Shown one piece after another: positions 1 to 64,000 of a stretch of 64,000 bases of DNA. Every line of letters starts with the position of its first letter. Positions within the stretch are counted from its first letter, which is position 1. A model generated the notes under the pieces. The model made no database searches. It worked only from the letters and a program-made list of their open reading frames with translations, and was not told the DNA's origin. Source of the stretch: Macrostomum lignano (lineage: Eukaryota); the NCBI GenBank assembly GCA_002269645.1, contig NIVC01000087.1, positions 868,001-932,000 on the forward strand. The letters are read 5' to 3'. A program made the translations under genes and the position numbers.

Positions 1-559
1 TAGGACTAGGTTTAAGCTAGGCAATAAGGTCCAAAGTTCGAGTTTGTCTCCCCAGTAGCTAATTAAAAATAAATAAATTCATTAGTAGCTTCTGCCTCGA
101 CTATTTTGAACAGTTTTGATTAATTATAATTAAAATTTGTTATTAATTACAATAATTTATTTTTGCTATTCACACAAGCCACTAAGCAAATTTGATTTGA
201 TTTGTAAAATCCTAAGATCCCATTAATTGTTATTATCTAGGTCTATAGAAGTAGATATTACTAAACTGCAAGGGATTAAATTACTAAACTGCAGATGATG
301 CTGCTAAACTGCTGAGGTATTGCTAAATGCTGAGTGGTGCAAAAGATTGCCGATATGTATCAAAAATCGATTAGTGAGCCATAAAATGCTGAGCTAATTT
401 CTACATTGTTGAAAGGATCATTGCAGTAGACGATGCTACTAAACTGCTGAGGTATTGCTAAATGCTGAGTTGCGCAAGACTGCCAATATGTATCGAAAAT
501 TGATTAGTGCGCCGTTGTAAATGCTGAGCAAATTTTGAAATCATTGAAAAGATTGATCT

Positions 560-860
560 TGAGTGCTAATCTGGGCTGAGTGCTAATCTAGGCTGAGTGC
601 TAATCTGGGCTGAGTACTAATCTGGGCTGAGTGCTAATCTAGGCTGAGTGCTAATCTGGGCTGAGTGCTAATCTGGGCTGAGTGCTAATCTAGGCTGAGT
701 GCTAATCTGGGCGTAGTGCTAATCTGGGTGTAGTGCTAATCTGGGGGAAGTGGGGCTAATCTGGGGGTGTGCGGCTAATATGGGGGGAGTAGTGCTAATC
801 TGGGGGAAGTGGGGCTAATCTGGGGGTGTAGGGCTAATATGGGAGAATAGTGGTAATCTG
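560..860. repeat. Minisatellite, 17-bp unit (GAGTGCTAATCTGGGCT) drifting to 19-20-bp variants
   Basis: Direct tandem periodicity visible in the sequence. Confidence 0.9.
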
Positions 861-1360
861 GTGAGGATTTGAAAATAACAAATAATCATAAAAGAACTAT
901 AAATGAATTGACATTGCAAAGTTTCAAACATTCAGAAATGTAACTTTTTAGAACTTTTTAGTCTCAGTAAAATTGGTGTACAACTGCTTAGAGATTTGCT
1001 ACTGCAGAACTGCTCGGAGATTAGTGAGATTTGCTCAGCGACTGCAAAACTGCTTATAGACAAGCACTAAACTGCTAAGAAGCCACCCGGAGGGGGGCTA
1101 AATGGCTAGTATAGGATTGCTAAGATCACTACAATAAGACAATATATGTAGTTTATTAGTTAGAAAAACTTGTACTACATTTTTTGGCTTCCTAATAGGA
1201 AATGCTAATTGCTAATATAGTATACAAAGGCATAAATCTTGCATGTATGGATCATACTTAGGACTATAGCCTATAGGCTATAGGTTATAACATTTGTATA
1301 TATTTTGCAATATATTATATATAGTATACACTATATATTATATATATAAATTATAATATA

Positions 1361-1596
1361 CTGGGTTTTTTGGATATATTTTTTGGAATGGGTGCGAATA
1401 GCATCCTGGTCTTAAAAATTGCACCCTGAAATTTGACTCAGGGTGCAAAAAGTGCACCAGAATTTTTTGTAAGGATATGATACGGATTTCAAAATTTAGT
1501 GTTATGGACATGCAGCGCATCCTAGTCTTGAAAATTGCACCCTGAAATCTAGCACAGGGTGCGAAATTGCACCCAAGTTATAGACAAAAAACCCAG
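1361..1596. mobile_element. Possible MITE-like element: 12-bp terminal inverted repeats and two internal hairpin-bearing direct repeats
   Basis: CTGGGTTTTTTG (1361-1372) and CAAAAAACCCAG (1585-1596) are inverted. Internal ~57-bp direct repeats (~1401-1458, ~1517-1573) each contain TGCACCCTG-N10-CAGGGTGC. No clear TSD. Confidence 0.35.
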
Positions 1597-2840
1597 ATTA
1601 TATATAATATATATTTTATATTTGTATAGATAGGCCTAGTTTTAGCTTTTGGTTATAGTTTACCTAGAAGTATAGTATATTTCAAAAATGACAAATATGT
1701 TTTATTGCTTTTCAAAACATATCAATAGATACTATATACATGTATATATGTATATATATAGAGCAAATTTTCAATAAATCTTAGCAAATGATATACATGT
1801 ATATATATATAAATATAAATATCATATATAAATATCAATTGCCAGGATTTATTGAAAATTTATAACAAATAAATCATGCATTATATAACAAAATAGATTT
1901 TAAAAGTAAAAAAGTATAATAGATAAAGAATATAAGAATTTAGACAAAAAATTTAATAGTTATAAAATATTAACAACAACAATAACAACAAAATATATCT
2001 CTTCCTAGCCATAGAAAGGAGGAAGTATCAGAACATATGCCTTTAGGTTCCATTTCTTTAAAAGTCAACTTCCCTAGTAATAAGAGTCAGAATGGGAGCT
2101 TTCACATTCCTCAGAAGCAGCTCAGAGTAAAAAAAATTTTAGGCATTACTTCTTGAAATGTAAATGTTTTTAATATATTTATTTGACTAGTTGTAGAGTA
2201 ATTAAATAGGATATTAGAATTATATAATGTCTTTACAAATCACTTATTCTAGAGCATAATTATATTATAGATAGACCCTAGTCCCTAGTTAATATACTTA
2301 GCCACTTTATTTCATATTAAAGCCAACCAATTATAATAAATACAAAGAAATGCTATGATTAGTAAAAAAACAATTTATTAAGCGACAAAGTATAGTATTT
2401 GACTAAGCAGCAAAATAAGGCTTTAAAATTTAATTTTGATTAAATTCATTATTGAATTTAGATATTGTTTCATTTTTTCAATCCCCCTTTTAATTGCATG
2501 CTGTCCTTGAGTGCAGAGAGCCAGAGCAGATCTTTATCAGTCTTAGAATTTTCTTCAATCATACCAAAGACTAGTAGAAGAAGAACGATAACACAGATTT
2601 TAAAAACAATTTTAACCCAAGCAAACTCTTCAACAGCTGAGCATCACTCGGCCACTATGCCAGCCTGGCAACTGTGAAGTCAAATCAGCCTTTGACTTGG
2701 CGTTGCAGCACAAACTGAGCAAACAAAGCAGAGCTGACCCAACCCCACCCAGTTGGAGGCTGTCAAAGCAACCACTGGGCTTATTAGTAGCATATTGGGG
2801 TTTTTTTTTCTAGCCAGCAGTTCGGCTGAAGCTGCCTCAA

Positions 2841-5800
2841 ATGGACGAGGCGTCTAAGCGATTGTTCAGCCCAGCCGATCCGGAGACTCTGTTTACCGAT
2901 CTGTCAGAGATTGGCCATGGAAATTTTGGTGCTGTCTATCACGTGAGTTGCCGGGCTCTGCTGCACTGGCCATGAGGGTGAACCCCTAAGGCACAGAGGG
3001 GGTACATGCCTGACGATTAGACAGTCAAGGCCGCTGTACACCCTGTGTGAGCGTGTGTCTGAGTGCGCGCCTGAGTACCGTATGTGCTCAGCAGCCAGCA
3101 GAAATTTATGAAACTCCCTTTAAAAACAATTTCTAGGCAAAATACAAAAATAATGGAGAGGTGGTGGCCATCAAGAAGATGTCCTTTGCTGGCAAAAATC
3201 GCGACGAGGTAAGTCTTATAAAAGCTTTTTTGTCACTTTTATCCCATTCTCACCTTTATTAAGAATCTCCCCTGATACTTGATGAGAATCGCCTCTGATC
3301 GCCATTTTGGTATGAGGCTCAATGCGAATCGCCATTTCGGTATTGTACTCAATAAGAATCGCCATTTTGATACGATACTCAATGAGAATCGCCTCTTGAT
3401 ATGATACTCAATGAGAATCGCCTCTTGATATGATACTCAATAAGCATCGCCTCTTGATATGATACTCAATGAGAATCGCCTCTTGATATGATACTCAATA
3501 AGCATCGCCTCTTGATATGATACTCATTGAGAATCGCCATTTTGGTATGATACTCAATGAGAATCGCCATTTTGGTATGATACTCATTGAGAATCGCCAT
3601 TTTGGTATGATACTCATTGAGAATCGCCATTTTGGTATGATACTCATTGAGAATCGCCATTTTGGTATGATACTCAATGAGCATCGCCATTTTGGTATGA
3701 TACTCAATGAGAATCGCCTCTTGATATGATACTCAATGAGAATCGCAATTTCGGTATTGTATGAGAATGAGAATCGATTCTCAATGAGAATCGCCCCTCA
3801 ATATGGATCTCTGTAAAATTATCTTGAAGCGTTTCCCAGCTACAAAAAGTATGATTTTCAATCGCAGAAATTCGACGACATCAAGAAGGAAGTGCAGTTC
3901 ATCAGACAGCTCAGACACGAGAATTGCGTGCGATACATTTCCGCCCACCTGAATAACAACACGGCATGGGTAAGAGTGGGGCGCCATGTCTCTAACTTGT
4001 CTACTTTATCTCTGTATGAGTTTTTTTTTCAAAAAAATAGTGATTGTGTCTCTCCCTACATTTGATGCAGCTCGTGATGGAGTACTGCCTCGGCTCAGCA
4101 TCCGACATTATCGAAGTGCTTAAAGCGCCATTAAAAGAAGTCGAAATTGCTTCAATAATTCACGGCGCATTGCGAGGCCTGGCGTACCTGCACAGCATGA
4201 ATTTCATTCATCGCGATTTGAAAGCTGGCAACATACTGCTGACTGAGTCCGGCTGCATCAAGCTGGGGGACTTCGGCAGCGCCTCGCTTGCCTCCCCCGC
4301 CAACAGCTTCATTGGCACGCCTTACTGGATGTCGCCGGAGCTCATCACCGCCATGGAGGACGGCGTGTACGATGGCAAAACCGACATGTGGTCGCTTGGT
4401 AAGCCGCTAATGCTGCCATTGTGACTGAGCCACCAACCAAGTCCTCAGGCTAGGCCACCGCCAGCCTCCCAGATCCTCAGTTGCTGTGCCAGTTTCTGTG
4501 CCTCAGTTGCTGTACCATCCAGATCCTCAGTTGCTGTGTCAGCCTCCCAGATCCTCAGTTGCTAGACCAGCCTCCCAGATCCTCAGTTGCTAGACCAGCC
4601 TCCCAGATCCTCAGTTGCTGTGCCAACCCCAGATCCTCAGTTGCCGGGCCAACCCCAGATCCTCAGTTGCTGGACCAGCCTCCCAGATCCTCAGTTGCTA
4701 GACCAGCCTCCCAGATCCTCAGTTGCTGGGCCAGCCTCCCAGATCCTCAGTTGCCGGGCCAACCCCAGATCCTCAGTTGCTGGACCAGCCTCCCAGATCC
4801 TCAGTTGCTGTGCCAACCCCAGATCCTCAGTTGCCGGGCCAACCCAGATCCTCAGTTGCTGGACCAGCCTCTCAGAATCCTCAGTTGCTAGGCCAGTCCC
4901 CAGATTCTCAGTTGCTTGGCCAGCCTCCCAGATTCTCAGTTGCTTGGCCACCATCCCAGATCCTCAGTTGCTGTGCCAGCCTCCCAGATCCTCAGTTGCT
5001 GTGCCAACCCCAGATCCTCAGTTGCTGTGCCAACCCCAGATCCTCAGTTGCTGTGCCAACCCCAGATCCTCAGTTGCTGTGCCAACCCCAGATCCTCAGT
5101 TGCTGTGCCAACCCCAGATCCTCAGTTGCCGGGCCAACCCCAGAATCCTCAGTTGCTGTGTCAGCCCCAGCCTCATTTACTGTGTCAGCCTCTCAGATCA
5201 AGCATTGATAGCTTTAATCAAGCAGTTTATTAATTGAATAACAAACGATGCCCATTAACCCGCTAACCTATCAATCAGGCATCACGTCCCTCGAGCTGGC
5301 CGAGACGAAGCCGCCGCTGTTCCACATGAACGCCATGTCGGCTCTGTACCACATACCCCAGGACCCGCCGCCGCGCCTCCAGCAGCCGGACAGATGGAGC
5401 CGCGATTTTTGCCAATTCGTTGAACGCTGCCTACAGACTGCGCCGGCCGAACGCATGAGCTCGGAGGCCGGACTCGGACACCCGTTCATGACCCGGGACC
5501 GGCCGGCTAGCACAGTCTTGGACCTGATCGCCAGAAGCGTTCGCGCAGTTCAAAGCTCAAATACAGCGCAGAATTTTCGACGCGGCCGAAAAATTCTTAT
5601 CGGCGCCGGGGGTCCGGGCGGGCCGGAGATTGAATTGGACTCGGACAGCCTCGCCTCCGAGGACTTGCAACTGCAAGAGTCCGAGGAGAACGGCTCGCTT
5701 GGCTCGGCCAGCGCTGTCGCCGCTGTCGTTGCCGGATCTCCGGCCGGCGGCTCGCCAACTGCCACGCATCAGCGCGGCGCCTCCGGGGTCTCCACCGGCG

Positions 5801-8800
5801 CCGCAGCTGCCGCCGTCGCGGCGCCGCAGTCCGCCTATCAGCAGCCCGGTGGACAGCAGCAAGCGTCGCTTTATCACCCGCCGACGCCGTCCTCATCGGC
5901 GACCTCACTGCCGGCGATGGCCGCCGCGGCGTCTGCCTCGGCTAATCCGGCCGCCTCATCGCCGGCCTTGAGCACCCTGGCGGAGCAGCAGCAGCAGCAG
6001 CCCATTTCCACTGTGGGCGGAGTGTCGCCCTATCAGATTTCTCATCCGGGCGGGCCGCGCGGCCAACCGGCTTTCCCTACTATTAAGAGTAGTCATATTG
6101 TGCACAGGGAGCGGCGAGAGCATCTGCAGGACGCTACAGCTCGGGAGCAGGTCAGTAGATTGATTGAGTGCCGCTTCTCTGATACATAAGCTCCAGTCTG
6201 TGATTTTTCCATAAATTTCTATAATTTCCATTTCTTGGGCGCAGCGCCAAGAAAGGATTTACCGCAGACAATCTTAGCGGACATGTGTTATTAAGTGTTA
6301 AATTATATTGCGTCAATAGCTGCAGTTCGAGGTTGCAATCGCTTCCGTGATATATGAAAGTTGAGACTTCGTTACCGTGACAAGAATCGCTAGAGTTATT
6401 AGTGAAACAACTCACATTGAGTCTAGCGACTCTTGTGACTTTTGAGTCGCGAGCGCATCACGTGAGTTGCGCAAATGGTCGTCCAAGAGTCGCCCAAGAA
6501 TCGCTTTCAAGCGTAGTATTATTGCCTGCGAGTGAATCTGAGCCGCTTCTTGGCCTGGGTACCGTTTTCATAGGGCTGATTTACATACAGTAGTAACGGC
6601 GGAGTCTAGATCAGCAGAATATATTTGCCTGGCAACAAGCGCTTGACTCCCCATACCTGCCCTAACAGATGAGCAACTACAAGCAGCTGCGCCGGAAGCA
6701 TCAGAAAATTGTTAAACAACGCGAGGCCGCCAATCGTGCCGAGGAGAATTCCATCAAGCAGCAGTTGGATCGGGTGTACACCTCCCAGCGCGACGGCTTC
6801 CAGAAGGCCTTGGACAAACTGGCCGAACAGACCGGACAGAGTCGGGACCGCCTGTCTAAGGAGCTGGCCTCAGAGGAAGAAAAACTCAGGCGAACGTTGG
6901 AGTCGGAATTGAAGGCCCGGATGAAGGCGCTACGCAAAGAGTTGGACAAAGACCAGCGGTTGAGCAAGCCCGACCGGCTGGCTCAGAGCGACTCCACCGA
7001 GAAGAAAGATCTGTACGATCTGGAAACTCAGATGAGGGCCTGCAAGAGGCGCGGCCTGCTCACTATGCTGCAGTTTGAGCGTGAGGCCGCTGAGCACGAT
7101 ATAGCCCTGCGATCTCAGCAGAAGGACATGCAGAATGCTCTGCTGATGGAGCATCACGAGAGAATTAAAAAGATGGAAGAGGAACAGCTGTCTGCTTTGC
7201 ACAGGCTCAAGATCGACCAAATGAGGGAGCAGCAGTGAGTTGCAGTCTACGGGAATTTGCAGTATTGCCGCCTTTCCATCCTGCCAGTTTTATCCCCTTC
7301 CCATCCTGCCAGTTTTATCCCCTTCCCATCCTGCCAGTTTTATCCCCTTCCCATCCTGCCAGTTTTATCCCCTTCCCATCCTGCCAGTTTTATCCCCTTC
7401 CCATCCTGCCAGTTTCATCCCCTTCCCATCCTGCCAGTTTTATCCCCTTTCCATCCTGCCAGTTTTATCCCCTTTCCATCCTGCCAGTTTTATCCCCTTT
7501 CCATCCTGCCAGTTTTATCCCCTTCCCATCCTGCCAGTTTTATCCCATTCCCATCCTGCCAGTTTTATCCCCTTCCCATCCTGCCTGTTTTATCCCCTTC
7601 CCATCCTGCCAGTTTTATCCCCTTCCCATCCTGCCAGTTTTATCCCATTCCCATCCTGCCAGTTTTATCCCCTTCCCATCCTGCCAGTTTTATCCCCTTC
7701 CCATCCTGCCAGTTTTATCCCCTTCCCATCCTGCCAGTTTTATCCCCTTTCCATCCTGCCAGTTTTATCCCCTTCCCATCCTGCCAGTTTTATCCCCTTC
7801 CCATCCTGCCAGTTTTATCCCCTTCCCATCCTGCCAGTTTAATCCCCTTCCCATCCTGCCAGTTTTATCCCCTTCCCATCCTGCCAGTTTTATCCCCTTC
7901 CCATCCTGCCAGTTTTATCCCATTCCCATCCTGCCAGTTTTATCCCCTTCCCATCCTGCCAGTTTTATCCCCTTCCCATCCTGCCAGTTTTATCCCCTTC
8001 CCATCCTGCCAGTTTTATCCCCTTCCCATCCTGCCAGTTTTATCCCCTTCCCATCCTGCCAGTTTTATCCCCTTCCCATCCTGCCAGTTTTATCCCCTTC
8101 CCATCCTGCCAGTTTTATCCCCTTCCCATCCTGCCAGTTTTATCCCCTTCCCATCCTGCCAGTTTTATCCCCTTCCCATCCTGCCAGTTTTATCCCCTTC
8201 CCATCCTGCCAGTTTTATCCCCTTCCCATCCTGCCAGTTTTATCCCCTTCCCATCCTGCCAGTTTAATCCCCTTCCCATCCTGCCAGTTTTCCCCTTCCC
8301 ATCCTGCCAGTTTTATCCCCTTTCCATCCTGCCAGTTTTATCCCCTTCCCATCCTGCCAGTTTATCCCTTTCTTATCCTGTCAAACTCGGCTAGTTATTA
8401 ATGAATACAAATCCGTACTTTTCCATTCCCTCAGCAACATGGAGAGAACCAATCAGGACGAGTTCTTCCGCAAGCAGACAGACGACTTGAACAGGCGGCA
8501 ACAGGTGGAAAGCAAGAATCTGCCAAAGAATTTGAAGCTTCGCATTCAAAGCGTTCGCAAGCAGTACACGGACACGGTGAAGATTCAGGAGTCTCAATTC
8601 AAGTACCTGGAGAAGCAGGTGTCCCAGTCGCAGCGGCCGAAAGATGAACAACGCGAGGAGTTGCGCAGAATTCGTACAGACAAGGAGACCAAGCTGACCT
8701 CGCTGCAGGAGCAATACAATTGGTCTATCATTGACCTCAAGCAGAAGGTCACGGACAACACCAAGACTAACCATCAGCAGGAGCTGGTAGAGTGCAAGCG

Positions 8801-10506
8801 CAGGCAAGAAGAAGAGAAAGAGCTTCTAGCCGCCTATCAGAGCAAAGTGCAGATGTCGCTGCTGCAGGCTCAGGAGAAGGAGCGCCAGCTACTGCAGATC
8901 AAAATTGAGACCAGATACGCCTGTCTGAACCGATCCGTGAGTGCTGCTGTGCTTACTGACTTAAGCGTGTTTTTAAGGTCTGGCTCAGCCGTAACATGCC
9001 ACAGGCCACGTTTTAAACTAATTTAGTGCCATAACACCGATTTTAGGCTAATTTAGTGCCTCAGCACCGATTTTAGGCTAATTTAGTGCCTCAGCACCGA
9101 TTTTAGGCTAATTTAGTGCCACAGGACAGATTTTAGGCTAATTTAGTGCCACAGGACAGATTTTAGGCTAATTTAGTGCCTCAGCACCGATTTTAGGCTA
9201 ATTTAGTGCCACAGGACAGATTTTAGGCTAATTTAGTGGCACAGGACAGGTTTTAGGCTAATTTAGTGGCACAGGACAGGTTTTAGGCTAATTTAGTGCC
9301 ACAGGACAGGTTTTAGGCTAATTTAGTGGCACAGGACAGATTTTAGGCTAATTTAGTGCCACAGGACAGATTTTAGGCTAATTTAGTGCCTCAGCACCGA
9401 TTTTAGGCTAATTTAGTGCCACAGGACAGATTTTAGGCTAATTTAGTGCCACAGGACAGATTTTAGGCTAATTTAGTGGCACAGGACAGGTTTTAGGCTA
9501 ATTTAGTGCCACAGGACAGGTTTTAGGCTAATTTAGTGGCACAGGACAGGTTTTAGGCTAATTTAGTGCCACAGGACAGGTTTTAGGCTAATTTAGTGGC
9601 ACAGGACAGATTTTAGGCTAATTTAGTGCCACAGGACAGATTTTAGGCTAATTTAGTGCCACAGGACAGATTTTAGGCTAATTTAGTGGCACAGGACAGG
9701 TTTTAGGCTAATTTAGTGCCACAGGACAGGTTTTAGGCTAATTTAGTGGCACAGGACAGATTTTAGGCTAATTTAGTGGCACAGGACAGATTTTAGGCTA
9801 ATTTAGTGCCACAGGACAGGTTTTAGGCTAATCTAGTGGCACAGGACAGATTTTAGGCTAATTTAGTGCCACAGGACAGGTTTTAGGCTAATTTAGTGCC
9901 TCAGCACCGATTTTAGGCTAATTTAGTGCCACAGGACAGATTTTAGGCTAATTTAGTGCCACAGGACAGGTTTTAGGCTAATCTAGTGGCACAGGACAGG
10001 TTTTAGGCTAATCTAGTGGCACAGGACAGATTTTAGGCTAATTTAGTGCCACAGGACAGGTTTTAGGCTAATTTAGTGGCACACGAGGGATTTTAGGCTA
10101 ATTTAGTGCCATAGGAGGGAGTTTAGGCTAATTTAGTGGCACAGGACAGGTTTTAGGCTAATTTAGTGGCCGCTCCATCTCCGCATCCGCACAGATTGAC
10201 GAAGGCGACCAGGAGCACAAGAAGCGAGTGGAAGCCATCCGTCAGCAAGTCGAAGACGCCAACAGGCAGAGGCTGGCCAACTTCGATCGGGAGACGCAGA
10301 GCCTGTCGGACGCTGGCTTACTAAACGCTGCCCAGGTGCTGTCGCAGAGTTCGCAGGCCGCAGCCGCTACCGCAGCCGCCGCCGCCGCTGCCGCCACGCC
10401 GGTGATGCGCCGGCCGCAATCGGAGCACGGCCCGGCTGCCCGGCTAGCTAGCAACCTGTTCCGCCGCAGTAGGGTGTTCCAGCCTAATCCGGCCGAGTCC
10501 TTCTGA
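2841..10506 (+). CDS. TAOK: TAO (thousand-and-one amino acid) STE20-family Ser/Thr kinase, 8 coding exons
   Basis: Exons 2841-2942, 3137-3208, 3868-3969, 4071-4398, 5279-6150, 6669-7234, 8435-8936, 10195-10506, all GT-AG with consistent phases. Motifs [46 protein letters not shown] and [16 protein letters not shown], plus the TAO coiled-coil [13 protein letters not shown]. An upstream coding exon cannot be excluded (acceptor at 2813, in frame). Confidence 0.95.
3270..3800. repeat. Intronic minisatellite, 30-bp unit (TGATACTCAATGAGAATCGCCATTTTGGTA), TAO intron 2
   Basis: 30-bp periodicity inside intron 3209-3867. Confidence 0.92.
4460..5200. repeat. Intronic minisatellite, 26-28-bp unit (CCCAGATCCTCAGTTGCT...), TAO intron 4
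   Basis: Tandem periodicity inside intron 4399-5278. Confidence 0.92.
7270..8370. repeat. Intronic minisatellite, 25-bp unit (CCATCCTGCCAGTTTTATCCCCTTC), ~44 copies, TAO intron 6
   Basis: Near-perfect 25-bp periodicity inside intron 7235-8434. Confidence 0.95.
9010..10170. repeat. Intronic minisatellite, 30-bp unit (TTTTAGGCTAATTTAGTGCCACAGGACAGA), ~39 copies, TAO intron 7
   Basis: 30-bp periodicity inside intron 8937-10194. Confidence 0.95.
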
Positions 10507-11459
10507 TCTTTGAGCAGTGCCCCGTCTCCTTCTCTGCGCCCGACACCCACCTGGACCCGCAATTATGTCCCCCCCCCCTACAAGCGCGCAAGGACTTTGG
10601 GACATTTTTAACTATAACTAAATACTAGTTAGCATATTTTATTAAAAATCTGCGGTATCAGCTAACTAATCTTTGAAAGTTGACTGTAAATGTTTTTAAT
10701 TCTAGCTGGAGCCTTAAGCTGTCGAGAAATCCCCATTTGATCCCCTGGTGCCTGTTACACTTGTAGAATACTGTGCGGTTTCTACATGTAAATTAGATAG
10801 AGCTATAAAAATATTCTTATTATAATAATGATTTAATTCTACTCTACTTACAGTAGAAACAGCAAAATCTTTAGTGTAAAAATAGAATAAAAATCAAGTT
10901 TTGTAAGTTAATTTACTTATAGTAGAAACTTTAGGAAAATACAATAAAATCTACGGTGCAACTGTGTAATAGAAAACCTGTTTTCTAATTAGTCCCAACA
11001 CAATAATAGTCAGCTTATTAAAGTCGTTTCTAATTAAATAACCAGATAATTAATTGCCAGTAAAAAGTCTCAAACGCACCCGCTCCTTTGTTAGTTCTCC
11101 TGACTGTTCCCCTTCCCCAATCTTGCGATTCGCTCATCAACTCCGCCGTGCTTCTTGCGTTGTCATGCATTATCAAAATTGTCTGTATTATGTAATTGTA
11201 GTAGTTATTTAAAAGAGCTCCTTCTTTACTTTGATTCCTGTATTTTTTAACCTTTAACATTTGAAACTTTTCGCTTGAACTCTCCTAGTTTGGGTCTCGA
11301 TTCGATCGTTTTTGACTCGTACAGTTCAGTCCAGTTGTACCTGTTGTTAATTATAAAAGCGCACCGAGAGTAAACTTTTTCTATTGAGATTATAGAGAAT
11401 TCCTTGTTGCTATGCTGTTGCCTCATGGGGAATTCCCTGTTGCTAAGGTAGTTTCGTCT

Positions 11460-12030
11460 ATTGAGGAAACTCCCTGTTGTTATGGCCGTCTTATCTATGG
11501 GTAATCCCTGTTGCTATGGCCGTCTTATCTATGGGTAATCCCTGTTGCTATGGAGTTCGCATCTATGGGTAATCCCTGTTGCTATGGGGGTCACATCTAT
11601 GGGTAATCCCTGTCGCTATGGGGTCGCATCTATGGGTAATCCCCGTTGTTATGGCCGTCTTATCTATGGGTAATCCCTGTTGCTATGGCCGTCTTATCTA
11701 TGGGTAATCCCTGTTGCTATGGGGGTCGCATCTATGGGTAATCCCTGTCGCTATGGGGGTCGCATCTATGGGTAATCCCTGTCGCTATGGGGGTCGCATC
11801 TATGGGTAATCCCTGTCGCTATGGGGGTCGCATCTATGGGTAATCCCTGTCGCTATGGGGGTCGCATCTATGGGTAATCCCTGTTGCTATGGGGGTCGCA
11901 TCTATGGGTAATCCCTGTCGCTATGGGGTCGCATCTATGGGTAATCCCTGTTGCTATGGGGGTCGCATCTATGGGTAATCCCTGTTGCTATCGGGTTAAT
12001 ATCTATGGAAATTCTCTGTCGCTATAGGGG
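11460..12030. repeat. Minisatellite, 33-34-bp unit (CTATGGGTAATCCCTGTTGCTATGGGGGTCGCAT)
   Basis: Tandem periodicity downstream of TAO. Confidence 0.92.
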
Positions 12031-15000
12031 TCACATTTATGGTTGCTAAGGTCCAATACTTCTACGAGGAATTCTTCTGTGGGAGTTGCAGTATGCAGTA
12101 GTCGAGTGACCGCAAGAGCTAGGGGTCCCGGGATCGGCTCGGACATTCCCTGCTAATAGCCAATGAACAAAAAATACCTTAACAACTGGACGGATTTTGT
12201 TGAGTCTATTTATATCTATAAACTTGTCACCTACACACGCTTATATACGCTTATAAATTGGCCTATCTCTATACGTTTTATATATTGTCGTTTTAATTGC
12301 AGATGTCCTTTTTTATTGTTAGTATGAGAAAAAAATACCTTTGAGTAGCAGGTTGAATTTATATGTATCTCGATTCAGATTGTGTCGCGTTTTATATATA
12401 TATAACTATATATATAATTTATACTTAAAATGTTTATATTAATATTATAACTGTTTTGCTCGCTGGCAGTGCCCAACACCTTTCCCTGTAAATAGCTAAT
12501 AGAATTCTTTACCTAACCAAAAAAGCGTACATGTAGCCAGCGCGTGTCTGTCACTGTGACTCCGCATACCGGTTTCATGCCCTGTGTCCGTTTTTTTTAA
12601 CCCGCTCTTTTTCTCTCTGCTGCTCTTATTATTTTCGATTAATTATGAGTAATGGTCATTCAGGAGGTGTAATACGCCCCTCAGTACAATGCGATTTTAA
12701 ATACAATTTAGTTGATGCTGAATTTTGTGTAGGAAGTCTTTGTTTAGTAATGTAATTAGCAACGACTACTCAAGTAGGACGGGGAAACTCGTACGTTTCT
12801 TGGAAAATCTCATTTTTAGCTTAATGACTGCGTAATAAAATGATACAATAGATTCGTAAAACCAATGAGTCTATGTTGTTGCCAATTTTGTCTAGGCACA
12901 GGACATGCACGTAAGAGGTTACCAAGGACTTCTACTTTGAGTAGTACTTGATTATTAGTTAAGAAGTTCCAAAATAAGAACTTAAAATTCCCAAAGATGC
13001 GTCTCTCTCTGTTTTAGCGTTATTTCTGCTGCTAGTTACCAGGTTGACCTGGTCCTGGCACAGGCCATTGCCCCCCCCCCCCTGCAAACAGATATGTGCT
13101 TCCCAACGAGATGATGTGAGGCCAGGCGTAAATTGCTGTAGGTAAATTTTATTATTTATGATTTTTGCCATGCGTGCTGCTTTCTTGTCCTCCGTGCATG
13201 GAAATCTGCAAGCAAATGTAACTCTGGTATCATTTTTTTCCGCTAAACTTTCTAATCCTGTTGCTATGGTTTTACTGCCTCACTATAACGCATCTGTTTG
13301 TCTTTTACTCTCATTACATATGCAAACAAAATATGTATTTGATGCTAGAAAATCAACGCGACACTGTTTGACTGCTAACAACAGACTTCTATTCCTGCTC
13401 TTGTACCTATGTTTGTGTTCTGTTTCAATGTAAAACCCAATTATGTAGCGGTATGCTTTCTCTAGCACTATTTTGGTCGTTTTTAGTTGGAAAAGTACAA
13501 AGTAAATTTTTATATAAAGAATGCTACGACAGAAAGCGCTCAACCAATATCAATTAGTATGACGAGCGGTTCATTCAGTGCGTGCATGTTTTTATAGCAT
13601 GCAGTTTGTGACACCTACCATACATATAAACTGGTATATTGATGCTTAAATGCTATTGTGTTTTGCTCTCTATTTTATTGTTGGACTTAACTGCAATCGA
13701 GATGACGCAATAACGCGCTTTTACTTTTATTGTGCGGCGCTATGCTTTTGTGCATTGAATAATTTTAAAACTCATTTTATGGAGATAGGGAGATTAAGGA
13801 GTTAAGCTTAGAAGTTGTTTGACGATACTCGAATTCATATTTTTCTATACTACGAGTACATGTACAATGCATCGCCAGAAATCAGCATTAATTGAACAGT
13901 CCTAGCTAAAAAACTCAAGTTAGCGAAAAGAAATCTCTGCTACGCGATGCAACATATTCATGATTAAATCTAATCACAATAATTCCCTCGAGCTACGGCC
14001 AGTCGAGATAGCCTCTAAGGCTTCATTCTTGAGCATCATGCAGTGCTTAAACCATAATACAAGTTCTAAGTATTTATGCATGCACAATCTCTACCTTGGT
14101 GAGAATAATAATGCATTGTATATTTCTATTTCAAAGTTTCATAACCTTTTTACAAGCTTAGCAAGTCTCGCGTCCGAGGGTTATATCTTAAAGTTTTCTT
14201 TACCGCACTCGCGGCGCTTTCTTAACGGCTAGGCTAGTAATATGTGTACTTTTATTTTTTCCTCAACGAAATTGCGTGACAATTTTAATTTAAATTTAAC
14301 AATTTAAAATCTCTAAAACAAATCCATGGCACGCATAGGCAATAATTGCTTATGAGCAACTTCAATTGAATTTGAAGTTCAATTTTCCGATGGTACTGGA
14401 CCCGTAGACAAAGATATAACAAATACTTTTTTATTACGCAAATCTACTGCGATTAAATTGTAGGACTCAATGATAAACTTACTTTGATCTTTTCTGCCCT
14501 CTAATATGTAAAGTGTAGCTATTCATTAATAAATATTAGCACTCGCTAGGCTCTTTTTCCAAATGATTGGTCGGTGTAAATATTGACTATATTATGAAAT
14601 ACTTGAATCACGTGGCTCACATACATGAGCTTGAAGCACCACGGGATGGGTCATACTAAGTTAAGTACAAGGGACAGAAAGCAAAAAAATAAATAATCAT
14701 GGCTTCGCTTATGACTACATTTATTGTCCAAAAAAATTTCTGCTCCTCAGGCATTACTAGAGTCAGAGAGCATGCACCATGCCATTGGCCAAATGCCTTG
14801 TGCATCTCTCCTAAATCCACTACTGTTTGAGACTTATTTATTTATTTTCAATACTTATGGTCAAATTTAAATATTATATTTATATAAAGATTTTCTTATA
14901 AGCCAGAATTCTATAATTTTTGTGTCAAAGAGCTATGAAAGAAGCTGAGCTGAGCTTTAGCAATGCAATGCAGTTAAGATGCATAAAATAGATAATAGGC

Positions 15001-15961
15001 CTATATAAAAGAGACATAATATGATAATAGACTAATAGATATGGAATAAACAAGTTGCATACAGTAAACAATGCTGATAGGACTAAGATTTTATAAATCT
15101 AATGTTAAGAAACATAGAACCCAATCCTAAAATCCTATTTTAATTCTTAAGACCATAGCAAAAATATAAAATTTTGGCTCAATCTAAAAAATATATGTTG
15201 TCTAACCATTGCACTATATATTTGTTATATTTTTCTAAAAAACAAATTGATTATTGAACTATTGTCTTGATTAAATTCCAGCCAATAAAAATGTTAACAA
15301 ATAAATAAAAATCTATATTAATAGTAGCAATGGTATAGTATTCTAAATGTAGCATAATGGCAATAAGAGCCTTGATTAGGCTCCTATATTATAGTTAGAG
15401 TGTTTTTATTTGTAGGCTAAATATATTAGAGAAGTTTTTAGAATTTTGCCATATTTAATAGACACATACAAAAAGAGCATAGAAGTTTCTAGAATATATA
15501 AGGAAATATTAATAAACTTAGGCAAGAACAATGCTTGTCTAGATATATAAAAATTTATAAAATATATATTTCTTAGAATAATAATAACATGTATTAGCAA
15601 GACAATATTTAGATATGCTTCTACTATATATAATTTTAATCCTAGCAACGATTAGAATATTATATTTTTATCCCATTGGATAAACAGTTCAAGTCTAAAT
15701 TGATAAGGTTTAATATCAACATGATATTAGCATATGTGCTAGAATAAAATCATTTGATTATTTGCTATATGCCATCATACATGCCCAACACCTAGCCAAC
15801 CCAGTCAATTTGGCTGGTTGGTAAAGGGTCTGGCCAGGCCAAGGTAAATTGCAAAAATGCTGACCCAATTAAATTAATATAGTACTAACTAGATGACAAG
15901 GCATTTAGCCTTTATAATACAGTTATATAGTTACTCTTGCTGTTTACCCAATATTACATTA

Positions 15962-16827
15962 TGTTGTAACCCGGGTCGGCTTGGGTGCCTAGTCCCGAGT
16001 ACAATATATTATATGTGATATAACAGGCGTTGTGACGCTCTGTCTGTACTTTTATGAATACGACGAGCAGGCGTGGCAACACTCTGCGATAATAATTCGA
16101 TCCCTCTGGTGTTGTGACACTCAGAGTTCACGCTGCGGCTCGAGGTGTGGTGACACTCTCGAGTGCTTCTATTCTCTATACCGTAGGGCGTACGCAATAT
16201 ATATGGTAAACGGTACCGTACTACAGAAGCTATATGGTCTCCCGGCGTTATGACACTCTGGCAAGAATTCGGCCTAGCAAGCTTCCCGAAAAGAAAGGAC
16301 TCAAACAGCAGGCGGCTTACCAGTGGCCAGATGACTGTTCATCGTTTATTATTCGCAGGTCTCAAGCGCAGTTTCCGACTTCTTCTTAATTCTCCAAGAC
16401 TCTTCTCAATTAGGCTATTGTGTTTCTTTTATCGAAGTAGCTAATGTTGCTGTTTCTTTTATCAGGTCTCGCGCTTGCACTCTTGGAGCACACCAAAACA
16501 CAAAAAGCACGCAGGTGGTGGGCAAGAGCCAGAGTCGCACCATAAATAGCACCCAAACCCTGGGGCAGACGGCCCACCGGCTAAGCTCACCAAAACAAAC
16601 CACGCCGGCCCAGCCAATCAAAACCCCGCCTAAGGGGGGAGGGGCTGCACCCGCGCCAAAGCTGGCCCGGCCGCAGCCAACCAGCCCTGAGCACGGGGCA
16701 GGGGCACGGCTGGGGAGGGGCACGCGCAAAGCCCGGCCGGGGCCAGACCCTGCCACGCCCGCCAACCCCCCCAACCAGCCCCAAAGTGCAACGCGCCCTG
16801 CCAACTGACAAGGGCGCATGCACTACA
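15962..16827 (-). repeat. 3' LTR (866 bp)
   Basis: About 99% identical to 24903-25738. On the minus strand it reads TGTAGTG...ACAACA, with a GC-box/CCAAT region, then TATTTAT (~16545), then AATAAA (16345-16350), in U3-R-U5 order. Confidence 0.96.
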
Positions 16828-16850
16828 CCCTCCCCTCCTAAAAAAAAAAA
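16828..16850 (-). promoter_or_regulatory. Polypurine tract (AGGAGGGGAGGG) preceded by a T11 U-tract
   Basis: Minus strand reads TTTTTTTTTTT AGGAGGGGAGGG, directly abutting the TG of the 3' LTR. Confidence 0.9.
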
Positions 16851-17074
16851 CAAGGCGGAGCTCGAACCACGGCGACTGGGATTCCAAATTTCAAATAACA
16901 AAGCAAAAAAAATCAAAAACAACAAAAAAATTAGAAACAAACTAATGCAAAGGGGAAAAAGAAAAATGGTTGCCGCAAAAGAAATATAAAAAAAATACTG
17001 GTTTTCTGCACGCAAGTTCGTCAGAGCAACCACGGGGCACGGAATAGGCTTTACATCAAAGCTGGCGCCACAGA

Positions 17075-17470
17075 AAACCATCGCAGGTGGCCAGCAGGAC
17101 GCGCAGGTGGCCGGCAGGAAGCGCAGATGGCCGGCAGGAAGTGCAGATGGCCGGCAGGGCACGCAGGTGGCCGGGCGGGATGCGCAGGTGGCCGGCAGGA
17201 CGCGCAAGTGGCCGGCAGGACACGCAGGTGGCCGGCAGGAAGTGCAGATGGCCGGCAGGGCACGCAGGTGGCCGGCAGGAAGTGCAGATGGCCGGCAGGG
17301 CACGCAGGTGGCCGGGCGGGACGCGCAGGTGGCCGGCAGGAAGTGCAGATGGCCGGCAGGGCACGCAGGTGGCCGGGCGGGACGCGCAGGTGGCCGACGC
17401 AGAAGCCGGCAGGAAGCGCACGTGGCCGCCGCAGAAGCCGGCAGGAAGCGCAAGTGGCCGCCGCAGAAGC
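17075..17470. repeat. GC-rich tandem repeat (16-17-bp subunits, GCAGGTGGCCGGCAGG core) in the retrotransposon 3' untranslated region
   Basis: Tandem periodicity between the J-protein ORF and the PPT. Confidence 0.85.
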
Positions 17471-17591
17471 CGCTGAGCCATTCCCCCAGGAAGCTTGACC
17501 CCACTAGCAAGCAAATAAACCCATACAGTACGAGCGTAACAACATACATACAAGTAAGCAGAAAATACAGTATGAATCGGAACTGGGCACC

Positions 17592-18538
17592 CTAGCGAAC
17601 CCGAAGTCCAGGGAGACCGACGCAGCTTTTCAGGACCTCGAGCAGCCTGCCAGGCCGGCGCAAACCGAACAGCGGGATGAGCTCGTGACAGAGCTGTCGG
17701 ACGAAACAATCAAAACTCTGCCTAGACCAGTAACGGCGGCCTGCTCTCTGACGCTTTACCGGAGCGATATCTCTGCGGATGAAGAACAACGCCTGCAGCA
17801 GGACCATTGACAGTGCGCTCCTCGGTTCTCGCTGCGAGTCTCGAAACAGCCGTCTCATAGCCGTGAGCACTGACACGATTCCGTCCGACTGTCCAGCCAA
17901 AATATGCTTCATCAAACGATGGCGGAGCTGACGCGCAGCTGCCGATAACGACAGCTTTTCATCATCCCATATTGCTCCCGACGCGCGATGTGAGACAACC
18001 TCCTTGCTTTCCGGTACATCGATCTCCATAGCTTCTGACTCACTACTTCGGAGGAGCCATCCGATGCCAGCAACTCGTCTTCTTCTTCTGTGTCGATGCT
18101 ACACTCATCCGACTCCTCGCTCTCATCGTCGTCCGAGATTAGAATGTAGCCATCCGCTTCGTAATCGTTCCTCTGTCCCTGTCTCCCCTGCCTGAGACCA
18201 GCTTCCTTGCGCTGAGCTTCTTCAACTTCTCGCCTTTGCTGTACTCCCTCTTCGATGTCCGCCGGCATTCTTACACCAGTAGGAGGTATGAACGTCATTG
18301 CGAAGGTTACAGCCTCGTCATACGGGATTGATTTATCGCCCAACTGGTCGTACATCGCTCGGCGATATGGACACGATAGAATTCTACCAGCAGTCTCAAT
18401 TTCTTGGAAACGGCGTCCTGCGAGTTCCTTGTCTGGGTGCTTGTCCGGGTGCCAGAAGAGCGCTAGCTGTCGATAGACTCGCCTGATCTCGGCACGTTCG
18501 GCTGTGTGTCCGACTTGGAGGACAGCGTACAAATCCAT
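17592..18538 (-). CDS. Retrotransposon accessory ORF3: J-domain (DnaJ/Hsp40) protein with acidic SIM-like tract; 208 aa as written (stop 17912), ~315 aa if a 1-nt loss at 18047-18048 is repaired
   Basis: First ATG at 18538: MDLYAVLQVGHTAERAEIRRVYRQLALFWHPDKHPDKELAGRRFQEIETAGRILSCPYRRAMYDQLG matches the canonical four-helix J-domain pattern with an intact HPD. The fusion with the 17592-18029 ORF is inferred. Confidence 0.88.
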
Positions 18539-18961
18539 CTGCAAAGCAACGTACTCAAACCTGCGACACACTGTCCCTGACTCCAGATTCTACTCCTGCT
18601 CCCCTCTTGCCAGAGCGTCATCTCCTCGGACCGTGGCCCGCGGTACCCTGCATCGTAAAGTCCCAGCGCAAATTCGAGTTGTCACCGGATGCCAGTCCGA
18701 ATACCCTCCACCGATGCATAGATTTTGTAGGCAAAATTTGATTCTCGTCAAAACTTCGATGAAGATGCGATTAAAATGACTTAATGACGCATTAACGAAT
18801 TTCTTGAATGACGCATTGGCGAACTGCTCGTACTCATGATGAATGATGCATTGATGAAGTACTCGTATTTATGATGAATGACGCATTCGCGAAATATTTT
18901 TCTGGCTTTTAACGATAATCGCATATGAAACTGATGAGACTTCACGATGACGAGTAACCCA

Positions 18962-20308
18962 TTAGAATGTCACTGGCTGGCCGTAGCGATCCGGCGGCCG
19001 TCGCAACCTTCCGGACCTTCGAGGCTCAGGTGCAGCTTCCACCGGGTTATGAGTAGGCTGCGGGTCGTCAACCAACTCCATCTGCTCTTCCAGCACCTCG
19101 GCGACTTCCTCAGCGTCCTGTGGCGGCATCAGTTGAGGCCGAGTCCAAGTCTCGCCTTCCGCATCTGCCTCCGAGTCCGTCTCGTCGACCACTTCCGGCG
19201 GTGCCGCGGTCCTAACTGGTGTTTCCAGGGCGGCCGGTCGAGCGAACTTCCGGAGGTTGTTGAAGTGGACGAACTTCGACTTTTTACGATTTGACGGGTT
19301 TTCCACTTTGAAGAGCACCTCGGATCTTCTTTCGAGCACCTTCACTGGGCCGAGCCAGCTTACGTGAAACTTTGCGGCTTCGTCTGGTTTCAGGGCGGGG
19401 CTGTAGACGAAGACATGGTCACCCTCCTGAATATCGGATCCTCGGGTTCTTTTATCGTACTGGTCCTTCTGTCGCCGCTGATAAGTATTCAACTGCTGTC
19501 GAGCAGCGCGATGAGCTGTCTGCAATTTGTCTTCTAGCTCCTTGACGAAATTTACATGCGAATCGACAGGCTGTGGCGGCTGGTCAGTCAAGTCTATCGG
19601 TAGGCGCATCTCCGTGCCATAGACCATGTAGTGGGGAGTATAACCCGTTGCTCGATGCACGCTTGATCGGTACGCCATTAACGCAGAGCTGACGAATTCT
19701 TCCCAGTCGTTTCGTCCTGAGTCCTCTAGGCAGCACTTGAGGATGGATTTTAAACTTTTATTGAAGTTTTCTACTTGTCCATTTCCGCTCGGATGATAAG
19801 CTGTTGTTCTGGACTTGCGGATCTCGAGTATCCTGCACATTTCGCGCATCACTTGCGATTCGAAGTTTCTTCCTTGGTCGCTGTGCAAAGTACTCGGACA
19901 CCCATGCTGGCTAATCCATCGATTGAAAAGCGCCCTTGCCACCGTCCTTGCCTTCTGGTTGCGAAGCGGGTACGCGTCAGGCCACTTCGTAAACGAATCT
20001 TGGACTGTCAGGAGATAAATGTTTCCAGCCTTACTCCGCGGTAGCGGCCCGACAATGTCCATCATGACGCAATCGAATGGTGCTGCGAATGTCAACGGTT
20101 GCAGGGGTGCTCGGTTTCGCTTGCCCGGCTTTGACTTGCAGCAGGTGGCACAACCGCGAATATATTCTTCAATGGCACGAGACAATCCTGGACGCCAGTA
20201 GCGCTGAAGCACTTTAAATTTTGTCTTCGCAAAGCCCATGTGGCCACCTCCCACTCCCTCGTGTAGGGTTTTCAAGATACGATCCAATGCCTTTCGTGGC
20301 AGCACCAT
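18962..20308 (-). CDS. Pol, integrase portion (HHCC zinc finger, DDE core, GPY/F-like module); -1 frame relative to upstream pol
   Basis: LHEGVGGGHMG...CATC (HHCC); DIVGP, HSDQGRNFES and NGQVENFNK (D,D35E); WLGPVKV (GPY/F-like). No chromodomain seen. Confidence 0.95.
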   Translation of the reverse strand: MVLPRKALDRILKTLHEGVGGGHMGFAKTKFKVLQRYWRPGLSRAIEEYIRGCATCCKSKPGKRNRAPLQPLTFAAPFDCVMMDIVGPLPRSKAGNIYLLTVQDSFTKWPDAYPLRNQKARTVARALFNRWISQHGCPSTLHSDQGRNFESQVMREMCRILEIRKSRTTAYHPSGNGQVENFNKSLKSILKCCLEDSGRNDWEEFVSSALMAYRSSVHRATGYTPHYMVYGTEMRLPIDLTDQPPQPVDSHVNFVKELEDKLQTAHRAARQQLNTYQRRQKDQYDKRTRGSDIQEGDHVFVYSPALKPDEAAKFHVSWLGPVKVLERRSEVLFKVENPSNRKKSKFVHFNNLRKFARPAALETPVRTAAPPEVVDETDSEADAEGETWTRPQLMPPQDAEEVAEVLEEQMELVDDPQPTHNPVEAAPEPRRSGRLRRPPDRYGQPVTF

Positions 20309-23300
20309 TGATACTCATCGCGCCTGTCTTTGTTTCTCACAAGGAGCACGTTCTCTTGCAGCACCAGGTCGTCTTTTCGAGTCCAGACGGCTCTAGCCAG
20401 TGGACTCCAAGCTGTCTCGCTTTTATCTGGAACTGGGTTTGAGCCAAGCGCTTCCTTTACTGTTCTCAAATCGTCGTCTTGATCCTGCTCGCTTGCCAGA
20501 TTGCCGGCTGAGAATCGTTCAAATTCGACTGCATTTAGTCCTTCTGGATGCTGCGCACATGCCGGGCATGTCTCCGCTCCGAAATGTCTCCGTACTGGCT
20601 TCCTCGACATTGCGTCCGCGTTGCCATGCGATCGACCTGGTCTGTGAACGATGCGGTACTGAAATGGAGCCAACTTCTCCAACCAGCGAGCAACCTGTCC
20701 CTCGGCGTCACTGAAGTTTTTTAACCATTGCAGGCTGCTGTGGTCCGTTCGCAGACAGAACGCTTTTCCAAGCAGATAGTATCTGAACTTCATGATGAAA
20801 GTCACAACCGCTAGTAGTTCTAAACGAGTCGTACAATAGTTGCGTTCGGCTTGATTTAGTGTCTTGGACCCATAGGCGATCACTCGTTCTGCTCCATCTG
20901 GCTGGACTTGAGAAAGTACCGCTCCTATGCCCATCTTCGAACTGCCATCAGTATCGAGGATAAACTCTCCGGCATCCGGGGAGAAATCCGGATGAGCCAT
21001 AACCTCTGAACTTGTCATTCGTTCCTTCAATGTTTCGAACGCCAGCTGCTGTTCCGTTTTCCATTCAAACTTTGCGTCTTTTGTTGTCAATCGAGTTAGA
21101 GGCGCTGCTATTGCGGCGAAATCTTTAATAAACTTTCTGTAATAGCCACACAGGCCCAAGAATGAATGCAGCTCCGTCGAGGATCGCGGTGTTGGCCAGT
21201 TCTTCACTTCTTGAACTTTCTCCTCATCGGTACTGATGCCAGCAGCCGACAGCGTGTGACCGAGAAATTTCACTTGCTTTTGCAAAAAGTGACACTTCTG
21301 GGGCTTCAGGCACAAATTTGCTTGCCGCAACTTGCTGAATATTTCCTCCAGTCTTCTCAGGTGTTCATCCACGTCGGTTGACCAAACCAGTAGATCGTCG
21401 ATGTAGACGAGACAGGTTTTCCACATCTGCTTGTCCAGAACGGCTGCCATCAACCTGGTGAATGTTGCTGGGCTGTTCACTAAGCCGAACGGCATAACCT
21501 TCCATCGAAATTGTCCGCGATGCGGCACTGCAAACGCCGTCTTGTCCTGATCCTGAGGTCTCACCCCTACTTGCCAAAACCCGCTGTGAAGGTCCATTGT
21601 CGAGAAGATCTTGGCGCCGTGTACTGCCTCCAGCGCATCATCGACCCTCGGCATCGGCACTGCATCCTTGACGGTGACCTCATTCAACTTCCGATAATCG
21701 ACGCACATCCTCATTTCCCCTGATTTCTTCTTTACGCACACCAAAGGAAAGCACCATGGTGACTGTGCTTCTTCGATCTGCCCCTTTTCCAGCAACTCGT
21801 TGACTTGACGATCTACTTCTGGCTGTAAGTGGGGAGGCAGACGACGCGGTGGGATCTTGATTGGGCGCGCATTCTCGGTGTTAATTTCATGCTCCACCAC
21901 GGTAGTTAACTTGCTTGAAGTCTGCTTGGTCGTGAACACATCGCTGTAACTCCGGACAAGGATTCTAAATTCTTCGTCTTCTTTCGTCGACAGTCCACAG
22001 TCGCCGTACGAGTTTGGTAGCAAGTCTGCTTCCGAAGGGCTGTTGCTGCCTTGGACCTTCGGCTCTTCCTGTGGATCGTCTCCTGACTCTACGGCTAAGA
22101 GCTTGATGGTGTTCAACGGTTCGGTGGATTCTAGGGGGCAGAACCACCCGAGCGTACAACCTTGGCGAATTCTGACTGGCTCTTCCGTGATATTGATGAG
22201 TCGAGTCGGCAGACGGCTGCCGCTATTTGGGATCACTAAGGCCTTAGCAAGCCAGCGGCCAGCTGCCAAATCGTTGGCTCCGAGATTCTCAGTTAGACCG
22301 ACACACCCTCTGTTCCGTCGTCCTTTGCTCTCCAGCCTTGCTGACAGAACTGCTTGATGACCTGGCGGTATTGTGCTGGACCTTGTCGCCAAAATTCTGC
22401 AAACGATCGGGCGCTCAGCTTGCCATCGGAACGGGATTGCAGTGTCCTGCACTGAAAAGACAGCTGTCTTGTAGTCGATGACGCAACTGTTGTCCCTGCA
22501 GAAGTCGGATCCCAATACCAGTTGGTACTTCACTCCGCTGACTACCAAGGCTGGAGTATCTATTACTTTATCAGCGATTGATAGTCGCAACAGGACTGTT
22601 CTCTCGATTTCGATCGGGCTGCCGTTTGCTAAGCTAACATAGCCTTTAGCACCGGCCAAATCTCTGACGCTCTGTTTCGGCATACTTTGGTAGGCTTCCC
22701 GTGAGATAATGGTGCAGGAAGCTCCCGAGTCCACTAGCGCGTTCACCCTCCGCCCTGCGATTGAGGCCGTAACATATATCGACGCATGATTGATTTGAAT
22801 TGACTGAGGTGCGTTGACGGTGATTGGGCGCTGCGACTGTGCAAAACCGGCTAGTTGATGGTGAGGTGCAGTACCGGACGCTGGAGGCTGATGAGGCACT
22901 GTAACGGATACTGGATGCTGATGAGACTCAGTACCGGACACTGTAGGCTGATGAGGCGCAGTACCGGACACTGGAGGCTGATGAGGCACTGTACCGGACA
23001 CTGGATGCTGATGAGACACAGTACCGGACACTGGAGGCTGATGAGACGCTGTACCGGACACTGGATGCTGATGAGGCGCAGTACCGGACACTGGATGCTG
23101 ATGAGGCGCAGTACCGGACGCTGGAGGCTGATGAGGCGCAGTACCGGACACTGGATGCTGATGAGGCGCAGTACCGGACACTGAATGCTGATGAGGCGCA
23201 GTACCGGACACTGAATGCTGATGAGGCACTGTACCGGACACTGGATGCTGATGAGATGAAGTACCGGACACTGGATGCTGATGAGGCGCAGTACCGGACA

Positions 23301-23736
23301 CTGGATGCTGATGAGGCGCAGTACCGGACACTGGATGCTGATGAGGCGCAGTACCGGACGCTGGAGGCTGATGAGGCACTGTAACGGACACAGGATGCTG
23401 ATGAGACTCAGTACCGGACACTGTAGGCTGATGAGGCACTGTTCCGGACACTGGATGCTGATGAGACACAGTACCGGACACTGGAGGCTGATGAGACGCT
23501 GTACCGGACGCTGGAGGCTGATGAGGCGCAGTACCGGACACTGAATGCTGATGAGGCGCAGTACCGGACACTGGATGCTGATGAGGCGCAGTACCGGACA
23601 CTGGAGGCTGATGAGATGAAGTACCGGACACTGGATGCTGATGAGGCGCAGTACCGGACACTGGAGGCTGATGAGACGCAGTGATGATGATGAGATGAGA
23701 TGACGACTTGTTCGGAGGCTGACGAATTGCAGGGGC
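20272..23736 (-). CDS. Pol: repeat spacer, aspartic protease, reverse transcriptase, RNase H
   Basis: Protease LVDSGAS; RT RMCVDYRKLN, FSTMDLHSGFWQV, MPFGLVNSPATF and VYIDDLL; RNase H FILDTDGS, ELLAVV, TDHSSL and NADAMSR. The frame is open from immediately after the gag UGA. Confidence 0.95.
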   Translation of the reverse strand, partial: APAIRQPPNKSSSHLIIITASHQPPVSGTAPHQHPVSGTSSHQPPVSGTAPHQHPVSGTAPHQHSVSGTAPHQPPASGTASHQPPVSGTVSHQHPVSGTVPHQPTVSGTESHQHPVSVTVPHQPPASGTAPHQHPVSGTAPHQHPVSGTAPHQHPVSGTSSHQHPVSGTVPHQHSVSGTAPHQHSVSGTAPHQHPVSGTAPHQPPASGTAPHQHPVSGTAPHQHPVSGTASHQPPVSGTVSHQHPVSGTVPHQPPVSGTAPHQPTVSGTESHQHPVSVTVPHQPPASGTAPHHQLAGFAQSQRPITVNAPQSIQINHASIYVTASIAGRRVNALVDSGASCTIISREAYQSMPKQSVRDLAGAKGYVSLANGSPIEIERTVLLRLSIADKVIDTPALVVSGVKYQLVLGSDFCRDNSCVIDYKTAVFSVQDTAIPFRWQAERPIVCRILATRSSTIPPGHQAVLSARLESKGRRNRGCVGLTENLGANDLAAGRWLAKALVIPNSGSRLPTRLINITEEPVRIRQGCTLGWFCPLESTEPLNTIKLLAVESGDDPQEEPKVQGSNSPSEADLLPNSYGDCGLSTKEDEEFRILVRSYSDVFTTKQTSSKLTTVVEHEINTENARPIKIPPRRLPPHLQPEVDRQVNELLEKGQIEEAQSPWCFPLVCVKKKSGEMRMCVDYRKLNEVTVKDAVPMPRVDDALEAVHGAKIFSTMDLHSGFWQVGVRPQDQDKTAFAVPHRGQFRWKVMPFGLVNSPATFTRLMAAVLDKQMWKTCLVYIDDLLVWSTDVDEHLRRLEEIFSKLRQANLCLKPQKCHFLQKQVKFLGHTLSAAGISTDEEKVQEVKNWPTPRSSTELHSFLGLCGYYRKFIKDFAAIAAPLTRLTTKDAKFEWKTEQQLAFETLKERMTSSEVMAHPDFSPDAGEFILDTDGSSKMGIGAVLSQVQPDGAERVIAYGSKTLNQAERNYCTTRLELLAVVTFIMKFRYYLLGKAFCLRTDHSSLQWLKNFSDAEGQVARWLEKLAPFQYRIVHRPGRSHGNADAMSRKPVRRHFGAETCPACAQHPEGLNAVEFERFSAGNLASEQDQDDDLRTVKEALGSNPVPDKSETAWSPLARAVWTRKDDLVLQENVLLVRNKDRRDEYQWCCHERHWIVS
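22861..23682 (-). repeat. Coding minisatellite, 30-bp unit, ~27 copies, encoding (VSGTAPHQHP)n between Gag NC and protease
   Basis: Exact 30-nt period with no stop in the pol frame. Confidence 0.93.
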
Positions 23737-24657
23737 TCACTTGCCTCCAGCTGGTGGGCCCCTCTTGCCTTTTCCCGGCTTTGGGCACTGGAATGAGAGA
23801 TGGCCTATCTCCCCGCAGTTGTAGCACTTGACACCGCTACGCTGCTTCGAGCTGGACGGAGCCGCCTGCTTGGATTGTTGCTTGTCTTGAAGACCGGGTT
23901 CGGGCGGCTCCTGCTGGCCCTGCTGGATCTGCTCTATCCGTCGGATCTTTTCTTCCATTTCCTTTACTTTTTGACGCAGTTGCCGTAGCTCCTCGTCTTT
24001 GCCGGTGTCACCTGTCGACGTTTCGGTGGCAAAGGCATTCAGCCCAGCCCTGGGTCTGGCTTTGGACTGGGTCGAAGACGCCTTCTGGGCTGCTTCAAGT
24101 TGTCTTACTGTTCGAATGGCATCGGTGAGGTTGGCCGGCTGCTGCAGGTACAGTCTTTCTCGGACAGTGTCGGTTACTCGAACGCCTTTTAGAAATCTGT
24201 CTTTCGCCAGCTCTGTCCTGGTGTCGGCATCCGCGGTGAGGAAGGCATTGCGCACCAACTCCAGCAGCTCGTCCCCGTAGGTCTCCACAGACTCCTTGTC
24301 TAGCTGATCTCGATTCGATAATTCAAAACGGTAGTCCTGGGCTGTTCTGTTCATGGTGAACCGCGCCAGCAGTGCATCCGTGAATTCCCCGTACTCGATG
24401 TCGTCTGCCAAGTCCAGCTTATCAACGGCAGCGTAGGCTGTTGTGAGGTCGAGTAGGCCGATCAGGTGCGGCCGCCTGGCTTCTTCTTCTATACCGACAG
24501 CCTCGCAGTACTCGTTGAAACTCTGCAGCCATAGGCTGAAATTCATCGTTGGTATGTACTTGGGCGGCTTCGAGAGTCGTGGCGCTGCTCGGTCGGCGTT
24601 GGCTCTGAGGCGCGCAGCCAGCGCATCGATCAGTTGGTCCATAGCTTGATCACCCAT
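23737..24657 (-). CDS. Gag (capsid plus one CCHC nucleocapsid knuckle), 306 aa
   Basis: ATG in GCCATGG context at 24657; CYNCGEIGHLSFQC zinc knuckle; ends in TGA at 23737-23739. Confidence 0.93.
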   Translation of the reverse strand: MGDQAMDQLIDALAARLRANADRAAPRLSKPPKYIPTMNFSLWLQSFNEYCEAVGIEEEARRPHLIGLLDLTTAYAAVDKLDLADDIEYGEFTDALLARFTMNRTAQDYRFELSNRDQLDKESVETYGDELLELVRNAFLTADADTRTELAKDRFLKGVRVTDTVRERLYLQQPANLTDAIRTVRQLEAAQKASSTQSKARPRAGLNAFATETSTGDTGKDEELRQLRQKVKEMEEKIRRIEQIQQGQQEPPEPGLQDKQQSKQAAPSSSKQRSGVKCYNCGEIGHLSFQCPKPGKGKRGPPAGGK

Positions 24658-24881
24658 GGCCGAAGTCACTGAATACCGTTGCTACTCTTTACTCTGAGGT
24701 GGTGATAGCTATCAATCTCTGATAACCAATCAGTTGTCTGTCACCGTGATCAATGTCTTTTGCGGTAGGGCAATAGCCGCAGGCGATAAGCAAAAGTCGT
24801 TTTAATAAGAAAAAACGCTCACAATATGACAGCAATTTTCATAGAAAGCAACTGAGCCGACTTTCAATCTTTGGGGACAGG

Positions 24882-24899
24882 GTCCCTGTTCGGGCGCCA
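24882..24899 (-). promoter_or_regulatory. Primer-binding site complementary to the 3' 18 nt of tRNA-Lys(UUU)
   Basis: Minus strand TGGCGCCCGAACAGGGAC, 3 nt inside the 5' LTR end; the same 18-mer as the HIV-1 tRNA-Lys3 PBS. Confidence 0.93.
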
Positions 24900-24902
24900 A
24901 TT

Positions 24903-25738
24903 TGTTGTAACCCGGGTCGGCTTGGGTGCCCAGTCCCGAGTACAATATATATTATATGTGATATAACAGGCGTTGTGACGCTCTGTCTGTACTTTTATGA
25001 ATACGACGAGCAGGCGTGGCGACGCTCTGCGATAATAATTCGATCCCTCTGGTGTTGTGACACTCAGAGTTCACGCTGCGGCTCGAGGTGTGGTGACACT
25101 CTCGAGTGCTTCTATTCTCTATACCGTAGGGCGTACGCAATATATATGGTAAACGGTACCGTACTACAGAAGCTATATGGTCTCCCGGCGTTATGACGCT
25201 CTGGCAAGAATTCGGCCTAGCAAGCTTCCCGAAAAGAAAGGACTCAAACAGCAGGCGGCTTACCAGTGGCCAGATGACTGTTCACCGTTTATTATTCGCA
25301 GGTCTCAAGCGCAGTTTCCGACTTCTTCTTAATTCTCCAAGACTCTTCTCAATTAGGCTATTGTGTTTCTTTTATCGAAGTAGCTAATGTTGCTGTTTCT
25401 TTTATCAGGTCTCGCGCTTGCACTCTCGGAGCACACCAAAACACAAAAAGCACGCAGGTGATGGGCAAGAGCCAGAGTCGCACCATAAATAGCACCCAAA
25501 CCCTGGGGCAGACGGCCCCACCGGCTAAGCTCACCAAAACAAACCACGCCGGCCCAGCCAATCAAAACCCCGCCTAAGGGGGGAGGGGCAGCACCCGCGC
25601 CAAAGCTGGCCCGGCCGCAGCCAACCAGCCCTGAGCACGGGGCAGGGGCACGGCTGGGGAGGGGCACGCGCAAAGCCCGGCCGGCGGCCAAACCCTGCCA
25701 CGCCCGCCCTGCCAACTGACAAGGGCGCATGCACTACA
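24903..25738 (-). repeat. 5' LTR (836 bp)
   Basis: Partner of 15962-16827. Differs by 9 substitutions and 4 indels (34, 2, 1, 1 bp) by hand alignment. Confidence 0.96.
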
Positions 25739-26548
25739 ATTACTTTTATAGGGTGTTTTATAAGTAATTAACATTTTTGGTCAAAAATTAAGTTGCATAG
25801 TCAGGTGAAACTTTGAAGTTGGGCATGTATGTATGCCATGTATTAGGGATATATCTTTCTAAAATCTAGAAATTTTATTTTTTTACAATGACCTTACTTA
25901 AATTTAGAGATTTTTATTGTATGCTTCCTTATTGCCCACTCCAAAATCATTGCTATGCCACTATTTGATGCTTTAAATAGGCCAATGGCATTTCTGAAAG
26001 TCAAAATACAGCATTGTTTTCCTAAACTATATACCATTAGTCAATTGATTCATACATGCGCAACAGTCGGCCGAGTCGGCCGATCCGGCCGACTGATTTG
26101 GCAGCCAACCAAGGAAGTCGCAAAAATGCCCACCCAAAAAAATACCCCGTAGTAGTACTAAGTAGCTGACGAGGCATTTTTGCCTGATAAGACAGTCATA
26201 GTTACTACCGGCGTTTACCCAAAGTTGCGTTAATTTTGCTTTGGGGTTTTTTTACATGTAAGTCGCATTTTTGGCCAAAAACTACGTCGCATTTTTGTTA
26301 AAACTAAGTCGCACGGCCGACCGAATTTTGGACGTTGCATATGTCACTAATCACAGATTTTTATTTCAAAGCCAACACCTTTGATAGATAACACCTTGGA
26401 TGATGCACATTGTGTGGATCATAATGCAATAGAAAGTAAACATCCTAACATATAGTATAGCTCACAGCAGTTAGATGTAAGCCAAGTTAAAGCTATTTGC
26501 ATGGATCTATTGCATTGCCACCCGCAGCTGCAGTGAGCATTCCGTGTC

Positions 26549-29500
26549 ATGGGTAACACGCCAAACAGTGAGGGCCGAGCTCGGAGACTTTCTGCCCAGC
26601 TTGGCAGTGCCGCCGCTGGCGGCGAGGGTGCCTACCAGGCGCCGTACAAGCGAAAGAATGAGCCGTTCAATTTTGGCCCAGAATTTTCAGCTGAAATTCC
26701 CAGCATTGTGAAGGTAAATTTGCATTTTTTATTATTTGTTTTTTTAAGTCATGAGGCCTGAGACTTCAAATGGTTGTAAAGATCTCTTGAGAAGAGAGGA
26801 TCCAGATTCCCGAGTCTGTAGATGATGCTGGATCTCTTGAGAAGAGAGGATCCAGATTCCCGAGTCTGTAGATGATGCTGGATCTCTTGAGCAGAGAAGA
26901 TCCAGATTCCCGAGTCTGTAGATGATGCTGGATCTCTTGAGCAGAGAAGATCCAGATTCACGAGTCTCTAGATGATGCTGGATCTCTTGAGCAGAGAAGA
27001 TCCAGATTCACGAGTCTCTAGATGATGCTGGATCTCTTGAGCAGAGAAGATCCAGATTCACGAGTCTGTAGATGATGCTGGATCTCTTGAGCAGAGCAGA
27101 GAGGATCCAGATTCCCGAGTCTGTAGATGATGCTGGATCTCTTGAGCAGAGAGGATCCAGATTCCCGAGTCTGTAGATGATGCTGGATCTCTTAAGCAGA
27201 GCAGAGAGGATCCAGATTCCCGAGTCTGTAGATGATGCTGGATCTCTTGAGCAGAGAGGATCCAGATTCCCGAGTCTGTAGATGATGCTGGATCTCTTGA
27301 GCAGAGAGGATCCAGATTCCCGAGTCTGTAGATGATGCTGGATCTCTTGAGCAGAGAGGATCCAGATTCCCGAGTCTGTAGATGATGCTGGATCTCTTAA
27401 GCAGAGAGGATCCAGATTCCCGAGTCTGTAGATGATGCTGGATCTCTTAAGCAGAGAGGATCCAGATTCCCGAGTCTGTAGATGATGCTGGATCTCTTGA
27501 GCAGAGAGGATCCAGATTCCCGAGTCTGTAGATGATGCTGGATCTCTTGAGCAGAGAGGATCCAGATTCCCGAGTCTGTAGATGATGCTGGATCTCTTGA
27601 GCAGAGAGGATCCAGATTCACGAGTCTGTAGATGATGCTGGATCTCTTGAGCAGAGCAGAGAGGATCCAGATTCCCGAGTCTGTAGATGATGCTGGATCT
27701 CTTGAGCAGAGAGGATCCAGATTCCCGAGTCTGTAGATGATGCTGGATCTCTTAAGCAGAGCAGAGAGGATCCAGATTCCCGAGTCTGTAGATGATGCTG
27801 GATCTCTTGAGCAGAGAGGATCCAGATTCCCGAGTCTGTAGATGATGCTGGATCTCTTGAGCAGAGAGGATCCAGATTCCCGAGTCTGTAGATGATGCTG
27901 GATCTCTTAAGCAGAGAGGATCCAGATTCCCGAGTCTGTAGATGATGCTGGATCTCTTAAGCAGAGAGGATCCAGATTCCCGAGTCTGTAGATGATGCTG
28001 GATCTCTTAAGCAGAGAGGATCCAGATTCCCGAGTCTGTAGATGATGCTGGATCTCTTGAGCAGAGAGGATCCAGATTCCCGAGTCTGTAGATGATGCTG
28101 GATCTCTTGAGAAGAGAGGATCCAGATTCCCGAGTCTGTAGATGATGCTGGATCTCTTGAGCAGAGAGGATCCAGATTCACGAGTCTGTAGATGATGCTG
28201 GATCTCTTGAGCAGAGAGGATCCAGATTCCCGAGTCTGTAGGTGATGCTGCATCTTTTGAGCAGAGCAGAGAGGATCCAGATTCCCGAGTTTGTAGATGA
28301 TGCTGGATCTCTTGAGCAGAGCAGAGAGGATCCAGATTCCCGAGTTTGTAGATGATGCTGGATCTCTTGAGCAGAGAGGATCCAGATTCCCGAGTCTTTA
28401 GATGATGCTGGATCTCTTGAGCAGAGCAGAGAAGATCCAGATTCCCGAGTCTGTAGATGATGCTGGATCTCTTAAGCAGAGCAGAGAAGATCCAGATTCC
28501 CGAGTCTGTAGATGATGCTGGATCTCTTAAGCAGAGCAGAGAGGATCCAGATTCCCGAGTCTGTAGATGATGCTGGATCTCTTAAGCAGAGAGGATCCAG
28601 ATTCCCGAGTCTGTAGATGATGCTCGATCTGTTGAGCATTGATGATCCAGATTCCCGAGTCTCTAGATGATGCTCGATCTCTTGAGCATAGATGATCCAA
28701 ATCTATGCTGCATCACAAAATCAAAAAGGATCCAGATTCCCGAGTCTAACAAAGAATCTCTCTGAAGTTTTTCGCATAACATATAATGACGCATACAGAG
28801 TTATGCATTGCCTCTGTGTGTTATAGGCCAAAGTTCTAAGAATTTTTTGTATTAATTTGCGCTGTCATGACTAAAAAGTGTGCGAACTACGGTTCTTGGA
28901 ACGGGGTTAGTTATTTTTTTTATAAGCAGTTTTCTTTTTACTCGCTTATTAAATATTCTCACGATTGAATTTCTTGTCTGTACTTGGCTTTAACACTAAC
29001 AGCAGTCTAGCGAGGACGAGGGCTTCAGAATTCGCGCTTCCACGATAACCGAGAGGCCTGGCGATCACGTGACCGCCAATAAGCTGCCCACCGTATTCAA
29101 ATGGGAGGGCGGCACCGCCAAGGAGGTGTACCTTAGCGGCAGTTTCAACAACTGGCAGACTAAGATTCCATTAGTGAAGAGGTTTGCCGCTCTCTTATTT
29201 GTTTTTATTAGTTTTAAGTTTTCTAAGTTGTCTACTGATAGTAGCGAAAAGTTTTTTTATCGTTTTTTAGCCAGGATCATTTCTATACGATTGTGGACCT
29301 GCCGGAAGGAGAGCACCAATATCAGTTTATTGTGGACGGCAAGTGGCAGGTCAACGCTAAGGAGGTGAGAGTCTAGGTTTGTTCGGTATTAGAGTGGCTC
29401 AGGGGGAATCGGTCAGATTAACTGTGGCTCAGAGGGAATCGGTCAGATTAACTGTGGCTCAGAGGGAATCGGTCAGATTAACTGTGGCTCAGAGGGAATC

Positions 29501-32500
29501 GGTCAGATTAACTGTGGCTCAGGGGGAATCGGTCAGATTAACTGTGGCTCAGGGGGAATCGGTCAGATTAACAGTGGCTCAGAGGGAATCCGTCAGATTA
29601 ACTGTGGCTCAGAGGGAATCGGTCAGATTAACTGTGGCTCAGGGGGAATCGGTCAGATTAACTGTGGCTCAGAGGGAATCGGTCAGATTAACAGTGGCTC
29701 AGAGGGAATCGGTCAGATTAACTGTGGCTCAGGGGGAATCGGTCAGATTAACTGTGGCTCAGAGGGAATCGGTCAGATTAACTGTGGCTCAGAGGGAATC
29801 GGTCAGATTAACTGTGGCTCAGGGGGAATCGGTCAGATTAACTGTGGCTCAGGGGGAATCGGTCAGATTAACAGTGGCTCAGAGGGAATCGGTCAGATTA
29901 ACTGTGGCTCAGGGGGAATCGGTCGGATTAACTGTGGCTCAGAGGGAATCGGTCAGATTAACTGTGGCTCAGAGGGAATCGGTCAGATTAACTGTGGCTC
30001 AGGGGGAATCGGTCAGATTAACTGTGGCTCAGAGGGAATCGGTCAATTTAACTGTGGCTCAGGGGGAATCGGTCAGATTAACTGTGGCTCAGAGGGAATC
30101 GGTCAGATTAACTGTGGCTCAGAGGGAATCGGTCAGATTAACTGTGGCTCAGAGGGAATCGGTCAGATTAACAGTGGCTCAGAGGGAATCGGTCAGATTA
30201 ACTGTGGCTCAGAGGGAATCGGTCAGATTAACTGTGGCTCAGAGGGAATCGGTCAGATTAACTGTGGCTCAGGGGGAATCGGTCAGATTAACTGTGGCTC
30301 AGAGGGAATCGGTCAGATTAACTGTGGCTCAGAGGGAATCGGTCAGATTAACAGTGGCTCAGAGGGAATCCGTCAGATTAACTGTGGCTCAGGGGGAATC
30401 GGTCAGATTAACTGTGGCTCAGAGGGAATCGGTCAATTTAACTGTGGCTCAGAGGGAATCGGTCAGATTAACTGTGGCTCAGGGGAATCGGTCAGATTAA
30501 CTGTGGCTCAGAGGGAATCGGTCAGATTAACTGTGGCTCAGAGGGAATCGGTCAGATTAACAGTGGCTCAGAGGGAATCCGTCAGATTAACTGTGGCTCA
30601 GAGGGAATCGGTCAGATTAACTGTGGCTCAGAGGGAATCGGTCAATTTAACTGTGGCTCAGAGGGAATCGGTCAGATTAACTGTGGCTCAGGGGGAATCG
30701 GTCAGATTAACTGTGGCTCAGAGGGAATCGGTCAGATTAACTGTGGCTCAGAGGGAATCGGTCAGATTAACAGTGGCTCAGAGGGAATCCGTCAGATTAA
30801 CTGTGGCTCAGAGGGAATCGGTCAGATTAACAGTGGCTCAGAGGGAATCCGTCAGATTAACTGTGGCTCAGGGGGAATCGGTCAGATTAACTGTGGCTCA
30901 GAGGGAATCGGTCAGATTAACTGTGGCTCAGGGGGAATCGGTCAGATTAACTGTGGCTCAGGGGGAATCGGTCAGATTAACAGTGGCTCAGAGGGAATCC
31001 GTCAGATTAACTGTGGCTCAGGGGGAATCGGTCAGATTAACTGTGGCTCAGAGGGAATCGGTCAGATTAACTGTGGCTCAGGGGGAATCGGTCAGATTAA
31101 CTGTGGCTCAGAGGGAATCGGTCAGATTAACTGTGGCTCAGAGGGAATCGGTCAGATTAACGGTGGCTCAGGGGGAATCGGTCAGATTAACAGTGGCTCA
31201 GAGGGAATCCGTCAGATTAACTGTGGCTCAGAGGGAATCGGTCAGATTAACTGTGGCTCAGAGGGAATCGGTCAGATTAACTGTGGCTCAGGGGGAATCG
31301 GTCAGATTAACTGTGGCTCAGAGGGAATCGGTCAGATTAACAGTGGCTCAGAGGGAATCGGTCAGATTAACGGTGGCTCAGAAGGAATCGGATTAACTGT
31401 GGCTCAGCAGGAATCGGTCGGATTAACTGTGGCTCAGAGGGAATCGGTCGGATTAACAGTGGCTCAGAAGGAATCCGTCAGATTAACTGTGGCTCAGAGG
31501 GAATCGGTCAGATTAACTGTGGCTCAGAGGGAATCGGTCAGATTAACTGTGGCTCAGAGGGAATCGGTCAGATTAACTGTGGCTCAGAGGGAATCGGTCA
31601 GATTAACTGTGGCTCAGAGGGAATCGGTCAGATTAACTGTGGCTCAGGGGGAATCGGTCAGATTAACTGTGGCTCAGAGGGAATCGGTCAGATTAACAGT
31701 GGCTCAGAGGGAATCGGTCAGATTAACTGTGGCTCAGAGGGAATCGGTCAGATTAACGGTGGCTCAGAAGGAATCGGATTAACTGTGGCTCAGCAGGAAT
31801 CGGTCGGATTAACTGTGGCTCAGAGGGAATCGGTCGGATTAACAGTGGCTCAGAAGGAATCCGTCAGATTAACTGTGGCTCAGGGGGAATCGGTCAGATT
31901 AACGGTGGCTCAGAGGGAATCGGTCAGATTAACTGTGGCTCAGGGGGAATCGGTCGGATTAACTGTGGCTCAGAGGGAATCGGTCAGATTAACAGTGGCT
32001 CAGAGGGAATCGGTCAGATTAACTGTGGCTCAGAGGGAATCGGTCAGATTAACGGTGGCTCAGAAGGAATCGGATTAACTGTGGCTCAGCAGGAATCGGT
32101 CGGATTAACTGTGGCTCAGAGGGAATCGGTCGGATTAACAGTGGCTCAGAAGGAATCCGTCAGATTAACTGTGGCTCAGGGGAATCGGTCAGATTAACGG
32201 TGGCTCAGAGGGAATCGGTCAGATTAACTGTGGCTCAGGGGGAATCGGTCGGATTAACTGTGGCTCAGAGGGAATCGGTCAGATTAACAGTGGCTCAGAG
32301 GGAATCGGTCAGATTAACTGTGGCTCAGAGGGAATCGGTCAGATTAACGGTGGCTCAGAAGGAATCGGATTAACTGTGGCTCAGCAGGAATCGGTCGGAT
32401 TAACTGTGGCTCAGAGGGAATCGGTCGGATTAACAGTGGCTCAGAAGGAATCCGTCAGATTAACTGTGGCTCAGGGGGAATCGGTCGGGGAAGGCGGCAA

Positions 32501-32993
32501 GTCCTCTGTATTAAAAGCTGCTTTCAATTACAACATTTCGCATATCGCTAAACTGCAGCCAACAGCTCAAAACAACATGGGCACCTCTAACAACGTTCTC
32601 TAAGTGAAATCGTCCGACTTTGAAGTATTCGAAGCCTTAGCTATGGACATCGCTGAGAGCTCGCAAACCAAGGAGCATACTCAGTCGGAGGTGTCCGAAC
32701 GCCTCCGCAACCGGTCGGGCAGTCCGCCAGGCCGCTACACCAGCCAGGTTCCAACCGGCAGGCAGGCAGGCCCAAATAGAGCTCCGCCGGTGCTGCCGCA
32801 ACAGCTGCTCCAGGTGATTCTTAATCGGCCAACCGACTCCAGGTACGATCCAAATCTACTGCCCGAGCCGGATCACGTGATGCTTAATCACCTGTACGCG
32901 CTGAGCATCAAAGATGGCGTTGTGGTTCTGTCAACTATTCATCGGTATAGGAAGAAGTTCGTCACTACTGTCATGTACAAGCCGTGCGATTAA
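26549..32993 (+). CDS. PRKAB: AMP-activated protein kinase beta subunit, 4 exons, with an in-frame TAA at 32601-32603 (possible pseudogene, nonsense allele or base error)
   Basis: Exons 26549-26713, 29003-29181, 29271-29364, 32559-32993. N-terminal MG myristoylation start; glycogen-binding module PTVFKW...VYLSGSFNNW...LPEGEHQYQFIVDGKW; SDFEVF; C-terminal LLPEPDHVMLNHLYALSIKDGVVVLSTIHRYRKKFVTTVMYKP. Confidence 0.93.
26765..28720. repeat. Intronic minisatellite, 50-bp unit (55-bp variants), AMPK-beta intron 1
   Basis: AGATGATGCTGGATCTCTTGAGCAGAGAGGATCCAGATTCCCGAGTCTGT periodicity. Confidence 0.95.
29390..32490. repeat. Intronic minisatellite, 30-bp unit (GTGGCTCAGAGGGAATCGGTCAGATTAACT), ~100 copies, AMPK-beta intron 3
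   Basis: 30-bp periodicity, with higher-order blocks at the 3' end. Confidence 0.96.
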
Positions 32994-33159
32994 ATTATCA
33001 TTTTTCAGTACTCTAATTTAATGCCTTTGGCAAATGCCTCTTTAGTTTTAGTTTTCCTTTTCGCTTAGTCAGTTCGCCTAGTTACAATTTTAACCGTCAT
33101 CTATTCGATTTTCTTGTTTCTAATGCATTGGGTGTTGATTAAAGGCAAGGAAAGAAGGG

Positions 33160-33950
33160 TGGGTGTTGCTTAGACGGAAGGAATGTGGGTTGGGTTTCGC
33201 TTAGAGGGATGGAATGTGAGGTGGGTGTCGCTTAGAGGAAAGGAATGTGAGGTGGGTGTCGCTTAGAGGGAAGGAATGTGAGGTGGGTTTCGCTTAGAGG
33301 AAAGGAATGTGAGGTGGGTGTCGCTTAGAGGGATGGAATGTGAGGTGGGTGTCGCTTAGAGGAAAGGAATGTGAGGTGGGTGTCGCTTAGAGGGAAGGAA
33401 TGTGAGGTGGGTTTCGCTTAGAAGGAAGGAAAGTGGGGTGGGTGTCGCTTAGAGGGAAGGAAAGTGGGGTGGGTGTCGCTTAGAGGCAAGGAAAATGGGG
33501 TGGGTGTCGCTTAGAGGCAAGGAAAATGGGGTGGGTGTCGCTTAGAGGGAAGGAAAGTGGGGTGGGTGTTGCTTAGACGGAAGGAATGTGGGTTGGGTTT
33601 CGCTTAGAGGGATGGAATGTGAGGTGGGTGTCGCTTAGAGGGAAGGAAAGTGGGGTGGGTGTTGCTTAGACGGAAGGAATGTGGGTTGGGTTTCGCTTAG
33701 AGGGATGGAATGTGAGGTGGGTGTCGCTTAGAGGGAAGGAAAGTGGGGTGGGTGTCGCTTAGAGGCAAGGAAAATGGGGTGGGTGTCGCTTAGAGGCAAG
33801 GAAAATGGGGTGGGTGTTGCTTAGAGGGAAGGAAAGTGGGGTGGGTGTTGCTTAGACGGAAGGAATGTGGGTTGGGTTTCGCTTAGAGGGATGGAATGTG
33901 AGGTGGGTGTCGGTTAGAGGGAAGGAATGTGGGGTTAATGTCGCTTAAAA
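33160..33950. repeat. Minisatellite, ~31-bp G-rich unit (GTGGGTGTCGCTTAGAGGGAAGGAATGTGAG)
   Basis: Tandem periodicity just 3' of the AMPK-beta stop. Confidence 0.92.
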
Positions 33951-34431
33951 AATCAAACTAAAAATAACAAGCTTTAAAAAAAATTTTAAGCGCCTAAATC
34001 ACGAAAAAGTCTCTTCTGCAAGTTTTAAGCACTATTAATTTATTAAATGTTTTTTCAGTGTTACTTTTTTATTCCAAGTGCACAATGTGTAGCGTTCTTC
34101 ATAATTCACACCATTTAAAAAGTAAGGCTTGGAGCCATGAAAACCTGTTGATGTACGTACTATTGTTTATCATTTTTTATTCTCAAAATTCACAGTATCT
34201 CTTTGTTGTACAGCGATCATCGCCTGACAGGGAGTACGAAGTGCTTTTTTCGCCTTTGCGCTAGCATAAAGGGTTATTTAATCGTTTTTTGTTTATTAAA
34301 TTTACTATTAAAAAGCGATTAATTTTTTTCTCCGTCTCGTCTTTACTTTTTTTCCAATGCAATTTCAATTTTTCTCTCCTCTTTTTCATTCCTCTGCTGC
34401 TCATTCATCATTTTCTTCCCTTTATTTTAAT

Positions 34432-35340
34432 CCCCATCCGAATCCTATGATCCCCAATCCCGAATCCTATGATCCCCAATCCCGAATCCTATGATCCCCA
34501 ATCCCGAATCCTATGATCCCCAATCCCGAATCCTATGATCCCCAATCCCGAATCCTATGATCCCCAATCCCGAATCCTATGATCCCCAATCCCGAATCCT
34601 ATATCCCCAATCCCAAATCGCATGATCCCCAATCCCGAATCCTATATCCCCAATCCCAAATCGCATGATCCCAATCCCGAATCCTATGATCCCCAATCCC
34701 GAATCCTATGATCCCCAATCCCGAATCCTATATCCCCAATCCCAAATCGCATGATCCCCAATCCCGAATCCTATGATCCCCAATCCCGAATCCTATATCC
34801 CCAATCCCAAATCGCATGATCCCCAATCCCGAATCCTATGATCCCCAATCCCGAATCCTATGATCCCCAATCCCGAATCCTATATCCCCAATCCCAAATC
34901 GCATGATCCCCAATCCCGAATCCTATGATCCCCAATCCCGAATCCTATGATCCCCAATCCCGAATCCTATATCCCCAATCCCAAATCGCATGATCCCCAA
35001 TCCCGAATCCTATGATCCCCAATCCCGAATCCTATATCCCCAATCCCAAATCGCATGATCCCCAATCCCGAATCCTATGATCCCCAATCCCGAATCCTAT
35101 GATCCCCAATCCCGAATCCTATATCCCCAATCCCAAATCCTATGATCCCCAATCCGAATCCTATGATCCCCAATCCCGAATCCTATGATCCCCAATCCCG
35201 AATCCTATGATCCCCAATCCCGAATCCTATGATCCCCAATCCGAATCCCATGATCCCCAATCCTGAATCCTATAATTTCCAATCCCGAATCCGATGATCC
35301 CGAATCCTATGATCCCCAATCCCGAATTCTATAATCCCAA
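34432..35340. repeat. Minisatellite, 21-22-bp unit (ATCCCCAATCCCGAATCCTATG)
   Basis: Tandem periodicity. Confidence 0.93.
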
Positions 35341-35894
35341 CTCAGAATCATATAATCTTAAGATCAAATTCACCATTCCATCTTATGGTTAGTAATATTT
35401 ATCTCGCAATTTCTACCAGCGCTAACGCACAGTTATGTCATACTTTTTTTTTGACAGTAGCGTGCTGTATTACAAATAATGCATTGGATCAGTAGCTATC
35501 GCATCTATTCACAATCTCATCCCGATCTACCTGATTTATCAAATCCAGTTATTAAATAATTCATTTTTCGTCGACCCTGCTTGTTTTTTTATTTGCTTGA
35601 TTTTCGCGTTTTTCTTAGTCTTTTCCCCTACCCTACGGATGCAAATTAATCTGCGCGGCCGCCACTCCGGCGCTCGAGCTGAATGTTGAAGCGGTTGCAT
35701 TACCTTTTTTTCTGCAACTCCTGACTGCATTAGCTCTGCTCTTAATCAGCCAATAATGAATAAATCTGTCAGTTTTCCCAAACTGTTTTCTTTAACTAGT
35801 TGCACACCTATTTTGCTATCGGCCTGTTTTTTGCCTTCTTCTAGCGGTGCACATGCAAACTGTTGAGGATAATGTGTCTTGGGAGTTCTTTATT

Positions 35895-37055
35895 TCTAAT
35901 AATGGTGTCTATAATGACAGGCAGCACCCCTGAGAATGGTGTCTGTAATGACAGGCAGCACCACCTAAGAATGGCGTCTATAATGACAGGCAGCACCACC
36001 TAAGAATGGCGTCTATAATGACAGGCAGCAAATCCTGAGAATGGCGTCTATAATGACAGGCAGCAACCCTGAGAATGGCGTCTATAATGACAGGCAGCAC
36101 CCCTGAGAATAACGTCTATAATGAGAGGCAGCACCACCTAAGAATGGCGTCTGTAATGACAGGCAGCACCCCTGAGAATGGCGTCTATAATGACAGGCAG
36201 CACCACCTAAGAATAACGTCTATAATGACAGGCAACACCACCTAAGAATAACGTCTATAATGACAGGCAACACCACCTAAGAATAACGTCTATAATGACA
36301 GGCAGAACACCTAAGAATGGCGTCTATAATGACAGGCAGCACCACCTAAGAATAACGTCTATAATGACAGGCAGAACACCTGAGAATAACGTCTATAATG
36401 ACAGGCAGCACCACCTGAGAATGGCGTCTATAATGACAGGCAGCACCCCTGAGAATGGCGTCTATAATGACAGGCAGCACCACCTGAGAATGGCGTCTAT
36501 AATGACAGGCAGCACCACCTAAGAATGGCGTCTATAATGACAGGCAGCACCACCTGAGAATAACGTATATAATGACAGGCAGCACCACCTGAGAATGGCG
36601 TCTATAATGACAGGCAGCAGCACCCCTGAGAATGGCGTCTATAATGACAGGCAGCACCACCTGAGAATGGCGTCTATAATGACAGGCAGCACCCCTGAGA
36701 ATAACGTCTATAATGACAGGCAGCAGCACCCCTGAGAATGGCGTCTATAATGACAGGCAGCAGCACCCCTGAGAATGGCGTCTATAATGACAGGCAGCAG
36801 CACCCCTGAGAATAACGTCTATAATGACAGGCAGCAGCACCCCTGAGAATGGCGTCTATAATGACAGGCAGCACCACCTGAGAATGGCGTCTATAATGAC
36901 AGGCAGCACCCCTGAGAATAACGTCTATAATGACAGGCAGCACCCCTGAGAATGGCGTCTATAATGACAGGCAGCACCACCTGAGAATGGCGTCTATAAT
37001 GACAGGCAGCAGCACCCCTGAGAATGGCGTCTATAATGACAGGCAGCAGCACTTA
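35895..37055. repeat. Minisatellite, 34-38-bp unit (GAATGGCGTCTATAATGACAGGCAGCACCACCTAA)
   Basis: Tandem periodicity. Confidence 0.93.
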
Positions 37056-37544
37056 AATGATAGAGGAAGCTCACATGTAAGAATCGCGGCCTTAAATGAC
37101 CGCGCCATCTAGCGGCACCTCGTGAGAATTTAGATTGCCTATTGTCCCTACCTGTACAGGCTTGCATACACTGTCCCTACGTGCACTGCGCTCAAGTTAA
37201 TTATCCCTTGCCCTGCGAACGGTAAAACCGGCTGGTCTAGCAGTCAATTTCCAAGAATCGCCCTCAAGAATTCAATTGAGAAATCTTGGTCTAGCGGGTT
37301 ATTAGACTGAATTATTAAACACACGCAGAGCCCCCGGCCTTACTTTAGCAATTAATTATTGATGGCTCTTACTCTGCATAAAAAGTCAATGTTTTGAATT
37401 CTGAAGGTAAGGGTGGTAAACAGATCTTTGAGTCGGTATAGTCTTGTCTCTACTCTTGGCAGGCTCAGCTAAAGTCTGCATTCTCCGGAGCCAAAACAGG
37501 TAAGTGATTTTTTTAATAAAGACCTCAGCAGGTTTGCCTTTGGC

Positions 37545-37995
37545 ACCGGGCCATTCACAACAGGTTTGGCGCAACTGTCACAGGTTTGGCGCCCCCTCAC
37601 AGCAGGTTTGGCGCCTTCACAGCAGGTTTGGCGCCTTCACAGCAGGTTTGGCGCCCCCCCCTCAGCAGGTTTTGCGCCCCCTAACAGCAGGTTTGGCGCC
37701 CCCTGACAACAGGTTTGGCGCCCCCCATTCACAACAGGTGGCGCAACTCTCACAGGTTTGGCGCCCCTCACAACAGGTTTGGCGCCAGCTCCTCACAACA
37801 AGTTTGGCGCTCCCCTCATAACAGGTTTGGCGCCCCCTGACAACAGGTTTGGCGCCTCTTCACAGCAGGTTTGGCGCCCCCTCACAGCAGCAGCAGGTTT
37901 GGCGCCCCCTCACAGCAACAGCAGGTTTGGCGCCCCCTCACAGCAACAGCAGGTTTGGCGCGCCCTCACAGCAGGTTTGGCGCCCCCCACAGCTT
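37545..37995. repeat. Minisatellite, ~20-25-bp unit (CACAGCAGGTTTGGCGCCCC), inside a probable 5' UTR intron
   Basis: Lies between a strong donor CAG|GTAAGT (37500) and candidate acceptors at 38061 or 38094. Confidence 0.85.
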
Positions 37996-38129
37996 GATAG
38001 GCCTCCATGATGGCTCACGCTCACACAGGGTGTACAGCGGCACTGAATTTCTCACCGACAGGCATGTACACTCTTTTCAAAATATTTCTTTAAGCTCACC
38101 CTGCCCGAGGCGCCAACCTGCAAAGCGAA

Positions 38130-38450
38130 ATGCCTGCCGCAGCCGCCGGTAAAAATCCGGAAAATCCTAACGATGATGACGAGAGTCTGCAGCTGGCTGG
38201 GGCGGCCCAGCGCCGGCTGTTCAACCTGGAGCACCGGCTGGACACGCTGTAGAAGGCCGGTGAGCACACGGAGCGGAGGCTGGCCCGCCTACAGCTCGGC
38301 CTGCTGCTTGCCGCCTTTCTCGTCATGTTTGGCTACTGCGTGTACCGGGTGTACGGCTATGCGGGCCTCATGCTGGGCGCCACCGCGGCTGCCGGGGTTG
38401 GGGCGCTGTTCTACCTGGATGATGAGGGATCTGTGCTGGGAATGAGCTGA
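38130..38450 (+). pseudogene. Small coiled-coil plus two-TM protein ORF (106 codons) interrupted by TAG at codon 41
   Basis: MPAAAAGKNPENPNDDDESLQLAGAAQRRLFNLEHRLDTL*KAGEHTERRLARLQLGLLLAAFLVMFGYCVYRVYGYAGLMLGATAAAGVGALFYLDDEGSVLGMS*; GC3-rich codon usage continues through the stop. Not in the supplied ORF track because of the stop. Confidence 0.55.
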
Positions 38451-39030
38451 GCTGTGTTCTACCTGGATGATGAGGGATCTGTGCTGGGAATGAGCTGAGC
38501 TGTGTTCTACCTGGATGATGAGGGATCTGTGCTGGGAATGAGCTGAGCTGTGTTCTACCTGGATGATGAGGGATCTGTGCTGGGAATGAGCTGAGCTGTG
38601 TTCTACCTGGATGATGAGGGATCTGTGCTGGGAATGAGCTGAGCTGTGTTCTACCTGGATGATGAGGGATCTGTGCTGGGAATGAGCTGAGCTGTGTTCT
38701 ACCTGGATGATGAGGGATCTGTGCTGGGAATGAGCTGAGCTGTGTTCTACCTGGATGATGAGGGATCTGTGCTGGGAATGAGCTGAGCTGTGTTCTACCT
38801 GGATGATGAGGGATCTGTGCTGGGAATGAGCTGAGCTGTGTTCTACCTGGATGATGAGGGATCTGTGCTGGGAATGAGCTGAGCTGTGTTCTACCTGGAT
38901 GATGAGGGATCTGTGCTGGGAATGAGCTGAGCTGTGTTCTACCTGGATGATGAGGGATCTGTGCTGGGAATGAGCTGAGCTGTGTTCTACCTGGATGATG
39001 AGGGATCTGTGCTGGGAATGAGCTGAGCTG
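38403..39030. repeat. Perfect 48-bp minisatellite, ~13 copies
   Basis: GCTGTGTTCTACCTGGATGATGAGGGATCTGTGCTGGGAATGAGCTGA repeated; lines 240 bp apart are identical. Confidence 0.96.
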
Positions 39031-39391
39031 AGAACTTTCTGATGGATAAAAATTCTCTCAGTTTCTGCAATTGAGAAACATTGTTTGGCATAAAAATCTT
39101 GAAATAATAATAGTTGTAACGCTCATAGTAACAGTAGTAATTCAGTTTTGCCTAAAAATTGATGCACCTGCTATTTAGTTTTTTATTCTTAGGCTTTGCC
39201 CATTGTGCCATGAAATTATCAGAAAAGCAATAATTATCAATCGAACGTTGATTATGATTTATGGCTGAAAACTTTCGCCAAGAATTCAATTGTATTTGGT
39301 TGTTCAGTCTCAATTTGGGGGTCTCTTAGAAGCAGGGCACAGCAAAGTATGTGTTAGAGGTTCAGCTAGGGCTCAATCAGGATCTTCAACT

Positions 39392-39658
39392 TCAAACGCC
39401 GCCGCCGCCGCCTCGACGCAGGCGAAAGATGACGGAGTCTGAGCGCGACTCGCTGCTCCAATCGTTGAGCTGTTTGAGCAGCTGCTCAATGTCGCGGTCG
39501 TCGGCGGGGCGCTTCAACAGGCGCTTCAGCATGAAGAACCTGTAAGGCTCGGCGCCGCCGCGTCGCTGATGCCAGCCGTCGTCGCCTACGGAGGGGGCCG
39601 CCGCGACCGTCAGGATGAGGGCGGCTACCAGAGTGCAGAGTAGCAGTGTCCGCGACAT
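39392..39658 (-). CDS. Candidate neuropeptide/prohormone precursor, 88 aa
   Basis: Hydrophobic signal peptide MSRTLLLCTLVAALILTVAAA; dibasic sites RR, KR, KR, RR flanking GGAEPYRFFML and ...SDSVIFRL; acceptor-like CTGCAG just upstream of the ATG. Confidence 0.7.
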   Translation of the reverse strand: MSRTLLLCTLVAALILTVAAAPSVGDDGWHQRRGGAEPYRFFMLKRLLKRPADDRDIEQLLKQLNDWSSESRSDSVIFRLRRGGGGGV

Positions 39659-40477
39659 TTTGCTGCAGTTTCAAAATCGGGTTGGGACTGTGGCGCTTTC
39701 TCAATTTTTTCCTGTTTTTATTTGTCTGGGGTTAATTGCTCGCCTTTTCGCTCTAATTAGCCTTCCATTTGCTAATGATGGGAGGCGAAACACCACCGAA
39801 TATTCCCTCTCTAGGGAGCAGCAGAATTGAAATTCAAATCAGGCCAGTTGCTACTCACTTGCTTTTACAAAGAAGCTCTCTCTTGCTCTTCGAGTGTTGC
39901 GATCAAATTTAACGAGAAAAATCTGCTGTCTTCTTGTCTCTCTGGGTTTTTTGTGTCCCGAAACAGGCGGCGAGCCGGCCGCTAAGGGGGGCCGGCGTTG
40001 CTTTTATTTTGTCCTCGAATGCAATTCCCCAAGGCAGTCGGGGAGAATTCGGATGAAAGTCTGGGGATTGGCGCGGGCGGACACGCAGCTGAGCGGCGCC
40101 CACCTATGGGGTCTCAACTGCTATCGAGTCCCGCTAATCTGACAGAGATCTGTCTAAGCGATGAGTCTGCGCTCCCAGCATCTCCCATCGGAGTTGTTCA
40201 TTGCAGTTACATAGTGAAATCGCTTCATCTGGGTTTGGAAATTATTTTTTTTAGAAATTCTACAAAATCTCTACTCACTTGTGGAGCTGCGTGACAGCAG
40301 TGGAAGACAATGTAGGGGATGCAGATCCCCTGGGAGCGATAACTCCGCTTGCCAAGATAAAAATATTTTATGCTTTTCATGCCTGAACTCTTCTATTGAC
40401 GATTCACTACGCTCGCCTGCTGGGTGAGTGCCTCAGTCCTGACCAGATCTGGCAGTTTGATGACAATGATGCATCAT

Positions 40478-40900
40478 TCACATTCACGCTGATGCTGTGC
40501 ATCATTCACATTCACGCTGCTGTGAATGTTGCTACAGCTGCTGTGATGCTGTACATCATTCACATTCACGCTGATGCTGTGCATCATTCACATTCACGCT
40601 GATGCTGTGCATCATTCACATTCACGCTGATGCTGTGCATCATTCACATTCACCGGTGAGCTGTCTCACTCAGATTTACCGGTGAACTGTCTCATTCACA
40701 TTCACCGGTGAGCTGTCTCATTCAGATTCACCGGTGAGCTGTCTCATTCACATTCACCGGTGAGCTGTCTCATTCACATTCACCGGTGAGCTGTCTCATT
40801 CACATTCACCGGTGAGCTATCTCACTCAGATTCACCGGTGAACTGTCTCATTCACATTCACCGGTGAGCTGTCTCATTCACATTCCCCGGTGAGCTGTCT
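40478..40900. repeat. Two abutting minisatellites (28-bp then 26-bp units) sharing CATTCACATTCA
   Basis: Unit switches at ~40650 from TGCTGTGCATCATTCACATTCACGCTGA to CCGGTGAGCTGTCTCATTCACATTCA. Confidence 0.88.
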
Positions 40901-41589
40901 GGATAAATTCCCTCTGCCCTTAGTGACCCCTGATTAAGCTGGAGGCTGAAGTGCAAAATGGCATCGTCAGTTATTTCAAAAGGGCAATTGCCACCTATCA
41001 GTTAGAGCCCTCATTAGCAAGCGCTGCACCTGTTGCAGTCCACAGTGAACAGTTGAGGGAGCAGCCCTCCCGACTAATAAACTGAGGCCAAAGCGCTTGA
41101 ATTAAAATATCATAATCTCGATCCTTTATGATGAGGCGGTTCTCTCTCAGCCTCTCAGCCTCTGATCCGACTCGTCAGTAGTTCCGCCAGTCAGAGGCCA
41201 GCAGCAGCGCCATCTGAGTACTTGTAGCTGAGTATGAAGAGAAATAAATACTATCAGCTACAGAGGTGGGTGTCCTAATCATGGAGCTTTAAACAAAATT
41301 ACAGGAATTGGACCAGTGCGGCCTGGAAATGTGATTATAACAAAATTCTAATTTAATTGCACAAAATATTTTTAACAATTTATTCAATCGTGCAGAGGGT
41401 TTTTGCTAAAATAAATGCTTGATGGTGGCTGAAATGAGTGTCTATGTGCTGAGAAAGTGATTTTGCGCCAAAATTGTGAATGAGCGCCAAGGCGCGTGAT
41501 TAGGCGCGCAAATTGGCGCAGCGATGCGTCAAAGAATGAGTCCAGAGCAGTAATAATCAAATTTTTGCGAAGTAGATTTTACAGTACAA

Positions 41590-42020
41590 GCCAATCTGAG
41601 AAGCCACATTTGAGAAGCAGCATTTGAGAAGCAGCATTTGAGAAGCAGCATTTGAGAAGCAGCATTTGAGAAGCAGCATTTGAGAAGCAGCATTTAAGAA
41701 GCCACATTTGAGAAGCAGCATTTGAGAAGCAGCATTTGAGAAGCAGCATTTGAGAAGCAGCATTTAAGAAGCCACATTTGAGAAGCCACATTTGAGAAGC
41801 AGCATTTGAGAAGCAGCATTTGAGAAGCAGCATTTAAGAAGCCACATTTAAGAAGCCAAATTTGAGAAGCCAAATTTGAGAAGCCAAATGTGAGAAGCCA
41901 AATGTGAGAAGCCAAATTTGAGAAGCCAAATGTGAGAAGCCAAATGTGAGAAGCCAAATTTGAGAAGCCAAATGTGAGAAGCCAAATGTGAGAAGCCAAA
42001 TTTGAGAAGCCAAATTTGAG
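41590..42020. repeat. Minisatellite, 14-bp unit (TTTGAGAAGCAGCA grading to TGTGAGAAGCCAAA)
   Basis: 14-bp periodicity. Confidence 0.93.
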
Positions 42021-42238
42021 AAAAAATCTCCTGTGCGGCACCCCCAGTTGCCAGCTTTTTAGAACTCCACGAATTTATAACCCTTCTCAGGTAAAACAAA
42101 ACTTGTGAGTAGCCGACTGTAGTGGCGGGTCGGCATGGGATGGGGTAGATAAATGCTGCATAGCCGGCCTCCCATCCCCTAGCAAAGTTGCACCGGGCCC
42201 AGGGCAAACGCAAGCAAAGTGCCGCAAACCACAGGGCG

Positions 42239-42535
42239 ATGCAGACGGGAAGTCGACAGAAGCAGCAGCAGGAGTTGAAGGATGAAGCCAGCGCCAGCAG
42301 CGCCAGCAGCGCCAGCAGCGCCAGCTCAGACACCGAGCTCAAAAAGTCTGAGAAGGCCAAGAGCCAGACCAGCAAGCAGCAGCAACAGCAGAAGAAGAAG
42401 AAAAAGAAGAGCAAGAAGAGCAAGAAATCGTCCCAGCCGGCTCAGTCGGCTGCACGGATGTCGAAATTTGGCGGCAAGAGTCGAACAAACGGCGGAGGCA
42501 AAAAGCGGGGCAGCGAGATGTGCGCTGTGCTGTGA
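42239..42535 (+). CDS. Polybasic, CaaX-terminated ORF (98 aa, or the last exon of a larger gene)
   Basis: KKKKKKSKKSKK...KKRGSEMCAVL-stop. The frame is open upstream to a possible acceptor at 42182. Confidence 0.5.
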   Translation: MQTGSRQKQQQELKDEASASSASSASSASSDTELKKSEKAKSQTSKQQQQQKKKKKKSKKSKKSSQPAQSAARMSKFGGKSRTNGGGKKRGSEMCAVL

Positions 42536-42624
42536 TTGCAGGACCGAAGTCCCAAATCAGGGATTCCAGTTTTGTTAAATCTCGATTTTCTTAAGCCAAA
42601 ACCTAGTTATATTATTTATTTGAG

Positions 42625-43085
42625 CTTGAGTCAGCGGGAACTTGAGTCAGCGGGAACTTGAGTCAGCGGGAACTTGAGTCAGCGGGAACTTGAGTCAGCG
42701 GGAACTTGAGTCAGCGGGAACTTGAGTCAGCGGGAACTTGAGTCAGCGGGAACTTGAGTCAGCGGGAACTTGAGTCAGCGGGAACTTGAGTCAGCGGGAA
42801 CTTGAGTCAGCGGGAACTTGAGTCAGCGGGAACTTGAGTCAGCGGGAACTTGAGTCAGCGGGAACTTGAGTCAGCGGGAACTTGAGTCAGCGGGAACTTG
42901 AGTCAGGGAACTTGAGTCAGCGGGAACTTGAGTCAGGGAACTTGAGTCAGCGGGAGCTTGAGTCAGGGAGCTTGAGTCAGGGAGCTTGAGTCAGGGAGCT
43001 TGAGTCAGCGGGCTTGAGTCTTGAGTCAGGGAGCTTGAGTCAGGGAGCTTGACTTGAGTCAGGGAGCTTGAGTCAGGGAACTTAG
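42625..43085. repeat. Minisatellite, 16/14-bp unit (CTTGAGTCAGCGGGAA), about 29 TGAGTCA motifs
   Basis: Tandem periodicity; motifs counted by hand. Confidence 0.95.
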
Positions 43086-43639
43086 TCAGTTTCAAAAAGT
43101 CGATTTTTTATTGAATGGCAATTTCCATCGGTAATTAATTTTAACAATAGTCTACAGCTTAAATTATTAATTATCCCAGTGAGCTGATTAATGACACCAG
43201 AATCCCAAAATTATACCCTGCGCTATAATTTATAGTTATACAGTATTGCTTATTACGGCATTTGACAAAGTTTCTCAACACTATACTGCAAAGATTTCGT
43301 TGTCAAAGCCTTAATCAATCAGGCAGCCTAGGCGCCCATCGGCATTTTCATTTGACTTACGATTGTAATTAATAGAACTAATATTGCAGCGCCGTGTCTG
43401 TCTAACCCTAGCTCTTAGCCTCGTATTTATTACATGTAATTTATATATTAATACAATTATTAAATCTTTTATTAAAGTGTACCAGGTATCGCCACAACAG
43501 AAAATCTAATTTTAACAGCAATACAGATACAACCAATGTAACAGATCGTATTTGCGAAAGACTGCGTTTTTATTTCAAGAAACTTTTAACTCCAAAAATT
43601 CATTGCATCATTTCCAATTATTTGCTAGCACACCAACCA

Positions 43640-44480
43640 AGCTTCCGTTCTGGAACTCCCACTCTACAACCGAGCATCCGTTCTGGAACTCCCACTCTAC
43701 AACCGAGCTTCCCATCTGGAACCTCCGCCCTACAACCGAGCTTCCCATCTGGAACCTCCGCCCTACAACCGAGCTTCCCATCTGGAACCTCCGCCCTACC
43801 ACCGAGCTTCCTATCTGGAACCTCCGCCCTACAACCGAGCTTCCCATCTGGAACCTCCGCCCTACCACCGAGCTTCCCATCTGGAACCTCCGCCCTACAA
43901 CCGAGCTTCCTATCTGGAACCTCCGCCCTACAACCGAGCTTCCCATCTGGAACCTCCGCCCTACAACCGAGCTTCCCATCTGGAACCTCCGCCCTACAAC
44001 CGAGCTTCCTATCTGGAACCTCCGCCCTACGACCGACCGAGCTTTCCATCTGGAACCTCCGCCCTACAACCGAGCTTCCCATCTGGAACCTCCGCCCTAC
44101 AACCAAGCTTCCTATCTGGAACCTCCGCCCTACGACCGACCGAGCTTCCCATCTGGAACCTCCGCCCTACGACCGACCGAGCTTCCCATCTGGAACCTCC
44201 GCCCTACAACCGAGCTTCCCATCTGGAACCTCCGCCCTACAACCGAGCTTCCTATCTGGAACCTCCGCCCTACGACCGACCGAGCTTTCCATCTGGAACC
44301 TCCGCCCTACAACCGAGCTTCCCATCTGGAACCTCCGCCCTACGACCGAGCTTCCCATCTGGAACCTCCGCCCTACAACCGAGCTTCCTATCTAGAACCT
44401 CCGCCCTACAACCGAGCTTCCCATCTGGAACCTCCGCCCTACAACCGAGCTTCCCATCTGGAACCTCCGCCCTACGACCG
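43640..44480. repeat. Minisatellite, 33-bp unit (CTACAACCGAGCTTCCCATCTGGAACCTCCGCC)
   Basis: Tandem periodicity with 37-38-bp variants. Confidence 0.94.
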
Positions 44481-45799
44481 ATCTTAGCAGAAACTGTGGA
44501 AACTGCCATAAACAGTAAACAGAAAAGCGCAGAGTTTCAAAATTCGGGGATACTAGCGCACAATTAGTTTTTATCAGAATTTAAATCAGAATTTAAATCA
44601 GAATTAAACGCTAATTTCTTATAAGTCGATCATGTTTTAAAAGACAAAAAATAGTGTATACCTGGCCTTTATTGTTCATCTTTATATAGCAAACAGTTTA
44701 CTTAATAGTTGGCCTACTAACAAGTAGCGAGAGAAGAATGTGAAGCCCGAGTACAAAACAACGCTTTGAGCAGTTCGCAGTTAAACGTGGCCTGCCGTCC
44801 GCCGGGGGGGGGGGTGGGTGGCTTGGGCACTGCAGTAAAACAAGACGGCACAAATATCGACCCGCAGTTATGTCTACTTCGCAGCTGACCCCTGCAAGGG
44901 CGCTGCTGTGTCCTCCTTGATGGTGGGATGCGGGAGAGGGCGGCGTACAAGGACAACTTAATTTGATCAAATCTAGAACCTGGAGCGAGGACTCCAATGA
45001 AAATTGCTTTTAATTTATAACTTTGAAGACGATTGAAGTTGAAATTCCAGATTCTACACCAATTACTGATCGAGTCTCCTTGACAGAAAAATTCGAGGGA
45101 CTCGAGATTAGAAGAGGAATCAGATGATAAAAAAGAAGGTTGCAAAATAAGGGTATCAAAGACACCTGTCTAGATTCGTGGACCTCCAAGTAGCAGCAGC
45201 CCGGACTAGAAACGAGCGGAAAATTTAATTGGTTTTTCGTCGAATTTATTAACTCTTTGAAACTCAATTCTCAGCACATGTGCTTCGGTGGTTGGTCCTC
45301 ATGGCTGCGAATCTCACGACAACCTCCCGGCCAAGTTTTCCCGCACACAAGCCACAAACGGAATCGAACCAGGGGTCGCGGCGCCTCTGGTATAGTAGTT
45401 AATTGGATTATAAATAATATCAACAAAAACGCTGACATGTATTAAAAAAATTACGCTATCATTATTATTATTGTTACGTTAGAGTTTAGCCGAGATATTA
45501 CTTGTTTTTGTCCCGGTTCCAGTCCAGAGGCTTATATCCAGGCATCCTTGATAGGGTATTTTCTGTCAAATATTGCCATTCGACCAGCGCGCCTATTACA
45601 GCTTTTACAGATTCGCGTGGGCGCTCGCCCTCGGCTAATAAACTGTACTCACCTCTGTGTGATTGGCTGCGCTCACCTATAAATTATTCAGAGACGACTT
45701 GCTCTTGATGAAGCTTTCATATGCAATATCATAATTTCACTCAATCGTAAGTAACCACCATTTGGATTCTCCATTGCCTAAGGCATTGTCTAGGTTTTC

Positions 45800-47065
45800 A
45801 ACCCTTCAGGGGGATATTGCTTTGATTCCCCAACCCCTACAGGAAGATATCGCGAGATTCCCCAACCCATTCAGGAAGATATCGCGAGATTCCCCAACCC
45901 ATTCAGGAAGATATCGCGAGATTCCCCAACCCATTCAGGAAGATATCGCGAGATTCCCCAACCCATTCAGGAAGATATCGCGAGATTCCCCAACCCATTC
46001 AGGAAGATATCGCGAGATTCCCCAACCCATTCAGGAAGATATCGCGAGATTCCCCAACCCATTCAGGAAGATATCGCGAGATTCCCCAACCCATTCAGGA
46101 AGATATCGCGAGATTCCCCAACCCATTCAGGAAGATATCGCCAAGATTCCCCAACCCATTCAGGAAGATATCGCGAGATTCCCCAACCCATTCAGGAAGA
46201 TATCGCGAGATTCCCCAACCCATTCAGGAAGATATCGCGAGATTCCCCAACCCATTCAGGAAGATATCGCCAAGATTCCCCAACCCTTCAGGAGGATATC
46301 GCCAAGATTTCCCAACCCTTCAGGAGGATATCGCCAAGATTTCCCAACCCTTCAGGAGGATGTCTCTAAGATTCCCCGACCCTTCAGGAGGATGTGCCTT
46401 GATTCCCCAACCCTTCAGAAGGATATCGCCGATAATCCCCAACCTTTCATGAGGATATCGCGAGATTCCCCAACCCTTGAGGAGGATATCACCGAGATTC
46501 CCCAACCCATTCAGGAGGATATCGCCGAGATTCTCCAACCCTTCAGGAGGATGTCTCTAAGATTCCCCAACCCTTCAGAAGGATATCGCGAGATTCCCCA
46601 ACCCTTGAGGAGGATATCGCCGAGATTCCCCAACCCTTCAGGAGGATATCGCCGAGATTCCCCAACCCTTCAGAAGGATATCGCCGATAATCCCCAACCT
46701 TTCATGAGGATATCGCGAGATTCCCCAACCCTTGAGGAGGATATCACCGAGATTCCCCAACCCATTCAGGAGGATATCGCCGAGATTCTCCAACCCTTCA
46801 GGAGGATGTCTCTAAGATTCCCCAACCCTTCAGAAGGATATCGCGAGATTCCCCAACCCTTGAGGAGGATATCGCCGAGATTCCCCAACCCTTCAGGAGG
46901 ATATCGCCGAGATTCTCCAACCCTTCAGGAGGATGTGCCTTGATTCCCCAACCCTTCAGAAGGATATCGCCGAGATTTCCCAACCCTTCAGGAGAATGTC
47001 TCTAAGATTCCCCAACCCTTCAGGAGAATGTCTCTAAGATTCCCCAACCCTTCAGGAGGATTTCG
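45800..47065. repeat. Minisatellite, 31-33-bp unit (GATTCCCCAACCCATTCAGGAAGATATCGCGA) with diverged higher-order blocks
   Basis: Tandem periodicity. Confidence 0.93.
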
Positions 47066-47174
47066 CTGCATGTATAATTCTCTCTATTTCAACACCGCTA
47101 CTCCATAGCTCGCATCTGTGACCCACTTTCCGCGCAATTTTCAGGCTACCTGCAATAGCAATTCGAGAGCAACA

Positions 47175-47567
47175 ATGCTGAGGCTGAGCAGAGTTTGCTT
47201 CGCATTAGCAATTTCGCTGCTTGTAGTTGACATTGGCGCTCCAACTGCAATCTACAAGCTTGGGTGCACTGTGCGGTGCAACTTTACTATGTGTGGCTTT
47301 CCAGCAATCAGGTGCATCAAGTCGGCGCCGCGACTAGAATCCGCCGCTGAACCAACCGCGTTCGGGCAGGTGCAACTTGCGCTGTTATGGCTTATTAACA
47401 CTACTGTCGCCATCTATCTGATCTTAATTATCCTGATGTGCCAGGTGCTGGTGCAGCGTGGCAATTTCAATAGAAAGCTACCGGTTTGCGCCCGTTCCAG
47501 GTATCACGCTAAAGCCAAGAAGCCTACCGTGGCTAAGCCTGATGATGGTGATGTCAGCCATGTTTGA
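47175..47567 (+). CDS. Orphan small type-I membrane protein, 130 aa, single exon
   Basis: Signal peptide MLRLSRVCFALAISLLVVDIGA; 4-Cys ectodomain (CTVRCNFTMCGFPAIRC, NFT sequon); TM segment LALLWLINTTVAIYLILIILMCQVLV; basic cytoplasmic tail. Confidence 0.55.
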   Translation: MLRLSRVCFALAISLLVVDIGAPTAIYKLGCTVRCNFTMCGFPAIRCIKSAPRLESAAEPTAFGQVQLALLWLINTTVAIYLILIILMCQVLVQRGNFNRKLPVCARSRYHAKAKKPTVAKPDDGDVSHV

Positions 47568-47779
47568 CATTTGCATCACCCGACTCTAATTAACAATGAC
47601 TCAAACTGTTAAACAATATCCCAATTGCAAACAGCCATAGCCTGCTTTAAACTGGCAAACAAATAAACTGGCCGCAATGATTTGAGAACTTTAAAGTTCT
47701 ATACCCTATTAGAGGCAGAATAAATCTTCAACTTCTGCTATTTGTGGACATAGTTAATCTGCTGTCGGATCTCGCTGCT

Positions 47780-47980
47780 GCTGATTGGCCTTCTCAAATC
47801 TCTGCTTGGCTGGCCGCCATCCTCATTTTCCGTCTCCTAATCAAGCTCTCTGATTGGCTGGCCGCTACCATTATTTTCGTCTCCTAACCAAGCTCTCTAA
47901 TTGGCTGGCCGCTATCCTAATCAAGCTCTCCGATTGGCTGGCCGCTACCATTATTTTAGTCTCCTAACCAAGCTGAACAC
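47780..47980. repeat. Short ~47-bp imperfect direct repeats containing GATTGGCTGGCC
   Basis: Three to four copies; several further GATTGG motifs out to ~48100. Confidence 0.7.
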
Positions 47981-49178
47981 CACTTCCTTTCTGTCCCTTT
48001 ACTTCTACGAGCATTGATTGGCCGGCATAAGATTCTTTCCCTTTACAAAAAGCTATTTGATTGGCAGTAATTTCATCGCCGTTCTCGATTGGCTGGCCGT
48101 GTTACACTATCGATGGCGCTTGCTCCATTTGCATGTCAATAAAATGTACTAAAAAATAAGGAACACCAAAGCCTCTTCCAATTTTAGATATGGCATAAAA
48201 AGTTTGACGGGTTCTTATTTCTGAAAACAAAAGAGTAAACTTTAAACAATTTAGAATGAACCGGAGCTTTCCCACAGATTGCATCGATGTACCACGGAGC
48301 GTTATTAAAATCTAGTAAAATATTAAAAATAGTTATTTAGAAAACGAGTCAAACAAAGGGCGTGCAATGGTAGGCAAGATAGAGGGCGAAATCTGAATTA
48401 TGCCACCATATTTTTACTATAATAAAAATTTCTGACCCGATGAGCAAAGTTTTGCAATTTGAATCAATAAAAAGTTTCTAAACGGAAGCGAAAGCATTAG
48501 ATTTCTGAGCAAAATATTTCGAATTTGTTATAACAGTAAAACAAGTTGACGAAGTTCACTGCATACAGTAAAAAAATGGAAATTTCGCCACAAGAGGCTA
48601 TTTAAACAAAAAAGCGCCAATTTGAAAAGTTTTCATTTTTAAAAGCTGGCAAAAGAATTTGCGTGCTTTTGCAAGCTTTTTGTTAGTCTATAAATTTCAA
48701 TCGATCCAAGCTGGCAGTTTCTGGCAGTCTCGAACCAACTTCCGAACTATGATATGAAAAAGCGTTTTGCAAAAGCCAAGCAAATCTTTCGCAGCGCAAA
48801 AAAATCTTAAATTGAAGTTTCGATGAGAAAGTGCCGAATAATATTGCTGAGGCAGCGAAGGGCAGGGAGAAGGGCAGGGCAGTAACGGCTATTAGCGTGG
48901 CACTGGGGAGCGGGATTGCTGTGGAAGCACTAACACCGAAGGGAAAAACTAAAAACAATATTTTTTATTCGTTTTTAATAGAATTTTTTTCATTTTTTTG
49001 ATAAAAATGTCGAATGAACAAAATCTAAACAAAAAGATCCGTACGGTAAGCTAAGAGAACAAAGAACAAACAAAGCTTTAGAAACAACGCCGGCCCTCTA
49101 ATTCAAAAGCGGCGCTAGTCCGGTGAAAAATATGCAAATTGCACTTGCGATGCACAAAAACTGTCTTGTTCCCATTGC

Positions 49179-52128
49179 TCACTTCTTGTCGGGCAGGTTG
49201 GTCTTGAAGGTGCGGCGCAGCGGCTTGTGCGAGTACACCTGGTCGGAGCCGTTGCCGTGCCACAGGTTCCAGCAGCTCGGGCAGAAGTAACGAAAGCACT
49301 CAAAAGCGCGGCAGAAGTAGATGCCGGGCGACACGAAGCAGTGGTTGCACATGCTGTCCTCCAGGTACGGGTCGATTTGAATCTGGGATGAAGTTTTTAA
49401 TTAGAAGCAAATAAATGTAACGATTGCAAGCGTGTCAGACTACTGCTGTAAGTAGAGTAAAACAAGTTTTTAGTTAAATTTTTAAACCTCTCGTAATACG
49501 CAGATTTCGGGCGGCTTCAAGAATCTGTTGATAAATATCAGATGAAGAAAACAGAAACAAGCTAAATATATAAAGTTTCTGTACTTTGCTTTCCTTATAC
49601 ATTTGGTTCCAATTGAGTCGTCGTGTTTTGAGCAACCTAAAACCTGCTGTATAGTGTTATGACCATCAAAAAAACAAATTACAATACTAACTGAATGGGC
49701 CGCTTTAGGTATTATTTGTTAAGCGTTCCTCTACCTTCAGTAGCAAGGACGAATGCTTAAGCTATTTTATGAAAAGAAAAACAAAAAGCTCTTGCAAACG
49801 TAAACAGTTAGCTATATTGGTGCAGCCATAATGCACAGGAGGCAGGAGCCAGCGTTACTAAAAATGTACATGTATGTACATCGTGGCAGATTCAGGCTGG
49901 AATATTAAACTGTACGGTGGGGCGGGGGACAGACGTTTAATGAGAAAGAGACCGTCGTAAGAGGGCCTCTGCGAGTTTAACTTGCTAACTGAACTAAAGG
50001 TTGGCTAATCTATCTACCTGTAAACCGGCAAGTAAACAGAATGAACTCTCCAGAGCTTACCGTCTTGGTGAACTTAGCCGTGCGCACCTCGACAAAGTTG
50101 GCTTGCACAGCTTTCATGTAGGAGCGCTGGCTGGTGAAGGCCACCCGGCCGGAGCCAATGGGGTACTTGTACTTGTCAGTGTCCAGGGCGGCGAAGGCCA
50201 CGTTGCCGAACAGGTCGTTCATGATGGTGGCGAGCGCCTCGGCGGTGATCATGCCGTGCAGAGCGCCGATGAACACTGTGCGCTTGGCGTCCAGCCTGTG
50301 CGAGCCCTGCTTGGTGAACTGAGAATCGTTGATGCACCAAGGGATCACCTGCACCTCCTTGGCCTTCATCTTGCTGCTGCTGATCTTGAAATAGTACTCA
50401 CCGATGTTAGTGGCGTCGCGGGTGCACTGCTTGAGCAGGTTGCGCACGGAGAGCTCTTGGTCGAAGATCAGATAGCAGTAGCCTCTCGGTGACGAGCGAA
50501 TCTGCACGTTCGAGGCCTCGCGAGCCGGCCAGAGCACCTGCAGTGTGCCGAAGCGCAGGAAAGCCTGCTGCAGGTCGAGGTCGCTGACGTCCCAGGGCAC
50601 ACCACCGAGAAAGACTTTGCGCGAGAAGATGGCATTTTTGTAGACGCGAACGGGCAGCTTGCCAGACCAGTGGTGGTGCGCGTCGCTCGTAGAGGCAGAG
50701 TTCCGGTAGAAGCTGGCCGCCTTCTCAATCTCGTCGTCGCTGTTTGTCATCAAGTTTCGGTAGAGCGCCGCCATGGAGGACACTTCCTCGTGGTAGTTCG
50801 GCTGGCCGGCTCCACCGCCGCGGGCTCCGGAAGCAGCCGCTGCAGCTGCCAGGGCCAGCGAGGACCCGGCGGCGCCTTCCATCTGCTGCTCCGATGAGGT
50901 GACCGCACGGAGCGACTGGTTTGCTGCGGCCGCAGCAGCGGCGGCGGCAGCGGATGGCGGTCCGCCAGCTCCTGGAGCACCGGGCAGCTGGGCGCTGCTG
51001 CCAATAACCGATGCGGCAGCGGCGGCGGCAGCGGCAGCTGCAGCTGGATTATTGCCCGGCCATTGGTACGGATACTGGCTTCCGGTATTGAACAGCTTCA
51101 GAAGCTCCGCGCTGTAGAGCTGCAGTTGAGTCTCCTGCTGCTGGCGTCTCATCTCTTCTAGCCAGTAGGCCCTGATGAGGTCCTGGTTGAAGCCGGTGGC
51201 CGCGGCAGCTCCCGGTGGCACCAGAGGCGGCTGCTGCTGTTGGCCATAGGCGACGCTTACAGCTGGGTTGCTCAGCAGCTGGGCGAGTGCCGCCTGGCTC
51301 TGCATTTGTGCCTTCTGAGCCTCGGTCAGGCTGCTGGCTTGGTGGTGCTGCTGCTGCTGGTGGTTGAACTGGCGATTGTTGGACTGCTGTTGCTGCTGCT
51401 GGTGAGGCGACTGGTGCGCTTGCTGTTGCTGATGCTGCGCACTCTCGGCTTGGCTCGCCGCGGTTTTCTGCTGCTGCTGCTGTCCGCCTTCGCCGCCGAA
51501 AATCGAGTCGGATAAGTCCGTGCCGCTGGAAATGCCGCTGGAGTCCATTGGCTCGGAGCCCATAGACGTATTGCCGCTCTTACGGCCGCTGTGCTGGGAG
51601 CTGCGAATCGCGCGAAAGCCAGCCGCCTCTAGATTGGTCTTGGGCGTCTGCATAGCGGACGACACAGAGGGAGAGTTGGCTGCCGCCAGATTCATGTTCT
51701 CATTGGTTGGAGTTGGGGTGAGACCCGTGCCCAGGCTCTGGATGCCGAACAGAGACTGCAGCGGATTGGGACTGGCGTAGTGGTCGTGGTGCATGGACCA
51801 GATGCTGTTGTTATTCATGTCGGAGCCTGCGCAAATCCGGGGTGGGTGGGAGACTGGTTTTCAGCATTGAGAAATCAGATGACGAGCGGAAAAGGAATTC
51901 TGTTGCCGCTTTAGCCTAAAATTTGGACAGATGTTTCTTCAACTGTTTGAGCCTATTTAAGTCGGGGACTCGGGGGGGGGGCTTTTTCAAAGTTTCGTCA
52001 CGGTGCAGATTCAATAAATGCGAGACAAGAAAAGGCGCAGACTAAAGCAAGCAAAGTGTGCACGTACTCTCAAACTTTAGCGTCCCAGAGTCGGCAGTGG
52101 AGTCGCCAAGCGTGTGATCCAGAATCAT
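49179..52128 (-). CDS. CPEB1: Cytoplasmic polyadenylation element-binding protein, CPEB1/Orb subfamily
   Basis: Exons 52128-52068 (inferred; phase 1, donor GTACGT), 51826-50061 and 49382-49179. Q/A-rich N-terminus; RRM1 FSRKVFLGGVPWD...RGYCYLIF; RRM2 TVFIGALHG...KYPIGSGRVAF; ZZ zinc finger IQIDPYLEDSMCNHC...YFCPSCWNLWH...HKPL. Confidence 0.95.
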
Positions 52129-55100
52129 GGAGTGAATGAGGCTGTTCAGTCCGCTGTTGTCTTTTCCTTTCTGCAACAAACAGAGACGCAACAAGAGTGT
52201 TGAAAAAAATTGCTATTCTGCGCGTTTTGCCAGATTGTTTTAGCGATACATCACTACAACAGGAAATTAATGCTTACATGTTGATCCATATGCTGGCAAA
52301 GGAGGCGCTGCGCAGACGGTTTTTTATCTCAAATGGCTTCCTAGTTTGGGGGAGTCCCTTTTAAAGCCGTGTAAAAATCGGTATAATTGCAGCCACCCTT
52401 TCCAGCCGGCGCGTTTGATCGATATTTATATGAGGCCGCACAAGTGAAAAGCTGACTGCGAGACTCCTCCACACAAACCCAGCGGGAGGGCGCGGCGGCT
52501 TCCTTTAAAGCCCACCGATAAACATTAGGGGGCTCCCCGCACCCACCCCGTCGCCCCCAATATTCGCACCTTGGCTCAAGCCAGCAGTATATTTTGACGC
52601 AAGCCGGCTCCAGCCTTAAATCGCATGTACATTTCATTTCCCCTGTACAACTAGAGAGGGGGGCTGGTGGCGCCCGTGAAATAATCGATATTTGTTATAT
52701 AATCCACCAGGCCAAGAGCAGGGCCAATCAGAATCAGAATGCTGCTAAGCCGCTGTGTGAGAAGTGCAAAGTAGAATAATAATCTTACACTGCACATTTG
52801 AGTGAGAGTTTACTTCATGATGATAATTGTCGCAAACTAAATGCCCTAACAACCCCAGCTGGAGTTGATTGGGATTGATAATTAACTATCAAATAGATCT
52901 GTGCAGGTTAATTATATAAAAGTTTGTCTTTTAGGTCATACAATGAAAGCATGATAAAGTTAATTAACTTAATTACGACCACAAAGATACGAGATATTGC
53001 GTTCGATCATTTTTATTTTTGAGATAATTTTTATCAAGGCAGAATCAAATTATTGACTATTTGAGTTGTATGTACATGCACACAGCAACGAGAATCAAGA
53101 TTCCATCTCGAAACCAGTAGGTCAACGAAGCTTTCTCAGATCTCAGCTCCAAGTGACGCAATTCACCCCCCCCCCCCACCCGCGGTTCTCGTCTCAACTG
53201 TTGGGCGCATGATGCAATTTGCGTCACAAGGTTTTTAAGATTGGTGCAGAGGAAGAGTTCTAGCTATAGAGTTGGGTTAAAGCTGCCAAACTCAGGTTCT
53301 CTGTCCTCATGAACAAACTTTGTACGAACTTGTGTTACATGTACAAGCAGGAATATACATGTAGTCGGGAAAATTTTCTCCAGGCAATGAAAGTCTGTTT
53401 GCATTGCAAATTTTGCATCTCATGTACATGTACGAGTTACATGTCTTTGGTTGGTTCCCAGATAGAGTTTGATTGTTCGTTTTTTCCATTCCGTATGCAG
53501 TACTAGATCTATTACAAACGACGTGGTACATGTAACATATGAAGTCCAATCTATAGACTATAGTACAAATCCACCTGTACAAATCACGCATAGTTAGAGA
53601 GAAACTTCTCATTTAAAATGCACGGTAAAATATGAATAAAAATATCTTTGCTTGGTGGGTGGAACTTTTGACTGTTGGCGCATTGTCTGGAATTCATTCA
53701 GTGATCTAGTGAACCAGTTCTCTCCGATCGCAACTGCAAGTTACGCAACTCGCGCGGGGAACGGTATTATTCAATTGCTTTCATCATGCAGTTCCTATAG
53801 TGTACAATTGAATAATACCGTGCCTGCAACTGCAGTGTCGGAGAGCACCGGGTTTGGCTTGAGGTGAGTTGAGCCTAGCTGGCACTGTTGAAATCCGCGG
53901 GCAGGGGCAGATAAAGTGCTCAGCGTTTTTACTGCCTGAGCGATAAAAGGGCCGGTATCGCTCCATAGGTACCCTTCGGCTGTCATGCAGGTAACGCCGC
54001 ATCCCTGAGGCGTCAGACAGCCTCCAGATGGCTGTGAAGCCGGTGCCGTCGGTGCGGTTTAGGGTGTCATCATGCACTAGGCCCGAGACAGGCAACTCTC
54101 GATTGACTGCAAACATGCCCTTTCTGGAGCTCGTCGGCAGATTCTAGTGTATTTTCGTATTTCTCTACAGACGAGCCAAACTCGAACACATCACATATTG
54201 TAAAAATGTATTTTTCATTCGCGGAACTACGATTGATTGATACTCTCTCTACTTATAGTAGACTACTACGATTCCATTCTACTTCTACATAAAAATTATT
54301 TGCTATGCAAAACAAAAAATGGATGGAAAGGCTGAATTTAACTTCGGTTTCGACTAACATTTTTAACCCTCCAAACACCAGCTAATTAATTTGTTTAAGC
54401 ACTAAAAAAGTGAAAACGCGTTTTTTATAAATTTTTATAATCTAAGCGTATCGTGTTCGTTCGATCGACGGAGCTAGGGCAAGTTAAACCAATTAGGCTC
54501 ATTCATTAGGTCCCTTAGCCTTAGCCTCTTTAGATCTTGCTAATCACTTAAAACTAATAGGGACTAGGTAGCTTTAATTTTTTAAAATCACAGTGCTACA
54601 GTAGCCCAAATTTCCTAGAAATAGTTTCAAATACTTTTGATAGATCTTATAACATTTTCATTACTTTTGGTTTTGGAATTTGGCCAATTAATAAAAAGTT
54701 AATAAATTTTCTTGCAGGTCCAGGGCATAGGTCCTAGCTTCAATTTTCAGTGTTTTAATGCATTTTACCTATTAACAAATAAGCACCAGGATCATTTTGC
54801 CCAAAAGAGTTAAGTTTATTTATGAAACTAACAGCCTACAAAAAGTTTGCTAAGAAATAGAAAATAAATTTTATAATGATTTTCATGCAAGAACTTATCA
54901 TTTTGTTTAATTTTTAAAATACAAAAACAAAAGCATGTGCCCTGGCTTGATAGTTATGTTAGTGAATGTCATAGGCTTGGCTTGTTAGCTAGGCCTAGGC
55001 CTATGCCTAAGGCAGGCCTATCCTGTAGTTTCACATGTTAGCTAATTTATTTTTGCTGAAAATAATAACTTTTAAGTGGCTTTAAGCTTAGTAAGTGACA

Positions 55101-57329
55101 GCATAGAAAATAGAGAACAAATATAACATATTATCAAGTGTCTACTTTTGTTTATTAAATGCATTTATTATAATCATGCCATTGTCAATCATCAACTGAA
55201 CTTTGTGAACCTAGTGGACCCATTTGTCCATACTATCACCATCAAGGGCAGGGCACATGGGCTCACATGAAGGCCAAATTTTGCTAGATACATGGTATAT
55301 CCCATAGTTAGGAAGGTGGCACAGTGTGCGCCAGAATAAATTTTTTGGGACCATCTATGTGCTGTCTATGCACCATCTATGCGCCATTTGTGCGCCGTCT
55401 ATGTGCCATGTCTGTGCCCTTATTTTATGTAATTTATATAAATTAACATAATTTATGTATTTTATATAGATTATGTATTTTATGACAAATTTACAAAATT
55501 CTTAGAATTCATTCATACCAGTTTTATGCTAATAAAGATTCTATTCTGATTCCTTATGCACCAAAGTTGTGCATAGGCCTAGCATTGCATATGTCAGAGA
55601 CTTTATGCACTGCAATTATGCGCCGCATGCGCTAGGGACCTCAGTGTGCGCCATGATTGTGTGCCGCATGCACCAGGGACCTCAGTGTGCACCATGATTG
55701 TGCGCCAAGTGCGCCAAGGACCTCTTGTATGCGCCAGAATTTTCCATGGCAAAGGCCACTTTCCTGACTATAGGGTATATCTAAGAGATGTCTAATGGAT
55801 AAATTTATTTTCAAATTGACTATTTAAGTCACTTATAAAAATACCTATGGCGGTGCCCTTTCCCAAAACAAGACCTTTGAGAACTTCCTCTACTAGGTGT
55901 CTTTTAGCTGCAGGGCAGTCCAAAGATACAGTGGGAAGGTGAACGTTGCCTATTTTATTATCTACTGGATGTCACATTATTATCTATTATAGACTAACAA
56001 AACTAGATAGTTGATTCCATGTTACCCCTTATTATTTATTGTCATTTACTTAAAGTTATTTAAAAGTTAAAACTTATTATTTTCAATAAAAATAATTTAA
56101 TGTACAAAACTATAGGATAGCCAAAAGCTTCCTAGATGTCCATTGGAATTGCAAAGTTATTTTTTCTTTTTAATTTATATTTGTTTTATATATATATTAT
56201 TTTATATAAGTGATTTAAACTATCAAGCCTATCAATTAAATATTATTGTATTTTTTGCAAAAAACTTCAAATTTGCTTTTTGCATACATATTGGCAAGTC
56301 ATAGGATAGGACCTTTACCAAATTCCCAAACATTAATATTAGCATAGTATAAGATATCATATGATAGTCCTAAAGTAAAACTAAGGCATAGGAAGTTTTG
56401 GTAATTATTTAAGGTCTAGAATCATATTTATTTAAGCAAGTATAGGCCAATTTAGGCCTATCAATTTTTTTAGTTAGGCCTAAGTTTAACTGCATATATG
56501 TTCAACCTCTTTGATTTATATTGGCTATACAACTTACTTTTTTTTACAAAAAATGCAATTTATCAATGAAAGAAACCCTAGGCTAGAACAAAAATTAACA
56601 CAACTTTGGATAAATGGCAAGAGTATTTAACTGTCTTATTAAGTCTAAATGCCTCAATCTAATTAAGTACTATATCTATAAGTTGCATAAAGTCTTTACT
56701 GATCGATTTTATGGCTATGGTTAAATAGTTAGGCCTTATTAATAACTATATTTAGCCTACAAATACTAGAATAACTAGATTGCCATCTAGTTATTCTAGT
56801 ATATATGACTAGGCCCTAAGCTAAAAGCTTAGACTTGAACCCTGGCTTAATGTAATTTTGATTTTATCATTTTTTAAAACTTACATACAAAATTTAAGAT
56901 ACCAAAGTTGATATGTCATGATATAAAATCGCTCCATAGGTAGTAGTATAGAATTTGTACTATATTAGTAGGCCTACACAGTAGCATAGAATTTGTAAAC
57001 TATATTAGTAGGCCTATAGTAAAACCATTTTTAGTATACAGGAAAATCCATCCAAATATACTAAATCTTTATTTAATGCTTATTAACTATGCTTTAAATT
57101 TAACTAGGAAGATGCATTGTATTCATAATAGTAATCAGTTCTTATCTTAAAAAATAATTTTAATAGTCTAAAACCCAGGCTATGTGGCCAATAAGATCCA
57201 AAATTGGTTTAGATAGATTTCTTTAATTTGAACATCTATTTAACTAAATTTAAAAAGGACACAATGATTCTGAAATTACTGTATGGCCAAAGCCTAACAA
57301 GTTTATTTAGCATTGCCAACCTGTTTTGA

Positions 57330-60300
57330 ATGCTATGCATGTGGTCGCGTCAGAAAGCAATACACAAGCGTGTTGAGGAGCAGTTCAAATCCAATAACAA
57401 CATGCCAACAGCCAAGCTAAATCCTGACCCAGAGATGCACGCTTTTGTTGAGCGCGTGCACGTCAAGGGCCTGCGTCGAACCCGCGATCAGCTCGTCCAC
57501 TCGCAGGTTACTTGAGGCCATGGGTTTCTTTTAGAGCTAATTTAATCCCTCTTATTAAGGATCGCCTTCTTAATCACAATCCCTTTGATTGAGAATCGCC
57601 CACTTAATCTTAATTCCTCTTATTAAGGATCGCCTTCTTAATCACAATCCATTTGATTGAGAATCGCCCACTTAATCTTAATCCCTCTCATTAAGGATCG
57701 CCTTCTTAATCATAATCCCTTTGATTGAGAATCACCCTGTTAATCTTAATCCCTCTGATGAAAATCGCCCTGTTAATCTTAATCCCTCTGATGAGAATCG
57801 CCCTGTTAATCTTAATCCCTCTGATTGAGAATCGCCCTGTTAATCTTAATCCCTCTGATTGAGAATCGCCCTGTTAATCTTAATCCCTCTGATGAAAATC
57901 GCCCTGTTAATCTTAATCCCTCTGATGAGAATCGCCCTGTTAATCTTAATCCCTCTGATTGAGAATTGCCCTGTTAATCTTAATCCCTCTGATTGAGAAT
58001 CGCCCTGTTAATCTTAGTCCCTCTGATTGAGAATCGCCCTGTTAATCATAATCCCTCTGATTGAGAATCGCCCTGTTAATCTTAATCCCTCTGCTTGAGA
58101 ATCGCCCTGTTAATCATAATCCCTCTGATTGAGAATCACTGCTAATCTTTGGCCCTCCCACTGAAAAAGTCCTCAAGTCCTGACATAATCCCACGGACTC
58201 TAATAATAGCCCATTGCTTAATTGTCCCCAGGTGCGCCGTCTCCTATCAGATCGGGTGGCCACCTGGGGCCAGCTAGTGCTGGAGATCCAAGCCGCTAAG
58301 CGTCGCCTACAAGCCCTTGGCGTGTTCACTCGCGTCGACGTTACCATAGATACGGCAAAGTCTCCCGTAGCCGAACGAGCCGGCTTAGCCAATGCCGCCT
58401 ATGAAGTTGTATTCGAAGTGCAAGAGTGCAAACAGATGCAATACGGCGTACGAACCATGGCAGGTATGGACGGCACCGTGTCCCTAGTGCTCAATGGCAA
58501 TCTGCGCAATTTGACTGGCAACGCCGAACGGTTGATATTCGATTATCAAATTGGTACAAGAGACAGCAAATCGCATTTTTTAACTTTGGCCGCGCCGCTG
58601 GCCATGTATCCGTTTGCTAAGGCTAGCGCCGGACTGGTTAATAGCTGCGTTGATTTTAATTGGGCCGCTGTCAAGGTGAGCTGTTTGGTCATAGCAAAAT
58701 TAGCGAATTGTATTATAGACTATGTGCTGTAATATAGTCGCTGTATGCTGTTGCCTTAATGGTTGCTATATCGTTGCCATGCTGTTGCTATGTTGTAGCT
58801 TTGCTGGTTGCTAAGCTGTTGCTATGTTGTAGCTTTGGTGGTTGCTAAGCTGTTGCTATGTTGTAGCTTTGGTGGTTGCTAAGCCGTTGCTATGTTGTAG
58901 CTTTGGTGTTGCTAAGCTGTTGCTATGTTGTAGCTTTGGTGTTGCTAAGCTGTTGCTATGTTGTAGCTTTGGTGTTGCTAAGCTGTTGCTATGTTGTAGC
59001 TTGGTGGTTGCTAAGCCGTTGCTATGTTGTAGCTTTGGTGGTTGCTAAGCCGTTGCTATGTTGTAGCTTTGGTGGTTGCTAAGCCGTTGCTATGTAGTAG
59101 CTTGGTGGTTGCTAAGCCGTTGCTATGTTGTAGCTTTGGTGGTTGCTAAGCCGTTGCTATGTTTTAGCTTTGGTGGTTGCTAAGCCGTTGCTATGTTTTA
59201 GCTTTGGTGGTTGCTAAGCCGTTGCTATGTTGTAGCTTTGGTGGTTGCTAAGCCATTGCTATGTTTTAGCTTTGGTGGTTGCTAAGCCGTTGCTACGTTG
59301 TGGATACTGTGATTAATCGACAATTTTGCCTTGGTTTTGTTGCCCAAGCCGCTAGAAACCGAGGCTTTATAAGTATCAATGTTCCGGTGTAGACTTGCCT
59401 AGAGATGATATTAGGAGAACATCAAATTGCTTGAACCGACTGCAGGAGAGCCACTCCAGCTGCTTCGCCAGTTTCTCTTTACCGCTCGGCCCAACCGAGC
59501 AGCTGCTGCGCGCCGAGCTGAGTTGGCGCCAGCTGTTGGCCTCCCAGGACGGCCGGGCGCCGCTGGCTGTACGCGAGCTGTGCGGCCACTCCATCAAGTG
59601 CGGCCTCAAACACGTGCTCGAAGCCGACAGTCGCGACAGCGCCACGGTGCCAATGAGCGGCGGCTTGATGCGGCTCACCAGCGAGCTTGCCGGCTTTGGC
59701 GGCGACGTTCGTCACCTTCGACTTGGCGCCAAATTGTCGCGCAGTCTGCCTTTGGCGCCGCTGTTCCCGGCGGCGTCAATTCACTTGACGGCGGCCTGCG
59801 GACACGCCGTGCCGATGAATGGCGGAGGCATTCCGCTGGCTGACCGGTTCACCATCGGCGGATTGTCTAGCGGACTGCGAGGCTTCGACATTAACTGCGT
59901 CGGGCCCAGCGTTCCCAGGGCCGCCCTATCCGCTGGGTACGTGCTACGCTTTTTCTATACTTCTATACCTGGCTATTCGTGCCAGCACTGTTCCAGTATT
60001 GTTTTTGATTTGGCTATCCCTGACTTCCGGTGTTTGAATTAGGGTGTTTTTGATTTGGCTATCCCTGACTTCCGGTGTTTGAATTAGGGTGTTTTTGATT
60101 TGGCTATCCCTGACTTCCGGTGTTTGAATTAGGGTGTTTTTGATTTGGCTATCCCTGACTTCCGGGGTTTGAATTAGGGTGTTTTTTATTTGGCTATCCC
60201 TGACTTCCGGTGTTTGAATTAGGGTGTTTTTGATTTGGCTATCCCTGACTTCCGGTGTTTGGATTAGGGTGTTTTTGATTTGGCTATCCCTGACTTCCGG

Positions 60301-61416
60301 TGTTTGAATTAGGGTGTTTTTTATTTGGCTATCCCTGACTTCCGGTGTTTGGATTAGGGTGTTTTTGATTTGGCTATCTCCAACTTCCGGTGTTTGGATT
60401 AGGGTGTTTTTGATTTGGCTATTCCCAACTTCCGGTATGTTTTTGTTTTGGCTATCACTGACTTCGGTGTTTGAATAAGGATGTCTTTGATTTGGCTATC
60501 CCTAACTTCCGGTGTTTGAATAAGGATGTCTTTGATTTGGCTATCCCTAACTTCCGGTGTTTGAATTAGGGTGTTTTTGATTTGGCTATCCCCAACTTCC
60601 GGTGTTTGAATTAGGGTGTTTTTGATTTGGCTATCCCTGAATTCCGGTGTTTGAATTAGGGTGTTTTTGATTTGGCTATCCCTGACTTCCGGTGTTTGAA
60701 TTAGGGTGTTTTTGATTTGGCTATCCCTGACTTCCGGTGTTTGAATTAGGGTGTTTTTGATTTGGCTATCCCAACTTCCGGTGTTTGAATTAGGGTGTTT
60801 TTGATTTGGCTATCCCTGAATTCCGGTGTTTGAATTAGGGTGTTTTTGATTTGGCTATCCCTGACTTCCGGTGTTTGAATTAGGGTGTTTTTGATTTGGC
60901 TATCCCCAACTTCCGGTGTTTGAATTAGGGTGTTTTTGATTTGGCTATCCCTGACTTCCGGTGTTTGAATTAGGGTGTTATATGCTTTGATTTGATTTGA
61001 TTTTGGTTTGGCTATCGCACTCGATTTGCAGAGAAGAGCAGCAGCAGCAAGCAGCACCAGAAGTGCCCAGCCGTTGCTACCTTGGTGGCGAGTCGTTCTT
61101 CACGGCTGGCGCGCACCTGTACTGCCCGCTGCCGCTGGTCACTAGGCGTGGCAATTTTTTCGACTTATTCCGTCTGCACGCTTTCGCTAACGCCGGCTGC
61201 CTCGTGTCCAACGCTGGCGGCGCCCCCGTTGGCGACTGGCGATTGCCGCGGTTCCCGCGCGACGAAGTTCGTCTATCGTACGGCATCGGCATCCTCTTGG
61301 CTGTTGGCGGCCTGGCCCGATTCGAGCTGAATTACACAGTGCCGCAGGCCGCCTGCGCCGGTGACAAACTCGCTCCGGGCGTTGGTTTGGGCATTCACGT
61401 CGATTCGCCATTTTAA
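57330..61416 (+). CDS. SAMM50: SAM50 (Omp85/BamA-family mitochondrial sorting and assembly machinery subunit), 4 exons
   Basis: Exons 57330 (or ATG 57402)-57506, 58232-58675, 59446-59936, 61032-61416. POTRA VERVHVKGLRRTRD...LGVF..VDVTID; GHSIKCGLKH; ELAGFGGDV; DRFTIGG..LRGF (VRGF loop); YLGGESF; RLSYGIG; ARFELNYTVP. Confidence 0.93.
57540..58140. repeat. Intronic minisatellite, 33-34-bp unit (TTAATCTTAATCCCTCTGATTGAGAATCGCCCTG), SAM50 intron 1
   Basis: Tandem periodicity inside 57507-58231. Confidence 0.93.
58780..59300. repeat. Intronic minisatellite, 31-34-bp unit (GTTGCTAAGCCGTTGCTATGTTGTAGCTTTGGTG), SAM50 intron 2
   Basis: Tandem periodicity inside 58676-59445. Confidence 0.93.
59995..60990. 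repeat. Intronic minisatellite, 45-bp unit (TTGGCTATCCCTGACTTCCGGTGTTTGAATTAGGGTGTTTTTGAT), SAM50 intron 3
   Basis: 45-bp periodicity inside 59937-61031. Confidence 0.95.
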
Positions 61417-61499
61417 CCGCAAGTCTAACTGTATGCACCAATCATAGCAACCCTTGTTTACATTGAATACCGGTTATTCAAAACTAATACTTATTTTGA

Positions 61500-61915
61500 T
61501 AGCATAACAACCGGTTGTTTACCTTGGATACGGCTTGGCAACCGGTAGTTTACCTTTGATACGGCTTAACAACCGGTTGTTTACCTTGGATACGGCTTAG
61601 CAACCGGTAGTTCAGATCCATCATAGCAACCAATTTTTTGCCTTAAATACGGCTTAGCCACCGGTTTTTTACCTTGGATACGGCTTAGCAACCGGTAGTT
61701 TACCTTGGATACGGCTTAGCAACCGGTAGTTCACCTTGGATCCATCATAGCAACCGATTATTTACCTTAGATACGGCTTAGCAACCGGTAGTTTACTTTG
61801 GATACGGCTTAGAAACCGGTAGTTTACTTTGGATACGGCTTAGAAACCGGTAGTTTACTTTGGATACGGCTTAACAACCGGTAGTTTTACCTTGGATACG
61901 GCTTAGAAACCAGTG
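61500..61915. repeat. Minisatellite, ~31-32-bp unit (ACCTTGGATACGGCTTAGCAACCGGTAGTTT)
   Basis: Tandem periodicity just 3' of the SAM50 stop. Confidence 0.88.
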
Positions 61916-62619
61916 TTTATAGACTTCCTATATATTTAGACTTCCTATATATTTTCATGAGAATTCATCTTAAAGCCTATAAATTGCGGCAGTTCACCTT
62001 GGATTTTAGTTATTCTTGGGACCTGTGTTCCTTTGTCTCGGTCTCGGTAAAGACAAAATCTGTTTCGACATTGCTGTATCCATAGTCAGCACCCGGTTGC
62101 TATGCGGGTGGATCATTTCCCGCTATCCTATTGTGTTTAGTATAATGTTGATTGATGAAACTGTATGCTAACTAAGCACCCATATTGCCTATGCAAGACA
62201 TGCCTGTATGTACGAGTAGTTTGGATTTTATCAATAATTGATTTTCACCCAGCTTTGTGTGTTCTGTTTTGTGCGTTATTGCTAGAAAAATTAATCTAAT
62301 GTATTATGATGACACTTCTTTGTGCTAGCCTACTACTACTTTTAGTAGGCGTTAAAGAAATTTTAGGCTTATTTTGTGCTTCTAGTTTTAGCGACACCGT
62401 AATATCTGTCTGTTCATCGGATTTCCTGTTTAGCCCTATATGAAAATTAGTTTGACTATACCCACTGCTACTACTAGTAAACAAATAGAAAATACATTAG
62501 AATTTTCATAGATGCGTTCAGCGCTTATGCGTTAAGCTAAACAGGTAGTCTGTGAAGTCAGTTTTGTATCAGACGTCTCAATGCTTTTAATTCTTCTAGA
62601 AACCTTAAATTTTACGGAG

Positions 62620-63255
62620 ACATTCTCAATTCTCTGACATTCTCAAGTCTCTGACATCAATTCTCTGACATTCTCAATTCTCTGACATTCTCAATTCTCT
62701 GACATTCTCAATTCTCTGACATTCTCAATTCTCTGACATTCTCAACTTAAGTCTCTGACATAAATTCTCTGACACCCAATTCTCTGACATCAATTCTCTG
62801 ACATTCTCAATTCTCTGACATTCTCAAGTCTCTGACATCAATTCTCTGACATTCTCAATTCTCTGACATTCTCAATTCTCTGACATTCTCAACTCAAGTC
62901 TCTGACATCAATTCTCTGACATTCTCAATTCTCTGACATTCTCAAGTCTCTGACATCAATTCTCTGACATTCTCAATTCTCTGACATTCTCAATTCTCTG
63001 ACATTCTCAACTCAAGTCTCTGACATCAATTCTCTGACATTCTCAATTCTCTGACATTAATTCTCTGACATTCAATTCTCTGACATTCTCAAGTCTCTGA
63101 CATTCAATTCTATGACATTCTCAATTCTCTGACATTCAATTTTATGACATTTTAGATTCTCTGACATTCAAGTCTCTGACATTTTTGATTCTCCGACATT
63201 CTTAATTCCCTGACATTCTAAATTCACTGACATTCAATTCTCTGACATTTTAATT
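62620..63255. repeat. Minisatellite, 15-17-bp unit (CTCTGACATTCTCAATT)
   Basis: Tandem periodicity. Confidence 0.93.
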
Positions 63256-63273
63256 TCACCAATACGCTATTAA

Positions 63274-64000
63274 CCACTTGTCTACGACAGAATTTCTTCC
63301 CCACTTCTCTGTCTTACCAGATGGCAAGTAATGCATGTTATAGACTGCGCTGTACACTTTGAATTCCAAAACAGTTTCTTTATTATGCACAGGCAAGAAA
63401 ACACTTCCTCAACAGGAGAAGTGACATCTTTGACTGGAGAATAGTCTATGGCCAAGCTAGAAAAAGGCAAGAGAGAAAATTCAGGCATGAAGAGTTAACT
63501 GAAAGAATTTTTACTCGTGCCTCCTTAGCTCACTATCCCGGCTTACCAAATCTTACAATGCAAGCGGTCAGACAGCGACGACAAGCAGCCTTGCGAAATT
63601 TGGGCCTCGACAGCGAATCGAGCGATTAATCATTTGTCACTGCTGAGAGCGAGGGAGAGGGAGGTGGCGAAAATCAAGCACGCAACGATGGGACGGAGGA
63701 AGACGATCTGGGAATGATGCACGATGATTGGAGATCAGTAACTCCAGAGACTGATGCTCATTCTCTTCCCGAGTTCCTCGGGGCAAGCGGAGTCAATCCG
63801 GGATTCTTTGTACCTGCTGATGTTGACGACGGCTGGACAGCTATTTTCGAGCAGTTTCTACCCGATGATGTGCTTTCTACGCTTCAGATGTGCGTGTGGA
63901 CAAACAAGAGAGCGCAGCTGGATATTGCCAAGTATGTACTGGCGTTGTACAGAAACCGGAGCTGACGGCTTACTGGTCCACGGACCCGTTCTACTTCCAT
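63274..64000 (+). mobile_element. Decayed piggyBac-family DNA transposon (5' part, runs off the window)
   Basis: TTAA at 63270-63273 followed by CCAC. ORF from ATG 63558 with in-frame TAA at 63627; acidic N-terminus; PEFLGASG...FEQFLPDDVL...WTNKRAQ, then after a deletion/frameshift TGVVQKPELTAYWSTDPF. Both match piggyBac transposase N-terminal motifs (F..F..D.....TN..A; G...KP....YWSTD). Confidence 0.72.

Follow-up and report, generated by a model that had tools for sequence, protein, structure and literature searches.

A captured J-domain gene in the ORF3 position of a clade of Gypsy retrotransposons in Macrostomum lignano, and its candidate role as a nuclear Hsp70 adaptor

Introduction

An HPD-bearing J-domain triggers ATP hydrolysis by Hsp70 on whatever its protein holds, and SV40 large T antigen uses its J-domain and Hsp70 to break up Rb-E2F. 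Chromoviruses carry a chromodomain fused to the integrase, and the VANC proteins of plant VANDAL DNA transposons are anti-silencing proteins which bind DNA sequence-specifically and involve no chaperone. To our knowledge, the escape of animal transposons from nuclear silencing is a largely open question, with few element-encoded counter-measures known.

Viral J-proteins and extra ORF3s on Gypsy elements are already known separately. The redirection of Hsp70 by viral J-proteins is established, with phage, polyomavirus, herpesvirus and Plasmodium cases catalogued in the accessible part of one study (PMC13254874). ORF3s of LTR retrotransposons in bdelloid rotifers, in the text available, are usually a separate spliced unit, and the non-env ones include a DEDDy exonuclease and a GDSL esterase (PMC5408684).

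Here we describe a J-domain gene in the ORF3 position of a Gypsy element of M. lignano, located in a window of 64,000 nucleotides (the whole stretch of DNA analysed; assembly GCA_002269645.1, contig NIVC01000087.1, positions 868,001 to 932,000). As in the polyomavirus T antigens, such as SV40 large T, an N-terminal HPD J-domain is combined with an acidic linker holding a short putative docking motif, and the mobile element would have its own means to aim Hsp70, judged from the accessible part of PMC13254874. Unlike ORF3, large T belongs to a DNA virus and docks Rb via LxCxE, a motif present in only 1 of 14 ORF3 sequences, and no shared ancestry is seen beyond the J-domain. Phage Rki (RB16/RB42/RB43) is likewise a class-C J-protein encoded as a viral accessory gene (PMC13254874, accessible part); its host is bacterial and its target sigma-32, whereas ORF3 has chromatin-type modules and the LTRs of its elements, where read, have no canonical heat-shock element. 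With the bdelloid ORF3s the gene shares a captured cellular domain and family specificity (PMC5408684, text available). The C. elegans Gypsy element Cer1 has a nuclear accessory protein, CERV, whose mRNA is spliced, and both features are proposed here for ORF3, but the available text on CERV mentions no J-domain (PMC10309623) and we detected no similarity. One family (E) encodes a chromodomain, as chromoviruses do, yet in a separate ORF, between the J-domain and a helical domain, and in one lineage only. As in errantiviruses, a third ORF, likely spliced, lies between pol and the 3′ LTR; unlike errantivirus env, it has no signal peptide or membrane segment. Finally, like VANC, it is an element protein which may undo host silencing, a role shown for VANC and proposed for ORF3.

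The initial annotation of the window knew of no described J-protein-bearing Gypsy family, and a full-text literature search (titles, term counts and abstract starts) agrees, finding none, with subscription papers, bioRxiv supplements, the species' LTR classification paper, Repbase, Dfam and GyDB outside its scope. In the accessible text, DnaJ or chaperone has no mention in the bdelloid ORF3 paper (PMC5408684), "transpos" none in the viral J-protein paper (PMC13254874), and DnaJ, J-domain, Hsp40 and Macrostomum none in a 2026 errantivirus survey (PMC13524379). DnaJ, J-domain, Hsp40, ORF3 and chromodomain are equally missing from the accessible text of PMC12801592, and the DnaJ rows shown in its supplement are host genes.

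Results

A full-length Gypsy element carries the J-domain gene

The element occupies the minus strand of the window, with the following features.

15958-15961 and 25739-25742: target-site duplication of the family A element, 4 bp
15962..25738, minus strand: full-length Ty3/Gypsy LTR retrotransposon of family A, 9.8 kb, with TG...CA ends
24903..25738, minus strand: 5′ LTR, 836 bp; contains a CCAAT-like box, an AATAAA (LTR position 446) and a donor-like site (position 475)
24882..24899, minus strand: primer-binding site, 18 nt, common to families A, C and D
23737..24657, minus strand: gag, 306 aa, with a CCHC zinc knuckle; pol continues after the gag TGA in the same frame
20272..23736, minus strand: first pol frame (protease, reverse transcriptase, RNase H), with a frame break near 20307
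22856-23682, minus strand: 30-nt tandem array within the first pol frame
18962..20314, minus strand: second pol frame, integrase (H2C2, rve core, p58-type C-terminal domain, acidic tail)
17592..18538, minus strand: ORF3, an accessory gene with a J-domain; sister copies with an open frame encode 315 aa, and the frame of this copy breaks near 18048
17082..17472, minus strand: degenerate tandem array of 20-nt units, within the 3′ UTR
16828..16840, minus strand: polypurine tract (PPT)
15962..16827, minus strand: 3′ LTR, 866 bp, about 30 bp more than the 5′ LTR, near the LTR start

Paired LTRs, TG...CA ends and 4-bp duplications, found in families A, C, D and E, place these elements in Ty3/Gypsy, as does the gene order of gag and protease-RT-RNase H-integrase together with a primer-binding site, which we take to be of the tRNA-Lys type in family A, and a PPT. 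A chromodomain fused to the integrase C-terminus, as in chromoviruses, was absent from the family A integrase in a Pfam domain search, and that of family E sits in ORF3. The LTR pair of the window element is 99% alike (9 mismatches in 832 aligned bases), and the element is young.

As initially annotated, ORF3 lies on the gag-pol strand inside both LTRs, between the integrase stop (18962) and the PPT. Its ATG is at 18538, after a spacer of 423 bp from the integrase stop. The single ORF annotated at 17592-18538 is not intact in the window copy, in which the J frame ends after 208 aa (stop at 17912) and the last 151 aa are in another frame. This break near 18048, and the second one in pol near 20307, are private to the window copy or are assembly errors, since contigs from four public runs read through both, as do other genomic copies. 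In a DNA search of the genome there were 36 matches, of which 24 were full-length with an identity of 98-100%. The ORF3 frame is open (at least 315 aa) in 20 of the 27 family A loci (26 places), 13 with a 315-aa ORF3 and 7 in-frame and running beyond the usual stop; six others are truncated (window copy included) and one lacks a start.

Domains and motifs of the ORF3 protein

ORF3 consists of the following parts in the window.

18347..18535, minus strand: J-domain, aa 2-64; its helix II is basic and its HPD lies at 18451-18443
18170..18346, minus strand: family-specific helical extension with the pattern LxCP..R..YD..G ... P.D, kept in every family
18125..18148, minus strand: SUMO-interacting-like motif YILISDDD, in the disordered acidic linker (aa ~122-197)
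17619..17942, minus strand: C-terminal domain of five helices, basic and with a K/R-rich loop; aa ~200-307 of the open form

The intact HPD-bearing J-domain reported in the initial annotation is borne out by Pfam DnaJ at residues 2-64 (E=1.9e-18; 66.8 bits against a cut-off of 27.8), and the predicted fold superposes on solved J-domains at ~1 Å rmsd over 64-69 residues. The HPD and the basic helix II are present in all ten J-bearing rows of our alignment A3 (23-55% identity to family A); ORF3 is hence a J-domain protein by score, fold and motif, except that HPD is RPD in family G and absent in family I. Class A/B DnaJ features, i.e. a G/F-rich region and beta-sandwich client-binding domains, are absent, with an acidic linker and an all-helical C-terminal domain instead. 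Env features (signal peptide, membrane anchor, fusion glycoprotein fold) are absent too, in line with the initial annotation: the N-terminus is the J-domain, no membrane segment is present, and the 19-residue hydropathy maximum is 0.8-1.6 across 14 sequences (1.33 in family A).

The structure model of the open 315-aa form has a confident J-domain, a helical extension to residue ~123, a disordered linker (122-197) and a five-helix domain (200-307), which reached pLDDT 86 when folded alone with 13 sequences and in family A carries 23 K+R against 7 D+E. A fold search with this domain gave a best Z of 7.9 in 48,161 chains, within the helical-bundle background among the matches listed, and Foldseek returned no match at E<=0.001 in PDB or BFVD. 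An Atlas lead to DnaJ-X (PF14308; 0.77) vanished without the J-domain, leaving mixed helical-repeat clusters, and DnaJ-X had no Pfam match in ORF3 and no match in the genome.

The SUMO-interacting consensus is a hydrophobic core followed by Ser and acidic residues. A relaxed form of this pattern occurs in nine of 14 linkers (1.8 expected from shuffles) and in none of six acidic integrase tails, the core pattern in eight of 14 (0.5 expected) and the strict V/I/L consensus in three of 14 (0.9 expected; family A not among them), figures to be read knowing that the patterns were chosen after the sequences had been seen and that the 14 sequences are related, not independent tests. Two further linkers have a shorter core form. 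The ORF3s of family E and of sequence P0007 lack the SIM-like motif and have a chromodomain (Pfam E=1e-12) whose nearest solved structures are Swi6 and HP1, and in which the third cage aromatic is replaced (V or L); 13 of the 14 sequences thus carry either such a motif or the chromodomain.

In families G and I a TatD-like domain is appended (NCBIfam E=5e-4, Pfam E=0.018, both below cut-off). All five PDB matches at E<1 are TatD-type, in a comparison which covered the ORF up to its last ~64 residues. One His ligand is Arg, and the domain looks decayed. It parallels the bdelloid DEDDy nuclease; the bdelloid ORF3s, unlike this domain, keep their catalytic residues in the text available (PMC5408684). 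The family I protein still matches the ORF3 family profile (E=3e-13).

ORF3 marks a whole clade of recently active elements

That the genome is that of M. lignano is borne out by a Pol named for this species (P0158), 100% identical over the 400-aa RT query, and by a 30-nt LTR word from a paper on the species, which matches the genome 48 times against 0 for the reversed control. At least seven families of the M. lignano genome bear ORF3, with identities of 23-34% for C, D, E and F to family A in alignments and 23-36% between families by BLASTP. The initial annotation had named a one-off insertion or misassembly as a result which would overturn it, and the many copies and families argue against both. 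ORF3-type places, picked by hand with J matches resembling host genes left out, number at least 137, a lower bound because each protein search scored only its best 87-137 candidates. At least 26 of them belong to family A, 2 to B, 10 to C, 22 to D, 4 to D′, 28 to E, 4 to E′, 6 to F, 8 to G and 26 to I, and one is TatD-like only. Such counts may overstate independent insertions, as the M. lignano assembly used in PMC12801592 is described in its accessible text as redundant owing to hidden tetraploidy of the species.

One whole element was read for each of families C, D and E, and the integrase and ORF3 only for B, D′, F, G and I. Families C, D and E are gag-pol elements with LTRs ~99% alike and 4-bp target duplications, ORF3 sitting between the integrase and the 3′ LTR; LTR identity across families A, C, D and E is 98-99.6%. 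Among integrase matches at >=48% identity, 97 of 116 have an ORF3-type match within 3.5 kb downstream: 27 of 30 at >=89% identity and 70 of 86 at 48-60%, against none of 30 at 43-47%, where the absence may partly reflect falling sensitivity (146 of 147 rows compared, one second fragment being dropped; 146 of 4443 candidates scored). ORF3 marks one whole clade of recently active Gypsy elements in M. lignano. An integrase relative with no ORF3 match (L070) was considered as a case of ORF3 loss and rejected, as an unrelated open frame comes next, which by its translation looks like the endonuclease of a non-LTR element.

Relatives were also sought outside the assembly. A four-family profile searched against 1.84 billion representatives gave 145,278 matches at E<=0.001. 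Among the 150 matches listed, all but a few are J-domain only, and seven of the nine at E<=1e-30 cover the family-specific parts: two M. lignano gene models and five sequences from Logan or JGI records. Their identity to the nearest family is 76% (for E), 51% (for A) and 33-41% (for C), and given this divergence these five are probably from other species. One of them (P0011) lies on a JGI contig of 7008 bases together with a Pol of 66% RT identity, each grouping with family C. The C-terminal domain profile matched nine of the 277 proteins searched, all family members. Two word-based protein searches missed the ORF3 family (4 weak J matches in one, 1 match in the other), and no DNA locus for the outside relatives was found in metagenome contigs or viral contigs.

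Single origin and purifying selection

An RT-RNase H tree joins families A, C, D and E to two JGI Pols and to the database Pols that match D, E, F and I, in a single branch with an SH-aLRT of 98. The sister branch comprises a sea-anemone Pol and further database records; the tree, of 45 rows, was built by a quick method, has an imperfect root and draws on database matches only. Family I was assigned to its database Pol by 89 of 90 identical integrase residues. A tree of the J-domain together with the extension (45 rows and 78 columns, with rough support) separates all 13 rows of element type from the 32 cellular rows by one branch (93/97; found in 90% of bootstrap trees). As far as these trees resolve, ORF3 has a single origin, and we take it for a long-standing accessory gene of one Gypsy clade. 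A J-domain in a 1449-aa frame (L068), tried as a further clade member, fell outside the ORF3 clade in the J tree.

That the element had captured a host DnaJ gene, as initially proposed, holds in so far as a captured J-domain gene occupies the ORF3 position, by Pfam DnaJ and in many copies and families. The suggested donor, DNAJC17/Cwc23, finds no support: DnaJ, DNAJC5 and others reach 74-76 bits where Cwc23 reaches 31.9, and a Pfam search found no RRM. The "LQ" before the Met, read as a likeness to these proteins, is most simply a splice acceptor (TTGCAG|ATG), given that in families A, B, C and E the ATG is immediately preceded by AG. The best single-sequence and solved-structure matches are DNAJB2/DNAJB3-like (DNAJB2-type) for family A and DNAJC5 for sequence P0009. 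The best host match in the M. lignano genome is an intronless DnaJ (45% over 73 residues), with L064 the one host DnaJ gene fetched for the donor question.

Neutral evolution, the second outcome named at the outset as damaging, is contradicted by dN/dS of 0.10-0.24 between families. Between A and B it is 0.10 for the J part (95% 0.04-0.21), 0.19 for the linker and 0.24 for the C-terminal domain (0.13-0.39), and between D and D′ 0.19 and 0.14 for ORF3, comparable to the integrase (0.06-0.21); synonymous sites are near saturation in these estimates, with upper bounds <=0.40. Within family A, seven nonsynonymous, four synonymous and one stop change are too few to judge selection. We consider it almost certain that ORF3 is an accessory gene kept by selection. 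Its dS of ~1.0-1.2, against 0.14-0.17 in the integrase, suggests an apparent swapping of the ORF3 cassette between elements.

Expression signals

Two putative splice signals were recognised.

25258..25266, minus strand: putative splice donor CTG|GTAAGC
18539..18550, minus strand: putative splice acceptor, a pyrimidine run and CAG that adjoin the ORF3 ATG

ORF3 is likely made from a spliced mRNA, because an AG acceptor stands at the ATG in four of the six families read (A, B, C and E; not D or F) and a donor-like GTAAG[CT] at LTR position 475-570 in all four LTRs read (A, C, D and E), which otherwise share only a CCAAT-box stretch. Contigs of four runs from four studies, guessed to be RNA, show no splice joint or loose end over 17480-22850, a range without the LTR donor and in contigs which drop minor forms. 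Contigs from two runs of equally guessed RNA status bridge ORF3 and the integrase unspliced. A canonical heat-shock element is absent from the LTRs of families A, C, D and E.

A proposed nuclear Hsp70 adaptor

We propose that ORF3 is a nuclear adaptor which brings Hsp70 to SUMO- or H3K9me-marked silencing complexes, with a probability of roughly 0.45. With the LTR donor spliced to the acceptor at the ORF3 ATG, the mRNA would encode a class-C J-domain protein, which the K/R-rich loop would direct to the nucleus or onto nucleic acid. The SIM-like motif, or the HP1-like chromodomain in family E, would dock it on SUMOylated or H3K9-methylated silencing chromatin, and Hsp70 would then loosen the repressive complex on the element's own copies, raising transcription. 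From established J-domain biology, the HPD-bearing members very probably stimulate Hsp70. In the G/I subclade, with its decayed HPD and added TatD-like domain, the protein could be a scaffold or decoy without normal Hsp70 stimulation, which appears not to be needed clade-wide as the HPD is lost in families G and I (~34 places).

We favour a nuclear target, to which the chromodomain, the SIM-like motif that replaces it and the basic domain each point, and a host one in view of the apparent cassette swapping. In Drosophila, piRNA-guided chromatin silencing requires SUMO, according to the accessible part of 10.1101/533091, and SUMO genes are present in the M. lignano genome (e.g. L071). Against a silencing adaptor stand the mode of selection on ORF3, which is purifying where an arms-race protein would be expected to change fast and adaptively, the confinement of the chromodomain to one lineage, with its third cage aromatic replaced, the loss of HPD in families G and I, the strict SIM consensus in no more than three of 14 linkers, and the lack of a splice joint in the contigs of the four runs. 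More tentatively, the clade might encode a counter-silencing J-protein which reads SUMO or H3K9 methylation, has Hsp70 dismantle the complex and draws on swappable targeting modules (SIM, chromodomain, decayed TatD). If true, this would be both a retroelement-encoded co-chaperone and a chaperone-driven escape route from transposon silencing.

The initial annotation had also raised Gag/Pol folding and particle assembly. On this account, which we hold to be unlikely, ORF3 is a cytoplasmic adaptor taking Hsp70 to Gag, Pol or the particle for folding, assembly, reverse-transcriptase activation or uncoating, its basic domain binding genomic RNA or Gag. The J-domain is intact and under selection, a basic helical domain could bind RNA, and Hsp70 use is common among viruses (PMC13254874, accessible part). 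However, the HP1-like chromodomain and the SIM-like motif are left unexplained, related Gypsy elements had no ORF3 nearby (the 0/30 class of integrase matches), and the apparent cassette swap is easier to reconcile with a host target than with one specific to Gag or Pol. The dismantling of silencing complexes, likewise raised in the initial annotation, fits the SIM-like motif, chromodomain and basic domain better than Gag/Pol folding does, as far as these sequence features go.

The chromodomain would be accounted for if ORF3 were an integration helper, binding the pre-integration complex and steering it to chromatin, a chromovirus-like chromodomain thus supplied in trans, while Hsp70 strips integrase from the finished junction. 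The family A integrase has no chromodomain of its own and the TatD-like domain in G/I is nucleic-acid-directed, but the confinement of the chromodomain to one lineage and the apparent cassette swap, which speaks against tight co-evolution with the integrase, make this quite improbable. We give similarly little credence to a Rev/CERV-like export factor, in which ORF3, translated from the spliced mRNA, binds unspliced genomic RNA by its arginine-rich loop and Hsp70 frees the RNA from nuclear retention. The donor-like motif (4/4 LTRs) and the AG before the ATG (4/6 families) would make the genomic RNA intron-containing, the C-terminal domain has a K/R-rich loop, and CERV of Cer1 is a precedent (PMC10309623, text available). 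No CERV or Rev similarity was found in Pfam or fold searches, however, and an RNA-export role has no need of a chromodomain.

A manipulation of the heat-shock response, in which ORF3 would draw Hsp70 away from heat-shock factor and thereby keep the stress response, and element transcription with it, switched on, is very unlikely. Heat-driven LTR elements exist in M. lignano (PMC12801592, accessible text) and Rki with sigma-32 is a precedent (PMC13254874, accessible part), but the LTRs of A, C, D and E lack a canonical heat-shock element, and the heat-induced Mlig-id38, at ~5.9 kb, shares no contig with the ORF3 matches found. A tie of the ORF3 clade to the published heat-induced families was dropped on the same grounds, Mlig-id38 being too short and located elsewhere. 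That ORF3 is a functionless passenger, a captured host DnaJ fragment or an assembly artefact, is barely credible: the window copy is broken and family A changes are too few to show selection, but open frames persist at 23-36% identity in seven families with dN/dS of 0.10-0.24 (upper bounds <=0.40), target duplications flank elements in four families, and relatives occur outside the M. lignano assembly.

Even on the rival readings ORF3 is a new class of accessory ORF3, a captured co-chaperone kept through deep divergence by a whole recently active clade, with a targeting part apparently rebuilt more than once. Returning to the nuclear adaptor, ORF3 is a small (315 aa), testable candidate for an SV40 large T-like trick in a retrotransposon, in a species for which transgenesis and public RNA data exist.

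Gene models

Automated M. lignano gene models fuse ORF3 to pol fragments (P0006, P0013 and P0169), P0013 being a protein record which contains the family F ORF3. Many annotated "J-domain proteins" of M. lignano are transposon-borne.

Apparent ORF3 exchange and distribution among related elements

The integrase and the J-domain gene ORF3 beside it were compared between family A and one further locus of the assembly:

L028, G000:C94:930345-934264

Here the integrase shows 93–98% protein identity to family A and a dS of 0.14–0.17, whereas ORF3 is far more diverged, with only 60–84% identity and a dS of 1.0–1.2. On these sequence comparisons, related elements seem to have swapped the ORF3 cassette. 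Integrase relatives at 50–55% identity were also found with no ORF3 match nearby (contigs C229, C349, C150, C109, C222, C3798, C1405, C23, C3200, C2269, C10, C228, C272 and C4067), reflecting loss of ORF3, interrupted copies, or an ORF3 too divergent to detect.

Beyond this assembly, the ORF3 relative P0011 and the Pol protein P0164 (RT identity 66%) are both JGI records from one 7008-base contig and each groups with family C in its respective tree; together they probably represent a single element.

Additional domains in ORF3

Extra domains were detected within ORF3 in several families:

Family I ORF3, L069:820-2301, decayed J-domain and TatD-like domain
Family G ORF3, L066, decayed J-domain and TatD-like domain
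Family E chromodomain, L063:7430-7609, HP1/Swi6-like, inside ORF3

In families I and G the J-domain has decayed (HPD absent, or RPD) and is fused with the TatD-like domain in frames of 552–598 aa. Such genes occur at approximately 34 places in the genome, with one place on C2475 matching the TatD-like part alone, and our literature search found no paper on a Gypsy retrotransposon with TatD. The ORF3 relative P0007 possesses an HP1/Swi6-like chromodomain within ORF3, as in family E, and both retain two of three cage aromatics. The corresponding stretch of family D ORF3, judged by eye from the alignment, may be a decayed chromodomain remnant.

Variation at the ORF3 end and the gag-pol junction

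The ORF3 stop (window 17592-17594) is polymorphic among sister loci:

L008-L011, L013, L015, L016

Seven of 20 frame-intact family A copies extend beyond this stop, to 344–566 aa, three of them crossing a hydrophobic stretch and a 20-nt repeat array. Comparison of window ~17575-17605 with the terminal 40 bases of both LTRs showed that the ORF3 end overlaps a 27-nt inverted near-copy of the LTR 3' end (85%, E = 0.014), which was not found in families C, D and E and could allow long-range pairing in the element RNA.

At the other junction, gag of the window copy ends in TGA (23737-23739) and pol follows in the same frame, its start occupied by a 30-nt tandem array (22856-23682) encoding a ten-residue H/P/S-rich repeat. 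Pol frames reach 1598–1682 aa in sister copies; for families D and E, the copies that were read have pol beginning in a different frame from gag.

Other J-domain frames and host genes

A J-domain outside the ORF3 clade was detected near the start of 1374–1449-aa intronless frames at five places (C575, C3488 twice, C1744, C1901), representing either a host gene or another mobile element:

L068, G000:C575:334900-337300, J-domain near the start of a long intronless frame

Host gene pieces were also observed in the window:

29000-29180 (+), AMPK beta glycogen-binding exon
50013-51860 (-), RRM_7 frame, presumably CPEB-type from its Pfam family
59356-60039 (+), Omp85 frame, which we take from its Pfam family to be Sam50-like

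An apparently intronless SUMO gene occurs at seven places in the assembly (C1551, C1565, C2589, C2596; L071), some of them inverted pairs.
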